From positions 16,357 to 80,356 of the forward strand of contig DASZWQ010000111.1 in assembly GCA_035546535.1 (NCBI GenBank): a DNA stretch of 64,000 nt, given 5' to 3'. This DNA comes from Pirellulales bacterium. Lineage in GTDB: Bacteria > Planctomycetota > Planctomycetia > Pirellulales > JACPPG01. The position numbers and the translations under genes are program-made. The notes under the pieces were generated by a model that saw nothing but the letters and a program-made list of their open reading frames with translations, did not search any database and was not told the DNA's origin. Shown here in pieces: positions 1 to 64,000 of the stretch; the stretch's first letter is position 1, and the number at the start of each line of letters is the position of its first letter.

Positions 1-128
1 ACGAGGCCATGCCCGAAAGAATCTCGACAAGCACGCATGGCCCGTATAGCCTGAATTGCTGGATAGTTCGCGCGATCTTGGTCCGAAAGAGGGCGCGCGA
101 TCGGCAATTCTTAAGAGGCAAGCGCGCC

Positions 129-1175
129 ATGGCCCACTTCTTTTCGCCGCGCATCGGGCTGCGTGACATGTCGCAACTGAGCCGGCGGATGGCTATCGCC
201 CTGGCCAGCGGTATCGAGGTGCGTCGCGTGCTGGAACGCGAAGTGGCCAACACGCGCAAGACGCTGCTCAAGGCCAAGCTGACCGACGTTTATCATGCCG
301 TGGCCCGCGGCGATACTTTGGCCGAGGGCTTTGCCCGCACCGGCGATTATTTTCCGCCGCTGGTGCAAGAGATCGTTCAGGTCGGCGAGCATACCGGGCA
401 CGTCGCCGAGGTGTTCCGGCGCCTGGCCGATCATTACGAGGAGCGGGTGCGCTTGCAGCGATCGTTTCTATCGAGCATCACGTGGCCGTGCATTGAGCTG
501 GGCTTATCACTTTTGATCGTGGGGATCATGATCCTGGTGTCTGGCGCCATCGGCGCACGCAACGGCACGAAGACCGATATCCTGGGTCTGGGCCTGGTCG
601 GCGAAGAGGGCTTCGTCGTCTACTGTCTGATCCTGGGCAGCATCGGCGGGGGTCTGTTTTTCGTGTACCAGGCGATGCGGCGCGGGCTGGCCTGGACGCA
701 GCCGGTGCAAAAGGTGGCGCTCTCCATTCCCGCGCTCGGCGGACCGCTGCGCACGATCGCGCTGGCGAACATGGCTTGGACGATGGAGCTGACGATGGAG
801 GCCGGTGTCGAAATCATGCGCGCCATGAAGCTCAGCCTGGCCGCCACTCGGAACGCCTTTTTCACTTGCCACACCGACCAGGTGGTTCGTTCGATTCGCG
901 CCGGCAACGAAGTACACGAGGCGCTCACCGATACGGGCGCATTTCCCTTCGAGTTTCTGGCCTCGGTCGAGGTGGGCGAGCGCAGCGGCCGGCTGCCCGA
1001 GGCCATGAAGAGCCTGGCCCACGAGTATCACGAGCGAGCCCGAGCGGCTGTGCAAACATTGACGACGCTGGCCGGCTGGGCCGTGTGGGGCGTCGTGGCG
1101 ATGGTGATCATCGCGATGATCTTCCGCGCCTTTTCCTCGTATATCAACGTGCTGAATGAAGCCACGAAGATGTGA
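129..1175 (+). CDS. Type II secretion / type IV pilus inner-membrane platform protein (GspF/PilC family)
   Basis: ORF 9..1175. Two T2SSF-type repeats (GIEVRRVLE...FPPLVQEIVQVGEHTG and GVEIMRAMK...FPFEFLASVEVGERSG), each followed by hydrophobic helices. ATG at 129 (MAHFF) is preferred over 9 because the first 40 aa are Arg-rich junk-like sequence. Start uncertain. Confidence 0.85.
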   Translation: MAHFFSPRIGLRDMSQLSRRMAIALASGIEVRRVLEREVANTRKTLLKAKLTDVYHAVARGDTLAEGFARTGDYFPPLVQEIVQVGEHTGHVAEVFRRLADHYEERVRLQRSFLSSITWPCIELGLSLLIVGIMILVSGAIGARNGTKTDILGLGLVGEEGFVVYCLILGSIGGGLFFVYQAMRRGLAWTQPVQKVALSIPALGGPLRTIALANMAWTMELTMEAGVEIMRAMKLSLAATRNAFFTCHTDQVVRSIRAGNEVHEALTDTGAFPFEFLASVEVGERSGRLPEAMKSLAHEYHERARAAVQTLTTLAGWAVWGVVAMVIIAMIFRAFSSYINVLNEATKM

Positions 1176-1190
1176 GGGAAGAAGGAGGCA

Positions 1191-1334
1191 GAGGGCAGTG
1201 GGGAGAGGGAAGTAGTCAGTAGTCGGTAGACAGTAGTCAGAAAGAAAATCGCGTCGTCGTACCAACATTTAGCCGCCGGGCTTGCCTGGCGGTCCCCACT
1301 GAGTACTGATTACTGACTACCGACTACTGCCCTC
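1191..1334. repeat. Imperfect long palindrome built from GTAGTCR heptamers around a CUUG-tetraloop hairpin; probable bidirectional terminator or repeat element
   Basis: Lies between convergent stops at 1175 and 1333. Arm agtagtcagtagtcggtagacagtagtcag (1211..1240) is the imperfect reverse complement of agtactgattactgactaccgactact (1302..1328). Outer gagggcagtgggg (1191..1203) pairs with ccccactg (1294..1301) plus gccctc (1329..1334). Central hairpin is ccgccggg-cttg-cctggcgg (1273..1292). Confidence 0.6.
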
Positions 1335-2064
1335 ACCCTTCACAGCTTTCGGCCAGTTCGCGTACGTAGGCAAGCGCTTCTTCCACGTCGCTGGTGGGGA
1401 CGCCGACTTGCCGGCCGGCGCGGTCACATTGGGCCAACAGCATTAGTTCGTCGAAGCTTTCCGATTCTTCCAAACGACGCCGCGAGCGGGCTCCCAAAGT
1501 CCCATCGCGCAAGGCCGCGGCTTCGGAATGGTGCTCGATCAGCCAGGCGGTGCGCGGCGTGATGTGCCCTTCGAGCTCCGCAAGCGCTGCCGCCACGTGG
1601 TCCTGCGGATCGATGCCCTTGCCCACGTCGTGCAACAAGGCCGCCAGAAGGAACTCTTCGTCGTAGGGGAGCTCGTCGCAGGCCAGGTCGAACACTTGTA
1701 AGCTGTGATACAGCGCGTCCCCTTCCGGATGATACTGGGGTTTTTGCATTACCTTTTCCAGCGGCAAGAGCAGCGCGCGATAGACGATAAAGCGGTCGGG
1801 CGTGAACAAGTCTTCAACCGGGCCGGGCAGTGTGTATTCGATGTCCGGTGAAGTGCGGCCCGTCTCCAACTGCGAGAGTCGCGCAAAGGCCTCGACCTGT
1901 TCATGAATTTCGCGCCGGCTCGGCATTTCGTGCGGGCGCACAGGCTCGGGCGAGAGCGAGCGGGCAGCTTTCAGGCGGGCGCGGTAGAACTCGGATTCCT
2001 GGCGGCGGTACAAGAGTCGCGCAGCTTCCCACGCGATCCGCTGTCGCAATTGGTCTTTGCCCAT
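1333..2064 (-). CDS. HD-domain phosphohydrolase
   Basis: ORF 1333..2319. ATG at 2064 (MGKDQLRQRIAWE) chosen. HD signature LLAALLHDVGKG, then IEHHSE and QCDRAG. The 85 upstream residues of the long ORF are Arg/Ala-rich and overlap the 3' end of the next gene. Confidence 0.8.
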   Translation of the reverse strand: MGKDQLRQRIAWEAARLLYRRQESEFYRARLKAARSLSPEPVRPHEMPSRREIHEQVEAFARLSQLETGRTSPDIEYTLPGPVEDLFTPDRFIVYRALLLPLEKVMQKPQYHPEGDALYHSLQVFDLACDELPYDEEFLLAALLHDVGKGIDPQDHVAAALAELEGHITPRTAWLIEHHSEAAALRDGTLGARSRRRLEESESFDELMLLAQCDRAGRQVGVPTSDVEEALAYVRELAESCEG

Positions 2065-2248
2065 CGGAGAGTTCTGCGTCGAGTGCCGGGACGGCTTTGG
2101 CGAGAGGGAGAAGACGCTTGAGGGCCACACCTTAAGTATACGCAGCGGGGGCCAAAAGCGGCAAATCGCTGCCCGCCGCCGGGCCGTCGACGCAACACCC
2201 GGCGCGCACGCTCCACGTCGAGGGGCTGTCGCCGGCGCGGTTGCCCGG

Positions 2249-2992
2249 CTACCGCCCTTCGACTTCCAATAGACGCGTCTGCTGTTTGATGGTCCGCAGC
2301 ACGAAGTACAGCACGACACCCACCAGACAGATCACTTGCCAGGTGGGATCGAGCGCAACGCGCCCTTCGACGACCAGGTGCTCGCTCAGGCCGAGCGCGG
2401 CGAAGGTGAGGATCACGCCCATCATGCCCGAGTACTCGCGCTTCAGCACGTTGCGTAGCGAGAACGAGAGCGACGCCGCTTGCCAATTCTTCCAGCGCGG
2501 CAGAAAGGCCGGCGTATTGGCGGCCCATTTGACGTAGGCTTCGCCAAACTTGCGGCGCAAGAACTCTTCTTCGGCGAACATGATCCGCTCGTAGTAGATC
2601 CAGAAGATCAACGATACGATCACGACCAGCCACCACAGTTGACTGTACATCGTGACGCCTAGCCACATCAGATAGTTGCCCAAGTAGAGCGGATGGCGGA
2701 CCGTCGAGTAAATGCCCGAGGTGTTCAACTCGTCGGCCCGTTGCCCGTGCGTGTTGCGACCGGAGGTTCCTTTGGGCGTGAAGCCGATGGTGAGAATGCG
2801 CACGCCCAGGCCGGCCAGCGAGACGGCGAAGCACAAGAGCGTCCACCACAGGGGCGGAACGAAACCAGTCATGCGGTTTTCCCACAGGCCAAGAGCGAGA
2901 ATGGGAATCAAGGCCAGCGGCAAATAGCTACGCCAGCAGAAGAGCCAATTGCCGACCGATTCCATCTCTTCGCGGAGGGGCATCCTTGCCAT
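2249..2992 (-). CDS. Membrane methyltransferase of the isoprenylcysteine carboxyl / phospholipid methyltransferase (ICMT/PEMT) type
   Basis: Multi-pass hydrophobic protein. Core TVRHPLYLGNYLMWLG ... YERIMFAEEEFLRRKFGEAY resembles the ICMT/PEMT-family signature. Confidence 0.7.
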   Translation of the reverse strand: MARMPLREEMESVGNWLFCWRSYLPLALIPILALGLWENRMTGFVPPLWWTLLCFAVSLAGLGVRILTIGFTPKGTSGRNTHGQRADELNTSGIYSTVRHPLYLGNYLMWLGVTMYSQLWWLVVIVSLIFWIYYERIMFAEEEFLRRKFGEAYVKWAANTPAFLPRWKNWQAASLSFSLRNVLKREYSGMMGVILTFAALGLSEHLVVEGRVALDPTWQVICLVGVVLYFVLRTIKQQTRLLEVEGR

Positions 2993-3141
2993 CCTTATTT
3001 CGGGCCGTCGACCGTAGCGCGGTCGCGCATGTCTGAAACATCGAGAATTGAGCCAGCAGGCATGCTGGCGGCGGCAGATGATACCGATAAACCGGCTGGC
3101 GCCCCAAGGGCAGAAATCGACTAGCTAGCATCGGCGTGGAC

Positions 3142-3327
3142 TCAGCCAAGGCCTCCTTCGCAGCAGGTTTCGCAAATCGTGTGGCAGCGCGAACAAATGA
3201 GCTTGCCGCGCTGCTCGACCAGATGCCCGCCACAGACCGGGCATGCCGGGCGCGAGGCCCGCGGCTGCGGATCACGGTCGCCCCTTTTTTCAGGCTTGGA
3301 TCGACTGTCGCTAGGCTGGCTGCTCAT
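3142..3327 (-). CDS. Small zinc-ribbon protein (61 aa), hypothetical
   Basis: Internal ATG at 3327 of ORF 3142..3720. Sequence is MSSQPSDSRSKPEKRGDRDPQPRASRPACPVCGGHLVEQRGKLICSRCHTICETCCEGGLG with paired CxxC ... CxxC. GC3-rich codons. Same strand as, and upstream of, the methyltransferase gene. Confidence 0.4.
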   Translation of the reverse strand: MSSQPSDSRSKPEKRGDRDPQPRASRPACPVCGGHLVEQRGKLICSRCHTICETCCEGGLG

Positions 3328-3553
3328 CGAGCAAAACGCAAAGGGGCCTTGAGGCGATTCGGTGCTTGTTCCACGACAAGTATGCCTCACGCCCGGCGAT
3401 TCGGCTATGGTCGGCGTTTTCGACCGCCGAGCGACTTTCATACCGTGGCGAGCGTTTGCTGTCGCCGCGCCAAATGGCGCAGTAGAATCGCGATCCGCAA
3501 GACCATGACGCCGTATCACCATAAGCGAATTCGCACGCCGGGAGAGAAAACTG

Positions 3554-4243
3554 ATGTTTTTGCCGCGAACGATTGGAGCTTTTTTGTTGTTGTGTGCTTT
3601 GGCCGGGTCCGCAGTTGCGGCGGATAACGTGCTTTCGGACCAGGAAAAGGCCGACGGCTGGCGTCTGCTGTTCGACGGCCGCACGCCTTGGAAAACCAGC
3701 ACGCTCGCGGCCAGCAACACGCCCGTTCAGGAAGGTGCGCTCAATCCGCACGGCAGCGGCGGCTACATGGTGATCCACGATCAGCCGTGGGAGAATTTTC
3801 GGCTGGCGCTCGATTTCAAACTGAGCAAAGGGTGCAACAGCGGAATCTTCATCCGCACGTTTCCGCTGGAACCGCGACCAGGAAAAGATGTTGGTTACAA
3901 CGGCCTGGAAGTGGCGCTCGACGACACGCCGACGGCCGGCTACACCGATACCGGTGCCATTTACGATCTCTCGAAGCCCACCCGCAATGCCATGCGGCCG
4001 ATCGGCGAGTGGAATCACATCGAAATCACCTGCGATAAGAGCGTGATCGACGTCGTGCTGAACGGCGAGCACGTCAATCATCTGGATCTCGAGCGGTTCG
4101 CGAAGCCCAACCTGCGACCCGACGGGACGCCGCACAAGTTCGACGTCGCCTACAAGGACCATCCGCGGCGCGGCTACATCGGCCTGCAAGACCACGGGTC
4201 GAACTGCTGGTTCAAGAACATCAAGCTGAAGGAGTTGGATTAA
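3554..4243 (+). CDS. Secreted DUF1080-family protein (3-keto-disaccharide hydrolase-like lectin fold)
   Basis: Signal peptide AFLLLCALAGSAVAA. Motifs GWRLLFDG, NFRLALDFK, NSGIFIR, IGEWNHIEI, GYIGLQDHGSNCWFKNIKLKEL. GGAGAG lies 7 nt upstream of the ATG. Confidence 0.85.
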   Translation: MFLPRTIGAFLLLCALAGSAVAADNVLSDQEKADGWRLLFDGRTPWKTSTLAASNTPVQEGALNPHGSGGYMVIHDQPWENFRLALDFKLSKGCNSGIFIRTFPLEPRPGKDVGYNGLEVALDDTPTAGYTDTGAIYDLSKPTRNAMRPIGEWNHIEITCDKSVIDVVLNGEHVNHLDLERFAKPNLRPDGTPHKFDVAYKDHPRRGYIGLQDHGSNCWFKNIKLKELD

Positions 4244-4334
4244 CCAGGACAGCAGACGTGGACGGCTGTTCACGTCGATGCTAGCATGAGGGCGATATTC
4301 TGCTGACGGTCGTGACTTGTCGAATGGATTGCCG

Positions 4335-5630
4335 ATGAAAGCTCGCGGTCAAACACTTCTTTTTCCTGAACTTCAGTCAGAAACTTCAGCGCGAGAGGAC
4401 CGCTCTTCGACCTTTGTCGATAACATGTCGCTCCCAATTCATCGCTGGTTTCGGTACAGCGCGGGGTTTTCGGCGCGATGGGTTGAGCACACGCTTCGCG
4501 AGACCGGCGAGGCCCGCGATTTGACCGTATTCGACCCGTTTGCCGGCTCGGCGACGACTCTACTTGCGGCGGAATCCGTCGGGGCACGGAGTTGGGGGAT
4601 CGATTCTCATCCATTTGTATCGCGCATAGCGCGGGCGAAACTCCTATGGCGTTCCGACGTGGATGCGTATCTGCGCAAGATTCAAGAGATCCGGCAACAT
4701 GCGGATGCCCATCCAGCGCCCGAGATCCAGTATCCTCCATTGATCTACAAGTGCTATGACGAGATGACACTGCGCGAATTGAGTGCGCTGCGTCGGGCGT
4801 ATGAGGCAATTCGTGATGACACGGCGGCATCGGAGCTTGCGTGGCTGACGCTCGTTGCAATTCTCCGAAGGGTATCGGCGGCTGGAACTGCCCAATGGCA
4901 ATATGTTTTGCCGAAAAAGAGGAAACGGTCGCCACAAAGTGTGCGCCGCGCGTTCTCGGATTGTTCGCAAATGATTGCCGCAGACATGTCTTTCGCGCAA
5001 TCGACGAACTCCCATTCGCCGGTTTTCGTGGAATCTGATGCCCGGACATGCGAAGGCATTCCCAATAACGTTGCGAATTACGTGATCACATCGCCCCCGT
5101 ATCCAAACAACTACGACTACGCCGATGCTGCCCGCCTGGAACTGTCGTTTCTGGGAGAAATCTCCGGCTGGGGAGATTTGCAGTCGAAGATCCGCACGCA
5201 TCTGGTACGTTCGTGCTCTCAACATGTGCCGCAGTCAGCGGTACAACTTGAAGAGGTGTTATCCGCAGACGAGCTAACACCGGTACGTGACGAGTTGACG
5301 GCTGTCTGCAACCAGCTTTCGGAGATACGTGTCACCAAAGGTGGTAAGAAGACTTACCATTTGATGATTGCCTGCTACTTTTACGATCTTGCTCGGGTTT
5401 GGTTGTCCTTGCGTAGAGTTTGCCTTGATGGTGCGACCGTTTGCTTCGTAATCGGCGATTCGGCACCCTACGGAGTCTACGTGCCGGTAATCTCCTGGTT
5501 AAGCTCACTCGCGCAAGCGGCGGGCTTCGGTGACGCCCGGTTTGAAAAGACACGAGACAGAAATGTGAAGTGGAAAAATCGCAAGCACAGAGTTCCGCTT
5601 GTCGAAGGACGTCTTTGGCTTAAGGGTTGA
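4335..5630 (+). CDS. DNA methyltransferase (amino-MTase, SPPY catalytic motif; N4-C or N6-A)
   Basis: ORF 4317 (TTG) or 4335 (ATG) to 5630. AdoMet motif I VFDPFAGSATTLLAAESVG starts at nt 4533. Catalytic motif IV TSPPYPNNYDY is at nt 5091..5102. GC is lower than in the flanks. Confidence 0.85.
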   Translation: MKARGQTLLFPELQSETSAREDRSSTFVDNMSLPIHRWFRYSAGFSARWVEHTLRETGEARDLTVFDPFAGSATTLLAAESVGARSWGIDSHPFVSRIARAKLLWRSDVDAYLRKIQEIRQHADAHPAPEIQYPPLIYKCYDEMTLRELSALRRAYEAIRDDTAASELAWLTLVAILRRVSAAGTAQWQYVLPKKRKRSPQSVRRAFSDCSQMIAADMSFAQSTNSHSPVFVESDARTCEGIPNNVANYVITSPPYPNNYDYADAARLELSFLGEISGWGDLQSKIRTHLVRSCSQHVPQSAVQLEEVLSADELTPVRDELTAVCNQLSEIRVTKGGKKTYHLMIACYFYDLARVWLSLRRVCLDGATVCFVIGDSAPYGVYVPVISWLSSLAQAAGFGDARFEKTRDRNVKWKNRKHRVPLVEGRLWLKG

Positions 5631-5632
5631 GA

Positions 5633-6514
5633 ATGGCGCGATCGCCAGCACACAAGTTTGGGCAAATCATAGGGGACGTTCTTGAACTTGCCGTCGTGCC
5701 GCTCCTCCAGAAGTTTGCATCCGAACATCAACTCTTCCTTGATCGGAAGGGACCAAGGAGCTGTCGCGACTCGATTAAATGCAGCTGGGTCGATCGCAAC
5801 GGCAACTCGCACGATCTAGATTTCGTGCTCGAGCGAGGAGGGTCTGACAAACAATTTGGTGCGCCCGTCGCATTTATCGAGGTTGCCTGGCGTCGGTATA
5901 CCAAACACTCTCGAAACAAAGCCCAGGAGATTCAAGGCGCGATTGAGCCCCTTGCAGACACGCATTTCGCGACCGCTCCGTTTAAGGGCGCTATACTCGC
6001 GGGCGACTTCACCAGTGGCGCTCTCACACAGTTGCGGTCGCTTGGATTCTCGGTTTTGTATTTCTCCTATGATTCGGTCGTCTCAGTTTTTCGTGAATTC
6101 GGCATTGATGCAGCCTTCGACGAGAGCACCGCTGACAGCGCGTTTCGAAGCAAGGTACGCGCCTATGCTTCACTGAAACCGCAGGAAAAATCGCGCCTCC
6201 CAGTACGGTTGCTCGCTGCGCACGACAACGACGTGTCGGCATTCATGAATGCTTTGGAAGCATCCGTGCTTCGCCAGATCGAGTGCGTCGTCGTGTTGCT
6301 GCTTTATGGAACAGCGCGCGAATTGCAGACGGTCGACGAGGCAATCGCCTACATTGAGACACACGCTGGCGCGGATAACGGTAACTTGAAGCGATACGAG
6401 CTTGAAGTCCGTTATAGCAACGGAGACGCGATCGTTGGAAGATTCAAAAAGCGCGAAGACGCAATCGCGTTCCTTCTGCAGTATCAACCAGCGCGACCAC
6501 CGGGAAATAGATAG
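5633..6514 (+). CDS. Hypothetical protein; candidate cognate restriction endonuclease of the adjacent methyltransferase
   Basis: ATG at 5633 lies 2 nt after the MTase stop (TGA 5628..5630), with AAGGG upstream. No family recognised. N-terminal HDLDFVLERGG...VAFIEVAWRRYTKH is only loosely PD-(D/E)XK-like. Lowest GC in the window. I am confident it is a CDS; the function is inferred from position. Confidence 0.5.
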   Translation: MARSPAHKFGQIIGDVLELAVVPLLQKFASEHQLFLDRKGPRSCRDSIKCSWVDRNGNSHDLDFVLERGGSDKQFGAPVAFIEVAWRRYTKHSRNKAQEIQGAIEPLADTHFATAPFKGAILAGDFTSGALTQLRSLGFSVLYFSYDSVVSVFREFGIDAAFDESTADSAFRSKVRAYASLKPQEKSRLPVRLLAAHDNDVSAFMNALEASVLRQIECVVVLLLYGTARELQTVDEAIAYIETHAGADNGNLKRYELEVRYSNGDAIVGRFKKREDAIAFLLQYQPARPPGNR

Positions 6515-6525
6515 GTGCCACCTGC

Positions 6526-7302
6526 CTACCCGCCGAACAGATCCTTGTAGGTCGTCTTCGCGGCCTGAATGCCCATTCGCAGGGCGGAAACGTCGGCGCC
6601 CAGGCTGAGCATGCGGCACCCTTTCTCGTAGCAGCAGTGCGTGTATTCGGGATTCGGAGCGACGGTGCCCCAGTGCTTGCCGTGCTTGCGGCAAGCGGCA
6701 GCGACGCGATCGAGCCCTTCGAGTAATTTCGGGTGCGAGAATTGTCCGAGCACTCCCATCGCTTGCGATAGATCGCTGGGACCAACGAACAACAGGTCGA
6801 CGGCGTCGTTCGCGGCGATGGCGTCGACATCGTTCAGGGCGCCGAGCGTTTCGATCTGAATCGCCACGAACTGTTCGCAGTTGGCATCCTTCGCGAATTG
6901 TTCTTGTGACTTGTGCGTGTAGTGGGCGTCACGGCCCGAGGTGTTCAGACCGCGCAAACCGCGCGGAGCGAACTTAGCCCACTTGACGAACTCCTCGGCG
7001 TGCGCCGCGGACTTGATTTGCGCGGCCATCACGCCGCCGGCACCCGCTTCCAGGTTTTGCGTCACCAGGGCGTAATCCGTTGGCGCCATGCGCACGAAAC
7101 AATCGAAGTTGTTGGCCCGGGCACAGGCCGCGGCGAGTTGCACTTCCTGATACGACAGCCCGCAATGTTCCTGATCGAGCCAGAAGCCGTGAAAGCCGCC
7201 GGCCAGGCCGAACATGTCGATCACGACCGGATGGGTCAGCCGCCCCAGGGCAAAAACGCGGACCAGCTCGCCCTTGGCCAATAGCTCTCGAAAGCGACTC
7301 AT
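6526..7302 (-). CDS. HpcH/HpaI aldolase / citrate-lyase beta family protein
   Basis: ORF 6526..7617; ATG at 7302 (MSRFRELLAKGELV). Motifs FGLAGGFHGFWLDQEH, VRMAP, IQIETLGALNDVDAIAA, DLLFVGPSDLS are typical of 2-keto-3-deoxy-acid aldolases of this family. Confidence 0.85.
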   Translation of the reverse strand: MSRFRELLAKGELVRVFALGRLTHPVVIDMFGLAGGFHGFWLDQEHCGLSYQEVQLAAACARANNFDCFVRMAPTDYALVTQNLEAGAGGVMAAQIKSAAHAEEFVKWAKFAPRGLRGLNTSGRDAHYTHKSQEQFAKDANCEQFVAIQIETLGALNDVDAIAANDAVDLLFVGPSDLSQAMGVLGQFSHPKLLEGLDRVAAACRKHGKHWGTVAPNPEYTHCCYEKGCRMLSLGADVSALRMGIQAAKTTYKDLFGG

Positions 7303-7798
7303 GATCGATGGATCCCCCGGCTTTGGTAACTTGGGAAGGTTCTCGGCGGCAGGGCTGACACCGCGACTTGGCATGCCGCTTAAAAAGCGGGCCAGGAGCA
7401 GTCCAGCTAGCCATGCGTCCGCGTGGAGCAAAGTCTGACAGTGCCTGACCTTAGCGTCAAGCCGCCGGGCGCGATTGCGGGCTCGGTTAGGTGAGGCGGT
7501 GACAACGCCCCAAAAATATTTTCGCAATACCCGCGAACCATCCTCCCGGCGGAGTGTCCCTGAGGCGTACGGCGGGCATTTTGTTCGCCGAGAGGCCTCG
7601 GGCGGCCCTTTCCGCATTGACTTTGCGGGTAGACCGTGACAGGCTTACTTAGTTGGTCCCCGGGCCCGGCCCCGGCCGACAAAGAGGTTAAAGGAGACAG
7701 GTCCGCCACCTGGCCGGCGCGTGCTTCGTGCGGCCGGGGGGGCGGAATAACGTTCGTTTTTCGTTCTCTCCAAAAGCGCTCAGCGCACGGAGTCACAG

Positions 7799-8110
7799 AT
7801 GCGTACCAATATCAATCGCAACACGTCGGTCGTAACCCTCGCGAATCGCCTGGGCCGTATCGTCGTTGCCGCGAATGATCGGGTACGCAGCGTGGACGTT
7901 GCGCAGCCCGTCTCAGGGCAATTCTTTACGGCGCTAGTCGGTTATCAGGGTGCGCTTAAGCGCGCCATGAAACCGGCAGCTACCGGCGCAGCCGCCGGTA
8001 TGGAAGCGGCGATTAGTTCGCTCGCTTCCATTACGACGGGGCTGCTGTCGAGGTGCTGGCATACGCCGAGCGTTATGCCGCACCACGCGGTCGTCAGGGT
8101 TAGTTCCTAG
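7799..8110 (+). CDS. Hypothetical protein (103 aa), weak call
   Basis: Only sizeable ORF in the ~1 kb gap 7303..8279. Third-position GC is moderately high. No recognisable motif, signal peptide or RBS. Confidence 0.3.
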   Translation: MRTNINRNTSVVTLANRLGRIVVAANDRVRSVDVAQPVSGQFFTALVGYQGALKRAMKPAATGAAAGMEAAISSLASITTGLLSRCWHTPSVMPHHAVVRVSS

Positions 8111-8279
8111 TTCCGCAAGCCAAGCGAACTAAGAAACTCGAAACCACGACGACAGCCGGTCGGCAGCCCCTGGCCGCGGTGAAGGGCCTTTTCACGCCTT
8201 TTTCCGCACGCCGAGGACTGGCACGTTTTCCTCAGCTTTTGCACCGTGCCGCGAAGCACGGTTTTTCACGGAGAGAGCC

Positions 8280-8855
8280 ATGATCGTTCTGACCGAAACC
8301 AGTCGAGAGAAAGTACTGCTGGCAGCCCAGGTAAGGGCCGCGCAACGCGGCAACCGCGAGGCGTTCGGCCAACTGGTCGAACGGTTCCAGCGGGCCGTGT
8401 ACGGCATCGCGCTGCGGCGGCTGCGCAATCACGCCGAGGCTCAGGAGCTGACCCAAGAGGTCTTCGTCCAGGCCATGCGGAAGATCGCGCAACTGCGCGA
8501 GCCGGAATGCTTCGGCGGCTGGCTGCGGTCGATCACCACGCGGATGGCCATCAACCGGGCCCTGCGCGGCGGACCGGTCGTACCCACCGAGCGCGAAACG
8601 CTCGAAGCAACCTGCGTCGAGCGGCGCACGCCGCTGGCCGTGGCGCTCGAGCGCGAGCAGGCCAGCCAAGTGCGGGCCGGCTTGGGCCGGCTGCGCCGGT
8701 TGGACCGTGAAACGCTCGAGGCGTTTTACGTCCGCGGCCAGTCGCTGGTCGAGATGAGCGACGAGTTCGGCTCGCCGATCGGCACGATCAAGCGGCGCCT
8801 GCACGTAGCCCGCAAACGGTTGGCCCGCGAGCTCGAAGAAATGGCGCCCGCTTGA
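8280..8855 (+). CDS. ECF-type RNA polymerase sigma factor (sigma-70 family, group 4)
   Basis: Region 2 is FGQLVERFQRAVYGIALRRLRNHAEAQELTQEVFVQA...FGGWLRSITTRMAINR. Region 4 HTH is QSLVEMSDEFGSPIGTIKRRLHVARKRLAREL. GGAGAG precedes the ATG. No adjacent anti-sigma gene. Confidence 0.9.
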   Translation: MIVLTETSREKVLLAAQVRAAQRGNREAFGQLVERFQRAVYGIALRRLRNHAEAQELTQEVFVQAMRKIAQLREPECFGGWLRSITTRMAINRALRGGPVVPTERETLEATCVERRTPLAVALEREQASQVRAGLGRLRRLDRETLEAFYVRGQSLVEMSDEFGSPIGTIKRRLHVARKRLARELEEMAPA

Positions 8856-8917
8856 ATGGTTCGGCCGCGACGCGCCGCTGAATGCGGTCAGTAAATGCGC
8901 AGTCCCCCTGCGAAGAA

Positions 8918-8964
8918 GCCCGGACCGGCTGGCAAGAACGCCATACGGTCCGGGCTATTTTTTT
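8918..8964 (+). terminator. Rho-independent terminator of the ECF sigma gene
   Basis: Perfect 10-bp stem gcccggaccg (8918..8927) / cggtccgggc (8946..8955), followed by tattttttt. It overlaps the stop codon of the convergent DUF423 gene. Confidence 0.65.
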
Positions 8965-9320
8965 GCAAATGCCGCCGTGGCCAAAACCAGCCAGCCCGCG
9001 ATGAAGCTCAAGCCGCCGATCGGTACGATCGCGCCGAAGATCTTTGGGCCGCCCAGGGCGAGTGGATAAAGCAGGCCCGAGAAAACGACGATGCCGACGG
9101 TAAAGCACAGGCCTGCCACATTCAGCGAAGGGGCTGGCATTTGCAGTCCGACAAGTCCCACCAGTACCAGAGCCAGCGCGTGGTACATCTGATAGCGTAC
9201 GGCGATTTCGTACGTCTCGGACTTGCCCGTCTCTTCTAGACGTTCTTTCAAGGCGTGAGCGCCGAAAGCGCCGGTGCCGACGGCCAAAGCGCCGAAGACG
9301 GCGCCGACAATAATCCACAT
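8955..9320 (-). CDS. DUF423 (YgdD/TMEM256-like) small membrane protein
   Basis: ORF 8955..9395; ATG at 9320 (MWIIVGAVFGALAVGTGAFGAHALK). Four hydrophobic helices. GAFGAH and YQMYHALAL are characteristic of DUF423. Confidence 0.8.
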   Translation of the reverse strand: MWIIVGAVFGALAVGTGAFGAHALKERLEETGKSETYEIAVRYQMYHALALVLVGLVGLQMPAPSLNVAGLCFTVGIVVFSGLLYPLALGGPKIFGAIVPIGGLSFIAGWLVLATAAFAKK

Positions 9321-9471
9321 TCTGGGAGACACAAGCGAATCCTCCGCGAGGCGGCTGGTGGTGGGTGCCGCTATTGTAGCGAGGCATCGCCACACCGGGA
9401 GGATGGCAGCCGGCCCGATAAGGGCCGCAGATTACGGCCAGTTAACACAGCAAGCGTTGCGTCACCGCCGA

Positions 9472-12400
9472 TCACGGAGGCGGCGGCGTTTGACCCGTCA
9501 GATTAAACTCTTCCTCTTCCTGAATGATGATGCGTGGCGTGACCATCATCATCAGGCTTTCCGTTTGTCGGCCGATGGCCGAGTTCTGGAAGAGGCGGTT
9601 GACGTACGGAATCTTGTTGAGAATCGGCACGCCGAATTCGTTACGGCCTTCGCTCAGCCGTTTCACACCGCCCAAGAGAACCGTACCGCCGTCGGGCACG
9701 CTGACCGTGGTACTAACGCTGACGAACGAGAACGTCGGCAATTGCACGGTGGTGCCTTCGGTGGTCGTGACCGAGGACGTCGAACGACCGGTGGTCGAGT
9801 CGGTGGGGCCGGTCGATTGGCTGTTCGAAGTCGAACTGCTGGAGCCCGTGAAGGTAAAGGTGTTCACTGCGCCGATGCTGCTGAAGAACGGCACGAGCGT
9901 GAGACGGACGAAGCGCCGATCCTCGGACACCACGGCCTGCACCGTGAGCATCGTGCCTTCGGACAAAACGACGATCACCGGCTGCTGTGCGGCTGCGAAA
10001 TCGCCGACGACCGGAATCACGCTGATCACGAACGGGCTTTGCGACTGATCGAACACCGAAGCTAGTTGGCCGTTGAAGAGCGTGACCTTGGGAGCTTGCA
10101 GCACGTTGCTGCGGCGATCGCCTTGCGAGGCTTCGATGAAGAAGAAGGCCTCGATATCGCTGAGAATGGCGAAGCCCAACGTGGCACCGGCGCCGGCCGA
10201 GAAGCTGCCGAATTGCGGGACCGCGGCGGCAAAACTGCCTTGCGACAGGTCGATGTTCAAGTCGTCGGTGTATTGACCTATGCCCGCGGCCGAGGTGCCA
10301 ACCGTGGCCGAGGTTTTCTGGAACAGTTGCGGGTCATAGCTGGCAAGAGCCGAGCCTTGGTTGAGCGTGCCCACGTTCTGCGCACCAACCAGCGAGGCCG
10401 GAGCGTAATCTTGCAGCGAGAGCTGGAAGTCGACGCCGATACGTTCGAAGAACTCGTCATTGAGCGTGATGAACCGAACTTCGATCGTGACTTGCAGATC
10501 TTGCAAGCGTCGTAACTGCGCCAGCAGGTCGGCGATTTCCTCGTGAACGTCTTGCTTCTGGCTGATGACCAGGCTCAAGTTGTTGGGAAAGCGTGTGACC
10601 GAGCCGGGGCCGCCATTGGCGTCCCAGCTTTCCGGCTGAATCGTTTGTACGATCAAGTCGATGAGGCTGTCGAAGTCGGGCTGCGCGCCGCCGCTCAGCC
10701 CGCCTGGCCCGGCGCCCATCGACTGGCTGATGCCAGCCAGGGGTCCGGGAGTGCCGGACATTTGGGCGAGGATTCGCGGGTCCATGAAGGCGTTCGAGGG
10801 ACTGCCCGAGGCGCTGGCCACCGACAAAGGCGCGTCGCTGGAGTAGGGGCCACCCAGCATGCCCTGTCGCGCGTTGGCCTGGGCGCTATTCAGCGCGCCG
10901 GTCATACCAATGTTGTTATCGGGCACGAAATTCGGAATCGGTATGACCAGGTCGCCGACGTTGTAGGTCACGGTATAGACCTCTCCGTCGCGCAACTGTT
11001 CGCTCGTCACGTTGAGCACTTCGTTCTTCACGACGTAACTCAAGTGCAGCGGCTCTAGAATCAGGTTCAGGGCGCTACGCAGCGAGATCGGCTCCGACAG
11101 GTCGATATTCACGGGTGTGTCGGTCATAACGCCTTCGGCCGCCAGGCCGCGTGGATCGAGATGAATATTCACGCCGGCCAAAGTCTTCAGATGATCCATG
11201 ACTTCGCCCAGCGGCGCGTCCTGGAACTTGAGCGAGACCGGAGTCTTCAGGCTCTTTTCGATCTCGATCTCCTTTTCCGAGCGTCGTGCCCGGCCTTCGA
11301 TCTTGCGGCGGAACGGAGATTTGGAAAGCTGGTCCCACTTACGCGCGTCAGTAAACTGAATCGGATTGCGATCATCAAACGGTATTGCCGCCTCGTCGGC
11401 GGACTGCATCTCGTTGACGAAGCCCTTTTCCTTGTCCGACTCGGCCTGCTTGGTGTTGGCCAGCCGGCGTGCGAACGTGGCCTTCCATAACAGTTGCGTT
11501 GCTACGGGATCGTCTGGTGCCATTTCCTGCACGCGCTTGGCAATAACTTCAGCTTCAGCCCAGCGCTGCTCATCGAGGAGATTGTTGAACTTCTCGACCT
11601 CGAGGGCGATCTTCTCCTGGACTTCGACCTTGGCTGTCTGTTCGCGATCGATTTCGTCCTTTACCGCCTGGTTGCGCTCGTCGAGCTCGATCTTCGGTCG
11701 ATTGATTTCGATGTACCGCTCGATGTCGGAGATGCTGCGATCGGCACTGCGCAACAGCCGGTCGCGAGTCTCCTGGTCAAGTCCGGACTTTTCGACCATG
11801 ACCCGCGCTTGCTGCAAGATTTGCAGCGAGCGTTTGGGATCGCTTTCCTGCAGGCGTTTTGCCTCGCTCTTTTGTGCCACCAGGTCGGCAATCACCTTCT
11901 TGGCCAACACCTGCTGGTCAACGGCACTCTTTTGCAAAAGTGAGCCGGCATGGCTGGACGGCGGAAGGCGTTGCGGCGCCTGCTCCGCGATCGTTGTGTC
12001 CGGGGCCGCACTGTCCGACGAACCAGGGTCCGGCATCTCGGCGCCAGTCGGCGCGGCCATCATCGCTACGCGGCCTGGCGTGGTCCGCACGAGTTTCGCT
12101 GGCTGGCCCGTGCGCAATTCGTTGGTCACTGTGTTTGATGCGGGAACATTGTGCGTCGTGTCCGTTTCCGGCTCGAATACGGCGCGCGTGGCTGGCGCAG
12201 CAGGCGCAGGCGGGGCCGCTTCCGTCGTCTGAGCGTCCGCGACGTCGCTCACTAGCGCGCCGGCCGACGACGCGGCATCAGGCGCGTTCGCGGGAGCTTG
12301 GAACTCCGCGGGGGCAACGGCATTGTCGCGGAAACGACCGCTGCGGCGACGCGCTGCGGCAACCCGATTCAGCAGGTCTTGCGGGTTCGCATCGAACGGC

Positions 12401-13680
12401 CCGTAGTTCACCGGCACGTGCGAAGCATCGGTCGCCAGCCGTTCGGCATCGTCGAACTCCTTCCACAGCAGCAAAGATTCCGCCTGCGACAGCAGCATTT
12501 CCACCTGCCGCCGCCGATAGGCTTCGCTGTCCTTGGGCGTGCGGAGCTGGACGAATTCCATGTGCTTCTGAACGGCCAACTCGATCTTGGCCGGATTGTC
12601 TTCGTTCAATTCATAGCGCACATTCAAAGCCTTGGCCTGGGCTGCCAGCTTGGCGGCCCGCGCCGTATCTCCCACGGCCAATGCCTTTCGCGCACCGATC
12701 AATAGTCGATCGCTCTGGTCACGCGCATTAACAGCAGGCGCTCCCGCCGGAACGTCGTTACGCGCCGGTTCGGGACTCATGACTCGCTCACCGGGGTTCG
12801 GCAGGGGCGCGGCCGTGATGGCGCGGGATGGCGGCGCCGGACTTTGCTCGGCTTCGGGAAGGCGGACAACGGCCGGCTCCTCGGCCGCCGCGGCGCGATC
12901 CACTGCGTCGAAGGGGTTCGTGCCGCGCGACATGACCGACGGCATCCGGCCTGTGCTCTTTGGCGGGAATGGTTGCTCCTCGCGAGTTGACGGCCGACCG
13001 GCTGCTTGCTCATTCGCCGCGGGCTGTTGAGTACGGAGCGGACGCTCGCCCGGAGCACGAATGGTTCCGGCGGGCGCGGTCTTCCCGGGCGCGGCCATCT
13101 GGCTCGCTGGCGGGATATCCGAAGAGGCGTCTCCGCGCTTTTTGCCGGCGACCGACTGCTTGCCCGCGGCAGGGCGAAGGCGTTCCAGTTCCGCGCGGCA
13201 TTTTTCGGGCGTGTCACCAAAATAAAGTTTGCCGAACTGCACGTGCAGTGCTTCGGCCTGCGCGATCAGTCCATCGGCCGTTTCCCAATCGGCTTCGGAA
13301 ATTGCCTTCCGTGCGCGGGACAGCAGTTGCGAGACTTGCCGCTTCGAATCGCCCGCGCGATTGCCGTTTTGCCCCGCGACAACCGTCGAGGTAAAGGTTG
13401 CGGCGGCGATTGCCGAAGTATTGGCCAGACAGGGCGCTCGCTCGGGCACGAAGGCCGCGATCACGCCAATAATCATGGCAAACGTCTTTCCGGGCGGGAT
13501 CTCCTTGAAAGGATTCCCGGCACGAGAAACCCGAACTGGCGCGCTGCGACGTTGCGCTCGTGGCGCGTGGCAATGAATCATGCTTCGGTCACACGTCTGA
13601 GTCATGGTGGATGTCAAAACCTTGGTCGCTAGCGCACCCAGCAATGCGCTCGCCGATAAATCTTCTCGGACCACTCGCAC
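9472..13680 (-). CDS. Giant outer-membrane secretin (PilQ/GspD superfamily) with long non-canonical N-terminal region
   Basis: C-terminal secretin domain: LQAPKVTLFNGQ, VSVPDGGTVLLGGVKRLSEGRNEFGVPILNKIPYVNRLFQN...MMMVTPRII. Secretin-N/STN-like module: VSLKFQDAPLGEVMDHLKTLAGVNIHLD. Alternative starts at 13605, 13581 or 13476 (MIIGVIAAF). True start uncertain. Confidence 0.9.
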   Translation of the reverse strand: MRVVREDLSASALLGALATKVLTSTMTQTCDRSMIHCHAPRAQRRSAPVRVSRAGNPFKEIPPGKTFAMIIGVIAAFVPERAPCLANTSAIAAATFTSTVVAGQNGNRAGDSKRQVSQLLSRARKAISEADWETADGLIAQAEALHVQFGKLYFGDTPEKCRAELERLRPAAGKQSVAGKKRGDASSDIPPASQMAAPGKTAPAGTIRAPGERPLRTQQPAANEQAAGRPSTREEQPFPPKSTGRMPSVMSRGTNPFDAVDRAAAAEEPAVVRLPEAEQSPAPPSRAITAAPLPNPGERVMSPEPARNDVPAGAPAVNARDQSDRLLIGARKALAVGDTARAAKLAAQAKALNVRYELNEDNPAKIELAVQKHMEFVQLRTPKDSEAYRRRQVEMLLSQAESLLLWKEFDDAERLATDASHVPVNYGPFDANPQDLLNRVAAARRRSGRFRDNAVAPAEFQAPANAPDAASSAGALVSDVADAQTTEAAPPAPAAPATRAVFEPETDTTHNVPASNTVTNELRTGQPAKLVRTTPGRVAMMAAPTGAEMPDPGSSDSAAPDTTIAEQAPQRLPPSSHAGSLLQKSAVDQQVLAKKVIADLVAQKSEAKRLQESDPKRSLQILQQARVMVEKSGLDQETRDRLLRSADRSISDIERYIEINRPKIELDERNQAVKDEIDREQTAKVEVQEKIALEVEKFNNLLDEQRWAEAEVIAKRVQEMAPDDPVATQLLWKATFARRLANTKQAESDKEKGFVNEMQSADEAAIPFDDRNPIQFTDARKWDQLSKSPFRRKIEGRARRSEKEIEIEKSLKTPVSLKFQDAPLGEVMDHLKTLAGVNIHLDPRGLAAEGVMTDTPVNIDLSEPISLRSALNLILEPLHLSYVVKNEVLNVTSEQLRDGEVYTVTYNVGDLVIPIPNFVPDNNIGMTGALNSAQANARQGMLGGPYSSDAPLSVASASGSPSNAFMDPRILAQMSGTPGPLAGISQSMGAGPGGLSGGAQPDFDSLIDLIVQTIQPESWDANGGPGSVTRFPNNLSLVISQKQDVHEEIADLLAQLRRLQDLQVTIEVRFITLNDEFFERIGVDFQLSLQDYAPASLVGAQNVGTLNQGSALASYDPQLFQKTSATVGTSAAGIGQYTDDLNIDLSQGSFAAAVPQFGSFSAGAGATLGFAILSDIEAFFFIEASQGDRRSNVLQAPKVTLFNGQLASVFDQSQSPFVISVIPVVGDFAAAQQPVIVVLSEGTMLTVQAVVSEDRRFVRLTLVPFFSSIGAVNTFTFTGSSSSTSNSQSTGPTDSTTGRSTSSVTTTEGTTVQLPTFSFVSVSTTVSVPDGGTVLLGGVKRLSEGRNEFGVPILNKIPYVNRLFQNSAIGRQTESLMMMVTPRIIIQEEEEFNLTGQTPPPP

Positions 13681-14052
13681 AGTCGGTTACCACGGGCTGA
13701 CCCGGTGCCGACCCTGATACGCGCACATAAAAACTCGTTCTGCGGCACCTGCCCGCCGCTGATTTAGAAGCTGGAACTGGGATAAGAAGTGCTTGGAATC
13801 GGAAGAAGAGAGGCGGTTAAGTAACCGCCGGGGGGATTCCGGTCAATATCACTTGCGGCAAAGTGAGAGAATCCGAGCCGGAAAAGGCCGATATCAGGCC
13901 AGCAAAAAGGTCGCTCACCGACCAAGTGTGCGGCGCTTGCTAGCTAGCGGGAACAGCGCGAGCCGCGGAAAATCTTCCCGGCAAGCAAGCCTCTCCGCAG
14001 GCGAGGTCATTGCCCGCCAGGCGTGCAGGCAAACGACAATCCCTGCAAAACG

Positions 14053-15840
14053 TTAGTTGCCGCGCGGCTGCTTGCCTGCCTTACCCGCGTCAGCACCGGC
14101 GTTTAGCTTCGACAGTCCGCCTCCTTGTTCGGTCCTGCGCCTCTTGGGCCGGTCCTCCTCTTCATCTGCAGCGACCGGCGGCTTGGCGGCTTCCTGCGCT
14201 TTTTTCAGGCGTTGCTTCGTGGATTCGTAAATCTCCGCGTCCGCCAATTCGCTCTTGACGATGAGCTTGCCGTTGGGCTCCATGACCAGCACCTGGCTGG
14301 GGGCCCTGGGGCGCAGTCCGCCCCCTGGCATGGCCATGGTATCGCCGCCTGTCATGTCTACGACCATCATGTCGGTATGAAAGGAGAGCCTCTTTGGCTC
14401 GGCCGTGCCATCGCCACGTTCAACGAAAGCATCCTCGGCCGGGAAGTTGGCCACCTGCCCGCGAAATAGCTCGACGATGCGCGAGGCGTCAACCGCCTCG
14501 TTGGAATCCCACATTTTCAGGATCACTTCCAGTTTCGATTCGTTGATCTGCTTGTTCGGCTTGATGCCGCCAGCCAGCATGCTGAAGCCAAGCGGGACGG
14601 TAACTTCCGCCGACGCCTCGCTCCACGGGCTCTGCCGTGTCTGCCCCTTGGCAAGTTGCGCATTGGCCAGGTACTGTGCCCCGAGCCCATAGTTGGGATT
14701 GTTCAGCACCAGGCGCACGCGATACCGATACGTCTTGCCCGGCTGAACGGAGAAGTCGAAGCAGCGAAACAACTGATACTCCACCGCTTTGGCTTGCGAC
14801 GGGTTGGCGTTGGCCATGGCCGCATTGCCGGCCTGCGCCATCGCGCGGGCGCGCAGCCCACCCCCCGCCGGCGCAGCGGGCGCGACGGTTCCCGGCGCCT
14901 GGCTGCCGGTGGGAATTTTCGGATGACCCGCCGACCGGCCATGCTCCTTGCCGCTGATCTTGAACAGCGGCCTGGTCAATACCGGGTCGGCAAAGACATG
15001 ATCGATCACGTCGGCCGCGCGCTCGGAGAAGGTAGCCTCCTCGTCTTCGGCTCGCTTGCGATCCAAGAGCGTCCATTTCAAATCGGCATCCGGGGCCGTT
15101 CCCACGGGAACTTCGGCGCGCTCGACTTCGAAAGAATGGTAGCGAGGATAGTCGAGCGCCGGATCCGTCTTCCGCGCATCGCGAAAGGCGGCGCGGTAGT
15201 CCTTTGCCTGCGCCTCGATCGGAACGAGACCGGTGATGACGGCCCATTGCTTGCCCTTCACCGCCGCATTGGGATTAGGCCGATCGACGGCGCCCGCGGG
15301 CGCGGCACCCGCTTTACCTCCCGCCATGTTCAGGGCCCGCTCGCGCAGGCCACCGCCGCCTTTTGCCGGCTCCGGCGCGGCCGCTTTCGGGGCAGGCGCC
15401 GCTTTCCCAGGGGCCGGCGCTGCCTTGTCCTCGTTGCCCAACGAGTGGACGTATACCGCGCCATAGCCAGTCGCCACGCGAACGTCTTGCAGGGCCAAGA
15501 ACTTCGGCTCGGGCCGGCGCTTCTTCATGTCGAACGGGGGTCGGCTCCACTCGTCGTGCGTCACCCATACCTTTTGGGGAACGTCGCGGGCCACGGGCAG
15601 CGGTTCCATCGGCGGCACGTCGGTCGCAGGGTCGAAGGTCGACGCAGTCACTTTGGCGTCCACCTTCTGCGCGGCATCCATGAACTGCTGAGGTACCTTG
15701 TCGTAGGGCTTATGCTTCATCGCGCCCAGGCAGAACATGATGAAGCCCAAGACGAACAGGCCGAAAACCCCTTTCTCGATGTGGGTCGTGAGGAACTCGA
15801 GCAGTTGGTCCTTGTCGAGTTTGATCTTCGGCTTTTTCAT
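14053..15840 (-). CDS. Bitopic membrane protein of the pilus/secretin cluster (PilP position), no recognisable domain
   Basis: 595 aa. One N-terminal TM helix (GVFGLFVLGFIMFCLGA) and Ala/Pro/Gly-rich linkers. GAGGAG lies 5 nt upstream of the ATG. Same strand, between the PilM-like and secretin genes. Confidence 0.75.
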   Translation of the reverse strand: MKKPKIKLDKDQLLEFLTTHIEKGVFGLFVLGFIMFCLGAMKHKPYDKVPQQFMDAAQKVDAKVTASTFDPATDVPPMEPLPVARDVPQKVWVTHDEWSRPPFDMKKRRPEPKFLALQDVRVATGYGAVYVHSLGNEDKAAPAPGKAAPAPKAAAPEPAKGGGGLRERALNMAGGKAGAAPAGAVDRPNPNAAVKGKQWAVITGLVPIEAQAKDYRAAFRDARKTDPALDYPRYHSFEVERAEVPVGTAPDADLKWTLLDRKRAEDEEATFSERAADVIDHVFADPVLTRPLFKISGKEHGRSAGHPKIPTGSQAPGTVAPAAPAGGGLRARAMAQAGNAAMANANPSQAKAVEYQLFRCFDFSVQPGKTYRYRVRLVLNNPNYGLGAQYLANAQLAKGQTRQSPWSEASAEVTVPLGFSMLAGGIKPNKQINESKLEVILKMWDSNEAVDASRIVELFRGQVANFPAEDAFVERGDGTAEPKRLSFHTDMMVVDMTGGDTMAMPGGGLRPRAPSQVLVMEPNGKLIVKSELADAEIYESTKQRLKKAQEAAKPPVAADEEEDRPKRRRTEQGGGLSKLNAGADAGKAGKQPRGN

Positions 15841-15916
15841 GGGAACTCCTCTGCGCGATCGGTCGAACCGTTGCGGGCGTCGAATCTACAAATTGACCTG
15901 GTCGTGTCTCGTCCGC

Positions 15917-17383
15917 TTAGTGCAGGCGCCCGCCCGAGACCGTAGCCCCACCACGGGGCGCTTTGACGATCGCCGTCGGAACACCGCTTGGACGCTTCGA
16001 CGGATCGGCGGCTGACCCGGTGCTTAGCTTTTCGGGGTCCGGCGTATTGAAAATCTGAATCAGGCCGCAGACCTCGACCGGTACGTCCGCCGGTGTGGCT
16101 TCGACTTCATCGCCGCCCGCCGCGTTCGCCTGCGGCCGATTCTCCATGGCGGCCGCTCCGGCGCGCAATCCTACGGCGGCGCCCAGACCTCCGGCGGGGG
16201 GACGTCCCGGCTGCGCGGCTGGCGCAGCATTTCCCTTACCGCTCGGCTGAACGAGTGGATCGTGCATCGTCAACCGCACGACCTCGATCGGAATATCCGC
16301 GTTGGCGCAGTTGACCAGCAGATCGGGGATCTTTCTCTGATCGATGACGACTTTCAGGCGAACGAACATCAACTTGAACTCGCCGTATGGTGTGTCGGTG
16401 GGGCCTGCGGGCGTTCCTGTGTCACTCAAATAACGGCCATTGAGCAACTCGTCGTCGAGTTGCTTGGCACGCTCCGCGGGATCTTCCGATACTTGTTCCT
16501 GGGGCTGGCCGCCAGCAGCCAATCCGCCGGCTGTTCCCCCTTCGGTCGACTGGTCGGCAAATACCTTGGGGCTCTCGCGCACCGCGTCATTCACGGCCCA
16601 CTGAGCGATGTCGAGCGAATCGATCCGTTTGATCGGCACGGCGATGACGTCCGCCGCGCCCTCGTTGGTCTTGCGAATGACCTTGGCGAGGTTTTGCAAC
16701 AGCCAAATATCCTCTTGGGCCAGCCGAATATCGAGATCTGAAGGAACGCCGAGCTGTCGACTGAGCGTGTAGCGCTGCTCAAGCGCCTCGCGGTGGGCGC
16801 GGCTCCAGACGACCAGTCCTTCCATCGTGTCTTCGACTTCTTCGGCCGGGGGCTTGTCGGCCGGCTGCCCGGCATTGGGGCGCATCTTGGGCGCATTCGG
16901 TTGCGCCGCTTCTTGGCCCTCGGCCTTCAGCTTAGGATGGCGATAATCGGCCGTGGCGAAGACCTTCTCCTTGAGGGCTTCGACAAATAGTTCGTTGGAT
17001 TTGAAACGGGAGCGGACGATCTCAGGAATCGGCTCGTCAGGCCTCAGCTTGGCGATATCCTCCGCGACCATTTCCGGCCAACTGAAGGTCTTGCGCTGGG
17101 CTTCATAGCTTTTCTGCCATTCCTCGAGCACCTGTTTCTTCAACTCTTCGTTCTTGACGTTCACGCCGTCGGCAAATTGCTGATTGGCCGGATGGCCGTT
17201 TTTGTCGACATCCTGCAGGTCGCTGAAGCTCTTTTTCACGATCGCTTCATTGGCCTGGGTCAAGGTAGCGAGGGTCCCTGCGCCGCTCCACCAGCAGATC
17301 AAACCGACCAGCGCAGCGATCGAGACCAGCACCCAGAAATGATGCTTCTTCAAGATCTGCAAGAATACTTTGACTTGGTCCAT
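15917..17383 (-). CDS. Bitopic membrane protein of the pilus/secretin cluster (PilO position), no recognisable domain
   Basis: 488 aa. N-terminal TM helix (HFWVLVSIAALVGLICWW). Starts 18 nt after the PilM-like stop. Strong GC3 coding bias. Confidence 0.75.
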   Translation of the reverse strand: MDQVKVFLQILKKHHFWVLVSIAALVGLICWWSGAGTLATLTQANEAIVKKSFSDLQDVDKNGHPANQQFADGVNVKNEELKKQVLEEWQKSYEAQRKTFSWPEMVAEDIAKLRPDEPIPEIVRSRFKSNELFVEALKEKVFATADYRHPKLKAEGQEAAQPNAPKMRPNAGQPADKPPAEEVEDTMEGLVVWSRAHREALEQRYTLSRQLGVPSDLDIRLAQEDIWLLQNLAKVIRKTNEGAADVIAVPIKRIDSLDIAQWAVNDAVRESPKVFADQSTEGGTAGGLAAGGQPQEQVSEDPAERAKQLDDELLNGRYLSDTGTPAGPTDTPYGEFKLMFVRLKVVIDQRKIPDLLVNCANADIPIEVVRLTMHDPLVQPSGKGNAAPAAQPGRPPAGGLGAAVGLRAGAAAMENRPQANAAGGDEVEATPADVPVEVCGLIQIFNTPDPEKLSTGSAADPSKRPSGVPTAIVKAPRGGATVSGGRLH

Positions 17384-17401
17384 GGCAAGCGTTCTCGATC
17401 G

Positions 17402-19753
17402 TTAGGGATTAGGCGCGGCCGCTGGCGGCGCGCCGGCTGGCGGCGATGCAGGAGGCGCTGGACTTTCGCCCGCCGGTGCTTCACCCGCGGCAGGCGGAGC
17501 TTCGCCGGCAGGCGCCGCAGGCGGTTCGGTCGGGGCTTCGCCCGGGGGTGCAGCGGGCGCCGGTTCACCACCCGCTGGCATGGGTGACGCCGCCGCGGGA
17601 GCGCCCTCGGCCGGCGGAGATTCCTCGGGGGTCGGTGCGGGTGTGGCAACTGCAGGGGGCGGGGCCGCGTCGGCGGGCTCAACCGGCGCCGCGCCCTCTT
17701 CCGCAGGCGGCGGTGGTTCCTCTTGCGGCGGTTCATCCAACCAACACAGCTCGACGAAAAAATCGAAGCGCGGCGCGGGAATCTGTTTCGCTTGGCCGGC
17801 AGCTCCTTCTACGTTGGGGCCGTCGTCAGCACCCTCGATTTTGTTCTCCCAAAAGACTTCGTAGGTGCGGGCTCCCGAGGCGGGCACGACCACGGGGAAG
17901 AGCAATCCGATTTTTTTCAGATCGATTTCGCTAGGACCGTCCGGCACACGATCCTCTTCGGGAATGGTCAGCTTGCCCGACTTCAGATTCCGGATGATCG
18001 TCTGGCGGACGTAATGCTCCTTGCTCGTTTCCAGATGCACCCTGTCGTTGTGAAAGTGATAGCCGCGCAGCGAAATGATCCAGCCGGGGCCGCTCGGCCC
18101 TGTGACTTCGGGTTCGGGGGTGGGCTCAGGGGGAGGCGGCGTGGCTTCGGCCCCGTCGGCAGGCGGCGGCGGGGGAGGCGGTGGCGCCTTGGGTTCGGCC
18201 TTATCGAATTCCTTGATGCTCGTGTACCATGACGTGACATCATCAAGATGCTGTGCCTGCACCGACAAAATATTCAGCGATTTCCGCTTCGTCACGTCGG
18301 CCGGCAAGTCGCCCTCGTCCTTGGGCAGCGCCAGGTTCAGCGCTTTCCAGACCTCGAGCCAGCGCTCACGCCGTTCGGCGCTAGGGACCAGGCTCTGCCC
18401 CACGTCCCCCATTTTTTTGTAGTCGTCTTTGGCCTTGGTGTAGCTCGACTCGTAGCCGCGCGCCCGGGACACGACGTCGTTCGCACGAGCCACAGCCGGC
18501 GCGAAATAGTTGTCCTGCAGCACGGCGTTCCAGGCGCGCCAGTAGCCGAAGTAGCTGATCGTGCAGCCGAGCAGGAGCGCGGCCGCTGCGCCGACAGCCC
18601 ACGGCTTTTTCGCGCGAATCATGCGGTCCTTCATGATCTCGCGCGGCAGCAAGTTCGTGCGGATGGCCGACTCTTTCAGCCCCTGTAGCGCCAAACCGTA
18701 GCAGACGCCGAAGCTGGCCACGTTTTCCTTGAAGGCTGGCGCATCCACCACCGAGGGACCGGTCAGCCCGCGGAACGTCTCCAGCCGGTTGAACTCATTG
18801 CCCAGGTTTTGCGCCAGGTAGCGCTGCAGCCCCGGGAGCTTCATGGCATTGCCCAGGCCGAGGACGCGGCCGATCTTGGCGCGGCGATCGATGTTCGAGA
18901 AATAACCAATCGAGCGCTGCACCTCGGTCAACAGATCGTTGAACACGGGGCGCATGGCTTGAAAGAGCGCCTTGGGATCGTCGGCCTTGGCGGCGTTGCG
19001 CTTCAAATGCTCGGCCGTGGCGAAGGTCAGCTTCAGTTCCTTGGTCAGGGCCTTGGTGAAATGGTTGCCGCCGATCGGCACGCTGCGCTGCCAGACGCGG
19101 AAACCGTTGGTGACAACCAGGTCGGTCGAATCGGTGCCGAGCGAAAGCAAAACCGTCGACGGTGGTGGATTGTCGGGATCGTAGTCGGCCGGAGGCGGCA
19201 GATCTTGCATCTGGTCGAAAACGACGAAGTTGTAGAGTGCCAGCGGCGTCAACTGCACGACGTCGACTTCGATGCCGGAGTCGATGAACGGCTTCAGCGC
19301 GCGATACACCTGGTCGCGCTTCATCGCGAACAGGCCCACCTCGGTCTCCAGCGCAAAACCCTCCTCTTCACTGCCGCCGACCATCTTTTGATAGTCCCAC
19401 ACGACGTCTTCGAGCGAAAAGGGAATCTGTTGCCGCGCCTCGTACTTGACGATGTCCGGAATCTTCTTGGCTTCGACCGGCGGCAACTTGATGAACCGCG
19501 CCAGGCCGCTTTGCCCGGGCACCGACACCGCCACCCGATCGCCGCGCACGCTGTTGCGCGACAAGAACTGCGTGATGGCCTCTTGCACCAGGGCCGCGGG
19601 ATCGGCCTCGGGCTGGCTGAGGATTTTGGGGTATTCGACGTAGTCGAAGGCGTCGGCCAAAACCTGCGAAGGCTCCCCTCCGGGGCGGCAACGCAGCGCC
19701 TTGAGCGCACATTGGCCGATATCGATACCCCAAACGGCATCACTTCTCGCCAT
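17402..19753 (-). CDS. pilM: PilM-like actin-fold ATPase fused to a PilN-like transmembrane segment and a Pro/Ala-rich tail
   Basis: ORF 17402..19810; ATG at 19753 (MARSDAVWGIDIGQCALKAL). PilM hallmarks: GIDIG, LPPVEAKKIPDIVKYEARQQIPFSLEDVVWDY, LSLGTDSTDLVV. TM helix WAVGAAAALLLGCTISYFGYW at about aa 390. The last ~150 aa are PPPAEE/APAAPP low complexity. Confidence 0.85.
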   Translation of the reverse strand: MARSDAVWGIDIGQCALKALRCRPGGEPSQVLADAFDYVEYPKILSQPEADPAALVQEAITQFLSRNSVRGDRVAVSVPGQSGLARFIKLPPVEAKKIPDIVKYEARQQIPFSLEDVVWDYQKMVGGSEEEGFALETEVGLFAMKRDQVYRALKPFIDSGIEVDVVQLTPLALYNFVVFDQMQDLPPPADYDPDNPPPSTVLLSLGTDSTDLVVTNGFRVWQRSVPIGGNHFTKALTKELKLTFATAEHLKRNAAKADDPKALFQAMRPVFNDLLTEVQRSIGYFSNIDRRAKIGRVLGLGNAMKLPGLQRYLAQNLGNEFNRLETFRGLTGPSVVDAPAFKENVASFGVCYGLALQGLKESAIRTNLLPREIMKDRMIRAKKPWAVGAAAALLLGCTISYFGYWRAWNAVLQDNYFAPAVARANDVVSRARGYESSYTKAKDDYKKMGDVGQSLVPSAERRERWLEVWKALNLALPKDEGDLPADVTKRKSLNILSVQAQHLDDVTSWYTSIKEFDKAEPKAPPPPPPPPADGAEATPPPPEPTPEPEVTGPSGPGWIISLRGYHFHNDRVHLETSKEHYVRQTIIRNLKSGKLTIPEEDRVPDGPSEIDLKKIGLLFPVVVPASGARTYEVFWENKIEGADDGPNVEGAAGQAKQIPAPRFDFFVELCWLDEPPQEEPPPPAEEGAAPVEPADAAPPPAVATPAPTPEESPPAEGAPAAASPMPAGGEPAPAAPPGEAPTEPPAAPAGEAPPAAGEAPAGESPAPPASPPAGAPPAAAPNP

Positions 19754-20114
19754 GCCAGTTTCCCTTCGTCTGGTCCGCGGAGCCCGGAGCAGGCCCCAAT
19801 CGTTCGGCAACCCGGGCCGGAAAACGGCCGTGATGGGAGGTTGGGGTTGCCTGCCCTATTCCAAGCCCAATTATCGAGTTACATAAACTAGTGTCAACCA
19901 GATCGTCGCTTGTCGCAAGGGTCTGGCGGGCGGAAAAATCCGTGCCGCGCCGGCTGACCGAGCGGCGGCCGTCATCGCTCGTGCTTTACCAGGGGAGTGC
20001 CGATTGTGCCGGCTCTGGCCGCGGCTCGACTTCTTGTGCCTAGCGGGCTATCGTGGACTGCCCGCCCGCTCCACTCCGAATCATTTCGGCCAGTCGCCGG
20101 AACTCATTGGCCCT

Positions 20115-22910
20115 ATGAAATTTGAAGAAGTTTGTGTCCTTCTGCCTTGCCATAGCTTGGAGGACTTCCCTACGCACTACGAGGGGGCCTCGGCCGAAGG
20201 GCTGCTGGCCGCCTGGTCCGCCATGTGGCACCCGGCCTTACTGGCAGCGACCGGCCGTTTGCCCACCTGGTATCGCGCCGAGGGGCCGCCTGACGCACTC
20301 TCGGGCCGACTAATCATCATTCCTCCAACTAGCGAGCCCTTGTTGCTGGCCGGCTGGGTGTCACGCGCAACGGGCGAAGGAGCCCACGTCGTCCGCAAGC
20401 TCTCGCGCCGCGGCGAAATCGTTTCCGCAGCGCTGGCCGGGCTTGATGAACAGCCCCAGGTGGATCCCGAACTGGTGGCCGATTTTCTAGCGCTGGGCTA
20501 CGGCTATCTGGCGGTTGAATTGCTCACCCGGCAGATGCGCTACATGAGCAATATCGACGAAGTTCACCTGCAGAACGAGACTCTGGCCGCGGCACGGGCC
20601 TGCCTGGCGGGTGATGCCGAGACGGCGCGGCGGCATTTGCAGAACAGCTTTGAAGTCTTGATCGAAGCCCGCGAGCGTTTCTATCCCGTCGATGCCTATC
20701 TGATCGACCTGACCTTGGTCGCGCCAACGACCGTCGGCGAATCGCTGCGGCGGCAGCTCACAAGCGACGTACCGCAAAACGTGTTGATCTCGGCGGACAC
20801 TTTGGCACAGCTGGCCGAGGCTGCGCCGCAAACCCTTGCGGCACTGCGCATGGCCCTCGATCACCAGACCGTATCGATCGTCGGAGGCGAGCGCAGCGAG
20901 CGCGAATTGCCGCTGTTGCCCCTGGAAGAGACGCTGGCCGATTTTCAAGCGGCGGCACGCCTCTATCAGGATCTGCTGGGCCAGGCGCCACGCGTGTACG
21001 GCCGGCGACGCTTTGGGCTCTCACCGCTGTTGCCGCAGATCTTGTCGCGATCGGGCTTCATCGGCGCGCTACACGCCACGCTCGACGACGGCCGCTTTGC
21101 CACCGCTTCGCAAGCCAAGGTGCGCTGGGAAGGGATCGACTATTCGGCGATCGATGCCCTGGTGCGCTTGCCGCTGGACGCGAATCGGGCCGACACGTTT
21201 CTCGGCCTGCCCCGCACGCTCGGCGAATCGATGGATCGCGATCATGTAGCCACGGCTATCTTTGCCCATTGGCCGTCTCAGGCTGATACGTTTTACGGCG
21301 ATCTGCGGCGCATGGCAGCCTACGGCGCAGTGCTCGGCAAATTCATCACGCTCGAAGAGTATTTCACCAACACGGCCAGCCCGGGCGAGATCGTCAAGTT
21401 CAAAGCCGACGGTTATCGCGCGCCCTATCTAAAGCAAGCGGCAGCTGAGAAGGGCTCGCAGCCGATCTCGGGCATATCCGAACAGCACGCCCGGCAGGCT
21501 CTATGCTTGGCGACCGAAGCGGTGGACGCGATGACGATCTGCGTGGGAGGCGCCGTTCCTGGCAGGCCCGACGAAGCGTCCGCTGCCGCGGAAAAAGAGC
21601 TTCAGCACGATCTGGATGAGGCCGCCGCGCGGCTCGCGTCGGTGCTTGCGCCCACCGACAGCGCTCAAAGCGGCCTGCTCGTGGTCAATCCGCACAGCTT
21701 CGCGCGACGCGCGCTCGTCGACGTCACGGCACTGGCCAGTTTGCCGGCGGTGGAAGGAACCGTTGTCGCCACGCAGGAATCCGCAGGACGAAAGTGGGCC
21801 GTCGTCGACGTGCCGGGCTTGGGTTTTTCGTGGCTCGCACCGGGCCCTGCCACTCCCGTAGCGCCACCGAAAAAGAAAGGGCCCAAACCGCTCGCCGCCG
21901 GGACGTCGCTCTCGAACGAGTTCCTCCGCATCGAGATCAGCCCCGCCACGGGCGCCGTGCAAGGGATTTACGATCTGACGCAGCGGGGCAACCGCGTGGC
22001 GGTGCAGTTGGCGCGGCGCACGCCTCCTCCGCCGCCGCGGCCGGGTGATATTTGGCGCGACACCGACGAAGGGGCCGTGTATTCCGCGATGGTGGCTGAC
22101 GCGGTCGAAGTCACGCACACGGGCCCGGCATTCGGCGAGATCGCCAGCCGGGGCCGAATGGTCGATGCCGCGGGAAAAACGATCGCCCGATTCACGCAGC
22201 GCTATCGCCTGGCTTGCGGCAGCCGCGTCTTGGAAATCGAGACGGAACTGGAAATCGACGAGCCGGCCGGCGGCGACCCGTGGGAATCGTATTACGCCGC
22301 CCGATTCGCCTGGCCCGACGAAGACGTCGAGATTTACCGCGATATCGGGCTGGCGCGACAGGCGAGCGACGCCCGCCGGCTCGAGGCGCCGCACTATCTC
22401 GATCTACGTTCGTCGCGCGCCCGGACCACGATCCTGACGGCCGGACTTCCGTATCACCGGCGTGCCGGCAACCGCATGGTGGATACATTGCTTGTATCGG
22501 CGGGCGAAACGCAACGCTCATTTCGGTACGCGGTGGGCTTCGAGCTTGCACACCCGATGCAAGACGCATTGGCGATCGTGTCGCCGACGGTCGTTGTGCC
22601 TGGCGCGCGGCGACCAACGGGGTCGCACAATTCGACCTGGCTATTCCACGTCGATGCCAAGAACGTTGTCGTAACGCACTGGCAGGCTAAACGCGACGAC
22701 GCACAAGGTCCTCTGGTCCGGGTAAGGCTGGCCGAGACCGAAGGGCTGGCCGGTCGCGTGCGGCTGCGTGCCGTGCGCGACGTGGCCCAGGCGCGGCATA
22801 TCGATTTTCGCGGCCAAACGCTGGCCGAGTTGCCTGTCGCGGGAGATTGTGTCACGATCGACGTCGCGCCGTTTGAAGTGGTGGAGATCGAGACGCAGTT
22901 GCACCGCTGA
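20115..22910 (+). CDS. Large conserved hypothetical protein, distantly GH38 (alpha-mannosidase)-like
   Basis: ORF 20004..22910; ATG at 20115 (MKFEEVCVLLPCHSLEDFP). Segment RRRFGLSPLLPQILSRSGFIGALH resembles the GH38 xDxFGxSxxLPQIL block. NEFLRIEISPATGAVQGIYDL resembles the GH38 C-terminal beta-sandwich. The functional call is tentative. Confidence 0.6.
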   Translation: MKFEEVCVLLPCHSLEDFPTHYEGASAEGLLAAWSAMWHPALLAATGRLPTWYRAEGPPDALSGRLIIIPPTSEPLLLAGWVSRATGEGAHVVRKLSRRGEIVSAALAGLDEQPQVDPELVADFLALGYGYLAVELLTRQMRYMSNIDEVHLQNETLAAARACLAGDAETARRHLQNSFEVLIEARERFYPVDAYLIDLTLVAPTTVGESLRRQLTSDVPQNVLISADTLAQLAEAAPQTLAALRMALDHQTVSIVGGERSERELPLLPLEETLADFQAAARLYQDLLGQAPRVYGRRRFGLSPLLPQILSRSGFIGALHATLDDGRFATASQAKVRWEGIDYSAIDALVRLPLDANRADTFLGLPRTLGESMDRDHVATAIFAHWPSQADTFYGDLRRMAAYGAVLGKFITLEEYFTNTASPGEIVKFKADGYRAPYLKQAAAEKGSQPISGISEQHARQALCLATEAVDAMTICVGGAVPGRPDEASAAAEKELQHDLDEAAARLASVLAPTDSAQSGLLVVNPHSFARRALVDVTALASLPAVEGTVVATQESAGRKWAVVDVPGLGFSWLAPGPATPVAPPKKKGPKPLAAGTSLSNEFLRIEISPATGAVQGIYDLTQRGNRVAVQLARRTPPPPPRPGDIWRDTDEGAVYSAMVADAVEVTHTGPAFGEIASRGRMVDAAGKTIARFTQRYRLACGSRVLEIETELEIDEPAGGDPWESYYAARFAWPDEDVEIYRDIGLARQASDARRLEAPHYLDLRSSRARTTILTAGLPYHRRAGNRMVDTLLVSAGETQRSFRYAVGFELAHPMQDALAIVSPTVVVPGARRPTGSHNSTWLFHVDAKNVVVTHWQAKRDDAQGPLVRVRLAETEGLAGRVRLRAVRDVAQARHIDFRGQTLAELPVAGDCVTIDVAPFEVVEIETQLHR

Positions 22911-22942
22911 GCGCCCTCAGTGCGGCGGATCAAAAGAATCCC

Positions 22943-23605
22943 ATGATCGTGACCATCGACGGACCTGCCGGAGCCGGCAAGAGCAGCGTTTCGCGGATGC
23001 TGGCGCAGCGCCTGGGTTTCGCTTTTCTCGACACGGGCGCGATGTATCGGGCCGTGGCGCTGGCGGCGCTACGGCAGAACCTTGGCTGGAATGACCCGAC
23101 GGCGCTCGCGGCCCTGGCGCGGCGGCTGAATATCGAAATTCGCGACGACCGCACTTATCTCGAAGGAGAGGACGTCAGCAGCGAAATCCGCAGCCACGAG
23201 GTGACCTCGGCCACGCATTACGCCGCCAACAACGTTGCAGTCCGCGCGCACCTGGTCCAGCTGCAGCGGCAAGTGGCGGGTCGGCTGGACATCGTCACCG
23301 AGGGGCGGGACCAGGGAACGGTCGTTTTTCCGCACGCTGAATGCAAGATTTTTCTCGACGCTTCGCCCCATGAACGGGCCCGGCGGCGGCAGGCCGATTT
23401 GGCGGCCCGTGGCGAGAAGCTAAGCTTGGACGAGGTGCTCGCGGACCAGAACCGGCGCGACGAAAGCGATGCTGCGCGCGAGGTGGGTCCGCTCGTGGCG
23501 GCGGCCGACGCCGTACACGTGAACACGGATGGGTTAGCGCCCGAGGAAGTCGTCGACCGCTTGGAGGCGCTCGTGCGAGCAAGGATGCCGGAAGCCGCAA
23601 AGTAG
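22943..23605 (+). CDS. cmk: Cytidylate kinase
   Basis: MIVTIDGPAGAGKSSVSRMLAQRLGFAFLDTGAMYRAVA (P-loop plus Cmk N-terminal signature), then VTEGRDQGTVVFP and RARRR. Confidence 0.95.
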   Translation: MIVTIDGPAGAGKSSVSRMLAQRLGFAFLDTGAMYRAVALAALRQNLGWNDPTALAALARRLNIEIRDDRTYLEGEDVSSEIRSHEVTSATHYAANNVAVRAHLVQLQRQVAGRLDIVTEGRDQGTVVFPHAECKIFLDASPHERARRRQADLAARGEKLSLDEVLADQNRRDESDAAREVGPLVAAADAVHVNTDGLAPEEVVDRLEALVRARMPEAAK

Positions 23606-23676
23606 ACGCAATCCCAATCGAAGCGGGGCTGTCTGCTTCGACATTTGACTCTCGACATTCGTCATTTAGCGCAACC

Positions 23677-24393
23677 ATGGCTGACCGATCGCTCGCGAAA
23701 CAGCTTTGGTACAAATATTTGCACGTGACGTGCCGGCTAACGTTCACGGGCTTGTTTCATTTTCGTTGCACCGGGCGCGAGAATGAGCCCGCCGCGGGAG
23801 GGGCCCTGGTACTCTCGAACCACCAAAGCATGTTCGACCCGGTGCTGGTGGGCGCGACGCTCGAGCGACGTTTGAACTACATGGCGCGGGAGACGCTATT
23901 CGCCTTCGCGCCGTTTCGCTGGCTCATTCAATCGCTCGATGCCATTCCGATCGATCGCGAAGGGTTGGGGCTCTCGGGCTTGAAGGAGACGCTGCGGCGC
24001 GTGAAGCGCGGCGAGATGGTGCTGATCTTTCCCGAGGGAACGCGATCGCCTGACGGTGAAGTGGCGGCGCTCAAACCCGGCTTTTCAGCGCTGGCCCGCC
24101 GCGCGAAGGTGCCGCTTTTGCCAATCGGCATCGATGGGGCCTACCAGGCCTGGCCGCGCGACCATGCCTTTCCCGGCTTGTCGACGATCCATGTCCACGT
24201 TGGCGAGCCGATTCCCGCCGAAGAGGCTGCCACGGCCGATGAACGGGAACTCGTGGCCGAGGTTGAGCGACGGATCCGCGCCTGTCATGCCATTGCCCGG
24301 CAAGGCCGGCTGCGGGCGCTCGACCAATTGTCCCGCGAGGATGCGTCTCAGCACGTCGTGCCGGTAGCCGTGGCCGAAGCAATCGTGGCCTGA
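23677..24393 (+). CDS. plsC: 1-acyl-sn-glycerol-3-phosphate acyltransferase
   Basis: Acyltransferase motifs NHQSMFDP (HX4D), ARETLF, FPEGTRS and IGIDGAY. Immediately downstream of cmk. Confidence 0.9.
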   Translation: MADRSLAKQLWYKYLHVTCRLTFTGLFHFRCTGRENEPAAGGALVLSNHQSMFDPVLVGATLERRLNYMARETLFAFAPFRWLIQSLDAIPIDREGLGLSGLKETLRRVKRGEMVLIFPEGTRSPDGEVAALKPGFSALARRAKVPLLPIGIDGAYQAWPRDHAFPGLSTIHVHVGEPIPAEEAATADERELVAEVERRIRACHAIARQGRLRALDQLSREDASQHVVPVAVAEAIVA

Positions 24394-24708
24394 ATCCTCG
24401 GTTGGCGTGCTGAATGTCCATTGCGCCGTCAAATCGCACCGATGTTGGCTTTTTTCACCATGCGGGCGGCCTGCGCGTGGATTCAAGCCGTTCCCGCACT
24501 TCGTGAAAAGCTTCACTATCAGTTTTGCAAGGCGGGCGCGGTCCAGAAAATGCTGTCGCCTATCAGATGGTGTCTGCCCGACCGCGATAGTCCTATAATT
24601 CACGTATCGCACGCCGTGACGAAGGAAGCGCGCAATCAAGGAGTGTTTTGATTTCGGCGCTTCTGGATCGTCGCGGCAAACGCCCACAAAGTTTTCGGAG
24701 GTTTTGTC

Positions 24709-25161
24709 ATGCATGCCCTATCTCGTTTTGCAGCCGTCGCCCTGCTGCTGTTCTTGGCGACGAGCGCACTGGCCGACGATCAGAAGAGCGCGGCGAATGC
24801 CGCGGCTGGTGATCAGAAGGCCGTGACCAAGCAACAGGACAACAGCAATGCGACGGCCGCCCGCTGGCGCTATCGCCGCCATAATGGCCGCTGGTGGTAC
24901 TACACGCCGGCCAACAATTGGATGGTTTTCCACAACAATGCGTGGGCACCATACCGTGCGGGCATGTTCGCCAGCGAGCAGCGCATGACCAGCCAGCCGG
25001 TGCGCCGCTATTCGTATGACCCGGGCTTCCAAGGAAACGCGGGTTACTATCCTCGCATCTATCGAGCCCCGGGTAATTTCGGCGTGCAAAAGTCGATCCG
25101 CTACGCCGGATCGAAGATCAACGCCGACTACGCGCCTTACACAGGCGGCAGCATGCAGTAA
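24709..25161 (+). CDS. Secreted hypothetical protein (Trp/Tyr/Asn-rich)
   Basis: Signal peptide AAVALLLFLATSALA. GGAGG lies 7 nt upstream of the ATG. WRYRRHNGRWWYYTPANNWMVFHNNAW segment. Followed by a clean intrinsic terminator. Confidence 0.65.
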   Translation: MHALSRFAAVALLLFLATSALADDQKSAANAAAGDQKAVTKQQDNSNATAARWRYRRHNGRWWYYTPANNWMVFHNNAWAPYRAGMFASEQRMTSQPVRRYSYDPGFQGNAGYYPRIYRAPGNFGVQKSIRYAGSKINADYAPYTGGSMQ

Positions 25162-25196
25162 GCTACTATTAGCTTTGCAACGGCTGATGAACTTGA

Positions 25197-25236
25197 GCCG
25201 CTTCGCGGGCCCACGGCGCCGCGGAGCGGCTTTTTT
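25197..25236 (+). terminator. Rho-independent terminator
   Basis: 12-bp stem gccgcttcgcgg (25197..25208) / ccgcggagcggc (25219..25230) with one G-U pair, 10-nt loop, then tttttt (25231..25236). Confidence 0.75.
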
Positions 25237-25272
25237 GTTGCGCCGCGCGATAGCGAGGGTATTGCTGCGATT

Positions 25273-25896
25273 TTAGCGCCGTAGCGCTGCACAATCAGCA
25301 TCGACGAATCGCAAGAGCGCGTCTTTCCACTCGCCGGCATAATCGACGCCGATCCGCTTCGTGCGCCGCAGCTTCGGCCGATCGCGCGGATCGTCGAGAA
25401 AGAACAGATCGTTCTGCGTCAGATCGACGCCGTTGTGAGCGCGTGTGACACCGAAAGCCCGCGCCAGCCGTCCGGGGCCGATGATGTGCGCGTCCCAATC
25501 GCCCAGCGGCTCAGCTCCGCGCAGGAGAACGGCCTGGGCGTCCCCTTTTTTCCCGACCACAACGTTGAGCATGTCGTACATGCCATAGATCAGGTAAACG
25601 TACGCGTAGCCCGGCGGTCCGAACATGATTTCCGTGCGCTTCGTCCGTCCCTTCGACGAATGCGACGCCAGATCGTGCGGGCCAACGTACGCCTCGGTCT
25701 CGACGATGCGGCCGCGAAACTCCCCGTCGCCCAGCCTGTGTACCAGAATCTTGCCGATCAGGTCCTGGGCGACGTCGATCGCCGGCCGCGCGAAGAACGC
25801 ACGACGCAGCTTGCGATGACGAGTTCGGCCCGGCTTCGATGCTTCGCTCAAGGCCGAGTTCCGCGGCATTCTCCGAATCCTACTCATCATCATCAT
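25273..25896 (-). CDS. mpg: DNA-3-methyladenine glycosylase (Mpg/AAG family)
   Basis: FFARPAIDVAQDLIGKILVH...GRIVETEAYVGPHDLASHS...GPPGYAYVYLIYGMYDMLNVV is the AAG-family core. The start is placed at the first of four consecutive ATGs (25896..25885); the ORF extends to 25944. Confidence 0.9.
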   Translation of the reverse strand: MMMMSRIRRMPRNSALSEASKPGRTRHRKLRRAFFARPAIDVAQDLIGKILVHRLGDGEFRGRIVETEAYVGPHDLASHSSKGRTKRTEIMFGPPGYAYVYLIYGMYDMLNVVVGKKGDAQAVLLRGAEPLGDWDAHIIGPGRLARAFGVTRAHNGVDLTQNDLFFLDDPRDRPKLRRTKRIGVDYAGEWKDALLRFVDADCAALRR

Positions 25897-25924
25897 TTTG
25901 CATTCTGCATTCGTGTCGACGCCT

Positions 25925-26704
25925 TCAATAAGGAAACCGCTCATCCAGCGGCGCGGCCGATAGTTCGACCAGAAACTGCGCCAGCCGTTCGACCAGCAGC
26001 TTCATCATGGCGCGCCCTTTTTCGGCCGTCGCCGCGTGAGGGTTGCCCGACCCGGTATTCGTGGTCAGCAGGTGCCAGGGACGGGTGATCGAGATCCAAC
26101 CGCGGTTGACGGCGTCAAACTTCGTCGCCGCCGTCGCGCCGGCGTCGGCCGCCAGGCTGCCATCGGGGTTTTTCGCCACCAGTTCCGGACGATACGCAAG
26201 GATGAACGACGTCTCCATTTCGCCCGCGTGATCGCCAGGCTCGACGAAGATCTCGTGCTCGATGTCGGCCAGCACCTTGTACCAGTTGCACAGGAACAAA
26301 TGCGCCGACGTCTTGCCGTACATCTCGCGCAAAATCGGCTTCAGATCGTTGCCGCCGTGGCTATTGAGCAGCACGACTTTGCGTATGTCGTGCCGGGCGA
26401 GCGATTCGACAAGGTCGCCGATCACAGCGGCCAACGTCGAAGGGTTGACGTTCATCGACAGCGGGTAAGCGATCTGGTTCGTTTCGGTGCCGTAGGGAAT
26501 CGTCGGCAGCAGCACGACCCTCGCCCCGCGATCGTGCGCCGCCTGGCAGATTTCCTCGCCGACCACGTCCCCTTCGATCGTGTCGGTGCCGTATGGCAGG
26601 TGCAGGTTATGCGGCTCGGTGGCCCCCAGCGGCAACACCGCCACCTGGAACTTGTTTTCCTTCACGTAAGCGTAGTTCGTCTCGGCCAGCTTCCAGGGAC
26701 GCAC
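25925..26704 (-). CDS. Creatininase-family amidohydrolase
   Basis: AVLPLGATEPHNLHLPYGTD, VLLNSHGGN and HAGEMETS motifs. The long ORF starts at 26851, but GTG at 26704 is preceded by GGAG with an 8-nt spacer and gives a family-typical N-terminus (VRPWKLAETNY). Confidence 0.85.
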   Translation of the reverse strand: MRPWKLAETNYAYVKENKFQVAVLPLGATEPHNLHLPYGTDTIEGDVVGEEICQAAHDRGARVVLLPTIPYGTETNQIAYPLSMNVNPSTLAAVIGDLVESLARHDIRKVVLLNSHGGNDLKPILREMYGKTSAHLFLCNWYKVLADIEHEIFVEPGDHAGEMETSFILAYRPELVAKNPDGSLAADAGATAATKFDAVNRGWISITRPWHLLTTNTGSGNPHAATAEKGRAMMKLLVERLAQFLVELSAAPLDERFPY

Positions 26705-26905
26705 GAATAAAACTCCGATCTGAAGGAAGGCGAGCAAAACGGGCAACGGGCGGTCCGAATCCCAAGCATTGGCATTCGGGGTGCCACGGATGGCTTGTCC
26801 ACCCGTGAATTCACGGGCGCTGCTATACGAGGCACTCGCGACACCCGTCACATTAGCCCGAATCGCGAGCGAGGGAAATGGGCATGGTGGTCTTCGAGAA
26901 GTCCC

Positions 26906-28438
26906 TCACTTGACGCTCTTCAAGTAGTCGCGGTATTGCGCGTCGAGCTCGTCGTAGTTCGAGCGGCACAATTCGGCCAGCGTGCCAGCACGGTCACGCC
27001 CGCGATAGATGGCCGAAAGATAAGCGATAAGCGCCGCACGGTAGCGCCCTTCGTCGGCGAACATCAAGAAATAGGTCAGGCCGGTGGCCTGGCTATAGAG
27101 GGTCGCGATATTCGGATCGACCTTTAATCGATCCATCGACATCGTCGTCAGCTCGGCAAGTGGCACGTAAAAATCGTTAACCAGCAGACGGTGCTGCGCC
27201 GCGATCAACCGCTCCGCATCGTTGCCGCCGACCAGGTGCCAGCCATGGGCCTCGGTGAGCGATTCCATGAAGCACGCGATCCCCTCGACCACCCAGAAAT
27301 TGCCGTCGCGTCCCATATCACGGACCGCGGGGCGAACTTCATTGAACAGTTGATGCGTGGCCTCGTGATTCAAATTCGTGAGATCCGCTTCATCGACGGC
27401 GTAAAAATAAGCCGTTTTCTTCGCGGCCAGATAGTATCCGGCGCTAACGCCGATGTTCGGTTCTTTGCGCTCGAGCGCCTGCACGTACTCGTCGCGGTCG
27501 CGGAAGTACATCACCCGATGCCGCTGCGGCGTGTTGCTCGTGGCGGCCTGCATACGGAAGCGTCGGACGAGTTGCTCGTCGGTGGCGTAAAAGCTCGCGA
27601 ACAACTGCTGCCACGCGTCGTACAAACGCTCCAGGCGCGTGGCCAGTTGCACGCCCGCCTCGAGACTGTGCGTTGTATGGACGTTGTAGTGCTCCGTGAC
27701 AACATCCCACCCTTTGCTTCCCTTGCGTGAGCCGCCACGGAGACGCTGCTCTTCGTCGGCCTTGATCCAGCCATTGTTGTAATAGCGCTCGCCCGCCTCG
27801 TAGCGGGCAACGTGCGCCGCGGGCAGCCAGCCAAACTTCGCGTGCCACACCTGCCCTTCGCGAGCTTTTGCCACCTCGAAGGGCGTCAGCCAGTCCCCTT
27901 TGTATTTCTCATAGCCCAGGATTTGGCGTGCTTTCTCGTGGTCGGGCTGTTCGCGAATCACTTCGACCAATAGCGGAAACGCATCGGCCGCGTGGCCGTG
28001 ATCGGCTGCCTCGACCGCGAGATCGAAAAGCGCCTTTGCCTGCTCGGCTCGCAACGCGGCAAAACGCTCGCGCCATTCGGCCGACGTCGACGTAAGTGTT
28101 TCGCTCGTGGCATCATCCGGCGCGGGGCGACAGGCCAAAGTGATCCGATTCGGTTCTTCGGCCGGCAGCCAGTCGCGCGCGATCTGTGCTTCGTCAGTTA
28201 GCTGCTGGCCCTCGGCCCAGGCGGCGAGCTCGGCCAGCTTTTCGGCGTAAGAGGCGTGCAGCGCCGCGTGCTGGGCGCTGATCTCTTTTGATTCCCTGCG
28301 CCCCGCGGCTGCCGGCGCAGCGGCGCGCAATGTCGTTAGCGCCACGCCAAGGCCAGGCACAAGCAGAGCGCATACAAGTAAGAGGCGACAGCAGATCGGC
28401 AAGGAAATGATCCGCGGGACGAGGGGAAAGTACCTCAA
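26906..28438 (-). CDS. Secreted DUF1570-like putative zinc metallopeptidase (HExxH)
   Basis: Hydrophobic N-terminus. HEATH motif in LTNLNHEATHQLFNE, with downstream WVVEGIACFME (candidate third-ligand Glu). Confidence 0.65.
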   Translation of the reverse strand: MRYFPLVPRIISLPICCRLLLVCALLVPGLGVALTTLRAAAPAAAGRRESKEISAQHAALHASYAEKLAELAAWAEGQQLTDEAQIARDWLPAEEPNRITLACRPAPDDATSETLTSTSAEWRERFAALRAEQAKALFDLAVEAADHGHAADAFPLLVEVIREQPDHEKARQILGYEKYKGDWLTPFEVAKAREGQVWHAKFGWLPAAHVARYEAGERYYNNGWIKADEEQRLRGGSRKGSKGWDVVTEHYNVHTTHSLEAGVQLATRLERLYDAWQQLFASFYATDEQLVRRFRMQAATSNTPQRHRVMYFRDRDEYVQALERKEPNIGVSAGYYLAAKKTAYFYAVDEADLTNLNHEATHQLFNEVRPAVRDMGRDGNFWVVEGIACFMESLTEAHGWHLVGGNDAERLIAAQHRLLVNDFYVPLAELTTMSMDRLKVDPNIATLYSQATGLTYFLMFADEGRYRAALIAYLSAIYRGRDRAGTLAELCRSNYDELDAQYRDYLKSVK

Positions 28439-28508
28439 TCCAGTCTATCACGCGGTCGCAATCAAAACGTCGGGTACAAGACGGCTTCCGCCTCCGCACA
28501 CTCGGCGG

Positions 28509-29507
28509 CTATTTCTCGGCAAAAGCCGCGTCGAACGCCACCTGGCTGGGCGTGAAATCGAGCCGCTTGACGAACTCGGCGGCCTCGCGGGCCCCTGCTT
28601 CGCGGTCCATGCCCACATCTTCCCATTCGACCGATAGCGGGCCGGCGTAGCCGATCTGGTTCAGGGCGCGAATGATCTCTTCGAAATTCACGCCGCCGCG
28701 CCCCGGCGAACGAAAATCCCAGCCGCGGCGCGGATCGCCGAAATTCAGGTGGCTCGACAGAATGCCCGAGCGCCCGTTGAGCGTGACGATCGCGTCCTTG
28801 ACGTGTACGTGATAGATGCGGTCGGAACAGGCGCGCAGGAACTCGACCGGGTCGACGCCTTGCCACAAGAGATGGCTGGGATCGAAATTGAAGCCGAACT
28901 CCTCGCGCCGGTCGATGGCCGCGAGCGTTCGCTCGGCGCTATAGAGGTCGAACGCGATTTCCGTCGGATGTACTTCCAGGGCGAACCGCACGCCGCAATC
29001 GCCGAAGACATCGAGGATCGGGTTGAATCGCTCGGCAAACAACTGATAGCCGGCGTCGATCATTTCCTGCGGCACTGGCGGAAAGCTGTACAAGAGCGGC
29101 CAGATGCTCGAGCCGGTGAAGCCGTTTACGACTTCCACACCCAGCTTTTGCGCGGCGCGCGCCGTGTTCTTCACTTCTTCGGCCGCTCGCGCATTGACGC
29201 CGGCTGGCTTGCCGTCGCCCCACACATGCGCGGGCAGGATGGCCTTGTGCCGGATGTCGATCACATCGAGCACGGCCTGTCCGACCAGGTGCGTGCTGAT
29301 GGCGTGCAGTTGCAGGTCGTACCGTTCCAAAAGGTCGCGGCGGCCGACGCAATAACTGTCGTCCGACAGGGCCTTGTCGACGTCGAAATGGTCCCCCCAG
29401 CAGGCAAGTTCCAAGCCCTGATAGCCGAATTCGCTGGCCTTTCGGGCCAGGTCCTCGAGCGGCAAATCGGCCCATTGACCGGTAAAGAGCGTGACGGGCC
29501 TGGCCAT
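28509..29507 (-). CDS. Sugar phosphate isomerase/epimerase (xylose isomerase-like TIM barrel)
   Basis: ORF to 29576; ATG at 29507 ([42 protein letters not shown]). [24 protein letters not shown] and HVHVKD are typical of the AP-endonuclease-2/xylose-isomerase-like fold. Confidence 0.85.
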
Positions 29508-29919
29508 GCCAAAGAGCCTCCTATGCTGGGAACGGCCGAAAAAGGGGCCACTGCGGCACGACATCGGCCGCGGCAACTGCGGTCGATTCTCGCAGATCGG
29601 CCGCGCTTGGCAACAGAGACCGATTACGGCAACACCCGTGACGCCGGCCGGGGTTTAATCATGCCGACAGGATGGGGGAAGGCGGGGTCGCCGCGCGCCT
29701 GACGCGCCCCTGGGCTGACATTTACCCAGCTTGCGCATGCGGTTAGAGTTAACGTTTGCGATCCCGTCCTCCGCCTCGCATCGCACCGCCTGAAACCGCT
29801 CTCGCCGCACCCTGGTATACGTGCGTGGACGGGCTTCGCCCCTGCGGCCCGACGGGCCAGATTCAGCGACAGTATCCGCAATTACCCGATCTATTCAATC
29901 TTCGTAAGGGTCATGTTCC

Positions 29920-32052
29920 ATGAAGCGCTTCTCCGCAGCACCTTCTGTCCTGGGGATTATGGTCCTGATGATGGCGCTCCTGATGGTAGCCAACGAAACG
30001 GCGAGCGCTGCGACCAAATCGAGCGCCAAGCCGGGCGCGAAGGTCGAGAACTTCACGCTCGCGGACTATCGTGGCACCGAGCATTCATTTGCGGATCTGG
30101 CCGGCAAGCGGGCGACAGTCGTTGCGTTTCTGGGGACCGAGTGCCCGTTGGCCAAAAGCTACGGTCCGCGTCTGGCCGAATTGGCGGCCAAGTACGGAAG
30201 CGAGGGAGTGGCGTTCATTGGTATCGACCCCAACCGGCAGGATTCGCTGGCCGAGATCGCGGCCTATGCTCGCACCTCGAATATCGAGTTCCCGATCCTC
30301 AAGGATTTGAATAACAAGGTGGCCGACGCCATCGGTGCCACCCGCACGCCGGAAGTCTTCGTGCTCGACAAGAATCACGTGGTGCGTTACTCGGGCCGGA
30401 TTGATGATCGGTACGGCGTCGGTTACGTGCGCGACAAGATCGATAACGATTATGTAGCGACGGCGCTCGACGCGGTGCTGGCCGATAAAGCGGTGAAAAC
30501 GGCGCACGTCGATGCAACCGGCTGCTTGATCGGCCGCATGCACGACGTCGACAAAAACTCGGAGATCACCTACTCGAAGCAAGTCGCGCGAATCTTCCAG
30601 GATCATTGTGTGAGCTGCCATCGGCCGGGCGAGATCGGACCTTTCGCCATGACCGATTACGAAGAAGTGGCCGGCTGGGCCGACATGATCGCCGAAGTGG
30701 TGCGCGAGCGCCGCATGCCGCCCTGGCACGCCGACCCCAAGGTTGGACATTTCCGCAACGACATCAGCTTGTCGGACGCGGATAAGGAAACGATCTTCAA
30801 ATGGGTCGCTGCCGGAGCTCCGGAAGGCGACCGCGCCGACCTGCCCGAGCCGCGCGAATATGCTCAAGGCTGGACGCTACAGCGCGAGCCCGACCTGGTC
30901 GTCGATATCCAGGCCGAGCCGTACACGGTGCCGGCCGACGGCGTCGTGGAATATCAGTACTTCACCGTCGACCCCGGCTTCAAGGAAGACAAGTGGATTA
31001 AGGCCAGCCAGGTCATTCCGGGTAGCGCTCCGGTCGTGCATCACGTATTGTGCTTCGTGCAGGCGCCTGGACGCGACCGCGGCAGCTTCGATGAAAACGG
31101 CCTGGGCTTTTTAGCCGCGTATGTGCCGGGCTATCGGGCCACGCCGTTCCCGGACGGCATGGCCAAGCACGTCCCGGCGGGTTCGAAGCTGGTGTTCCAG
31201 ATGCACTACACGCCGGTCGGCAAAGAGCAGCATGATCTGTCGAAGATCGGCTTCATCTTCGCCAAGCCCGAAGAGCTGACGCACATGGTGCAGACGGTTT
31301 CGACCGGCAACCGCGGCATCAACATTCCGCCGCACGCCGAGGATTACTCGCGCGAAGCCACGATGACGCCGTACAAGCACGACCTGACCGTGCTGTCGTA
31401 CTCGCCGCACATGCACGTGCGCGGGAAGGCGTTCTCGTACGAAGCGATCTATCCCGACGGCAAGCGCGAGATGCTGCTCGATATCCCCCGCTACGATTTC
31501 AACTGGCAAACCAGCTACGAGCTGGCCGAGGCCAAGACGCTGCCGCCGGGCACACGCATTCATTGCGTGGCCCATTGGGATAATTCGGACAACAACCTGG
31601 CCAATCCCGATCCTTCGGCGCGCGTGAACTGGGGCGATCAGACGTTCGAAGAAATGATGATCGGGTTCTTCGACGTAGCGATTCCGCTTGATCGTGAGAA
31701 GCTGTTGGCCGACGGCACGATTCCCAAGCTCGAGCCGGCCGCGTCGGTCGAAGACCGTGCCAAGGAACTGGTCAGCCAGCTCGACGGCAACGGCGACGGC
31801 AAGCTGACGAAGGACGAGGTGCCCGAGCGCTTCCAATTGATGTTCGGCTTGCTCGACGCGGATCACGACGGCTTTGTCGACGCCGACGAGGCGCTCAAGT
31901 TCGTGAAGGCCAACGGCGGCCGGCGACCGGGCGGATTCGGCGGCGGCGGACGCGGACGGGGCCAGCGCGGTGGCGACCGCAGCGAGCGCATGCACCGTGG
32001 CGGCGGCGAGCGCAAACCGGCCGCGGAAAACGCCGACCCGGCCGGAAGTTAG
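29920..32052 (+). CDS. Secreted multidomain oxidoreductase: redoxin/AhpC-TSA-like + CxxCH cytochrome c motif + PHM/DBH-like copper monooxygenase + two EF-hands
   Basis: Signal peptide. Redoxin-like VVAFLGTECPLAKSY...TPEVFVLD. Heme motif CVSCH (aa 230-234) with RRMPPWHADP. Cu-ligand pattern VVHHVLCF (374-375), QMHY (429), HMH (497-499), EEMM (579-580). EF loops DGNGDGKLTKDE and DADHDGFVDADE. Confidence 0.8.
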   Translation: MKRFSAAPSVLGIMVLMMALLMVANETASAATKSSAKPGAKVENFTLADYRGTEHSFADLAGKRATVVAFLGTECPLAKSYGPRLAELAAKYGSEGVAFIGIDPNRQDSLAEIAAYARTSNIEFPILKDLNNKVADAIGATRTPEVFVLDKNHVVRYSGRIDDRYGVGYVRDKIDNDYVATALDAVLADKAVKTAHVDATGCLIGRMHDVDKNSEITYSKQVARIFQDHCVSCHRPGEIGPFAMTDYEEVAGWADMIAEVVRERRMPPWHADPKVGHFRNDISLSDADKETIFKWVAAGAPEGDRADLPEPREYAQGWTLQREPDLVVDIQAEPYTVPADGVVEYQYFTVDPGFKEDKWIKASQVIPGSAPVVHHVLCFVQAPGRDRGSFDENGLGFLAAYVPGYRATPFPDGMAKHVPAGSKLVFQMHYTPVGKEQHDLSKIGFIFAKPEELTHMVQTVSTGNRGINIPPHAEDYSREATMTPYKHDLTVLSYSPHMHVRGKAFSYEAIYPDGKREMLLDIPRYDFNWQTSYELAEAKTLPPGTRIHCVAHWDNSDNNLANPDPSARVNWGDQTFEEMMIGFFDVAIPLDREKLLADGTIPKLEPAASVEDRAKELVSQLDGNGDGKLTKDEVPERFQLMFGLLDADHDGFVDADEALKFVKANGGRRPGGFGGGGRGRGQRGGDRSERMHRGGGERKPAAENADPAGS

Positions 32053-32298
32053 TCGACCCGTCAAGTTCCCGAATCACTGAGAATTCCGTGCCCTGCTTTT
32101 CCGCCGCAGGCGGGTAAGCAAGTATAGCAAGCGCGACAGGTGTTCTAGCTAAGGGCGCGCTTGCTGCGTGCGCCGGCGCCCTTGTATTTTAGGCACGAGG
32201 CAAGGGCAGAGGTTTGCCAGAGGCCGGGAGGGACGACGTCCGTGAACGCCCCTGATTCGTAACAAACATTTAATCGCCGGGCTTGCCTGAGCGCCGCC

Positions 32299-32538
32299 AT
32301 GCGAATCTCAAGCGATGACAAGAACGTCCAGATTGCCGCTCTCGGAGCGCTGCTCGGATTAATAGGGCTGATAGCCGGCTCGCTTGCTGGCCCAGCCATC
32401 GCCCATCGTCCCGAAGTGCCTTCCGCCTGCGGCCTCTGGGTGATCGGACCCATGATGGGAGGGGCGTGCCTAGGCGCCGTTATAGGGTCCACGATGGGCG
32501 CGGCCATCGGCTGGTTAGTGCCGCCGCCCAAGCCATGA
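32299..32538 (+). CDS. Small glycine-zipper membrane protein, hypothetical
   Basis: 79 aa with two Gly/Ala-rich hydrophobic segments. Preceded by the dispersed cgccgggcttgcctg motif. No clear RBS. Confidence 0.35.
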   Translation: MRISSDDKNVQIAALGALLGLIGLIAGSLAGPAIAHRPEVPSACGLWVIGPMMGGACLGAVIGSTMGAAIGWLVPPPKP

Positions 32539-32613
32539 ATGTCGCTGAGAGCGGATCCATCGTGGCATCAACGTGGTATCCGCCCGCCGTTTGCTGCGCC
32601 AAATAAACAGACT

Positions 32614-33393
32614 CTAATTCTCGGACGGTTCCGTACGAGTTTCCTGGACGAGTCTCGCGAACTCTGCAAGATCGACCGCGTTGAGGTCGGAGACGGCCCA
32701 ATACTGCAGTCCCCCTTGCGTCCAATGGACAAGATGAAAGCCATTTTGCTCGGACTGCTTTAACTCGGTACTGTCATGGCCTCTGTCGCCGGTCGGCCAA
32801 CAGAAAAGATTGATAACATGCTTCCGCCGCCCATAAACTAGCGCCGCGACGGGCCGATGATCGATGAAGTCCAACCTTCCACCAATCAGGGGAAAGCCGC
32901 GCGCGGCAAGATCGTTGACGACCGGCGCGTAGTCGAGCTTTCCATTGAACCACGGTTTTACTTCGTGTCGATCCGTCGAAGCCACGTCCGACAAATGATC
33001 GACCAGTAGCGAACGGACGTGGCTGTCTACGACCTCATCGACCACGGCCACCTGGGTATCCCTTCGCCATCGACGATCGATTATGCCGATGACCGACAGC
33101 AGGACCACGGCCGCCGCGGCCAGCGCCATCAGCCGGCGCGGCTGTTGCCACCACACGATGCGTGGTGAATCGGTGTGGTGCAGCTGGCTTCGCACCCTCT
33201 GCCGGAGAGAAACGGGCGCCCGGTAGGCAAGCTCGCTACGATCGACAAGCCGTCTCAGGGATTGCATTTGTTCGTGCGCGGCACCGCATGCGCGGCAGCT
33301 TTGCAAATGCGATTTGATCTCGACGTTGTGGACCGCGTCCAGCTCGCCGTCGAGATAGGCGTGCAACAGCTGCGATGCTTGTTGACAGTCCAC
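32614..33393 (-). CDS. Transmembrane anti-sigma factor (zf-HC2 type)
   Basis: GTG at 33393, 1 nt after the sigma-gene stop (TAA 33397..33395), gives (M)DCQQASQLLHAYLDGELD...HLQSCRACG, the zf-HC2 signature. Central TM helix LMALAAAAVVLLSVIGII. The ORF track start at 33456 overlaps the sigma gene. Confidence 0.8.
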   Translation of the reverse strand: MDCQQASQLLHAYLDGELDAVHNVEIKSHLQSCRACGAAHEQMQSLRRLVDRSELAYRAPVSLRQRVRSQLHHTDSPRIVWWQQPRRLMALAAAAVVLLSVIGIIDRRWRRDTQVAVVDEVVDSHVRSLLVDHLSDVASTDRHEVKPWFNGKLDYAPVVNDLAARGFPLIGGRLDFIDHRPVAALVYGRRKHVINLFCWPTGDRGHDSTELKQSEQNGFHLVHWTQGGLQYWAVSDLNAVDLAEFARLVQETRTEPSEN

Positions 33394-33394
33394 A

Positions 33395-33919
33395 TTACAC
33401 CTCGTTGGCGAGCCGTCGAGCGAGACATTGCTGCAGCCTCTGACGGGCCCGAGCAAGACGTGACATCACGGTGCCCGGCGGGATACCGGCAATGTCGGCG
33501 ATCTCGTTGTACGTCGCTCCTTCGACCTCGCGTAGCACGAAGACTTCGCGAAACTCTATCGGTAATTCCTCGATGGCTTGTCGCACCATCTCTCGATTGG
33601 CGCTAGCGATCAGCGCCGCGTCGGGTTCCGAACCGTGCAACCCGACGCTGTGTACTTTTTCGTCAAAGGCGGTCGTACACTCCGCCGGACGATTCGCTTG
33701 CAACCATGTGAAACACGTATTGCGAACGATCGTTAGCAGCCAGGCACGGCAATTAGCGCCCCGCATGGTGTCGTAAAACCGATAGGCGCGCAGCAGCGCT
33801 TCTTGCGAGACATCCTCGGCGTCCGCCTCATTGCGCGTCATCCACCGCGCCAAGTTGTAGGCCGCATCGAGATGTGGCAAGACCGCCGTTTCAAAGCTGG
33901 CCAGCCTGCTGTCGCTCAA
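33395..33919 (-). CDS. ECF-type RNA polymerase sigma factor
   Basis: Region 2 is AEDVSQEALLRAYRFYD...CRAWLLTIVRNTCFTWL. Region 4 is ATYNEIADIAGIPPGTVMSRLARARQRLQ. Cotranscribed with the anti-sigma gene. Confidence 0.9.
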   Translation of the reverse strand: MSDSRLASFETAVLPHLDAAYNLARWMTRNEADAEDVSQEALLRAYRFYDTMRGANCRAWLLTIVRNTCFTWLQANRPAECTTAFDEKVHSVGLHGSEPDAALIASANREMVRQAIEELPIEFREVFVLREVEGATYNEIADIAGIPPGTVMSRLARARQRLQQCLARRLANEV

Positions 33920-34154
33920 GCGATTCGCTGTTCCTCCTGGTTGCCGGTCCTCTTGGTTCGCAACCCTCTTGGTCGGCGCGTGGCCCCGAATTCCCAGACT
34001 GGGATATCGGGCAGTTTATTCCCGCAAAGTTTCGCAAATATTTGCGGGAATTTTGCCCCGCTCGGGCCAGTCAACTCCAGGCAACGCCCGTGCGACTCAA
34101 GTTTACGTCGGCAGGCCGGTTTGTTGAAATTCTCGCCATTTTTGGAGACACACG

Positions 34155-35111
34155 ATGACTTACGAAACCAAACTTCGAGGTGCAAACGATAGTGTCGATC
34201 GCCGAGGGTTTCTGGAGTGCATGGCCTGGGCCGGCACCGGCCTGGTCTGGACATTATCCGGCGGGATGCCGGCGGCGCGAGCCTTGGGACAGGAGGTCCC
34301 TCGGCCCGGCGCTAGCCCCTTCTCCTTCGTCCAGATCAGCGATAGCCACATCGGTTTCGGCAAGGAACCGAATAAGGACGTCGTCGGCACGCTGCAAATC
34401 GCGATCGATCGAATCAACGCTTTGCCACAGGCTCCCGCTTTTGTCTTGCACACGGGCGATCTCACGCACCTTGCCAAGCCCGACGAGTTCGATACGGTCG
34501 CCGAGATTCTCAAGGGAGTGAAATCGCGCGTCCTCTACGTGCCCGGCGAACACGACTTCGACGCCGAGGACAACAAACTCTATCTACAGCGATTCGGCAA
34601 GGGGACGCAGGGCACCGGCTGGTACAGCTTCGATTATCAGGGAGTTCACTTCGTGGGACTGGTAAACGTCGCCAATGCGAAGTCAGGTAGCGCGGCTGGT
34701 CTGGGCCAGATCGGCCCTGAGCAACTGGAGTGGCTCCGGAAGGATTTGGCTCGTTTATCGCCAAGCGCGGCTGTCGTGGTCTTCGCGCACGTTCCGCTGT
34801 GGACCGTCTACGAAAAATGGGGCTGGGGCACGAAGGACGCCGAACAAGCGCTCGCACTGCTCAGACGGTTTGCCTCGGTCACGGTCCTCAACGGGCATAT
34901 TCACCAGGTCCTGCAAAAGGTCGAAGGCAAGCTCCTCTTCCACACCGCCCGTTCGACCGCTTTTCCGCAGTCGGAGCCGGGCAAGGGAACTCCGGGACCG
35001 ATGCGTGACCTGCCCGCCGGTCGGCTGCGCGACGTGCTCGGGGTGACCACGGTGCGCTACGCCACGAACGACGGAACGCTCGCGATCGCCGATCCCACGC
35101 TCGCCTCGTGA
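34155..35111 (+). CDS. Tat-exported metallophosphoesterase (calcineurin-like)
   Basis: Twin-arginine leader DRRGFLECMAWAGTG. Phosphoesterase motifs FVQISDSHIG, HTGDLTH, GEHD, FAHVP, LNGHIH. GGAGAC precedes the ATG. Confidence 0.85.
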   Translation: MTYETKLRGANDSVDRRGFLECMAWAGTGLVWTLSGGMPAARALGQEVPRPGASPFSFVQISDSHIGFGKEPNKDVVGTLQIAIDRINALPQAPAFVLHTGDLTHLAKPDEFDTVAEILKGVKSRVLYVPGEHDFDAEDNKLYLQRFGKGTQGTGWYSFDYQGVHFVGLVNVANAKSGSAAGLGQIGPEQLEWLRKDLARLSPSAAVVVFAHVPLWTVYEKWGWGTKDAEQALALLRRFASVTVLNGHIHQVLQKVEGKLLFHTARSTAFPQSEPGKGTPGPMRDLPAGRLRDVLGVTTVRYATNDGTLAIADPTLAS

Positions 35112-35189
35112 CCGCAAGCCGATTCGTAACCATCGCGCGAAATTGAAAACAGCCGCCTCGCGCGTCCCGCGCAAAAAAGGAAAAGAAGA

Positions 35190-35717
35190 ATGGCTCGCCT
35201 TCTACAAATCGCGTCTTTCCTGGTCATGCTGCTTCACGGCTACTGTCGGGCAGGCTCGCCCAATGTTCCCGACGTGCGCGAGATCGCATCGGCCGCACGC
35301 GCCGTTTTCACGGCCCGTTGCAACGAGTGTCACGGCGCTCACTTACCGCAGCCCGAGGGTCGCTTCGGATATGTAACCGACCTGGCGCGGGTCGCTTCCA
35401 ATCCCGAAATGGTCATTCGTTCGTCGCCCGAGGAATCCGAGCTCTGGGAACTGATTCGCCGGGAAGAGATGCCGCCGGCCGATGCGTCGGCAGGGTCGCT
35501 GTCCGAGCAAGAGAAAGCGATCCTTCACGCCTGGATCGCCGCCGGGGCGCCAGCAGGCACAGAGAAGTCGGCAAAATCGCCGGAGTTTTCGAATATTCAA
35601 CCCGCCACGCGTCGGATGCGCTCAGCTCGTGCGCCTTCGGCGGTTGCCGCTGGAAGCTGGCGTCCGAAGGAAGGTGAACGTTGCAGCGCGGAGCATCGGC
35701 GCTCTCGGGGCCGCTAG
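35190..35717 (+). CDS. Planctomycete-type cytochrome c domain protein
   Basis: Signal-like N-terminus. CNECH heme motif followed by EMPP and LSEQEKAILHAWIAAGAP, as in PSCyt-type domains. The C-terminal 50 aa are basic and low complexity. Confidence 0.7.
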   Translation: MARLLQIASFLVMLLHGYCRAGSPNVPDVREIASAARAVFTARCNECHGAHLPQPEGRFGYVTDLARVASNPEMVIRSSPEESELWELIRREEMPPADASAGSLSEQEKAILHAWIAAGAPAGTEKSAKSPEFSNIQPATRRMRSARAPSAVAAGSWRPKEGERCSAEHRRSRGR

Positions 35718-35720
35718 CCA

Positions 35721-37460
35721 TCATTTCTTTGCCGCAAGCGCCTCGGCTTCTTGGGGCGTCATCAGCCCGTCGTTATCCGCGTCGAGCTTTTGAAATTGTT
35801 CTCGGGTGCCGAGGAACTCGCGCCGTGAGAGGTCGCCATCGCGGTTACGATCCATGCGTTGGAACCATACCGGCCCTTTGCCGGAGAGTTGTTCCTGGTT
35901 GCCGTTACCGGAGGCGACGAAGGTCACGACGCCGTTTACGTTCCCGGAGGGGCCGCCCGGCGCCAGCACGATCTGGTAGCGGCGCGGAACGTCGTCGTGC
36001 TTGATCTTGCCGTCGGCATCGCGGTCCCAGGCCGACGCCGTGCGCGCAAGCTCTCGCAACTCGCGCAGCGATAAGTATGAGTTGCGGTTGCCGTCGAGAA
36101 TCTCGAACAGCGTGCTACCGCGATCCGTGAACCCGGCATTGACCCGCTTGGCCGAGATTTCGTTTTGCCGCCTGAGGTAGTCGACATATTCTTCGACGAA
36201 GATCTTGCCGTCGCGGTCCTTGTCGATCTTCGCAAAGTCGTTCCGCTGTGCTGTCCGTCGCAGCTCCTGCTTGTCGAGGTAATCGTTGTTATCTTGATCG
36301 AGGTTCTTGAACTGCTGCCGTACGCGCTTCTCAGTATTCTTCGGATCGGCAGCTCCCGCGCCGGAGAGCTCCAATTCGAACGAGATGCCGCGCACGAAGA
36401 TCGCCCCGCTCTTATCAAGGTCGACGCGCAATTGCCGGTTGGGATCGTTCAACTGATTGACGATTTGCAGGCGCCGGCCCTTAACTTCAGGATCGAGGTC
36501 GGCCGCCAGCTCGACGTCGGGCCGCTGCGCGATATACCAGGCCTGCAACTCCGCCTGGTCGAGCTTGCCGCTGGCATCCTTGTCGGCCGCGGCAAATTCC
36601 TCCTGAGCCAGTTGCAGTTCCTCGCGAGTCAGCAGCCGGTCTTTTTGCTCGCCCGTCGGCGCGCTGTCGTAGCGCGCTACGATCGCATCGCAAATCTCGG
36701 CCGGCGGCTGGTCGGGGACGGGCGCCAGTAATAACGTGCCCGGAACACCGCCAGGGGTCGGCGCTGCGAACACCTGGTTGCCGAACGGGTTGCCGTCGGC
36801 GCGCAGCTCGAACTCGGAATACGTCTCGTCTTCGTCGCGGTCGAAGCGTTGCAGGCGATCGAGGCCGGCCGTCATTTCCGTGGCGTCGAGCAACTGGTCA
36901 TTATCGTGATCGAGAATGGCAAACAGCGGATCATCTCCCGCCGCCGGCTGACGTTGTCCGTTGCGCCCCGTACCGAAACAGGATTGCGCGAGATGTTCAA
37001 CCAGCTCGTCGAACGAGATGGCGTCGTCCTGCGGATTCGTATCCAGGTCGAGAAACGTCAATATCTCGAATCGTGAATCGCCGCGGCGCGTGCGCCGCTC
37101 GTTGAAGGCGGTCCAGTCCGCGGTTTGAAACTCGGCATCGTCGATGCCGCCACTGGCATCGGCGTCCAACTCTTGAAATCGTTCCCACAGGTAGTCGCCC
37201 CAGGTCGACTGGTAGCCTTGCCCGCCCAGCCGCAAGTGCAAGCGGAGAAAGACCGGCCGGCCGGCATTCAACAGGACGAGATCTTGCAGATCACTATTGT
37301 CCGCGGCGATGGCGATTGCTTCGGCGGAAGATTCCGCGGGCTTAGCATCGTCGGCGCGCACACTCGCGGCGGGCACGGCACAGGCCGCGCCGCAAACGAG
37401 CAATCGCACCCAGTATCTAAACCGTTTCCGAGACAAAGTCGCTGTTCTCATACCAGGCAC
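35721..37460 (-). CDS. Secreted multi-EF-hand calcium-binding protein
   Basis: Signal peptide LLVCGAACAVPAASVRA. Repeated EF loops: DADASGGIDDAEF, DKDASGKLDQAEL, DQDNNDYLDKQEL, DKDRDGKIFVEE, DRDADGKIKHDD, DRNRDGDLSRREF, DADNDGLMTPQE. Confidence 0.8.
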   Translation of the reverse strand: MPGMRTATLSRKRFRYWVRLLVCGAACAVPAASVRADDAKPAESSAEAIAIAADNSDLQDLVLLNAGRPVFLRLHLRLGGQGYQSTWGDYLWERFQELDADASGGIDDAEFQTADWTAFNERRTRRGDSRFEILTFLDLDTNPQDDAISFDELVEHLAQSCFGTGRNGQRQPAAGDDPLFAILDHDNDQLLDATEMTAGLDRLQRFDRDEDETYSEFELRADGNPFGNQVFAAPTPGGVPGTLLLAPVPDQPPAEICDAIVARYDSAPTGEQKDRLLTREELQLAQEEFAAADKDASGKLDQAELQAWYIAQRPDVELAADLDPEVKGRRLQIVNQLNDPNRQLRVDLDKSGAIFVRGISFELELSGAGAADPKNTEKRVRQQFKNLDQDNNDYLDKQELRRTAQRNDFAKIDKDRDGKIFVEEYVDYLRRQNEISAKRVNAGFTDRGSTLFEILDGNRNSYLSLRELRELARTASAWDRDADGKIKHDDVPRRYQIVLAPGGPSGNVNGVVTFVASGNGNQEQLSGKGPVWFQRMDRNRDGDLSRREFLGTREQFQKLDADNDGLMTPQEAEALAAKK

Positions 37461-38812
37461 TCGCGCAGTGGTTTTGCGGACGGATCGACGAGCCTGATGG
37501 GGCGGCCCACGTTCGACATGTTCTGGTCCATGGGATCAAGTCCCAGCGCCAGCACCATCGTGCCGAGCAGATCCGGGACCGAAACAGGGCGGTCGGCGAC
37601 CTGCATGCCGTCCTCGCTCGTCCGGCCCACGACCTGACCGCCAGCGATGCCACCGCCGGCCAGCACGGTGGACCAGGCCGTGGGGAAATGATCGCGTCCC
37701 TGGTTGTTGTTGATCTTCGGCGTGCGGCCGAACTCGCCCATCCATACGACGAGCGTCGAGTCGAGCAGGCCGCGCATTTTCAAATCCTCGATCAACGTAG
37801 CCCAGCCCGAGTCGAGCACCGGCAGCATCTTTTTCAGCAGATCGAAGTTGTTCTGATGCGTATCCCAGCCGAATGTGTTCAACTCGGGCAGTCCGTTGAA
37901 CGAGACCTCGACGAACGGGACGCCGCGCTCGATCAGGCGTCGCGCCAGCAAGCAACCCTGGCCAAACGCGTTGCGGCCGTATGCGTCACGCAGCGGCGCC
38001 GCTTCGCCTTCCAGGTCGAAAGCCGCGGTGGCGCTCGAGCGCATCAGGCGATCGGCCTGACGATAGGCCGCCACGTGGCTTTGCGGGGCGTGGCCCGGAT
38101 GCGTGTCGGCAAAGGTGCGCTCCATATCGGCCAAGAGACCGAGTCTCGCATCGGCCTGCGCGCGCTCGACATCCTTAGCCAGAGTCAGATTCGGAACCTT
38201 GAGCTGCTGCTCGTAATTGTTCCCCTGCTGGACGACGAACTGCCCGTTGCCGACCACGAGCGGTGCATGACGCGGGCCCAGGAACCCTGGACCGAAGGCC
38301 GCGGGACTGAGAAATGTCATCGGGGCGATGCTGACGCAGTTGGGCAACTCGGCAGCTTCGTCGCCGATCGTCTTGCCCACAAGCGACCCCAGCGAAGGGT
38401 AAGCCACGGGTCCGCCAGGCACGTAGCCGGTGCGCAGCAAGTAAGTGGCGCGGGAATGGTCTCCCTCTTTGGTGCTCATCGATCGGACGATCGACAGATG
38501 ATCTCCCAGCCGCGCCAACCGCGGCATGTGCTCGCAGATTTCCATGCCGGGGGCTGATGTTTTAATCGCCTTGAACGGCCCGCCGTTGGCGTGGCCGGGC
38601 TTGAGATCAAACGTGTCGGTCTGGCTCGGACCGCCCGACATCCACAGAAGAATGCAGGAACGCTTGCGGCGGTTGTCGGTCGCGGCTTGGGCCGCTAGCG
38701 CATCGAACCAGCCGCTGGCCGAGATACCGGCGGCGGCCCCCAGCGTCGTGCGCAACCAATCGCGCCGCGAACCGAAAAATCCGCGCGCAACAGAATTCAG
38801 TTTCTCGTTCAT
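37448..38812 (-). CDS. DUF1501 family protein (sulfatase-like fold, Tat leader)
   Basis: SRRDWLRTTLGAAAG leader. CILLWMSGGPSQTDTFDLKP, GWDTHQNNF and GEFGRTPKIN...GRDH are the DUF1501 hallmarks. Its 3' end overlaps the EF-hand gene start by 13 nt. Confidence 0.9.
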   Translation of the reverse strand: MNEKLNSVARGFFGSRRDWLRTTLGAAAGISASGWFDALAAQAATDNRRKRSCILLWMSGGPSQTDTFDLKPGHANGGPFKAIKTSAPGMEICEHMPRLARLGDHLSIVRSMSTKEGDHSRATYLLRTGYVPGGPVAYPSLGSLVGKTIGDEAAELPNCVSIAPMTFLSPAAFGPGFLGPRHAPLVVGNGQFVVQQGNNYEQQLKVPNLTLAKDVERAQADARLGLLADMERTFADTHPGHAPQSHVAAYRQADRLMRSSATAAFDLEGEAAPLRDAYGRNAFGQGCLLARRLIERGVPFVEVSFNGLPELNTFGWDTHQNNFDLLKKMLPVLDSGWATLIEDLKMRGLLDSTLVVWMGEFGRTPKINNNQGRDHFPTAWSTVLAGGGIAGGQVVGRTSEDGMQVADRPVSVPDLLGTMVLALGLDPMDQNMSNVGRPIRLVDPSAKPLRECLV

Positions 38813-38928
38813 AACTTCATGTCTCCTGCTCCGAACGCCGTTGGTCGAGATTCCGAAGTTTTCCTTGATGCCAACGCGCCCTGCCCCGGCCCGCCTTTGC
38901 CGCGGACGCGCTGGCCATAATTACGCAA

Positions 38929-40578
38929 TTAATGGTTGAAAACGAATTCGCTCGAGTTCAGCAGCGCCCAAAAGATGTCCCCCATGGCCCGTTCGGGGTT
39001 CAGCGATAGGGCTCTCTCGGCCAGATACTTTTCCAATCGCTTCAGTTCCTCGTCCGTGGGCGTCCGCTGCACGGTGGCCAGATACATCGTCTCGATCCGT
39101 TGCCGAGTATCGAAACCGGGGAACTGGGCGATCGCGCCCAGCATGGCGCCGTTCCTGCCCGAGGTCGCGTTAGCGACGAATTGTCCGTTCATGATGGCCA
39201 TGGCTTGAATGATCGAGGTGTCGTAATCGATCGGCTTGTCGCGCTGATTGGCGAACAACTCGAGGAAAGTCGACCGCGGCGTGCCGTTGACGAACGCTTC
39301 CTGGCCGTTGGCCAGATTCTGATCGCGGTAGCCGACCGCCGTGGCCAGACTGTCGAAAAGTTGATCCGGCGATAATCCGCGTACCGGCATCACGGCAAAG
39401 GCGTGCGGCGTGCGCTGGCTTTCGTCACTGACGCTGCTCGATAGCTGGTAGGCGCGGCTGGTCGTTATTGCGCGAATAAGATACCCGAGGCGGAATCCGT
39501 TCGACGCAAACCGCTCTCCGAGAATCTCCAACAGCGCGGGATGGCTGGGCGGGTTCGCTTCGTCGAGATCGTCAAGCGGGTCGACGATCCCTACGCCGAA
39601 GAAGTGCGCCCACAGGCGGTTCGACAACGCCCGCGCGAAGTAGCGATTCTCGCGCGACGTAATCCATTCGGCCAGCTTGCCGCGCGCCGTGGCTTGCTCG
39701 GTCCACTCCGGCGTCGTGCCGTCGAGAAACGTCGCGGTCACATCACGCTCGGTATCCGGAATACGCAGCTCGTGCTTGGTGAGATTGTCTGTGAGTGGCG
39801 AAAAGTCGGCATCCTTCTGCTGCCGGTCGATGCCCGCGAAAAAGCTGGCTAGCTGCCAGAACTGTTCGCGCTTCCAATGCGCGAAAGGATGGTCGTGGCA
39901 TTGCGCGCATTCAATACGTACACCCAGGAACGTTCGCGCGGTGACCGCTGCTAGATTCTCGGGCTTGCCTTCCTTGGCCACAAAGAATGCGACCGGGGTC
40001 GTCGCGCGGCGATCGTAGGGATTGATCGGGTTGCCGTTTTGCGTCACCGGCGTCGTCAACAGCTCGCGCGTGATCTCGTCGTAACCGCGCCCTTCGCGAA
40101 ATTGCTTGCGTAGCCACGCCTCGACCGTCGATACCACGAAGCGGATCTGCAGATTGCTGTCGGCCTCGGGCACCAGCGTGTTGCGCCACGTGCGCGCAAA
40201 GTGATTCGTGTAAGCGGATCCTTCGAGCAGGCGATCGATCATCCGCTCGCGCCGATCGGGCGAGACATCTTCCAGAAAATCGCGCGTCTCGGCCACCGAG
40301 GGAATACGCCCGGCCACGTCCAGATAGACGCGGCGCAGGAATTCGGTGTCGGTGGCGGGTGCCGCGGGCACAATTCTTTGCTGACTCCAGCGCGACGCCA
40401 ATTCCGCGTCGATCATTTTGGCCAGTGCCCGCGCACCTTCCCACGATTGAGGCGCTGCCTCGGCGGCCGTGGCGTGCCGCGCATCGGTTACACCAAGCGG
40501 AACCGCCAAAAGAAGCGCAAAACACGAAACGAGTCCGTGACGCACCTGCCAGCTTCGCGGCCCGATCATCACTGTCAC
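38929..40578 (-). CDS. DUF1549/DUF1553 domain protein
   Basis: DUF1549 block FLRRVYLDVAGRIPSVAETRDFLED. DUF1553 block RIECAQCHDHPFAHWKREQFWQLASFFAG. Signal peptide. No N-terminal cytochrome c module. Confidence 0.9.
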   Translation of the reverse strand: MTVMIGPRSWQVRHGLVSCFALLLAVPLGVTDARHATAAEAAPQSWEGARALAKMIDAELASRWSQQRIVPAAPATDTEFLRRVYLDVAGRIPSVAETRDFLEDVSPDRRERMIDRLLEGSAYTNHFARTWRNTLVPEADSNLQIRFVVSTVEAWLRKQFREGRGYDEITRELLTTPVTQNGNPINPYDRRATTPVAFFVAKEGKPENLAAVTARTFLGVRIECAQCHDHPFAHWKREQFWQLASFFAGIDRQQKDADFSPLTDNLTKHELRIPDTERDVTATFLDGTTPEWTEQATARGKLAEWITSRENRYFARALSNRLWAHFFGVGIVDPLDDLDEANPPSHPALLEILGERFASNGFRLGYLIRAITTSRAYQLSSSVSDESQRTPHAFAVMPVRGLSPDQLFDSLATAVGYRDQNLANGQEAFVNGTPRSTFLELFANQRDKPIDYDTSIIQAMAIMNGQFVANATSGRNGAMLGAIAQFPGFDTRQRIETMYLATVQRTPTDEELKRLEKYLAERALSLNPERAMGDIFWALLNSSEFVFNH

Positions 40579-40676
40579 CCTTGTTAGTTTGTGATGTCTG
40601 TGACTCTGTTACCCGTAGCGCACTTCTGTTTGGAGTTCGCGGTACCATGCGGCACGCGGTGCATGCGCGGCTCGGT

Positions 40677-42527
40677 CTACTCTTCATCTAGCCGTGCTTG
40701 ATCGACCGGCTCCTGTCCGCCAATGGTGATCAGGGCAGGCAGGGCGGCGGCCAAAGTTGCGTCGCGCAGAAAATGCCCCTGGCCGTCGGCCGTACAGAAC
40801 ACCACGCCGCCCGGATGAATGCCCCCTAAACGTCCCACCGGCTTGCCGTCGGCCCCAATCGCGACATCGTCAGGCTTGGACCAGGGAACGTTGCGGCGCG
40901 TTTCGACCACCAGCAACGTCGTGGCCGGGCCGTCAGCGATCTCCGAAAGACTCTTCGTACCTTGGTCGACAAAACAGGCCGTCGGTCCGACGATCGCCAT
41001 GACCATGGTATTGCCGCCGGCCGGCGCTTTGCCGGCGGGTACCCCGCCGAATTCGCGCGGCATTTTTGCGACCAGCTTGGCGTTGTGCTCGCTGTCCCAC
41101 GGTTCATCGAGATGGAATTCGCGATACAGCTCTTCGTATCCCAGGTCCGGCAGGATATGAACCCGCCAGCTCAACAAGGACTTGCCGTCGGCAGCGAGAC
41201 TTGCCCGGGCGGGCAGCGCTTTCGTGCGCTCGGCGTGTTTGAGCAGAGCCGCGGCGACGCGTTCCAGGTTTTCTTTCGAGGTGGTGCGCCGCCTGGCCAT
41301 CGCGGGCGAGTTGCGCACGCCCCCCGGCACGCTCGCGGCCACCGGCTCTTGGGGGGCGCGGGCGAACTGGAAGTTTCCTCCCGAGCGTGTCACGCGAGTG
41401 CCAAAGAACTGCCCTACCGCCTCGGTGATGACTTGCATGCCCGTCGCCACGTCGGTATCGGTCCGCATGGTGACGATCGCCGTGCGTTCGAACTGCGAGA
41501 ACTCTGCGCTTGTGGCCAGTTGCCCCAACAAGTCGGAAGGCGATGGCGGCGGTTTCTTGCCGTCCGCCGGGGGATCTTCTTTCGGCTTGGGCTTAATGCT
41601 CAAGCGCGCCACGCCAATCAGCGCCTTCGCGGCCTGCACCTTGGAGTTGGCGATCTTCTCGTCCGGACAATCGAGCATCAGTCGCCAGCGCATGCCAGTG
41701 TCCGCGTCGAGGGTCGCCAACAGCGATTTTACGTCCTTGAGCAGTTGCTCGAAGCCCGGCAGCTCGCGTCCCTGCTTCATCGACTCGACGGCGAAGGCGG
41801 GGTCGAAGGCGAAGACTACCGAGCTGGTCGCAACCTGCGGCCAGGCGTCGTCCCAGATCAGCTTGACGGGTTCGCCGGCGGCTTGTTCCATGACGCGTTT
41901 CAAGATCCACTCCTCGGCGACGACGTAATTTCGCTCATCGGCCGGAAAGAAGCAGATGTTCGGAAAATCGGGGATCTTGTAGAAGCGCTTGCTGGCGTGC
42001 TCGATTTCTTTCATCTCGTAGGGAAACGCGGCACGCTTTTTATCCCAATCCGTGGGCTCACTGGCGCGGACCAGAACGAGATCGAAGATCAGGCCCGGGC
42101 CGTTTTCCCGCGCCGGGCGATCGGGATTCGTGCGCAACATCGCCATCGTCAATTGCTCGATCTTCGTGACCGGCACGGGATTCCGGAAATCGGAGCCATT
42201 GATGTTCAGCAAGCGATCGAGCAGCTTTAGCTCCTCGCGGCCGAAGAATCCTTGCGGGCGTATCGAGAAGAAAGCCGCGGTCTCCGACGGAAGATATTTC
42301 AGCGAGAGCAGTGGAACCGCATCGCTCGGTGACGACTTTGCGTCGCCTTGCGGCGCCGGAGTAGAAGCCGATTCGCCAGCTTCGGGCGGTTCAGCCGCGG
42401 TAAGTCCTCGCGGGCTCAAGGAACAAAGAAGGGCCAATCCGATCGTACACACCGCGAACGCCCGATGGCGCTTCTGTCGACGCACGGATGCACGGACCTT
42501 GGCGAACAAGAACCTCGCCCCAGCCAT
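40677..42527 (-). CDS. Secreted protein with C-terminal DUF1559 (H-X9-DG) domain but no prepilin-type N-terminus
   Basis: The C-terminal ~200 aa contain LSWRVHILPDLGYEELYREFHLDEPWDSEHN and IHPGGVVFCTADG (H-X9-DG). The N-terminal ~400 aa have a signal-like helix and no recognised domain. Confidence 0.65.
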   Translation of the reverse strand: MAGARFLFAKVRASVRRQKRHRAFAVCTIGLALLCSLSPRGLTAAEPPEAGESASTPAPQGDAKSSPSDAVPLLSLKYLPSETAAFFSIRPQGFFGREELKLLDRLLNINGSDFRNPVPVTKIEQLTMAMLRTNPDRPARENGPGLIFDLVLVRASEPTDWDKKRAAFPYEMKEIEHASKRFYKIPDFPNICFFPADERNYVVAEEWILKRVMEQAAGEPVKLIWDDAWPQVATSSVVFAFDPAFAVESMKQGRELPGFEQLLKDVKSLLATLDADTGMRWRLMLDCPDEKIANSKVQAAKALIGVARLSIKPKPKEDPPADGKKPPPSPSDLLGQLATSAEFSQFERTAIVTMRTDTDVATGMQVITEAVGQFFGTRVTRSGGNFQFARAPQEPVAASVPGGVRNSPAMARRRTTSKENLERVAAALLKHAERTKALPARASLAADGKSLLSWRVHILPDLGYEELYREFHLDEPWDSEHNAKLVAKMPREFGGVPAGKAPAGGNTMVMAIVGPTACFVDQGTKSLSEIADGPATTLLVVETRRNVPWSKPDDVAIGADGKPVGRLGGIHPGGVVFCTADGQGHFLRDATLAAALPALITIGGQEPVDQARLDEE

Positions 42528-42943
42528 CCAGCCCTCCTGTTCCCGTCGCCATGCGTCGGCTCAAGAATATGAGGCGCGCGGCGTCGAACCGTCATTATTG
42601 AAATGTGCGAGGCGGTTTACCAGCAAATTCTTTTACAAATGAACTTCGGGCGCTATCCTGATTGCTATCTCACTAAGCGATAGGGCCGGCGCTTGCTAAG
42701 CTAGGAAACTTCAACAAGCGCTATGGCGACCGGTCGCCGGGAGAATGGCTCCATCCAGGGGGTGTTGCTCGCGGCTGACTGGGGTCAACAGGAGCCGCGT
42801 CTTATCTGCGCCGATAGCCTCGGTGAGGTATCGCGGCGACCTGGTGCTCGTCCGCATAAACGATGGCGCCCGGTTGGCGCGTTGCCGTGGCGATGTTGGC
42901 CGGTCGTCGATTATTGAAATCTGGCGGCGCTTCTGCCCTCGCC

Positions 42944-43100
42944 CTAGCAGCCTGTTGAAAAAAGCCCTCGTGGCTTTTTTCAACCTCGCCAAGTGCGAAG
43001 CAAAGCTTCGCACGGCTCGCAAAATAACGACTTACGTCGATTTTTTGCCATCGCATCCCGGCGATGTCGCAGCCCGTTGAGTTCTTCAACAGGCTGCTAG
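42944..43100. mobile_element. MITE-like / structured repeat element bounded by a 16-bp perfect inverted repeat
   Basis: ctagcagcctgttgaa (42944..42959) and ttcaacaggctgctag (43085..43100). Interior holds a 13-bp perfect hairpin gttgaaaaaagcc-ctcgt-ggcttttttcaac, a 9-bp hairpin gtgcgaagc-aaa-gcttcgcac, and catcgc-atcccg-gcgatg. No credible ORF. Confidence 0.4.
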
Positions 43101-43333
43101 CCTCCACAAGGCAATTCTCCCGGATATTGCGACGGTAATCCGCAGAGACAGTGACCTACTAATAGGGGCGGATCGAAGTCTGGCCGCTTCGCGGGCGTGC
43201 CTTGGCAACGTCGGATCCCGGTGCCGCGCTTGCAAGTAAGTGCTCCTCCCCGGCCAGGACATCCAAGACGAAAGCCGGGACCCGCGCCGTCCTTGACTGA
43301 CGATTAACGCACCTTCGCAAGTACGAGTCGAAC

Positions 43334-44176
43334 ATGATCCGGTCCGCTTTTCCTGTAGCTCCGAGAGCCCTTATGCCTGCCGAGGTTTCCGAATGCTCCG
43401 CAACCCCCTCGCTACGTGTGGACGTCGCGCATTTCGCACTTTCCCCAGCGCTGCGGAGTGGGGCGACGGGCGGGCGTTCGGCCTTTGAAATCAAGATGGT
43501 GCTCGATGCGGATGTGGCCCGTGATCTTGAGCGGTATCTTGCCACCCGACTGCACCTTGATCCCTATGCAGCCCAGGCACCGGATCGGGCCTATCCCGTG
43601 ACGACGCTGTACACCGATACTTCTCGGTTCGATGTGCTCCATCGTACGATGCCGCGCAAGCGGAGAAAGTTTCGGCTCCGACGCTATGGCCAGGAGTCGT
43701 GCGTGTATCTCGAACGTAAGACCAGGCACAAAAGCCGCGTGCGCAAGAAACGCACCGTGGTTGACGCCGAACAAGCCAGTGAACTGGCGGGAGATTCCAC
43801 AACACCGAATTGGGCAGGGCTCTGGTTTCACCAATCCATCCGTCGCCACGGATTAGGTCCCGTTTGCGCGGTTGCCTATCGGCGTAGCGCTCTCGTCGGC
43901 CCCTCCGAGTTTGGGCCGGTGCGCGCAACGTTCGACCGTGACTTGACGGCCTTCCGCGCCGAGCGGTGGTCGATCTCCGATCACGTTACCAACGCCGCTC
44001 GTTCGGTTTCCGCACAGACCATCTGTGAATTCAAGTTTTCCGGCGCGCTTCCTTGCTTGTTCAAGGATGTTCTCGAGCGATTCCGGCTCGTGCCCGGGCG
44101 TTTTTCGAAATACCGCGCCGCCGCGCACGTCCTGGGCCTCGTGTCAAAGACGGAAGGAGGCGAGCAACATGCCTGA
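43334..44176 (+). CDS. VTC-domain (polyphosphate polymerase / triphosphate-tunnel-like) protein
   Basis: AFEIKMVL..., YPVTTLYTDTSRFDV, RRKFRLRRYGQESCVYLERKTRHKSRVRKKR match the bacterial VTC (CYTH-like tunnel) pattern. The start may instead be the ATG at 43373. Confidence 0.8.
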   Translation: MIRSAFPVAPRALMPAEVSECSATPSLRVDVAHFALSPALRSGATGGRSAFEIKMVLDADVARDLERYLATRLHLDPYAAQAPDRAYPVTTLYTDTSRFDVLHRTMPRKRRKFRLRRYGQESCVYLERKTRHKSRVRKKRTVVDAEQASELAGDSTTPNWAGLWFHQSIRRHGLGPVCAVAYRRSALVGPSEFGPVRATFDRDLTAFRAERWSISDHVTNAARSVSAQTICEFKFSGALPCLFKDVLERFRLVPGRFSKYRAAAHVLGLVSKTEGGEQHA

Positions 44177-44843
44177 TTGGTTAACTCCCACAACCACCGA
44201 GGGAATCCCGGACGACGCGACCGGGCTCGCGCTGCGACTGGCCATGTCGTTCGCGTTCGGAACGTGCGTCGCGGCGATCTATCTCGCGTCCCACGGTCGC
44301 GAACGATCGCACCCCGCTCCGCTGGCCACGACCTTGGTATTGCTGTCGATGCTCATCGCCATGGTTTCGATCGTCATCGGAAATAGCGTGGCGAGAGCTT
44401 TTAGCCTGGTCGGCGCCCTGTCGATCGTTCGCTTCCGGACCGTCGTCGACGACACGCGCGACACGGCCTTTGTCATTTTCGCCGTGATCGTAGGCATGGC
44501 GGCGGGCGCGGGCTTGTACCTGGTCGCTCTCGTGGGCGTTCCCATGACCGGCTTGATCGCCATTGCCCTGAGCCACTGGACGGCAACCCAGGCCGAAGCC
44601 AAGCCGCGCAGGCACCATTTATCCATTCGATTGGCGCTGGGGCATGACCGCGCGATCGTCGAGCGGGTCATGTCGGAATACTTACAGTCGTTTGTGCTCA
44701 CCGAGAGCTCGACAGCGCGGCAAGGCGAAGCAATCGACTTCTGCTACGAAACGAAGCTGAGAGCCGAATCGGATATGGCACTGCTGGTAATTGTTCTGAA
44801 TCAAGTGGAAGGCGTGATGAACGTGGAAATGCGCCGCACGTAA
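44169..44843 (+). CDS. DUF4956 membrane protein
   Basis: ATG at 44169 overlaps the VTC stop by 8 nt. ARAFSLVGALSIVRFRTVVDDTRDTAFVIFAVIVGMAAGAG is the DUF4956 core. 3-4 TM helices. Confidence 0.8.
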   Translation: MPDWLTPTTTEGIPDDATGLALRLAMSFAFGTCVAAIYLASHGRERSHPAPLATTLVLLSMLIAMVSIVIGNSVARAFSLVGALSIVRFRTVVDDTRDTAFVIFAVIVGMAAGAGLYLVALVGVPMTGLIAIALSHWTATQAEAKPRRHHLSIRLALGHDRAIVERVMSEYLQSFVLTESSTARQGEAIDFCYETKLRAESDMALLVIVLNQVEGVMNVEMRRT

Positions 44844-44920
44844 GTTCGTCTTGGCCGCGATTGCGAAAACAGTCGCGCCGCATCGAAAAATGAATACGTC
44901 GCTAATCGAGAGGAGACGTC

Positions 44921-47146
44921 ATGCGAACGCACTTGAGGGAACCACGTTTGCTAAGAGTTCTCGCCACGACGCTCCTGGTGTCGCTGGTAGGAGTTGCCGG
45001 CGCTCAACCCGGGCCCGGTTTTGGCCCCGGCCCGGGGTTTGGACCGGGCGGCCCCGGTGGTCTGCCTCCGGGCTTCGGCCCGCCTCCGGGTTTCGGCCCG
45101 CCTAATCAGCTCGGCACCCTTCTTAACGCGGCCGAAGTGCAGCAAGAGCTACAGCTCACAAGCGCGCAGAAAAAGCAGCTCGAAAAGGTTCTGGCCGACG
45201 ACAGCAAGGAACTCCAGGCCGGCTTTCAAAGGTTCAACCCGACGGAAATGCGCGACATGGAACCTGCCGAGCGCGAGAAGCACTTCGAGCAAATGCAGGA
45301 ACGCATGACCAAGGCATCGCAAAATACGCGGGCCAAGATCAACAAACTACTGCAACCGGCACAGGTCGAGCGACTGGAGCAGTTGCTGCGCCAGCGCGAA
45401 GGCGCCGCGGCGCTCATGCGTCCCCTGGCTGCCAAAGAATTGGGACTGTCCGAAGAGCAGCAGCAGAAGCTCCAAGACTTGCAAGACGATCGGCCGCCTT
45501 TTCTGGTTTCGGAAGATGACCGTAAACAGCAGGAAACCGCGGCGCTGGCCGTGCTCACCTCGGACCAGCAAGCCACGTGGATAAAACTCAAAGGCGCCGA
45601 GTTCAAGTTTCCCGAGTCCGTGCTGCGGCCGCAGTTCCCTGGCGGACCAGGCGGTCCGGGCGGACCGATGCAGCAAGAGAAGCAATTGATCAAGCAGTTC
45701 GACAAGGATGGCAACGGCAAGCTGAACCGCAAGGAGCGCGAAGCCGCTCGTGAATGGCTGAAGAAGAATCCGGCCGGCCGTGGCCCGGGCATTCGACCTC
45801 CTCCAGGTGCGCCGCCGGGAGCTGACGCGGGCGCAGGAAGAAGCACCCGCCCCGAACCGGAAGCGGGTCGGCATATTTCCCCGAGGGACGTAGCCAACGT
45901 CACGTTCCCTCTGTATTCCCTCGAGTCTCCCTTGAGAACTTTGTTCCTCGATTTCGCCGACGCGGATTGGGAAGCGGAACTGGCCGACTTCTACAAGTCG
46001 GATGTGGAAGTGCCCGCCAAGCTCACGGTCGATGGGCGGACATATTCCGACGTCGGGGTCCATTTTCGTGGACTGTCGTCATACTTCGCGGTCCCGGCCG
46101 GTCGCAAGCGATCGCTGAACGTTTCGCTCGACTTCAGCGATTCCAAACAGCGGCTCGATGGCTACAAAACTTTGAATCTGCTGAACTGCCACGAAGACCC
46201 CTCGTGCATGCACACCGTGCTGTATTTCTACATCGCACAGCATTACATCCCCGCGCCCAAGGCGAACTTCGTCAACGTGGTGATCAATGGTGAAAACTGG
46301 GGCCTGTATGCGAACGTGCAACAGTTCGACAAGGTCTTCGTCGAGGAGAATTTTCCCGGCGCCCAAGGATCGCGCTGGAAAATCCCCGGCTCGCCCGGCG
46401 GACGAGGAGGGCTCGAGTACATGGGGGATGACGTGGCGGCGTACAAACGCATCTACCAGATCAAGTCCGCCGACAGGGACGAAGCATGGCAGGCGCTCAT
46501 TCGCCTGTGCCAGACGCTTTCCGAGGCGCCGCTTGAGAAGCTCGAAGCAGAGCTCGCTCCGCAACTCGACATCGACGAGGCGCTGTGGTTTCTGGCCCTG
46601 GAAAATGCTCTCATCAATTCCGACGGTTATTGGATTCGAGCCAGCGACTATTGCCTGTATCGCGATGGGGGCGGACGGTTCCATGTCCTGCCGCACGACG
46701 CGAACGAAACGTTCCAGCCCGGCATGGGGCCCGGTTTTGGCCGACGCGGCGCGAATGCCCGTCGTGGCGATCCCTTGGAACTGGATCCGCTCGTTGGATT
46801 GAACGACCGCTCCAAGCCGTTGCGTAGCCGGTTGCTCTCCGTTCCGAAATTGCAGCAGAAGTACTTGGAGCACGTCCGCGCCATCGCCGAGGATTTCCTC
46901 GATTGGGACGAGTTGGGGCCGATTGTGGATTCGATTGCGACTTCTATCCGTCCGTCCATCGCCGAAAGTACGCGGCAACTCTACTCGATGAAAGAGTTCG
47001 AGTACGCGGTCTCGGCCGAGGAGAATCCGCCGCCCGGCGAAGGTCGCCATTCCGCCGTCTCGTTGCGCGGCTTTGCGCAGAAGCGACACGATTATCTGCT
47101 GGGTTACCCGGCGATTTCGGCGTTGGGATCTCAAGATGCACGCTAG
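44921..47146 (+). CDS. Secreted CotH-family (atypical protein kinase fold) protein with long N-terminal extension
   Basis: Signal peptide LLRVLATTLLVSLVGVAGA. CotH core KTLNLLNCHEDPSCMHTVLYFYIAQHYIPAPKANFVNVVINGENWGLYANVQQFDKVF and catalytic-loop-like FHVLPHDANETF. The N-terminal 325 aa carry GPGF repeats, LTxxQ-like helices and an EF loop. Confidence 0.85.
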   Translation: MRTHLREPRLLRVLATTLLVSLVGVAGAQPGPGFGPGPGFGPGGPGGLPPGFGPPPGFGPPNQLGTLLNAAEVQQELQLTSAQKKQLEKVLADDSKELQAGFQRFNPTEMRDMEPAEREKHFEQMQERMTKASQNTRAKINKLLQPAQVERLEQLLRQREGAAALMRPLAAKELGLSEEQQQKLQDLQDDRPPFLVSEDDRKQQETAALAVLTSDQQATWIKLKGAEFKFPESVLRPQFPGGPGGPGGPMQQEKQLIKQFDKDGNGKLNRKEREAAREWLKKNPAGRGPGIRPPPGAPPGADAGAGRSTRPEPEAGRHISPRDVANVTFPLYSLESPLRTLFLDFADADWEAELADFYKSDVEVPAKLTVDGRTYSDVGVHFRGLSSYFAVPAGRKRSLNVSLDFSDSKQRLDGYKTLNLLNCHEDPSCMHTVLYFYIAQHYIPAPKANFVNVVINGENWGLYANVQQFDKVFVEENFPGAQGSRWKIPGSPGGRGGLEYMGDDVAAYKRIYQIKSADRDEAWQALIRLCQTLSEAPLEKLEAELAPQLDIDEALWFLALENALINSDGYWIRASDYCLYRDGGGRFHVLPHDANETFQPGMGPGFGRRGANARRGDPLELDPLVGLNDRSKPLRSRLLSVPKLQQKYLEHVRAIAEDFLDWDELGPIVDSIATSIRPSIAESTRQLYSMKEFEYAVSAEENPPPGEGRHSAVSLRGFAQKRHDYLLGYPAISALGSQDAR

Positions 47147-47184
47147 AGGTGCCTTTGCGCAGATTTGTGCATCAGACCGGCGTA

Positions 47185-47808
47185 CTACAAATGAATGATC
47201 CCGCGCGCTAGGGCGATCGTCACGGCGTGCGTGCGGTCGGTGGCGTTGAGTTTCGCCAGGATGTTCTGCATGTGCATCTTCACGGTGCCGCTGGCCGTGC
47301 CCAGGCGGGAGGCGATTTCCTTGTTGGCCAGTCCTTGGGCCACCCAGGTCAGTACTTCCACCTCGCGCGGCGTGAGCGCCACCTGTGGGAAGTAGCGGCT
47401 CAAGCGTTCCGCGACCTCGGCCGGCAGCAGCCGCTCGCCCGAGTGGACGATGCGGATCGCGTTGAGCACGTCGGTGTGTACCATTTCCTTCAGCAGGTAG
47501 CCGCGTATTCCGGCCTCGAGCGCTCGGTAGATGTCCTGGTCGCCGTCGAAACTCGTCAGCGCGATGATCTTGGCCTCGGGAAATTCGGCGCGTATCTGGC
47601 GCGTGGCCTCGATACCGTCGACATCGGGCATGCGCAGATCCATGAGCGTCACGTCCGGATGGTGCTTGCGAAACAATTCCACGGCCATGCGGCCGTTCGA
47701 CGCTTCGCCGACTAGTTGGATGTCGGCCTCGTTGGCCAGAATCGACGCAATTCCCTTGCGCACGAGAGAGTGGTCGTCGACACTGAGCACGCGAATCGGT
47801 TCGTTCAT
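47185..47808 (-). CDS. Response regulator, NarL/FixJ family (REC + LuxR-type HTH)
   Basis: VLSVDDH...DVTLMDLRMPDVDG...ALTSF receiver motifs. C-terminal LTPREVEVLTWVAQGLANKEIASRLGTASGTVKMHMQNILAKL. Confidence 0.95.
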   Translation of the reverse strand: MNEPIRVLSVDDHSLVRKGIASILANEADIQLVGEASNGRMAVELFRKHHPDVTLMDLRMPDVDGIEATRQIRAEFPEAKIIALTSFDGDQDIYRALEAGIRGYLLKEMVHTDVLNAIRIVHSGERLLPAEVAERLSRYFPQVALTPREVEVLTWVAQGLANKEIASRLGTASGTVKMHMQNILAKLNATDRTHAVTIALARGIIHL

Positions 47809-47929
47809 GAGATACTATCAATCGCTCGCAAGCAAAAGAATTGCCGGTTAACGGTGCTCCCGAACTCGGTCCGCCGGCGCGGCCGCAACGACATAAACTC
47901 CGTGACCCGTTACACGCGTCAGGATCCAG

Positions 47930-50900
47930 TTATGACGTGATCTCCTTGCCTGGCGAACGCGTCCCTAATTCGGCGGCGCGCGGCATATCGGGCATGGGCA
48001 GCGTCACGCGAATGGCGGTGCCGCGACCCGGCTGCGAGTCGATGCGCAAATCGGCGCCGATTTGCGTGGCGCGCTCCTTCATGCCGATGATGCCGTAATG
48101 GCCCGCACGCACGCCAGGTGCCTCGACGGTGCCAAAGCCGGCGCCGTCGTCCTCGATCGCCAGCAGAATGTGCCGACCCGACCCATCGAGCGTCACGTCG
48201 ATGCTGCGAGCGCCCGAGTGCTTGATCGAATTCGTGATCGCCTCTTGCGTGATGCGAAGAAGATTATATTCGACGTCGACCGGCAATCGCCGCGGACAAT
48301 TGCGCATGTTGAGCCGCAGCCGGATATCGCCAGTTTCGGTCAGTTGCCGTGCCGCTTGAGCGATGGCGGCCGACAAGCCGGACTCGGCGCTGGGATCGTG
48401 TCGCAATCCGGCGACCGAACGCCTGGCGTCGCGCACGCAGTTCGCGGCGTCGCGAATGATTTCCTCGAGCGTGCCGCGCTCCTGAGACCGCGGCAGGCGG
48501 GCCGCCAGAGCTTGCATCTCCATGGTCACTCCGGAAAAACCCTGCATCAGCGTATCGTGCAGCTCGCGAGCAATGCGGCTGCGCTCGGCAACGACGGCCC
48601 GCATCTGATCCTTGATATTGCGGACCCGCAGGCGATAGGCTCCAAAGATGGTCAGCGCCACGGCAGCCGCACAGGAGGGGAGGAACCAAAATGTCTGATA
48701 AAAGTGGGGAAGGATCGTGAAGGAGACGGGTTGGCCGGTTTCCCACTTTGCTTCATCGAAGGTGCGCGCGGCGACAAGAAATTGATACTCGCCGGGCGAC
48801 AAATTCGTGTAAAACGCCTCGCGCCGCGTGCCGGCTTCCACCCAATCGCTGTCGAAACCATCGAGCTTATATCGAAACGCAGTGCGCACGGGCACCACCA
48901 GGCTCAGAGCCGTGTACTCGAACGAAACGTTGGAAGAACCGGGCGAGAGCCGACCAACGGTGCGGAGATCACGCGGTTGACCGTTGACCACCATCTCCTC
49001 AATGACCACGGGAGTGGGCGGCAAGGCGCGCACCAGGCGGCTGGGATCGACCATGATCAGACCGCGAGTGGTCGATTGCCAGACGCGGCCATCGGCAGAT
49101 TTCAGGATGCAGGGCTGCACCTCCTCTTGAACTTCGAACGCACGCGTGGCGTCGGAGAGCCGAAAAGGGGTCGTTTTGAGCTGAGCGCTGCGGCGCGGAT
49201 CGTAGTTCACAAGCTCGAGCCGCGACGTGAAGGAAAGGCCACTGCCAGACGCCATCCAGACGCGGTCGCCGTCGTCGATCAAGACTCCCGAGATCTCGTC
49301 GTCGAGCAGCCCTTCGCGCGTCGTGAAGTGTAATGTGCGGTCGTTGTTGACGAGCCACAGCCCATGGCCAAACGTACCCAGAAAGAGGCCTCCCTCAGGT
49401 CCTCGGCACATCGAGTCAATATCCAGAGCAGCGACCTCGGCATTGGGGAACGGTCGAATTTGGCGGGCAACGATCTGCAGCAACCCAGCGGCCGTCGCGA
49501 CCAGGATGGAACCGTCGTGTTGCGCCAACAATGAACGCACGGGAAGCCGCGCGAGCGTTTCGTCGTCGGGAAACACGAATCGCTCACCTTGCAGTTGGAC
49601 GACGCCTGACGCCGTTCCCGTCCACAGTTCGCCGGCGGGCGTCACGCACAGGCTCGTCACTTCGCGTGACGGCAGTCCCTCCCCCGGCCCGAAATGCTTG
49701 ACGACGCGTCCGTCCTGCACTCGGTCGATTCCCTGGTCCGTACCTACCCAGATTTGCCCGCTGCTGTCGTGAGCCAGGGCGCGGATCGAGTCGCTTGCCA
49801 GGCCGTCGCGCGTGGTGATGGTGTGAAAGTGGCGACCATCGAAATGTGCCAGTCCGGCACCGAGTGTTCCGACCCAAATGCCACCGGTCGCGTCGTTGCA
49901 CAGGGCCCCGATGTTATTGCTGGGAAGGCCTTCGCGGATGGTATAGGGAACCGTCCGGCGATCATTGAACTGATTCAGGCCATGCTTTGTGCCGACCCAC
50001 AGACTACCCTCGCGGTCCTCGTAGATCGCGTACACGTTGCTTTGCGAAAGCCCATCGGCAGCGTCGAAGCTGGCAAACTCGTCGCCGTAGCGACGGCTGA
50101 ACCCGCTGCGGGTACCGATCCACAGCGTGCCGTCGGCGCCTTGGAACAGACAATAGATCGATTCGTCGGGCAGTCCGTCTTTGGTGGTCAGATGCGTTTC
50201 GAGACCATCGTGCAAGTGAATCAACCCGCCCGTCGTTCCCAGCCAGATGGTGCCATCCTTGTCGGCGATGAGCGCCCGAACCGTTCCCTGCGCCGGAAGA
50301 GAATTCAACTGGTGTGAAGTCCACGTGGTGCCATCGAACGAACAGACCTGGTTGCCCGCGCCGCCGACCCAGATGGCGCCATCCTTGGCTTGCGAGACGG
50401 CGCGTACATCTTCGATGGGCATGCCCTGCGTCGCGCCAAAAACGGTCAACTTCTGACCCAGCCGCACGAGCCCCTTATCCGTGCCGGCCCAAACCGAGCC
50501 GTCGCGCATGGCCATGACGCAGTGCACGTCATCCGAGGGCATGCCACTTGCGCGCGTATAGCGCTGATCATTTCCTTCACCGCGATAGCGAATCAACCCG
50601 GCCCCATCCGTAGCGATCCACACATGGCGGGCAGGATCTTCGCAGAGATCGCGAATGCGCAGCTTTTCAGACGAGAGGTCCGCGCAGTTAGGAATCATCG
50701 TAAAGCGAATGCCGTCGAAGCGCACCAGACCTGCCGGTGTACCCAGCCACAGATAACCATCGTGGGTTTGCAGGATCGCATAGATCGTGGGCTGGGGCAG
50801 GCCCTGGGGCAATTGCCAGACTCGATGAAAGGCCTGCGACAGCGAGCGTTGCTGGTCGAGCGCTCGAGCCGGCCCGGCTGGAAGGAATATAAGGATTAGA

Positions 50901-50986
50901 GCAATACAGGCGGCCGGGATGGGATAACGCCGAAGCGGCCATGCCCCCTGGGCGCACATTTCGTCGCTGAACGCGGCGACATTCAT
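47930..50986 (-). CDS. Sensor histidine kinase with periplasmic two-component-regulator propeller repeats and Y_Y_Y domain (HisKA_3 type)
   Basis: ATG at 50986 (MNVAAF...; ORF extends to 51043). Many repeats of the type DGxLWxGTxxGLxxxDG. FRYKLDGFDSDWVEAGTRREAFYTNLSPGEYQF (Y_Y_Y). TM helix. ERSRIARELHDTLMQ (H-box), then an HATPase_c region (DDGAGF, GIIGMKERA). Confidence 0.9.
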   Translation of the reverse strand: MNVAAFSDEMCAQGAWPLRRYPIPAACIALILIFLPAGPARALDQQRSLSQAFHRVWQLPQGLPQPTIYAILQTHDGYLWLGTPAGLVRFDGIRFTMIPNCADLSSEKLRIRDLCEDPARHVWIATDGAGLIRYRGEGNDQRYTRASGMPSDDVHCVMAMRDGSVWAGTDKGLVRLGQKLTVFGATQGMPIEDVRAVSQAKDGAIWVGGAGNQVCSFDGTTWTSHQLNSLPAQGTVRALIADKDGTIWLGTTGGLIHLHDGLETHLTTKDGLPDESIYCLFQGADGTLWIGTRSGFSRRYGDEFASFDAADGLSQSNVYAIYEDREGSLWVGTKHGLNQFNDRRTVPYTIREGLPSNNIGALCNDATGGIWVGTLGAGLAHFDGRHFHTITTRDGLASDSIRALAHDSSGQIWVGTDQGIDRVQDGRVVKHFGPGEGLPSREVTSLCVTPAGELWTGTASGVVQLQGERFVFPDDETLARLPVRSLLAQHDGSILVATAAGLLQIVARQIRPFPNAEVAALDIDSMCRGPEGGLFLGTFGHGLWLVNNDRTLHFTTREGLLDDEISGVLIDDGDRVWMASGSGLSFTSRLELVNYDPRRSAQLKTTPFRLSDATRAFEVQEEVQPCILKSADGRVWQSTTRGLIMVDPSRLVRALPPTPVVIEEMVVNGQPRDLRTVGRLSPGSSNVSFEYTALSLVVPVRTAFRYKLDGFDSDWVEAGTRREAFYTNLSPGEYQFLVAARTFDEAKWETGQPVSFTILPHFYQTFWFLPSCAAAVALTIFGAYRLRVRNIKDQMRAVVAERSRIARELHDTLMQGFSGVTMEMQALAARLPRSQERGTLEEIIRDAANCVRDARRSVAGLRHDPSAESGLSAAIAQAARQLTETGDIRLRLNMRNCPRRLPVDVEYNLLRITQEAITNSIKHSGARSIDVTLDGSGRHILLAIEDDGAGFGTVEAPGVRAGHYGIIGMKERATQIGADLRIDSQPGRGTAIRVTLPMPDMPRAAELGTRSPGKEITS

Positions 50987-51346
50987 AGCGCTACGCTCCT
51001 GGCTCGCGCGAAAATGCAACCAATGGCCCGGGAAAACCGGCAAAAGTGGCGCAGGATTTGGACCCCGGAAAACACCACGGCCGTTCCCTACCCTTCACTA
51101 TAGCCGTGCCTGGCCCGGTGCGAGAAGCGAGCGCGAAATGTGCCCTTACGCACGGTATGCCGAAAAGCATAGTCATAATACTGCTGCCTTGCGATTGCCG
51201 CGGGGACAATTTACGTACATGATACTGAGGGTGGGGAATCCGTAGGGATGGGCGGCTGCGGCAGGGGCGGCCATGCGACGCGTTTCCGGGGACCGGCATT
51301 GGCCGGGATCCGGCGAACGTTTTGAAGATGCCCGCAGCGCAACAGG

Positions 51347-52657
51347 GTGGCCAGAATGATCTCGAAGGTCCTCGTCAAAGCGCCGGTGGAACGCTCCAAG
51401 ACGGCGAGCGAATTTCCGCCGGTTCAGCCGGGGCCGCCGCCGAAGAAAATCGGGCGCGGCTTGCTGAAGCTGGCGGTAGTTTCCGTGGCAGCCGCGGCCG
51501 CTTATTTTTTCGTTCCCTGGGGAACGATTTCAGTCACGTCGCTCACTTCACTCTGGAGCGGTGGCAAACCCATTGAGGCGCCACCGCCGCGCCCCATCCC
51601 TGTCGTTGCGGTGCCTGCGCACGTGGGCGACATGAATCTGAACCTCAACGGCCTGGGGAACGTGACGGCGTTGTATTCGGTGATCTTGAAGAGCCGCGTC
51701 GACGGCGAATTGATCAAAGTAGCGTTCACCGAAGGACAGGTGGTGAATAAAGGGGATCTGCTCGCCGAGATCGATCCCCGTCCCTACGAAGTCATGAAAC
51801 GGCAGTTACAAGGCCAGTTGCTCAAGGACGAGGCGGCGTTGAAGATCGCACAGCTGAATCTCGATCGGTACACGGCCCTATTGCCCAACAGGACCGTGAC
51901 GCAACAACAGGTCGACGAGCAGATTGCCCTGGTGAAACAGTGCGAAGGCGCGATCGAAGCCGACCAGGCTTCGATCAAGAACATCGACTTGCAATTGCAG
52001 TATTGCAAGATCGTCGCTCCCATCCCTGGCACGATCGGACTGCGGCTTGTCGACCCAGGAAACATGGTGAAGGCCAACGACCCGACCGGCATGGCCGTCA
52101 TTAATCAGTTGCAGCCGATCACGGTCGTCTTCACGATCCCGCAAGACGACATCGCCCGCATACAGCGGCAGATCAATGCCGGTGTGCAGTTGAAGGTCGA
52201 CGCCTACGATCGCGACTTCAAGAACAAGCTGGCGACCGGCGACCTGATGGCCTTGGACAACCAGGTGGACGTCACGACCGGCACCGTGCGTTTGAAAGCC
52301 AAGTTTTCCAATGAAGACCACATGCTGTTTCCCAATCAGTTCGTGAACGCGCGCCTGTTGGTGGACACGATTCACGACGCCGTGATCGTGCCGGCCCCTG
52401 CCGTGCAGCAAGGCCCCAAGGGAACGTTCGTGTACGTCGTAGGTAAGGATTCGCAGGTCGAGGTTCGCGATGTTACGGTGGGGGCCACGGAAGCAGATCA
52501 GACGGTGATTAAAAGCGGCCTGGCCGACCATGAGTTGGTCGTCGTCGACGGTGTCGATAAGCTGCGGCAGGGAACCAAGGTTGCCCTGCGCGAGAACAGT
52601 CGCTCTGGCGAAGGCGGCTCCGGCCCGGTAGCGCGTGCCGATAAACAAGGGACCTGA
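51347..52657 (+). CDS. mdtA: RND efflux periplasmic adaptor (membrane fusion protein), MdtA-like
   Basis: GTG at 51347 or ATG at 51356. Lipoyl/hairpin/beta-barrel pattern: [32 protein letters not shown], coiled-coil region, [13 protein letters not shown]. Stop overlaps the mdtB ATG (TGATG). Confidence 0.9.
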
Positions 52658-55600
52658 TGAACCCGTCTCGGCCATTCATCCTGCGGCCCGTCGCGACGGT
52701 GCTGTTCATGGCCGCGATTCTGCTCTCGGGCATCGTCGCCTATTATCAGCTCCCTGTTTCGGCCCTGCCGCAGGTCGACTACCCAACGATCCAGGTGGTC
52801 ACCTTTTACCCTGGCGCGAGCCCGGAGGTGATGGCCTCGAGCGTGACGAGCCCCTTGGAGCGTCAATTCGGTCAGGTTCCAGGTCTGAACCAGATGACAT
52901 CGAACAGCTCGGAAGGCTGCTCGGTCATCACGCTGCAATTCATTCTCGATTTGAACATCGACGTGGCCGAGCAGCAGGTTCAGGCCGCGATCAATGCCGC
53001 GGCGACGTTTCTGCCGCGCGATCTGCCGGTGCCGCCGATCTATAGCAAAACGAATCCGGCCGACGCCCCGATCCTGACCCTGGCACTGACCTCGGCCACC
53101 TTGCCGTTGCCGAAAGTGCAGGACTTTGCCGACACCCGGTTGGCGCAAAAGATCTCGCAACTCTCGGGCGTCGGCCTGGTGAGCATCAGCGGTGGACAGA
53201 AGCCGGCCGTGCGCGTGCAGGTCAATCCGACCGCGCTTTCCGCGCTAGGGCTGAGCATGGAGGACCTGCGTGCTGCCGTCACGGCGGCCAACGTCAACCA
53301 GGCCAAGGGGAGCTTCGATGGCAGCCGGCAAGCCTTCACGATCGGCGCCAACGATCAACTGTTGACCAGCGACCAGTATCGCAAGTTGATCGTCGCTTAC
53401 CGCAACGGCGCCCCGGTGCTGATGTCGGACGTGGCCGACGTGGTCGACGGCGTGGAAAACCTGCGGCAGGCGGCCTGGATGGACGACCTGCCGGCCGTGA
53501 TCCTGAACATTCGGCGTCAGCCGGGCGCGAACATCATCGACGTCGTCGAACGCGTCAAACAGTTGCTCGTGCAGTTGAAGGCCTCGCTGCCGGCCGCCGT
53601 CACCGTCACCGTACTCACGGACCGTACCACGACGATCCGCGCCAGTGTCGAAGACGTGCAGTTCGAACTCGTGCTGACGATCGGGCTGGTCGTGCTCGTG
53701 ATCTTCCTCTTCTTGCGCAGTTTCACCGCCACCATCATTCCCAGTATCGCGGTGCCACTGTCGCTAGTCGGCACGTTCGCCGTTATGTACATGCTGGGCT
53801 ACAGTCTCAATAACCTGACACTGATGGCGCTGACGATCTCGACCGGGTTCGTCGTGGACGACGCCATCGTGATGATCGAAAATATCTCCCGGTATATCGA
53901 ACAGGGCGAAAACGCCATGTCGGCAGCCCTCAAGGGAGCGGCCGAGATCGGCTTTACGATCGTATCGCTGACGATCTCCTTGATCGCGGTGCTGATTCCC
54001 CTGTTGTTCATGGGGGATATCGTCGGGCGCCTGTTCCGCGAATTCGCCGTCACGCTGAGCGTAACAATCCTCGTGTCGGCGCTCGTGTCCTTGACCCTGA
54101 CGCCGATGATGAGCGCTCGCATTCTGCGCCACCATCCGCAAGCGCACCAGGGTTTCTTTTACCGGACGAGCGAAACCTTCTTCGAGACCGTGATTCGCTG
54201 GTATGGGCACACGCTGACGTGGGTACTACGCTTCGAATACACCACGCTGCTGGTGGCCATCGCCACGCTCGTGGCCACCGTGTACTTGTACATCATCGTG
54301 CCCAAGGGATTTTTTCCGGTGCAGGATACGGGCGTGATCTTGGGCATTTCCGAGGCATCTAACAGCATCAGCTTTCCGGCCATGGCCGAGTTGCAGCAGA
54401 AGCTGGCCAAGGTAATTCTCGAGGATCCAGCCGTGGACAGCCTGTCGTCATTCATCGGCATCGACGGCACGAATACGACGCTCAGCAGCGGCCGGATCCA
54501 GATCAACCTCAAACCGCTCGAGGAGAGGCACCCCTCGTCGGCCAGCGACGTCATTCGCCGGTTGCAAAAGAAGCTCGAACCGATCGAAGGCATCACCCTC
54601 TACATGCAACCGATCCAGGATCTGACGGTCGAAACCCGCGTCAGCCGCACGCAGTTTCAGTACAGCCTGGAAGATCCGGACGCCAAGGAGCTGAGCGAAT
54701 GGGTACCGCAACTCGTTGCGCGCCTGCAGGCCTGCCCGCAATTGCGCGACGTTACGAGCGACCTGCAGGACGAAGGACGCCAGGTGCGCGTGGTGATCGA
54801 TCGCGATAGCGCTTCGCGCCTGGGTATCACGCCGCAAATGATCGACGACGTCCTGTACGACGCCTTCGGCCAACGGCAGATCTCGATGATGTTCACCCAG
54901 TTGAATCAGTACCGCGTGGTGCTCGAAGTGAAGCCGGAGTTCCGCGACAACCCCAAGGACATCGGCAATATCTACATCCATGCGCCGCTGGCGGGCAAAG
55001 TGCCGCTAAGCACCTTCACGCGCATCGAGGAAGTGACGGCGCCGCTGGTGGTGAATCACCAGGGGCAATTTCCGGTGTCGACGGTGTCGTTCAACTTGGC
55101 GCCGGGAGTCTCGCTGGGCGAAGCGGTCGACGCCGTCGATGCTGTGAAGCAAGAGCTCAACATGCCGGCCAGCATCCAAGCCACGTTCCAAGGCACGGCC
55201 AAGGCGTTTCAAGCGTCGCTGCGTAACGAACCGCTGTTGATCCTGGCGGCCCTGGTCACGGTATACATCGTGCTGGGCGTCCTCTACGAGAGCTACATCC
55301 ATCCGATCACGATCCTCTCGACGCTGCCGTCAGCGGGCGTGGGCGCGCTCTTGGCCCTGCTCTGGTACCGGATGGATTTGAACGTGATCGCGTTGATCGG
55401 CATCATTCTTTTGATCGGCATCGTCAAGAAAAACGCGATCATGATGATCGACTTTGCGCTAGAAGCCGAGCGCAACGAAGGCAAGGCGCCGCGCGAGGCC
55501 ATCTACGAAGCCTGCCTGCTGCGGTTCCGACCGATCATGATGACCACGATGGCGGCCCTGCTCGGCGCTTTGCCCTTGGCGCTGGGCGAAGGCGTGGGCT

Positions 55601-55788
55601 CCGAGCTGCGCCGCCCGCTCGGCGTCACGATCATCGGTGGACTGTTGGTCAGCCAGGTGCTGACGCTGTATACGACGCCGGTCATTTACCTGGCCTTCGA
55701 TCGGCTGGGGCGATATTTGCGGCGCCAACCGCGTCCGGCCGTGGCTGGCGGACTCCATTCCTCGCCTCATGCGGAGGACTGGACGTGA
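52657..55788 (+). CDS. mdtB: RND multidrug efflux permease, MdtB-like
   Basis: N-terminus [53 protein letters not shown] is near-collinear with my recollection of E. coli MdtB. Also [22 protein letters not shown] and 12-TM architecture. Confidence 0.95.
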
Positions 55789-58700
55789 GCCTGTCGACCC
55801 CGTTCATTCACCGTCCTGTCGGCACCACGCTACTGACGATCGCCATCACGCTCGCCGGCACGCTGGGATACTTTCTGCTGCCGGTTTCGCCGCTGCCGCA
55901 GGTCGAATTTCCCACGATTCAAGTGAATGCATCCCTGCCGGGTGCCAGCCCCGAGACTATGGGCTCGGCCGTGGCTACACCCTTGGAACGCCAGTTTGGA
56001 CGCATCGCCGGTGTGACCGAGATGACGTCGATGAGCTACTTAGGCTCGACGTCGATCACGATGCAGTTCGATTTGAACCGCAATATCGACGCCGCGGCGC
56101 GCGACGTACAGGCAGCGATCAATGCGGCCCGCAGCCAACTGCCCACCAACCTGCCGAGCAATCCCACCTATCGTAAGGTCAACCCGGCCGATGCGCCGAT
56201 CTTGATCCTGGCGTTAACGTCCGACACGTATCCGAAATCGCGGGTCTATGACTCAGCGTCGACGATTCTGCAGCAGAAACTGTCTCAGGTGCGCGGCGTG
56301 GGGCAGGTCATGGTCGGTGGCGGCGCGGCACCGGCGGTCAGAGTGTCCGTCAACCCGACGACGCTCAACCACTTGGGACTGGTCATGGAAGACGTGCGTG
56401 CCGTGCTTGGCACTGCTAACGCTAATCGCCCCAAAGGGCAAATCGCCGACGACGAACACGCCTGGAGCATCAGCACGACCGATCAACTGTTGAAGGCCGA
56501 AGAGTATCGGCCGCTGATCGTTGCGTACAGCAAAGGCGCGCCGGTGCGGCTGGCGGATATCGCCCACTTGGAGGACGGGGTCGAGGATATTTTCGCCAAG
56601 GGGCTGTGCGACGGCAAACCGGCCGTCACGATCATTATTTTTCGCCAACCCAACGCCAACATCATCCAGACGGTCGATCGCGTGCTGGCCCTGCTTCCCC
56701 AGCTGAAAGCGGAGATTCCGGCGGGCATCGACCTGACCGTGGCCATGGATCGCACCACCACGATCCGCGCCAGTGTCGAGGACGTGCAGTTCACGCTGAT
56801 CGTCTCGGTCGGCCTGGTGATCATGGTCGTGTTTCTCTTCTTGAGAAATCTACGCGCCACGTTCATTCCCAGCGTGGCCGTCCCGGTGTCGCTCGTCGGC
56901 ACGTTCGGCGTGATGTACTTGATGGGCTACAGTCTGGACAATCTCTCTCTCATGGCGCTGACCGTAGCGACCGGTTTCGTCGTCGACGACGCAATCGTAG
57001 TGATCGAGAACATCAACCGGCACCTCGAGCAAGGAATGTCACCGCTCGAAGCGTCGTTATATGGCGCCAAGGAAATCGGCTTCACCGTCGTCTCGATCAG
57101 CGTTTCGCTCGTAGCCGTGTTCATCCCCATTTTGCTGATGGGGGGCATCGTCGGCCGATTGTTTCGGGAGTTCGCGGTGACCTTGTCGGTCGCTATTTTC
57201 GTCTCGCTCCTCGTATCCCTCACGACGACGCCCATGATGTGCGCCACGTTGCTCAAGCGGCACGACCAAGAGCGACATGGCCGGCTCTACCGGGCAAGCG
57301 AATGGGTGTTCGACCGGATCTTGAACTTTTATGAAAAGACGCTCGGCTGGGTGTTCCGACATCAGCGCATCACGATGGTCGTGACCATCCTCACCCTGGT
57401 ATTCACGGTTTATCTGTATGTCGTAATTCCCAAAGGCTTCTTTCCCCAGCAGGACACGGGCCGTATCACGGGCTCGATTCAGGCGGATCAGAATACCTCT
57501 TACCAGGCCATGGGGCATCTCTTGGAGCGATTTGCCCAAGTCGTCAGCGAGGACCCGGCCGTCGAGGGTTTGATTGCGTTTACGGGGGGGCAAGGAGGCA
57601 CGTCCAACGCCGGGAGAATGTTCCTATCGCTTAAGCCGCTGGAAGAGCGGAAGATGAGCGCCGACCAGGTCATCGGCCGGCTGCGGGGCAAGCTATCCGG
57701 CATCCCCGGCGGCACCTTGTTTTTGCAGGCCGTGCAAGATTTGCGCATCGGCGGACGCTCCAGCAGTTCGCAATATCAGTTCACCTTGCAGGGGGACAAT
57801 GTCTCCGACCTGGTCGAGTGGGGACCGGTGCTATTGCGCGAGATGCGCAAGCTGCCCGAACTGGTCGACGTCAGCACGGATCAGCAAAACCGCGGTCTGC
57901 AGAGTCGTTTGGAAGTCGATCGGCTCATGGCCGCGCGGCTGGGTATCACGCAGCAGGTCGTCGACGACACGCTCTACGACGCCTTCGGCCAGCGGCAGGT
58001 TTCGACGATGTATTTGCCACTGAATCAATACCACGTCGTGCTGGACGTCGACGAGACCTTCCGCCAGAATCCTGAAGCGCTTAAGCACATCTACGTGGCC
58101 GGCGCGAACAAGGCGGAAGTGCCATTGAGCGAAATCGCTAAGTTCTCGACCAGTACCACGGCTCTGGCTGTGACGCATTCCGGCTTCTTTCCTTCGGTCA
58201 CGATTTCCTTCAATCTCGCGCCCGGAGCGGCGCTGGGGGATGCCGTCGATAGCGTGGAGAAATTGCAGCACGACCTGGGCATGCCGGCTTCGATTCACGG
58301 CAGCTTTTCCGGTGCCGCCCAGGCCTTCCAGGCATCGCTGCGCAATGAGCCCATCTTGATCCTCGCCGCCTTGGTCACGGTGTATATCGTGCTAGGCATT
58401 CTCTACGAAAGCTTTATTCACCCCATTACGATTCTCTCCACACTCCCCTCGGCGGGCGTCGGGGCGCTCTTGGCTCTGATGCTGTGCAAGACCGAATTGA
58501 ACGTGATGGGGCTGATCGGCATCATCCTGCTGATCGGCATCGTGAAGAAAAACGCGATTATGATGATCGACTTTGCTCTGGAAGCGGAGCGCAATGAGGG
58601 GAAGACGCCGCCCGAAGCCATCTTCGAAGCCTGTATCCTCAGATTCCGTCCCATCGTCATGACGACCATGGCTGCACTTCTGGGCGGGCTGCCGCTGGCG

Positions 58701-58901
58701 CTAGGGACGGGCAACGGCGCCGAGTTGCGCCGACCGCTGGGGATTGCGATCGTCGGCGGTCTGATCTTCAGCCAGGTGCTCACGCTGTACACGACGCCGG
58801 TGGTATACCTGTATCTCGATCAGTTGCGAGCACTCGGCGCGCGGTTGCGCCGACGGAGGCCGGCCGCGGCGCCGGCGCTGGCGCCGCATTTCGAAGTCTG
58901 A
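55785..58901 (+). CDS. mdtC: RND multidrug efflux permease, MdtC-like
   Basis: GTG start overlaps the mdtB stop by 4 nt (GTGA). [53 protein letters not shown] matches my recollection of the MdtC N-terminus. It is a tandem paralogue of the preceding gene. Confidence 0.95.
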
Positions 58902-58946
58902 CGGAAATCGCGCGGCGCGACCACGATCTTTGCTACAATCGCGGTC

Positions 58947-59609
58947 ATGTGTGGACGATTTACGCTGCGCAGCCGCCCCCAGGCCGTGGCCGAAGCTTTT
59001 GAATTGCTCGAGTTACCTGACCTGTCGCCGCGCTACAATATCGCGCCGACGCAATCGGTCGCGACCGTGCACTTCGACCTCGAGCGCCACCAGCGCGTGT
59101 TGCGCTGGCAACGCTGGGGCCTGGTTCCGCCTTGGGCCAAGAGCCTCGCCGTCGGCGCAGGCATGATCAATGCGCGCGCCGAGGGAATCGCCACGAAACC
59201 CGCCTTTCGACAAGCGTTCACCGCACGGCGCTGCCTGGTCGTCGCCGACGGATTCTACGAATGGCAAAAGACGCCCGAGGGAAAGCAGCCCTATTTCCTT
59301 CATAGAGAGGACGATTCTCCTCTGGCTTTTGCCGGCCTATGGGAACAATGGGGGCCTGATCATCTTGAATCATGCACGATCATCACGACCTCGGCCAATC
59401 GCTTGATGAGCGGGCTGCACGAGCGGATGCCCGTGATTCTGAAACCCGAGGATTACACGCGTTGGCTCGACCCTGCCTTGCGTGATCGAAAAGTGCTGGA
59501 AAGCCTGTTGCAGCCGGCCGCCGAGGATCTACTGCGGATCGATGCCGTGACGACCTTGGTGAACAATCCGCGCAACGAGCAGCCGGAATGCGTCGTCCCG
59601 CTCGCCTGA
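58947..59609 (+). CDS. SOS response-associated peptidase (SRAP/YedK family, abasic-site DNA-protein crosslink)
   Basis: Invariant N-terminal MCGRF. Then YNIAPTQ, PPWAK, INARAEGIATKPAFRQAF, CLVVADGFYEW. Confidence 0.9.
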   Translation: MCGRFTLRSRPQAVAEAFELLELPDLSPRYNIAPTQSVATVHFDLERHQRVLRWQRWGLVPPWAKSLAVGAGMINARAEGIATKPAFRQAFTARRCLVVADGFYEWQKTPEGKQPYFLHREDDSPLAFAGLWEQWGPDHLESCTIITTSANRLMSGLHERMPVILKPEDYTRWLDPALRDRKVLESLLQPAAEDLLRIDAVTTLVNNPRNEQPECVVPLA

Positions 59610-59629
59610 GCGGAAAGCCCCGACGCAAG

Positions 59630-59669
59630 CTGGTCTCGCGGCGGCGCGAATTCACCGACGCGAGACCAG
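59630..59669. terminator. Bidirectional hairpin between convergent genes
   Basis: Perfect 11-bp stem ctggtctcgcg (59630..59640) / cgcgagaccag (59659..59669), 18-nt loop. No U-tract, so terminator function is assumed from position only. Confidence 0.5.
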
Positions 59670-59692
59670 CGTGTCGTGCAGAGCGCACTCTT

Positions 59693-59830
59693 CTACTTGC
59701 AAGCCGAGCAAGCGGGAGCGGCCGCAGTGTGGCAACGACCACCACGGCAACGACGGCAGCGAGCGTCGGCAGAAACCGACATGGCCAAAACCAACAACAG
59801 AGCACAAACGGCAGCAATCTTGCGCTTCAT
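59693..59830 (-). CDS. Small secreted Cys/Arg-rich peptide (45 aa precursor), hypothetical
   Basis: MKRKIAAVCALLLVLAMSVSA | DARCRRCRGGRCHTAAAPACSACK. GAGGAG lies 9 nt upstream of the ATG. Classic signal peptide with AxA-like site, then two CxxC pairs plus one extra Cys. Codons are unusually T-ending for this genome. Confidence 0.4.
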   Translation of the reverse strand: MKRKIAAVCALLLVLAMSVSADARCRRCRGGRCHTAAAPACSACK

Positions 59831-60290
59831 ATCAGGAAGCTCCTCAACAGTGTCGCGCGTCCTCCAGCCCCGACGCGCTGGGGCAATCCAAACCATACGT
59901 AAGGCTGCCACGGTAAAGGTTTGATCTCGCCCGTCAACCACCCATCGGCCGCGCGCGCGGGGGCAAAGAGCGCGATGAAAAACGCGCAAAAATGCCGCCT
60001 CACAAAACAGGGCGACGAGGCAAAATGCGCATTTCATCCGCAAGATTCGCGTAAGGGGTTTTCACTTCAGGTCTTGGCGACCCGCGGCGAGCGCATTTGC
60101 CGCGGAGTAATCGCAGTAGACCCCGCAAAAACCCCAACGATGGGCCGCACGCGTCCCCACCCCCCCACGGCGCAAGAAAATCCCGGAAATCGCACGACAT
60201 GGCGATAATTTTAGGAAACGAGCTGGCTTTTAGCGGCCGCTCCACGACGTAAGGCGCTTCGCCGCAAACTGGCGTCGATCGCCTGCTCGT

Positions 60291-61034
60291 TCACACGGTC
60301 GGAGCCGCCAGGGCCGCCGAGGCCATCGCGTCCGCGCCGCGCTGCCAGGCAACACGGGCCACCGGATCCCAATCGTACAACCGTGCCTGTCCGTCGCGGA
60401 TGCCCACGAAGGAGGAAGGCTTTTCGGTCCAGCAGCCGGAATTCAGGTAATGCACGCCACTGGTGCGACTCTCGCACGCCAGATGTGAATGCCCCAGGAT
60501 TACGCCTGACAGGGCGCGGTCGAGGGCCGTTTCGATGGCTTTGCGGCGTAGCACGTCGGTTACATGCAGAAAATGCTTCGAGCTGTGTTTCAAGCGCCGG
60601 GCCAGGCGATGCGAAGAATCGAGCCATTGGCAGGCGAAATAGATCGCGTCTGCCGTATCGATCACGACTTGCGGCCAGGCGAGCGATGGATCCCAGCGGT
60701 GTCCGTGATAGACCAGATAGCGCTCGCCGCCGATATCGAGGATCACTTCGTCGACAGCCGAGATTCCCAACAGGCCGGCAAACCATTCGGGGCGCGGATC
60801 ATGATTGCCAACGACCCAATCGACGTGTACCCGCTCGCCATATCGGCGCAACAGCTCGACCACTTGCACGTCGCGCTCTTGCAAGCCGCGCAGGCGATGG
60901 TCGTTGAACAAATCGCCGTTCAATACCAGCCGTTCGGTGCGAAGGGTGTGCAAAAAGCGTAGAAAATCGTTCCCTCGACTATTCCGCGCGCCCAAGTGCA
61001 AATCGCTGACGACAACCGCGTCGAAGTTCAACAT
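60291..61034 (-). CDS. Metallophosphoesterase, LpxH-like (UDP-2,3-diacylglucosamine hydrolase family)
   Basis: ATG at 61034 (MLNFDAVVVSDLHLG). Motifs NGDLFD-like NGDLFN, VVGNHDP, YHGH, ILGHSH, LNSGCW. Confidence 0.8.
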   Translation of the reverse strand: MLNFDAVVVSDLHLGARNSRGNDFLRFLHTLRTERLVLNGDLFNDHRLRGLQERDVQVVELLRRYGERVHVDWVVGNHDPRPEWFAGLLGISAVDEVILDIGGERYLVYHGHRWDPSLAWPQVVIDTADAIYFACQWLDSSHRLARRLKHSSKHFLHVTDVLRRKAIETALDRALSGVILGHSHLACESRTSGVHYLNSGCWTEKPSSFVGIRDGQARLYDWDPVARVAWQRGADAMASAALAAPTV

Positions 61035-61435
61035 GGGGATCGCTTCCTTGAGTAGGGGAACGCCGGACGACATCCTGATCTCCGGCTCTACGGGAATCAT
61101 CGACGACGCTCGTTTTCACGGCGTGAGGCCCGCGCTAGATTTTTGTGAGAAACCGCTGGACGGATGCTAGCAGGCCGCCAAAATCGACATGGCCAGAACC
61201 GTCGCGCTGGAGTTTCGTCGACCAACCGCGAATGCGCGCCGCGCGCTTTTGTCAAGCGCCCAATCGCTCATGAAAAACTCACGCGCCGAACCGTTGAGGC
61301 GGTTGCAGCCCGTTGCTATGGTGGCGTGCGATCGCTGTGTGCCGTGCTCGGAGGCCGGCCGCGATCGGTCCATTCGGCGGACGTCGCGTTCGCGAACCGC
61401 CCACGCACGCACCCATCCCCTTAGGAGTCTGCACC

Positions 61436-61804
61436 ATGAACGGAGTTACTACGCGCACGGCCTGGGCTTCGCTGGCCGTCGTCATGTTGATGATTGAAAC
61501 GTCGCAGGCCCAGAACCAGGCGTCTCGGCCACGCATCAGCCCTTACATGAATCTGGTCAACAATCCGCTGGCGGGAGCGACGAATTATCAGAGCCTGGTG
61601 CGGCCGCAGATCGAGCAGATGAATTTCAACCGCAGTCAACGCGCCGCGGTCGGCCAGTTGCAGCGCCAGTCCGCCGCCAGCCGTTCGACGTCAACAGCAC
61701 AGGGGAATTCCCAGCTGCGCGGCACGGGCCACCGCACGGTCTTCGATCAGACTTCGCGGTACTACCCGCAAAAACGCCCGGCCGGTAGCGGCCCGCAACG
61801 GTAA
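61436..61804 (+). CDS. Secreted Gln/Asn/Arg-rich hypothetical protein
   Basis: ATG at 61436 with AGGAG 9 nt upstream. Signal peptide AWASLAVVMLMIETSQA. Low-complexity polar mature part. Confidence 0.55.
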   Translation: MNGVTTRTAWASLAVVMLMIETSQAQNQASRPRISPYMNLVNNPLAGATNYQSLVRPQIEQMNFNRSQRAAVGQLQRQSAASRSTSTAQGNSQLRGTGHRTVFDQTSRYYPQKRPAGSGPQR

Positions 61805-61883
61805 GCGACACAAGGGCTGCCGGCGCCGGCCGATTTCTCCGGCCGAGCGCCGGCGGCGCTTCGGTTGATTCCGCGCGTGAGCG

Positions 61884-62120
61884 CTACCAGTAAGCGGCCA
61901 TCGCGAGCAAGAACGTCATCCAGGCCGCAAGGCCCACGGCACTGCCGATAAGAAAGGCCATGTGCGGGCGCGGCGGGACGCGCGACAGCTCGCGCCACGT
62001 GAGCGGTCGTTCGGGCTCGGTCGGGCCTCGATAGGCCGGCTTGAACGCGCCAGCGGCGGTTGCACGCGCGCCGCGATCGGCGGCCGCCGCCTTGCTCGCT
62101 TTCTTGCGCCGTTGTGCCAT
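61884..62120 (-). CDS. Small C-terminally anchored membrane protein, hypothetical
   Basis: 78 aa with a basic N-terminus and a single C-terminal TM helix (MAFLIGSAVGLAAWMTFLLAMAAYW). Last in a same-strand series after the PSP1 and Minf_1886-like genes. No RBS seen. Confidence 0.3.
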   Translation of the reverse strand: MAQRRKKASKAAAADRGARATAAGAFKPAYRGPTEPERPLTWRELSRVPPRPHMAFLIGSAVGLAAWMTFLLAMAAYW

Positions 62121-62218
62121 GGCAATTATAAATCGCGGTTCAAGGCCAGGTGCCGCGCGACGGCGCTTTGCCGTCCCACAACGCTACCCTTCACAAACAA
62201 GCCAGACGCCGCAGGGAC

Positions 62219-62638
62219 CTACTCGGGCGGAGTGATTTGAAAACTCTTTTGCAAGCCGGTCTCGAAGTCGAAGACGTCGTCGAAGTCTTCACGGCGATCG
62301 TCGTCCGTCTTGCGCATCAGTCCCACGCGGATCAAGTTGAAGACGATTTCGCCAAAGTCGCCGGTCGTGTGGACGCCGTAGCTATTGAGCACGCACTTGG
62401 CCATGTAGCCGTACTGATCGAGCGCGTACAGCCGGATCGCCTCGCACAGCTCCTGCCCGGTCAAATGGCGATCGGTCGTTGCGGGATTGTCTTCCTGTTC
62501 GCCACTGCTGGGCGCGCCCCCCATGCCGAGTTCGGAGTGCGCATAGTTCAACGCATCGAATACGAAGAGATACGCGGGACGCTGATAGCGTTTGTCTTCT
62601 CGCAACAGCAAGGCAAGCGTTTGGGCGGCGTCTGACAT
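62219..62638 (-). CDS. Minf_1886-like conserved protein (Verrucomicrobia/Planctomycetes-restricted family)
   Basis: YQRPAYLFVFDALNYA...LTGQELCEAIRLYALDQYGYMAKCVLNSYGVHTTGDFGEIVFNLIRVGLM matches my recollection of the TIGR04138-type family. Assignment is from memory, not a search. Confidence 0.7.
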   Translation of the reverse strand: MSDAAQTLALLLREDKRYQRPAYLFVFDALNYAHSELGMGGAPSSGEQEDNPATTDRHLTGQELCEAIRLYALDQYGYMAKCVLNSYGVHTTGDFGEIVFNLIRVGLMRKTDDDRREDFDDVFDFETGLQKSFQITPPE

Positions 62639-62703
62639 GACTGGCTACGGATGTCTCTCGAATGTGGCGAACAAACCGCGGCGGGCAAAAGGCGGTGGGA
62701 AAT

Positions 62704-63534
62704 TTACGATCCGTCGGAACGCGCGCCGGCATTTAGGACAGTCAACACGTCATCCGCTTGGATTAGCACGCGCGTGCGATCCTCGGTCTCGACCAATAGC
62801 TGACTGGCCAGGATCTCCTGAGCCAGTACGCGCATCCGGCCCTTGGCCGTGACGACGTGCGCGCCGACGGGCGGCAAGTCTTTCTGCAATTGCTCATAGG
62901 TATCGAATTCGTACCGCAAGCAGCATTTCAAGCGGCCGCAGCGGCCCGAGATCTTCGTCGGATCAAGCGTGGCCTTTTGCAGCTTGGCCATTTTCATCGA
63001 CACCGGCGGCATTTCCGACAGGTGCGTGTTACAGCAGACCGGTTTGCCGCAGTCTCCGTAGTCGGCCAACAGCTTGGCCTCGTCGCGGACGCCGATTTGC
63101 CGCATCTCGATACGCGTCTGAAATTCGCTCGCCAGTGACTTGACCAGGTTGCGAAAATCGACTCGATTTTCGGCCAGGAAGTAGATCACCACGCGCTCGC
63201 CGCCGAACAAGTGCTCGACGTCGACCACCTTCATGGGCAGTTGCATTTCGCCCACCACGCGGCGGCAGGTGTCGAACTCCGTGCGCTCCTGCTCGCGCAA
63301 GCGCGACAGCTCGTTCTCGTCGTCGCCCGTCATTTGCCGCAGAATTTGTCCACGCTGCGGGTCCTGCAACTGGCCGGTGGTCTCGTCCGTGGCCGGGCAG
63401 AGGATTTCTCCCGCCTCGAGCCCCCGGTCCGTGCGAACGATCACACGATCGCCGCGCAGCATGGTCTCGCCCCGGGTCGAGCTGTAGACTCCCAGGGTGC
63501 GCATCACACCGTGACGTACGACGTACTTTTGCAT
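62704..63534 (-). CDS. PSP1 C-terminal domain protein (YaaT/RicT-like)
   Basis: ATG at 63534 (MQKYVVRHGVMRTLGVY); ORF track start is 63666. PSP1 core: VDFRNLVKSLASEFQTRIEMRQIGVRDEAKLLADYGDCGKPVCCNTHL...GRCGRLKCCLRYE. Confidence 0.9.
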   Translation of the reverse strand: MQKYVVRHGVMRTLGVYSSTRGETMLRGDRVIVRTDRGLEAGEILCPATDETTGQLQDPQRGQILRQMTGDDENELSRLREQERTEFDTCRRVVGEMQLPMKVVDVEHLFGGERVVIYFLAENRVDFRNLVKSLASEFQTRIEMRQIGVRDEAKLLADYGDCGKPVCCNTHLSEMPPVSMKMAKLQKATLDPTKISGRCGRLKCCLRYEFDTYEQLQKDLPPVGAHVVTAKGRMRVLAQEILASQLLVETEDRTRVLIQADDVLTVLNAGARSDGS

Positions 63535-63603
63535 GGTAGCGCCACTATAGTCGCTGTCACAATCTGCGGAAAGAGAAGCCAGACAGCCGCGATCACGGCG
63601 AAG

Positions 63604-63730
63604 GCAACAAGAATTACTGCCACGGCGGCAAGAATCACTGCCCCCGCAGCAAGGATTACTGCCCACGGCAGCAAGGATTACTGCCCACGGCAGCGAGAAT
63701 CACTGCCCCGGCAGCAAGAGCAGGCCGGCA
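63604..63730. repeat. Tandem array of 21-24 bp units (5 full + 1 partial), each a small palindrome
   Basis: Units: gcaacaagaattactgccacggcg, gcaagaatcactgcccccgca, gcaaggattactgcccacggca (x2, identical), gcgagaatcactgccccggca, gcaagagcaggccggca. Core CTGCC-n2-3-GGCAG. Lies between the upstream gene's 3' end and the PSP1 start. Confidence 0.85.
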
Positions 63731-64000
63731 CGCTCGGCCTCGCGCACGCGCTCGGGGTCAGCGCGACGCAATTGCGCCAAAGCCTCGGCAGCTTGCGGCA
63801 GCGGGCACACGGAGAGATAGCCGACGATCGCGCGGCTTGTGGTCGCGTCGGCATACTGGTCCTTCCCAAATAGCGCGGTCACTTCGGGCAGAGCCGCCCA
63901 ATCCTGCCACCGCGCCAGATCGACGATAGCCGCCGCAGCCAGCTCGGGCCGTCTGAGCATTTTTCGCATGGCGCGCGAAATATCGCCGGCCGAAATGACC
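63700..64000 (-). CDS. 3' end of a gene running off the window (helical-repeat-like C-terminus), partial
   Basis: The frame stays open from 63999 down to the TGA at 63702..63700 (VISAGDISRAMRKMLRRPELAAAAIVDLARWQDWAALPEV...LLLLPGQ). GC3-rich. The last codons lie inside the tandem repeat. Confidence 0.5.
   Translation of the reverse strand, partial: VISAGDISRAMRKMLRRPELAAAAIVDLARWQDWAALPEVTALFGKDQYADATTSRAIVGYLSVCPLPQAAEALAQLRRADPERVREAERAGLLLLPGQ

Follow-up and report, generated by a model that had tools for sequence, protein, structure and literature searches.

A candidate Type IIP restriction–modification system of the NcoI/PamI kind, probably acquired horizontally, on a planctomycete chromosome

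Results

Organization and base composition of the locus

Positions 4244–6525 of the window (the whole 64-kb stretch of DNA that was analysed) carry two plus-strand genes, lodged between a DUF1080 gene (3-keto-disaccharide hydrolase family) and an HpcH/HpaI-aldolase gene that are convergent. The features of the locus, with the DNA methyltransferase abbreviated to MTase and the restriction endonuclease to REase, are as follows.

4244..4334, plus strand: left junction and 5′ UTR, 91 nt from the DUF1080 stop to the MTase ATG; promoter presumed
4335..5630, plus strand: predicted Type II DNA amino-methyltransferase, 431 aa (Pfam N6_N4_Mtase, PADLOC MTase_II, motifs)
5622..5635, plus strand: gene junction, with AAGGG at 5622–5626, TGA at 5628–5630 and the REase ATG at 5633–5635
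5633..6514, plus strand: predicted NcoI/PamI-family restriction endonuclease (Type IIP), 293 aa (PADLOC REase_II, tblastn, AF2, Foldseek)
6515..6525, no strand assigned: right junction, 11 nt from the REase stop to the convergent aldolase stop

Both open reading frames are free of frameshifts and internal stops. The TGA of the MTase gene is followed after 2 nt by the ATG of the REase gene, with the Shine–Dalgarno-like AAGGG ahead of that ATG, and the TAG of the REase gene (6512–6514) lies 11 nt from the minus-strand aldolase stop (6526–6528); both spacings match those given in an earlier, sequence-only reading of this DNA. The layout of the MTase/REase junction suggests co-transcription, and translational coupling of the two genes is probable. 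A scan with the sigma-70 consensus, which does not cover Planctomycetota promoters, found no promoter-like site upstream of the MTase gene, and a search for promoters and terminators at the borders of the islet returned nothing above chance.

The GC content of 4244–6525 is 0.548, compared with 0.617 for the whole window, and is close to the minimum of all 2282-nt segments (0.545, at 4201); only 0.16% of these segments are as low (standard deviation of the segments, 0.017). The deviation is equally clear by codon position, with GC3 values of 0.58 for the MTase and 0.59 for the REase against 0.65–0.84 for the other genuine genes of the window and a median of 0.74 across 42 selected ORFs, the remaining low-GC3 ORFs being spurious antisense ORFs only. 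The lower-GC islet of the sequence-only reading is thus, in effect, the lowest-GC 2.3-kb stretch of the window. The samples that it had taken from the flanks exaggerated the contrast, as the DUF1080 gene has a GC content of 59.3% over its full length (GC3 0.77), not 66%.

The methyltransferase

The first gene had been described as an SPPY amino-methyltransferase, and the profile matches and motifs agree. Its product matches Pfam N6_N4_Mtase (34.4 bits, cut-off 26.7) and PADLOC MTase_II model PDLC03306 (E = 2.3e-128, profile positions 12–422 of 422), and it carries motif I, DPFAGSATT, at residues 67–75 (DPFAG at 67–71), approximately 185 residues ahead of motif IV, SPPY, at residues 253–256. 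A motif IV of the form S-P-P-Y/F, with serine in place of D or N, is the mark of enzymes that form N4-methylcytosine (m4C), and on this motif the product of the MTase is probably m4C. A PDB sequence search with the MTase gave weak matches to N4-cytosine MTases, confined to motif I. Homologues of the MTase fall into more than 5000 clusters, and the same 431-aa sequence has already been deposited from a Pirellulales metagenome-assembled genome; that public protein is called from ATG 4335, which is the likely start here also, rather than the upstream TTG 4317.

Family identity of the restriction endonuclease

The second gene had been set down as belonging to no recognisable family and as encoding an uncharacterised effector. 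Neither description stands: its product matches PADLOC REase_II model PDLC03525, which was built from REBASE enzymes, at positions 1–285 of 288 (E = 3.7e-68), and shows clear homology to the REase ORF in the pAMI7 module, which has been published with NcoI specificity. Comparison by tblastn with that ORF, taken to be R.PamI, gave 29.7% identity over 266 aa (E = 1.8e-30). A second PADLOC model, PDLC03541, is matched at E = 1.3e-29; the pAMI7 ORF itself scores 734 bits against this model over 308 of 308 positions, and PDLC03541 would seem to be in effect that ORF, a model of PamI. PDLC03525, with its 288 positions, we take to be NcoI itself, an assumption based on the length of the enzyme and on the published description of PamI as an NcoI isoschizomer. 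The PamI ORF aligns to PDLC03525 at positions 4–170 only, and conservation between the PDLC03525 and PamI subfamilies is poor across the C-terminal ~120 residues. Judged by this homology, the REase is a member of the known NcoI/PamI restriction-enzyme family.

Scans of the REase protein against Pfam and NCBIfam gave no match, because neither collection has a model for the NcoI/PamI family and not because the protein is novel. At 90% identity the family splits into more than 4000 clusters (579 at 50%), and the branch to which this REase belongs is abundant in Planctomycetota, Verrucomicrobiota and Acidobacteriota from soil and groundwater; its public labels are "hypothetical protein" and, for some members, even "DNA methylase". 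A phage collection searched by tblastn yielded no match. Other assignments were considered and rejected: homology to a characterised REase rules out a regulator, a C-protein or a metabolic enzyme; motifs and fold matches of HNH, GIY-YIG and PLD nucleases are absent; and a Type IIG/IIS fusion is excluded by the separate proteins and by an REase that contains no MTase domain.

Conserved residues and predicted structure

An alignment of 30 diverse family members including the PamI ORF (alignment A2) contains nine invariant residues, H7, E18, D54, D63, E67, E83, R87, H92 and T127, and the REase of the window is full length and carries all of them. The segments HDLDFVLE and IEVAWRRYTKH, which had earlier been seen as a loose hint of a PD-(D/E)XK nuclease, hold five of these residues (D63, E67, E83, R87 and H92), in support of that hint. 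A PD-(D/E)XK-like core is predicted for the N-terminal ~165 residues, comprising E18, D63 and E83-V-A85, followed by R87/K91/H92, in which the third motif lacks its lysine; the C-terminal ~125 residues make up an alpha/beta domain that varies more. NcoI has independently been assigned to the PD-(D/E)XK nucleases with a "migrated" motif-III residue (PMC3045609), a prediction with which E83-x-A85 agrees.

In the AF2 model of the REase, which is confident (pLDDT 89.7, pTM 0.84), a helix is followed by four strands and these by a helix and a strand; D63 is at the head of one strand, with E83-V-A85 in the long strand that comes next. The best PDB matches of the model in Foldseek are PD-(D/E)XK nucleases and restriction enzymes (AF1548, Cdn1/Can2, MspJI, BstEII and BsoBI), and all of them are weak (E from 4e-4, the best, to 0.1; TM 0.27–0.39). 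No homologue of solved structure emerged when the PDB was searched by sequence and by profile; the only hits, to plant CNG channels, arise by chance through the string "AWRRY" and were discarded. The structure as predicted comes closest to PD-(D/E)XK nucleases, consistent with the published assignment of NcoI.

Related cassettes and known systems

In all five other loci examined, of which four are metagenomic contigs and one is an Erwinia plasmid, an MTase gene is again followed by an REase gene with a tight junction (−8 to +2 nt). In one of the homologous loci (L035) the MTase call is truncated and adjoins an intact REase. The cassettes have housekeeping genes as neighbours or, in Erwinia, reside on small plasmids, and they occur in unrelated neighbourhoods and in other phyla. 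They lie 6–14 GC points below their flanks in the four of four loci measured, and the present cassette is 7 points lower. Together with the PADLOC profiles, these homologous cassettes bear out the earlier suggestion of a two-gene restriction–modification (R-M) module.

One homologous cassette compared in detail is carried by small plasmids of Erwinia aphidicola (for example NZ_CP142283.1), where a 434-aa MTase (44% identity) and a 292-aa REase (39.5% identity) are separated by the same 2-nt gap and both best match the same PADLOC models as the pair in the window. The Erwinia cassette differs in being plasmid-borne, in its 38% GC and in an extra truncated MTase copy upstream; the REases of both cassettes are annotated merely as "hypothetical protein".

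In PMC3925955 (citing Dziewit 2011), the R-M module of pAMI7 from Paracoccus aminophilus is given as Type II with the NcoI specificity CCATGG. The REases of that module and of the window are homologous over ~90% of their length with the same invariant residues, and in both modules the MTase precedes the REase on one strand. The pAMI7 module is plasmid-borne whereas the cassette described here is chromosomal; the pAMI7 REase ORF, at 308 aa against 293 aa, is longer and diverges in its C-terminal part, and its partner enzyme is a C5-cytosine MTase, as identified by PADLOC m5C models, rather than an SPPY amino-MTase.

The likeness to NcoI lies in the best fit of the REase to the 288-position REBASE-derived model, a sister of the PamI model, and in the non-canonical motif III (E-x-A, with the lysine elsewhere) as predicted for NcoI (PMC3045609). 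The identity to the PDLC03525 seed is ~40%, an estimate from 228 bits over 288 positions, and the NcoI host is an actinomycete whereas the host here is a planctomycete. NcoI is reportedly paired with an m4C MTase, a pairing that the SPPY amino-MTase of the window matches; no open-access text stating the methylation type of M.NcoI was found. R.PamI and NcoI share their site despite the different partner MTases.

Probable insertion between the DUF1080 and aldolase genes

In L004, the closest syntenic relative (aldolase 84% identical at the amino acid level) and the only one syntenic on both sides of the cassette, the order of the sigma, aldolase, DUF1080, ICMT and HD genes is kept, the R-M genes are absent and ~130 bp separate the DUF1080 and aldolase stops. 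The R-M genes are missing from all 30 related aldolase loci. The 91-nt left junction has no similarity to the ~130-bp L004 spacer at the same place. On the right, the aldolase ends in …YKDLFGG* here and in …YKKLFE* in L004; since these last residues differ, the boundary of the insertion would lie at or beside the aldolase stop. The claim that the islet had been acquired horizontally is thus upheld by its foreign composition and by its absence from the syntenic site of L004.

Neither an integrase nor a transposase ORF was found within ~7 kb on either side, and flanking direct or inverted repeats were limited to chance-level 12–22-mers, none of them convincing, as the sequence-only reading had also noted. 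No mobility genes or target-site repeats that would account for the entry of the cassette were found. The lack of such genes and repeats is usual for bare R-M cassettes.

Discussion

Taken together, positions 4335–6514 are best explained as an intact two-gene Type IIP R-M system of the NcoI/PamI kind, inserted by horizontal transfer between the DUF1080 and aldolase genes, a reading to which we assign a probability of about 0.85. On this explanation, the SPPY MTase would methylate cytosine at N4 on both strands of a short palindrome, most likely CCATGG, and thereby protect the host DNA, and the 293-aa REase, presumably as a homodimer, would cleave incoming DNA wherever that site is unmethylated. 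D63 and E83 are predicted to form a Mg2+-dependent active site of the PD-(D/E)XK type, in which the motif-III lysine is replaced by A85 and the basic residue is presumably supplied by R87, K91 or H92. The MTase-then-REase order and the 2-nt junction would favour co-transcription and probable coupling, such that the nuclease would not be made without the methylase.

By analogy with PamI and NcoI, the recognition site is probably CCATGG and the modification m4C. A Type II system of the same family that reads a different site, and would thus represent a new specificity within the fold, is, in our view, possible but less likely than not. The REase is only 30% identical to the PamI ORF and an estimated ~40% identical to the PDLC03525 seed, and the C-terminal domain differs between the subfamilies (the PamI ORF covers only positions 4–170 of PDLC03525); with ~30% identity to R.PamI and a poorly conserved C terminus, the specificity may therefore differ. 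Moreover, CCATGG is not depleted in the 64-kb window (19 occurrences against 21–23 expected) and the host sequence therefore gives no pointer to that site, but recent acquisition would itself predict no avoidance. Speaking against a different site, the sole characterised module of the family is published with NcoI specificity; the SPPY partner corresponds to the pairing that NcoI is said to have; and R.PamI and NcoI have one site in common although their partner MTases differ. Rather doubtful is the notion that this REase branch may read a site other than CCATGG and that the family active site (D…E-x-A, a relocated basic residue and the invariant H7 and H92) might work in a manner new among solved restriction-enzyme structures.

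Two further explanations would deny the cassette either its function or its recent arrival. Chromosomal R-M genes often decay, no recognisable sigma-70 promoter lies upstream and L035 offers an example of a truncated MTase call beside an intact REase, all of which would suit a decaying or silent remnant with an orphan MTase, an inactive nuclease and no working defence. The two ORFs are nevertheless full length against their profiles and uninterrupted, the REase keeps every family-invariant residue and the promoter scan was blind to Planctomycetota promoters, and we consider such a remnant very unlikely. It is highly improbable that relatives have lost a pair that is ancestral here, with a low GC that reflects a constraint on the family rather than recent transfer: GC3, the position least constrained by the protein, stands at 0.58–0.59 against a host median of 0.74, the cassette is found in unrelated neighbourhoods, other phyla and plasmids, and 0 of 30 aldolase loci carry it. 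What such ancestry has in its favour is that L004 alone is syntenic enough for comparison, that neither integrase, transposase nor repeats mark the insertion and that the cassette is low in GC in all genomes examined, which could be a family trait.

The horizontally inserted NcoI/PamI-type system is therefore the explanation that we retain. The finding of the islet is real but ordinary, because the second gene, once thought unclassifiable, belongs to a known restriction-enzyme family; as a further chromosomal instance of a widespread Type II R-M pair, the cassette carries little scientific weight of its own, and it shows cleanly how such a pair can stand bare between housekeeping genes that converge. 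For the family, which is without an experimental structure, the confident AF2 model lends support to the computational placing of NcoI among the PD-(D/E)XK nucleases that preceded it. Thousands of family copies are labelled "hypothetical protein" because Pfam and NCBIfam lack a model of the REase family, an annotation that a profile made from alignment A2 would mend.

Composition and borders of the cassette

The two genes that the sequence-only reading had set apart as a lower-GC islet are compositionally distinct: the GC content of 4244–6525 is 0.548 versus 0.617 window-wide, essentially the lowest of all 2282-nt windows (minimum 0.545 at 4201; 0.16% equally low; sd 0.017). Third codon positions show the difference best: GC3 is 0.58 for the methyltransferase (MTase) gene and 0.59 for the restriction endonuclease (REase) gene, versus 0.65–0.84 for the remaining genuine genes of the window and a median of 0.74 over the 42 selected ORFs. 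Hand-counted samples had indicated a contrast in the same direction, its size overstated by exaggerated values for the flanks; the DUF1080 gene on the left has 59% GC as a whole. Other low GC3 values in the window belong solely to antisense artefact ORFs. Two long antisense ORFs, 3311–4273 (−; 320 aa, overlapping the DUF1080 gene) and 8788–9393 (−; 201 aa, overlapping a DUF423-like gene), are considered high-GC artefacts rather than genes because of their GC3 values of 0.61 and 0.51, respectively.

Features of the cassette and its right-hand border
4244–6525, + strand, interval holding two co-oriented ORFs (ORF calling on the window)
5622–5626, + strand, AAGGG upstream of the REase start (sequence)
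5628–5630, + strand, MTase stop codon TGA (sequence)
5633, + strand, REase start codon ATG, after a 2-nt junction with the MTase gene (sequence)
6512–6514, + strand, REase stop codon TAG (sequence)
6526–6528, − strand, stop codon of the convergent aldolase gene (sequence)

The junction spacings originally reported are exact to the nucleotide, and, as claimed, there are no recombinase ORFs near the islet and no flanking repeats above chance level. A terminator-like hairpin with a T-run lies on the minus (aldolase) strand at 6452–6469, inside the REase 3′ end and ~57 nt past the aldolase stop; such sites occur in the region at chance level (3 versus 3.2 expected).

Family membership of the two genes

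The REase gene, earlier described as an unclassifiable and uncharacterised effector, belongs to a known restriction-enzyme family that has a characterised representative. It matches no model in Pfam or NCBIfam and no solved structure was found for it by sequence or by family profile, while two PADLOC models recognise it: the Type II restriction-enzyme model PDLC03525 (E 3.7e-68, 285 of 288 positions) and PDLC03541 (E 1.3e-29). In a tblastn search of plasmids, it is homologous to an ORF of Paracoccus aminophilus plasmid pAMI7 (29.7% identity, 266 aa, E 1.8e-30); a C5-cytosine methyltransferase gene sits immediately upstream of that ORF. The ORF scores 734 bits against PDLC03541, over all 308 positions, so the model essentially represents the pAMI7 enzyme. 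Where PMC3925955 cites Dziewit et al. 2011, the pAMI7 module is named as PamI, a Type II restriction–modification (R-M) system ‘with NcoI specificity’. The window's REase and an Erwinia aphidicola small-plasmid protein 39.5% identical to it both fit PDLC03525 better. We take PDLC03525 to represent NcoI itself, and R.NcoI to be 288 aa long; NcoI is reportedly partnered by an m4C MTase and PamI by an m5C MTase. The family comprises >4000 clusters at 90% identity and 579 at 50%, spread across Planctomycetota, Verrucomicrobiota, Acidobacteriota and others, nearly always labeled ‘hypothetical protein’.

The MTase matches Pfam N6_N4_Mtase at 34.4 bits (cut-off 26.7), only in the motif-I part of that model, and matches the PADLOC Type II methyltransferase model PDLC03306 end to end (positions 12–422 of 422, E 2.3e-128). 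Motif I (DPFAGSATT) occupies residues 67–75 and motif IV (SPPY) residues 253–256, placing the AdoMet-binding region ~185 residues ahead of the catalytic motif; N4-cytosine enzymes are distinguished by a serine in motif IV. Homologues form >5000 clusters, and an identical protein is already recorded from a Pirellulales MAG (locus tag VHD36_13775); as it has 431 aa, the start is assigned to ATG 4335.

Predicted fold and active site of the REase

Across 30 aligned, diverse family members, the PamI ORF among them, nine residues are invariant: H7, E18, D54, D63, E67, E83, R87, H92 and T127. In the confident AlphaFold2 model (pLDDT 89.7, pTM 0.84), E18 is predicted to lie on a long N-terminal helix, followed by a beta-meander in which D63 heads one strand; E83-V-A85 would lie within the long strand after it, succeeded by a helix carrying K91/H92 and a strand–helix–strand unit, with a separate C-terminal alpha/beta domain predicted from ~residue 165. 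The best Foldseek matches in the PDB are PD-(D/E)XK proteins (AF1548, the Cdn1/Can2/Card1 nuclease domains, MspJI, BstEII, BsoBI, BspD6I, NotI and SgrAI), with weak scores (E 4e-4 to 0.5, TM below 0.4). The two acidic/basic motifs singled out from sequence were well chosen, in that D63 and E83-x-A85 fit the predicted PD-(D/E)XK site. NcoI was classed in an ‘unknown superfamily’ in 2008 (PMC2441816); its published assignment to PD-(D/E)XK, with a ‘migrated’ motif-III residue (PMC3045609), agrees with D63 … E83-x-A85 and the conserved basic residues that follow closely.

Related cassettes and origin at this locus

In every other locus inspected the MTase gene precedes the REase gene at a spacing of −8 to +2 nt. 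The neighbors are unrelated housekeeping genes (PS decarboxylase and enolase; histidine biosynthesis and nitrile hydratase; uvrC and isocitrate dehydrogenase), the pair also occurs on Erwinia plasmids of 5.9–21 kb, and cassette GC is 6–14 points below its flanks in all four loci measured. In one related genome (L035:3704–5930) a truncated MTase call (243 aa) is separated by a ~570-nt gap from a REase homologue that is intact (309 aa); either a frameshift or an error of assembly accounts for this, or the cassette is decaying and its nuclease is outliving its methylase. In a Binataceae MAG, the ORF ahead of the cassette (L036:2730–3056, L037:765–1091) is conserved, encodes 108 aa, has no match in Pfam and may specify a controller protein; behind the cassette comes a 100-aa fragment that hits Type_ISP_C (L036:5387–5689). 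Neither is present in the window. Erwinia aphidicola plasmids carry up to four cassette positions per record. Just upstream of the full-length MTase gene they have an additional, short one (158 aa; L002:1093–1569), which over its first ~98 aligned residues shares 49% identity with the motif-I region at the N terminus of the window's MTase.

The broad reading of a horizontally acquired R-M module was right, and the synteny comparison from the DUF1080 gene to the aldolase gene agrees with it. Among 30 aldolase loci, gathered from one genome per species, none has R-M genes within 10 kb of the aldolase gene. The nearest relative that keeps synteny on both flanks, a groundwater Planctomycetia MAG (L004; amino acid identities: aldolase 84%, sigma factor 85%, DUF1080 73%, ICMT 74%, HD protein 70%), has ~130 bp between the aldolase and DUF1080 stops; its DUF1080 gene can be aligned at the 3′ end as far as the stop codon, and the spacers of L004 and the window are unrelated. 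On the simplest reading, a bare ~2.2-kb R-M cassette entered or replaced this spacer in the window's lineage. The L004 spacer (2970–3100) contains repeated GTGCGCAC / GCACCCTAC-type elements and is possibly a small element of REP or hairpin type, exactly where the window has the cassette.

Proposed working and recognition site

The pair would follow standard Type IIP logic, the MTase modifying both strands of a short palindrome to protect host DNA and the REase, presumably as a dimer, cutting sites left unmodified on DNA that enters the cell. The M-then-R order, the 2-nt junction and the upstream AAGGG favor co-transcription and coupled translation, by which the methylase would accompany the nuclease; the window has no C-protein gene with the pair. 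By homology, the recognition site is probably CCATGG (probability about 0.6), with m4C as its probable methylation. CCATGG shows no depletion in the window (19 observed versus 21–23 expected, or 23.4 by the maximal-order Markov estimate), and the REase is only 30–40% identical to characterised members. Several palindromic hexamers fall well under maximal-order Markov expectation (GTGCAC, 2 versus 10.9; CAGCTG, 9 versus 22.2; AAGCTT, 6 versus 17.2) and could reflect other, older R-M systems of the lineage; CATATG (0 versus 1.1 expected) is uninformative. The window's R-M pair adds another copy of a known kind and is of low interest; what novelty the REase retains lies in its family still lacking an experimental structure and in a possible different specificity.

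Follow-up and report, generated by a model that had tools for sequence, protein, structure and literature searches.

The window analysed here (a 64,000-nucleotide stretch of a Pirellulales planctomycete genome) carries on its forward strand, at 43334/43373-47146, three genes in the order VTC, DUF4956 and CotH (Table 1). All three Pfam matches exceeded the gathering scores: PF09359 in VTC (E 2.7e-29, 102.8 bits against a cut-off of 23, aa 51-265 of the 280-aa ORF), PF16316 in DUF4956 (E 3e-11, 43.8 bits against 30.6) and PF08757 in CotH (E 6.5e-37, 128.2 bits against 23.8, aa 381-725). These matches bear out the domain assignments of the original prediction, and the ORF coordinates agree with the 8-nt VTC/DUF4956 overlap and the 77-nt gap between DUF4956 and CotH that it had described. 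The database copy of the VTC protein (P0121) begins at M14, i.e. at 43373, and has 267 aa. Gene order and spacing support the view that the three genes form a tight operon in this organism. We found the identical 8-nt overlap, ATGNNTGA, in 39 of 50 VTC-DUF4956 pairs (49 genome loci and the present window), and translational coupling of the two genes, as predicted from this junction, appears to be conserved phylum-wide.

Table 1. Features of the three-gene locus (window coordinates).
Feature	Position	Strand	Details or basis
VTC-domain, Vtc4-like triphosphate-tunnel protein	43334..44176	+	longest ORF 280 aa, Pfam PF09359
8-nt overlap ATGCCTGA	44169..44176	+	DUF4956 start codon and VTC stop codon
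DUF4956 membrane protein	44169..44843	+	224 aa, Pfam PF16316
Exported CotH-family kinase (predicted)	44921..47146	+	741 aa, Pfam PF08757
Predicted Sec signal peptide, aa 1-28, ...VAGA/QPG	44921..45004	+	sequence features, hydropathy
Helical region, five L[TSQ]xxQ motifs (LTXXQ / CpxP-Spy-like), aa about 70-225	45128..45595	+	motif count
Predicted EF-hand Ca-binding loop DKDGNGKLNRKE, aa 261-272	45701..45736	+	Pfam EF-hand_1, sub-threshold
CotH kinase domain, aa 381-725	46061..47095	+	alignment to 5jd9
Catalytic Asp D568 (NSDGY)	46622-46624	+	5jd9 alignment
Metal-binding Asp D593 (LPHDANE)	46697-46699	+	5jd9 alignment

The same genes were found together in many other genomes. Among 80 planctomycete genome loci, a set of nearest relatives to the query that is not phylogenetically independent, 48 DUF4956 loci had enough flanking sequence to be scored. 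The adjacent triad was present at 25 of the 48 (21 in the order VTC-DUF4956-CotH and 4 as CotH-VTC-DUF4956) and an adjacent CotH gene at 39, which includes 14 DUF4956-CotH pairs with no adjacent VTC; VTC-DUF4956 alone occurred at 4 loci and DUF4956 with neither partner at 5. In metagenome loci anchored on VTC, DUF4956 lay directly downstream in 45 of 55. The same gene order is seen in Planococcus (Bacillota, annotated) and Nonomuraea (Actinomycetota), and the trio has also been reported from streptococci, Clostridia and Bifidobacteria (PMC7112168 / bioRxiv 10.1101/768473). Linkage of the three families, on which the original prediction hinged, is therefore far beyond chance. A chance juxtaposition of three unrelated genes has a negligible probability: most of the 48 + 55 loci show the adjacency, which extends to three or more phyla while the genes around it are not otherwise conserved; chance is ruled out by these two sets of counts together with the junction shared by 39 of 50 pairs. 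Lone VTC genes also occur and, together with the DUF4956-CotH pairs lacking an adjacent VTC, indicate that the polymerase is not obligatory. No other conserved neighbour was found in the 80 planctomycete loci except an ECF sigma/Ser-Thr kinase pair; the ECF sigma cluster lies upstream at about 14 of the 80 and directly precedes the Ser-Thr kinase where checked. A 505-aa protein, P0365, combines VTC and DUF4956 in one ORF; its C-terminus is garbled and the ORF may be a frameshift artefact.

The VTC polypeptide consists of the tunnel domain alone, with neither an SPX nor a DUF202 domain in the Pfam scan, and is presumed to be cytoplasmic since no signal peptide or TM segment was noted. Its AF2 model (pLDDT 85.6, pTM 0.83) is a closed beta-barrel tunnel whose best PDB match in Foldseek is Vtc4 (E 6.9e-13); the top 13 matches are all Vtc4, Vtc2 or Vtc3 structures (E 7e-13 to 4e-11, TM about 0.6-0.67). 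The family profile likewise matches the yeast Vtc4 structure 3g3q (E 2.7e-12). In the numbering of the 267-aa form, R101, R103, K116, Y169, R171, R184, E219, K221, S245 and K246 align with Vtc4 R264, R266, K281, Y359, R361, R373, E426, K428, S457 and K458, and all ten are invariant in 35 homologues; the basic tunnel residues on which the original prediction depended are thus intact. The triphosphate/Mn ligands of Vtc4 are K200, R264, R266, K281, Y359, R361, E426, S457 and K458, of which K458 separates active Vtc4 from the inactive Vtc2/3 that lack it (bioRxiv 10.1101/2023.01.27.525886). The counterpart of K200 is taken to be K41, located in an invariant [FY]E[ILVM]K[FY] motif of the first strand, an assignment made by motif and Pfam profile position only and not by residue-level alignment. 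Model and alignment together show a probable soluble protein that adopts the Vtc4 tunnel fold and has the alignable Vtc4 triphosphate/Mn residues, which may be a Vtc4-like polyphosphate polymerase with a predicted ATP-dependent synthesis of polyP. We consider it distinctly unlikely that the protein is instead, as most bacterial CYTH/TTM proteins are, a tripolyphosphatase, polyphosphatase or nucleotide-triphosphate tunnel enzyme in a module that degrades or senses polyP. Other TTM enzymes (putative adenylate cyclases, ygiF, thiamine triphosphatase and an archaeal TTM) do match the model at E 1e-8 to 1e-5, and an assay of a bacterial VTC-domain protein was not found in the literature searched, but Vtc4 structures match better by about four orders of magnitude and the Lys that inactive Vtc2/3 lack is invariant in this family.

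PF16316 was matched by all 28 aligned DUF4956 members. The AF2 model of the present protein (pLDDT 78.8) has five helices (aa 17-42, 49-70, 74-92, 96-114 and 117-143), more than the 3-4 TM segments originally predicted, followed by a C-terminal ferredoxin/ACT-like domain (aa 148-223) whose fold matches S6/ACT/NikR. Charge distribution suggests that the N-terminus is out and the C-terminus in. The family has an invariant motif, ARAFSLVGALSIVRFRTVVDDTRDTAF, as well as invariant Arg (R23, R76, R88, R90, R97) and Asp residues in or beside the helices, and its RFRTVVDDTRDT loop is predicted to lie on the cytoplasmic side. The model shows DUF4956 to be a membrane protein of five helices that carries an ACT-like domain in the cytoplasm, an MgtC-like architecture. 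Proteins of the MgtC/SapB/YhiD type are also about 220 aa long, with approximately five N-terminal hydrophobic helices and a C-terminal ACT-like domain, and their weak sequence matches to DUF4956 are colinear. However, every one of these matches falls below family thresholds: NCBIfam PRK09977 (MgtC) gave E 5e-4 and 19.7 bits against a cut-off of 214, Pfam MgtC PF02308 gave E 0.029 in the present protein and was sub-threshold in 26 of the 28 members (best 4.8e-4), and DUF4956 is further set apart by an invariant RFRTVVDDTRDT motif and a gene neighbourhood of its own. To our knowledge, MgtC is not a transporter, and we know of no channel activity for it. A search of the DUF4956 members for DUF202, the Vtc membrane domain, returned noise-level matches only (best E 0.044). 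Compared with the yeast VTC complex (Vtc4/Vtc3/Vtc1), the planctomycete pair shares the tunnel fold, the aligned triphosphate/Mn residues including K458 and the pairing of a catalytic domain with a membrane component, whereas its catalytic domain is a separate polypeptide without SPX and its membrane partner is the MgtC-like DUF4956 (five helices plus ACT) rather than the three-helix DUF202/Vtc1 domain.

The N-terminus of CotH, MRTHLREPRLLRVLATTLLVSLVGVAGA followed by QPG, shows the n, h and c regions of a Sec signal peptide, as originally predicted, and those of its homologues are alike. Directly after it comes a Gly/Pro-rich linker (aa 29-61). In the helical region that bears the LTXXQ motifs, the Pfam LTXXQ match is sub-threshold (E 0.0076), and it is above threshold in the homologues P0232 and P0247. 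The EF-hand loop pattern was found in 107 of 120 homologues, and in the 24 of the first 25 that have one it is located at aa 197-303; calmodulin matches were weak. The full-length architecture is common to many Planctomycetota, at 45-50% identity across about 90% of the protein. The protein matches B. cereus CotH (PDB 5jd9) at E 1.9e-8, and in that alignment D568 and D593 fall on an Asp pair 23 residues apart, which is the spacing of D228 and D251, the residues essential in B. subtilis CotH (PMC7821199); the correspondence of B. subtilis to B. cereus numbering was itself inferred from this spacing. D568 is invariant (48/48 sequences) and D593 is present in 45 of 48. The HD motif FHVLPHDANETF had been described as catalytic-loop-like. 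Its Asp, D593, aligns instead with the metal-binding Asp (B. subtilis D251) at a DFG-like position and the catalytic Asp is D568 in NSDGY; both the catalytic and the metal-binding Asp are intact. All CotH partners examined, except the ambiguous metagenome ORF L115, have a signal peptide, a lipobox or a TM anchor, and none of the VTC proteins does; CotH partners were exported in every phylum examined, and in a diderm host the protein is expected in the periplasm. By its sequence features, CotH is shown to be a Sec-exported member of the kinase family that has both catalytic Asp residues and, N-terminal to the kinase domain, LTXXQ helices and a single EF-hand loop; kinase activity is predicted.

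The Bacillus spore-coat Ser/Thr kinase CotH (PDB 5JD9) shares with this protein the Pfam CotH domain and the catalytic and metal-binding Asp. Unlike it, the planctomycete protein is exported via a signal peptide, has an extra domain region of ~330 aa, carries D instead of N (D576) immediately after the catalytic loop and is not known to have CotB/CotG-type substrates; we know of no sporulation in the Planctomycetota. A non-catalytic role as a surface or adhesion protein similar to fungal CotH invasins, the kinase fold being vestigial, would find a parallel in Mucorales, where CotH proteins are surface ligands, and in three "type-2" CotH partners of DUF4956 in which Gly replaces D593. Nevertheless, with D568 invariant and D593 kept in the present subfamily and in the B. 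cereus, Nonomuraea and Planococcus proteins, such a role appears very unlikely.

In Gram-positive pel operons, cotH, a polyphosphate polymerase gene and DUF4956 have been described as a conserved group of accessory genes (PMC7112168 / bioRxiv 10.1101/768473). As in that group, which also includes DUF4832 (Whitfield et al. 2020, PMC7112168), the three planctomycete genes are contiguous and co-oriented, with a secreted CotH, a cytoplasmic VTC-like protein and a membrane protein composed of TM helices and ACT. The planctomycete locus differs in its diderm host, in the N-terminal LTXXQ and EF-hand extension of CotH in place of a C-terminal FN3 domain, and in the ECF sigma/Ser-Thr kinase pair upstream of some loci. 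No pel genes (pelDEADAFG) or DUF4832 were found among the window ORFs of at least 300 aa and one sigma-factor ORF, and no pel or DUF4832 cluster recurred in the 80 planctomycete loci. The trio is a Gram-negative, free-standing form of the module found at pel loci of Gram-positive bacteria; the pel accessory genes were known already, and we regard the trio standing alone in a planctomycete as new. In S. intermedius, where the counterparts are SIR_1594/1593/1592, deletion of DUF4956 or CotH alters Pel level and aggregation, whereas deletion of VTC gave no phenotype; the authors proposed that polyP stays cytoplasmic and reported the synteny at Pel loci only (PMC12345266). The original view that such a module has no experimentally defined function holds for its biochemistry, but not for the trio as such, which had been published at pel operons and whose genes had been deleted in S. 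intermedius.

The reading to which we give most attention, with a probability of roughly 40%, is that polyP made by VTC is passed or signalled across the membrane by DUF4956 and used by periplasmic CotH. Docked on DUF4956 on the cytoplasmic side of the inner membrane, VTC would polymerise polyphosphate from ATP; DUF4956 would pass the chain, or a signal about the chain, across the membrane, much as synthesis is coupled to translocation in the yeast VTC complex; and the Ca-binding CotH would use or process the chain, such that envelope or matrix proteins or glycans are phosphorylated. DUF4956 and CotH would be the core of the module, frequently joined by VTC as a dedicated supplier. Export of CotH partners in every phylum examined and the conserved VTC-DUF4956 translational coupling favour export of polyP, which is plausible as a mechanism for supplying an extracytoplasmic kinase. 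It is weakened by the DUF4956-CotH pairs without an adjacent VTC and by the lack of a phenotype of the Streptococcus VTC deletion, and disfavoured by the absence of significant similarity to the Vtc membrane domain and by the resemblance of DUF4956 to MgtC, which is cited for regulatory roles such as ATP-synthase inhibition and PhoR targeting (PMC12345266).

A regulatory module with no trans-membrane transfer is a somewhat unlikely alternative in our estimate. MgtC-like DUF4956 would sense a cytoplasmic ligand through its ACT-like domain, VTC would make or bind cytoplasmic polyP or triphosphate as a signal, and CotH would act independently outside on available ATP, the three being co-transcribed only because all tune envelope or exopolysaccharide behaviour. 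The MgtC-like architecture with its sub-threshold matches, the cytoplasmic location of polyP proposed for S. intermedius, the opposite shifts in Pel level on deletion of DUF4956 and of CotH with none on deletion of VTC (PMC12345266), and the pairs lacking VTC are all consistent with it. However, this alternative leaves unexplained both the phylum-wide coupling of a cytoplasmic tunnel enzyme to a membrane protein and the near-constant export of the third partner, it places a kinase in the periplasm without an obvious ATP supply, and homology to MgtC is unproven (hhalign of DUF4956 to E. coli YhiD gave a probability of 1.3% and E 0.042).

In its strongest form, the transfer of polyP from VTC through DUF4956 to CotH would amount to a third, VTC-type bacterial polyP route with DUF4956-coupled export, in which secreted CotH kinases take the polymer as their phosphodonor or substrate; we regard this extension as unlikely. 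If true, it would constitute a system dedicated to the phosphorylation of extracytoplasmic proteins or glycans, in a setting where the supply of ATP is not obvious, and possibly a relative, in bacteria, of the synthase-translocase principle of eukaryotic VTC.

The VTC (PF09359), DUF4956 (PF16316) and CotH (PF08757) genes of the module are co-oriented and closely packed. The spacing in the original prediction was reproduced in our ORF listing: the VTC stop and the DUF4956 start share 8 nt, ATGCCTGA, and 77 nt separate the DUF4956 and CotH genes. The three domain assignments were likewise backed by Pfam matches above gathering scores (E-values of 2.7e-29, 3e-11 and 6.5e-37 for VTC, DUF4956 and CotH, respectively). 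Identical or nearly identical proteins in the public collection came from Pirellulales metagenome-assembled genomes, where the VTC gene had been called from M14. Since the N-terminus of this protein is poorly conserved and of low confidence in the structural model, both starts are possible; VTC residues are numbered here in the 267-aa form. The approximately 800 bp 5' of the operon contained no convincing gene, and a perfect hairpin in this stretch looks like a bidirectional terminator. An Rfam search of the window, the upstream stretch included, gave no match, and a promoter and terminator scan yielded scores no better than those of shuffled sequences.

Coordinates of the module, of other features in the window and of selected loci (L handles) from the genome, plasmid and metagenome scans
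Feature	Location	Strand	Remarks
VTC ORF	43334-44176	+	280 aa; alternative start M14 at 43373 gives 267 aa
DUF4956 ORF	44169-44843	+	224 aa from ATG; nested in longer GTG ORF 44025-44843
CotH ORF	44921-47146	+	741 aa
Stretch 5' of operon	42528-43333		
19-nt inverted repeat	42944-42962 / 43082-43100		119 nt separating arms; upstream of operon
Perfect 13-bp hairpin	42954-42984		GTTGAAAAAAGCC/GGCTTTTTTCAAC; upstream of operon
Response regulator and histidine kinase	47185-51043	-	LuxR-type; 1037-aa propeller/Y_Y_Y kinase
RND efflux operon	51347-58901	+	membrane-fusion protein, two tandem AcrB-type pumps
Type IV pilus/type II secretion-like cluster	9-1175; 9472-13680; 17402-19810	+; -; -	
Large ORFs by this cluster	14053-15840; 15917-17383; 20004-22910		
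AhpC/TSA-redoxin protein	29920-32052	+	C-terminal EF-hand
EF-hand protein	35721-37460	-	579 aa; several strong EF-hands
ECF sigma/Ser-Thr kinase pairs	L015:5969-8946; L010:5927-8889; L064:6135-8905		examples; 14 loci in all
Type-2 CotH loci	L037:10001-12511; L075:10001-12414		also L041, L047, L061, L071, L074, L077 and others
VTC-DUF4956-Cthe_2159	L084:6219-9637		Paenibacillus cellulosilyticus
DUF4956-TolC family	L081:5724-8964		Hymenobacter volaticus plasmid

The co-occurrence that the original prediction required was borne out. Both genome-anchored scans covered the closest relatives only. Among the best 80 of 489 relatives in the DUF4956-anchored scan (one per species, nearly all Planctomycetota), 48 loci had enough flank on both sides, and in these DUF4956 had CotH as a neighbor in 39 and VTC in 29. 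The order VTC-DUF4956-CotH was found in 21 of the 48 and CotH-VTC-DUF4956 in 4, while 14 had DUF4956-CotH with no adjacent VTC gene, 4 had VTC-DUF4956 and 5 had DUF4956 alone. CotH genes were located with an HMM of the catalytic domain only; an HMM that included the low-complexity N-terminus falsely matched Ser/Thr kinases and was dropped. On metagenome contigs anchored on VTC (with a 12-sequence alignment, a 35-sequence one being too divergent), DUF4956 lay directly 3' in 45 of 55 loci, and the complete triad occurred in 11 of the 16 loci with room for it. The 8-nt overlap, ATGNNTGA, was identical to that of the window in 39 of 50 VTC-DUF4956 pairs. Such recurrent adjacency excluded a chance juxtaposition of the three genes, and because the order of the surrounding genes is otherwise not kept, it argues for selection on linkage and not simple inheritance. 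The cultured Planctomicrobium piriforme (GCA_900113665.1) has a complete operon.

All-against-all clustering of the flanking ORFs of the 80 loci revealed no other conserved neighbor except a pair formed by an ECF sigma factor and a Ser/Thr kinase. The sigma-factor cluster was present in 14 of the 80 planctomycete loci, directly 5' of a Ser/Thr protein kinase of ~780 aa where checked, and the pair may be a regulator of the module; none flanks the window operon. The LuxR-type regulator and histidine kinase genes of the window are convergent with CotH (38 nt between the facing stops) and were left out of the module, as they were not conserved neighbors in the 80 loci; nor were the RND efflux genes. 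Elsewhere in the window, the pilus/secretion-like cluster includes a T2SS-F protein, an unusually long secretin (1402 aa) and an 802-aa PilM-domain protein, and the large ORFs beside it had no Pfam match.

Evidence from other phyla consisted of four matches in the plasmid collection and the literature. A plasmid of Planococcus maritimus is annotated with a polyphosphate-polymerase-domain protein, DUF4956, CotH kinase, a hypothetical protein, a HEAT protein and a glycosyltransferase, in this order, and Nonomuraea showed the order VTC-DUF4956-CotH. In Paenibacillus cellulosilyticus, VTC-DUF4956 is followed by a carbohydrate-binding beta-helix protein (Cthe_2159) that replaces CotH. In Hymenobacter volaticus, DUF4956 is preceded by a gene whose 359-aa product has no Pfam match and followed by a TolC-family outer-membrane gene. 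As exceptions to the usual order, one locus had VTC directly followed by CotH. Lone VTC genes, with neither DUF4956 nor CotH, were found in Caulifigura coniformis (L152) and at three other loci (L125, L127 and L132), and a U32 peptidase gene adjoins three of them. A second arrangement was also observed, in which DUF4956 precedes a shorter "type-2" CotH of ~570 aa and VTC is not adjacent. In type-2 proteins a lipoprotein-type signal is common, as is PHGMDQ instead of PHDANE, and the genes upstream of these loci are unrelated (TPR, SAICAR synthase, RNase III).

This set of three genes has been published before. A cotH gene, a polyphosphate polymerase gene, DUF4956 and DUF4832 form a conserved accessory group that directly adjoins pelDEADAFG in streptococci, clostridia and bifidobacteria (Whitfield et al., PMC7112168), and the C. 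perfringens NELoc-2 locus contains the same gene families, with sigma and anti-sigma genes adjoining VTC and CotH. In S. intermedius, deletion of DUF4956 raised Pel and lowered aggregation, deletion of CotH lowered both, and deletion of VTC had no phenotype (PMC12345266). The authors of that study state that they found this synteny at Pel loci only (PMC12345266, mBio 2025, discussion); planctomycete loci such as that of the window, L001-L080 and L153 are counter-examples. No Pel-type or DUF4832 gene was detected among the window ORFs of at least 300 aa and one sigma-factor ORF, and none recurred in the 80 planctomycete loci. The module is thus not Pel-specific, and any model of it must therefore work without Pel polysaccharide. 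The window operon is a Pel-independent planctomycete version of a described module.

A single-sequence phmmer search with the VTC protein found no match in PDB; a profile of 35 homologs matched the yeast Vtc4 catalytic domain (3g3q, E-value 2.7e-12). Triphosphate and Mn2+ ligands of Vtc4 are K200, R264, R266, K281, Y359, R361, S457, K458 and E426, and of these only K458 differs in the inactive Vtc2 and Vtc3, which have Ile or Leu in its place (cryo-EM VTC complex, bioRxiv 10.1101/2023.01.27.525886). In the HMMER alignment, residues R101, R103, K116, Y169, R171, R184, E219, K221, S245 and K246 corresponded to Vtc4 R264, R266, K281, Y359, R361, R373, E426, K428, S457 and K458, respectively. All ten were invariant in the 35-sequence alignment, so the aligned Vtc4 residues, among them the basic tunnel residues on which the original prediction hinged, are all present. 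An invariant [FY]E[ILVM]K[FY] motif (E39 and K41) lies on the first strand; we take K41 as the probable K200 position from its place in the Pfam profile and the tunnel-enzyme signature. The AlphaFold2 model was confident (pLDDT 85.6, pTM 0.83), and its 13 best PDB matches were all Vtc4, Vtc2 or Vtc3 (E-values ~1e-12), other tunnel enzymes scoring 1e-8 or worse. Alignment and model together show a predicted enzyme with the Vtc4 fold and those Vtc4 active-site residues that aligned. That it acts as a hydrolase we consider improbable. Our literature search found no study in which the biochemistry of VTC or DUF4956 proteins from bacteria was tested.

DUF4956 belongs to a family of 5,845 cluster representatives (E-value ≤1e-3, 50% identity clusters). 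Its model (pLDDT 78.8) has five helices (17-42, 49-70, 74-92, 96-114 and 117-143) followed by a beta-alpha-beta-beta-alpha-beta domain (aa 148-223), which resembled ferredoxin-like ACT/S6/NikR domains in structure comparison; the helical part had no solved relative there. The charge distribution, with an acidic N-terminus, a GRERSH loop, RFRTVVDDTRDT joining helices 3 and 4, and KPRRHH past helix 5, fits a topology with the N-terminus outside and the ACT-like domain inside. The stretch ARAFSLVGALSIVRFRTVVDDTRDTAF is essentially invariant, and conserved Arg residues in and beside the helices are compatible with polyanion handling. This five-helix and ACT-like architecture is like that of MgtC, a point also made for S. 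intermedius (PMC12345266, mBio 2025). We observed a weak colinear match to NCBIfam PRK09977 (E-value 5e-4) and sub-threshold Pfam MgtC matches in 26 of 28 members; an hhalign comparison of the profile and E. coli YhiD gave no significant match. Similarity to DUF202, the membrane domain of yeast Vtc proteins, did not rise above noise (best E-value 0.044; matches in 5 of 28 members). The MgtC-like nature of DUF4956 allows a purely regulatory role for the module, which we regard as rather unlikely.

The CotH protein begins with a typical signal peptide and a Gly/Pro-rich linker. Between these and the CotH domain (aa 381-725) lie five L[TSQ]xxQ motifs and, after them, a canonical EF-hand loop, DKDGNGKLNRKE. 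LTXXQ and EF-hand Pfam matches were sub-threshold in this protein and above threshold in homologs. The EF-hand loop pattern occurred in 107 of 120 homologs, and the entire architecture is kept across Planctomycetota (45-50% identity over ~90% of the length). Exact-sequence look-ups of Lacipirellula and Anatilimnocola CotH proteins gave no match. In an alignment with B. cereus CotH (5jd9, E-value 1.9e-8), D568 (NSDGY) paired with the Asp of NFDGF and D593 (LPHDANE) with the first Asp of PWDYD. The B. cereus pair is 23 residues apart, equal to the spacing of D228 and D251, both essential in B. subtilis CotH (PMC7821199). The HD motif that the original prediction had called catalytic-loop-like is accordingly placed at the metal-binding site, with the catalytic Asp 25 residues upstream. 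D568 was present in 48 of 48 diverse sequences and D593 in 45. A non-catalytic CotH appears doubtful, as both the putative catalytic and metal-binding Asp residues are intact. Two other window proteins, an EF-hand protein and an AhpC/TSA-redoxin, also have EF-hands; this suggests a possible calcium theme among neighboring proteins including CotH, at least one of them exported.

These features show a predicted membrane protein, DUF4956, translated from a start overlapping the VTC stop, and a third partner, CotH, predicted to be exported; all but one of the CotH partners examined had a signal peptide, a lipobox or an anchor in the membrane. The VTC protein would work at the membrane, on DUF4956, and an ATP-derived product would cross the membrane, or signal across it, to CotH. 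Synthesis coupled to translocation has a precedent in the yeast VTC complex (bioRxiv 10.1101/2023.01.27.525886). We hold this polyphosphate or phosphodonor model tentatively, at a probability of about 0.4. The linkage noted in the original prediction was confirmed, and its interpretation was partly supported. P0365, a 505-aa metagenome protein with VTC at aa 50-263 and DUF4956 beginning at aa 275 of a single ORF, would support a physical complex if it is a natural fusion; its garbled C-terminus suggests a possible frameshift artefact. DUF4956-CotH looks like the core pair because of the 14 loci without an adjacent VTC gene, the lone VTC genes and the silent Streptococcus VTC deletion, and the same three facts speak against the polymerase being obligatory.

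Bacterial polyphosphate is attributed to PPK1 and PPK2, and to our knowledge VTC-type synthesis has been treated as eukaryotic. The module raises the question of whether bacteria carry out VTC-type polyphosphate synthesis and export serving an extracytoplasmic kinase, which this locus and the cultured P. piriforme make directly testable. If the proposed mechanism is true, it would represent a new polyphosphate pathway for bacteria, built from a Vtc4-like enzyme, a translationally coupled membrane protein and an exported kinase; it would account for a kinase working in the periplasm or extracellularly, and would provide a biochemical role for two large uncharacterized families, one of them DUF4956.
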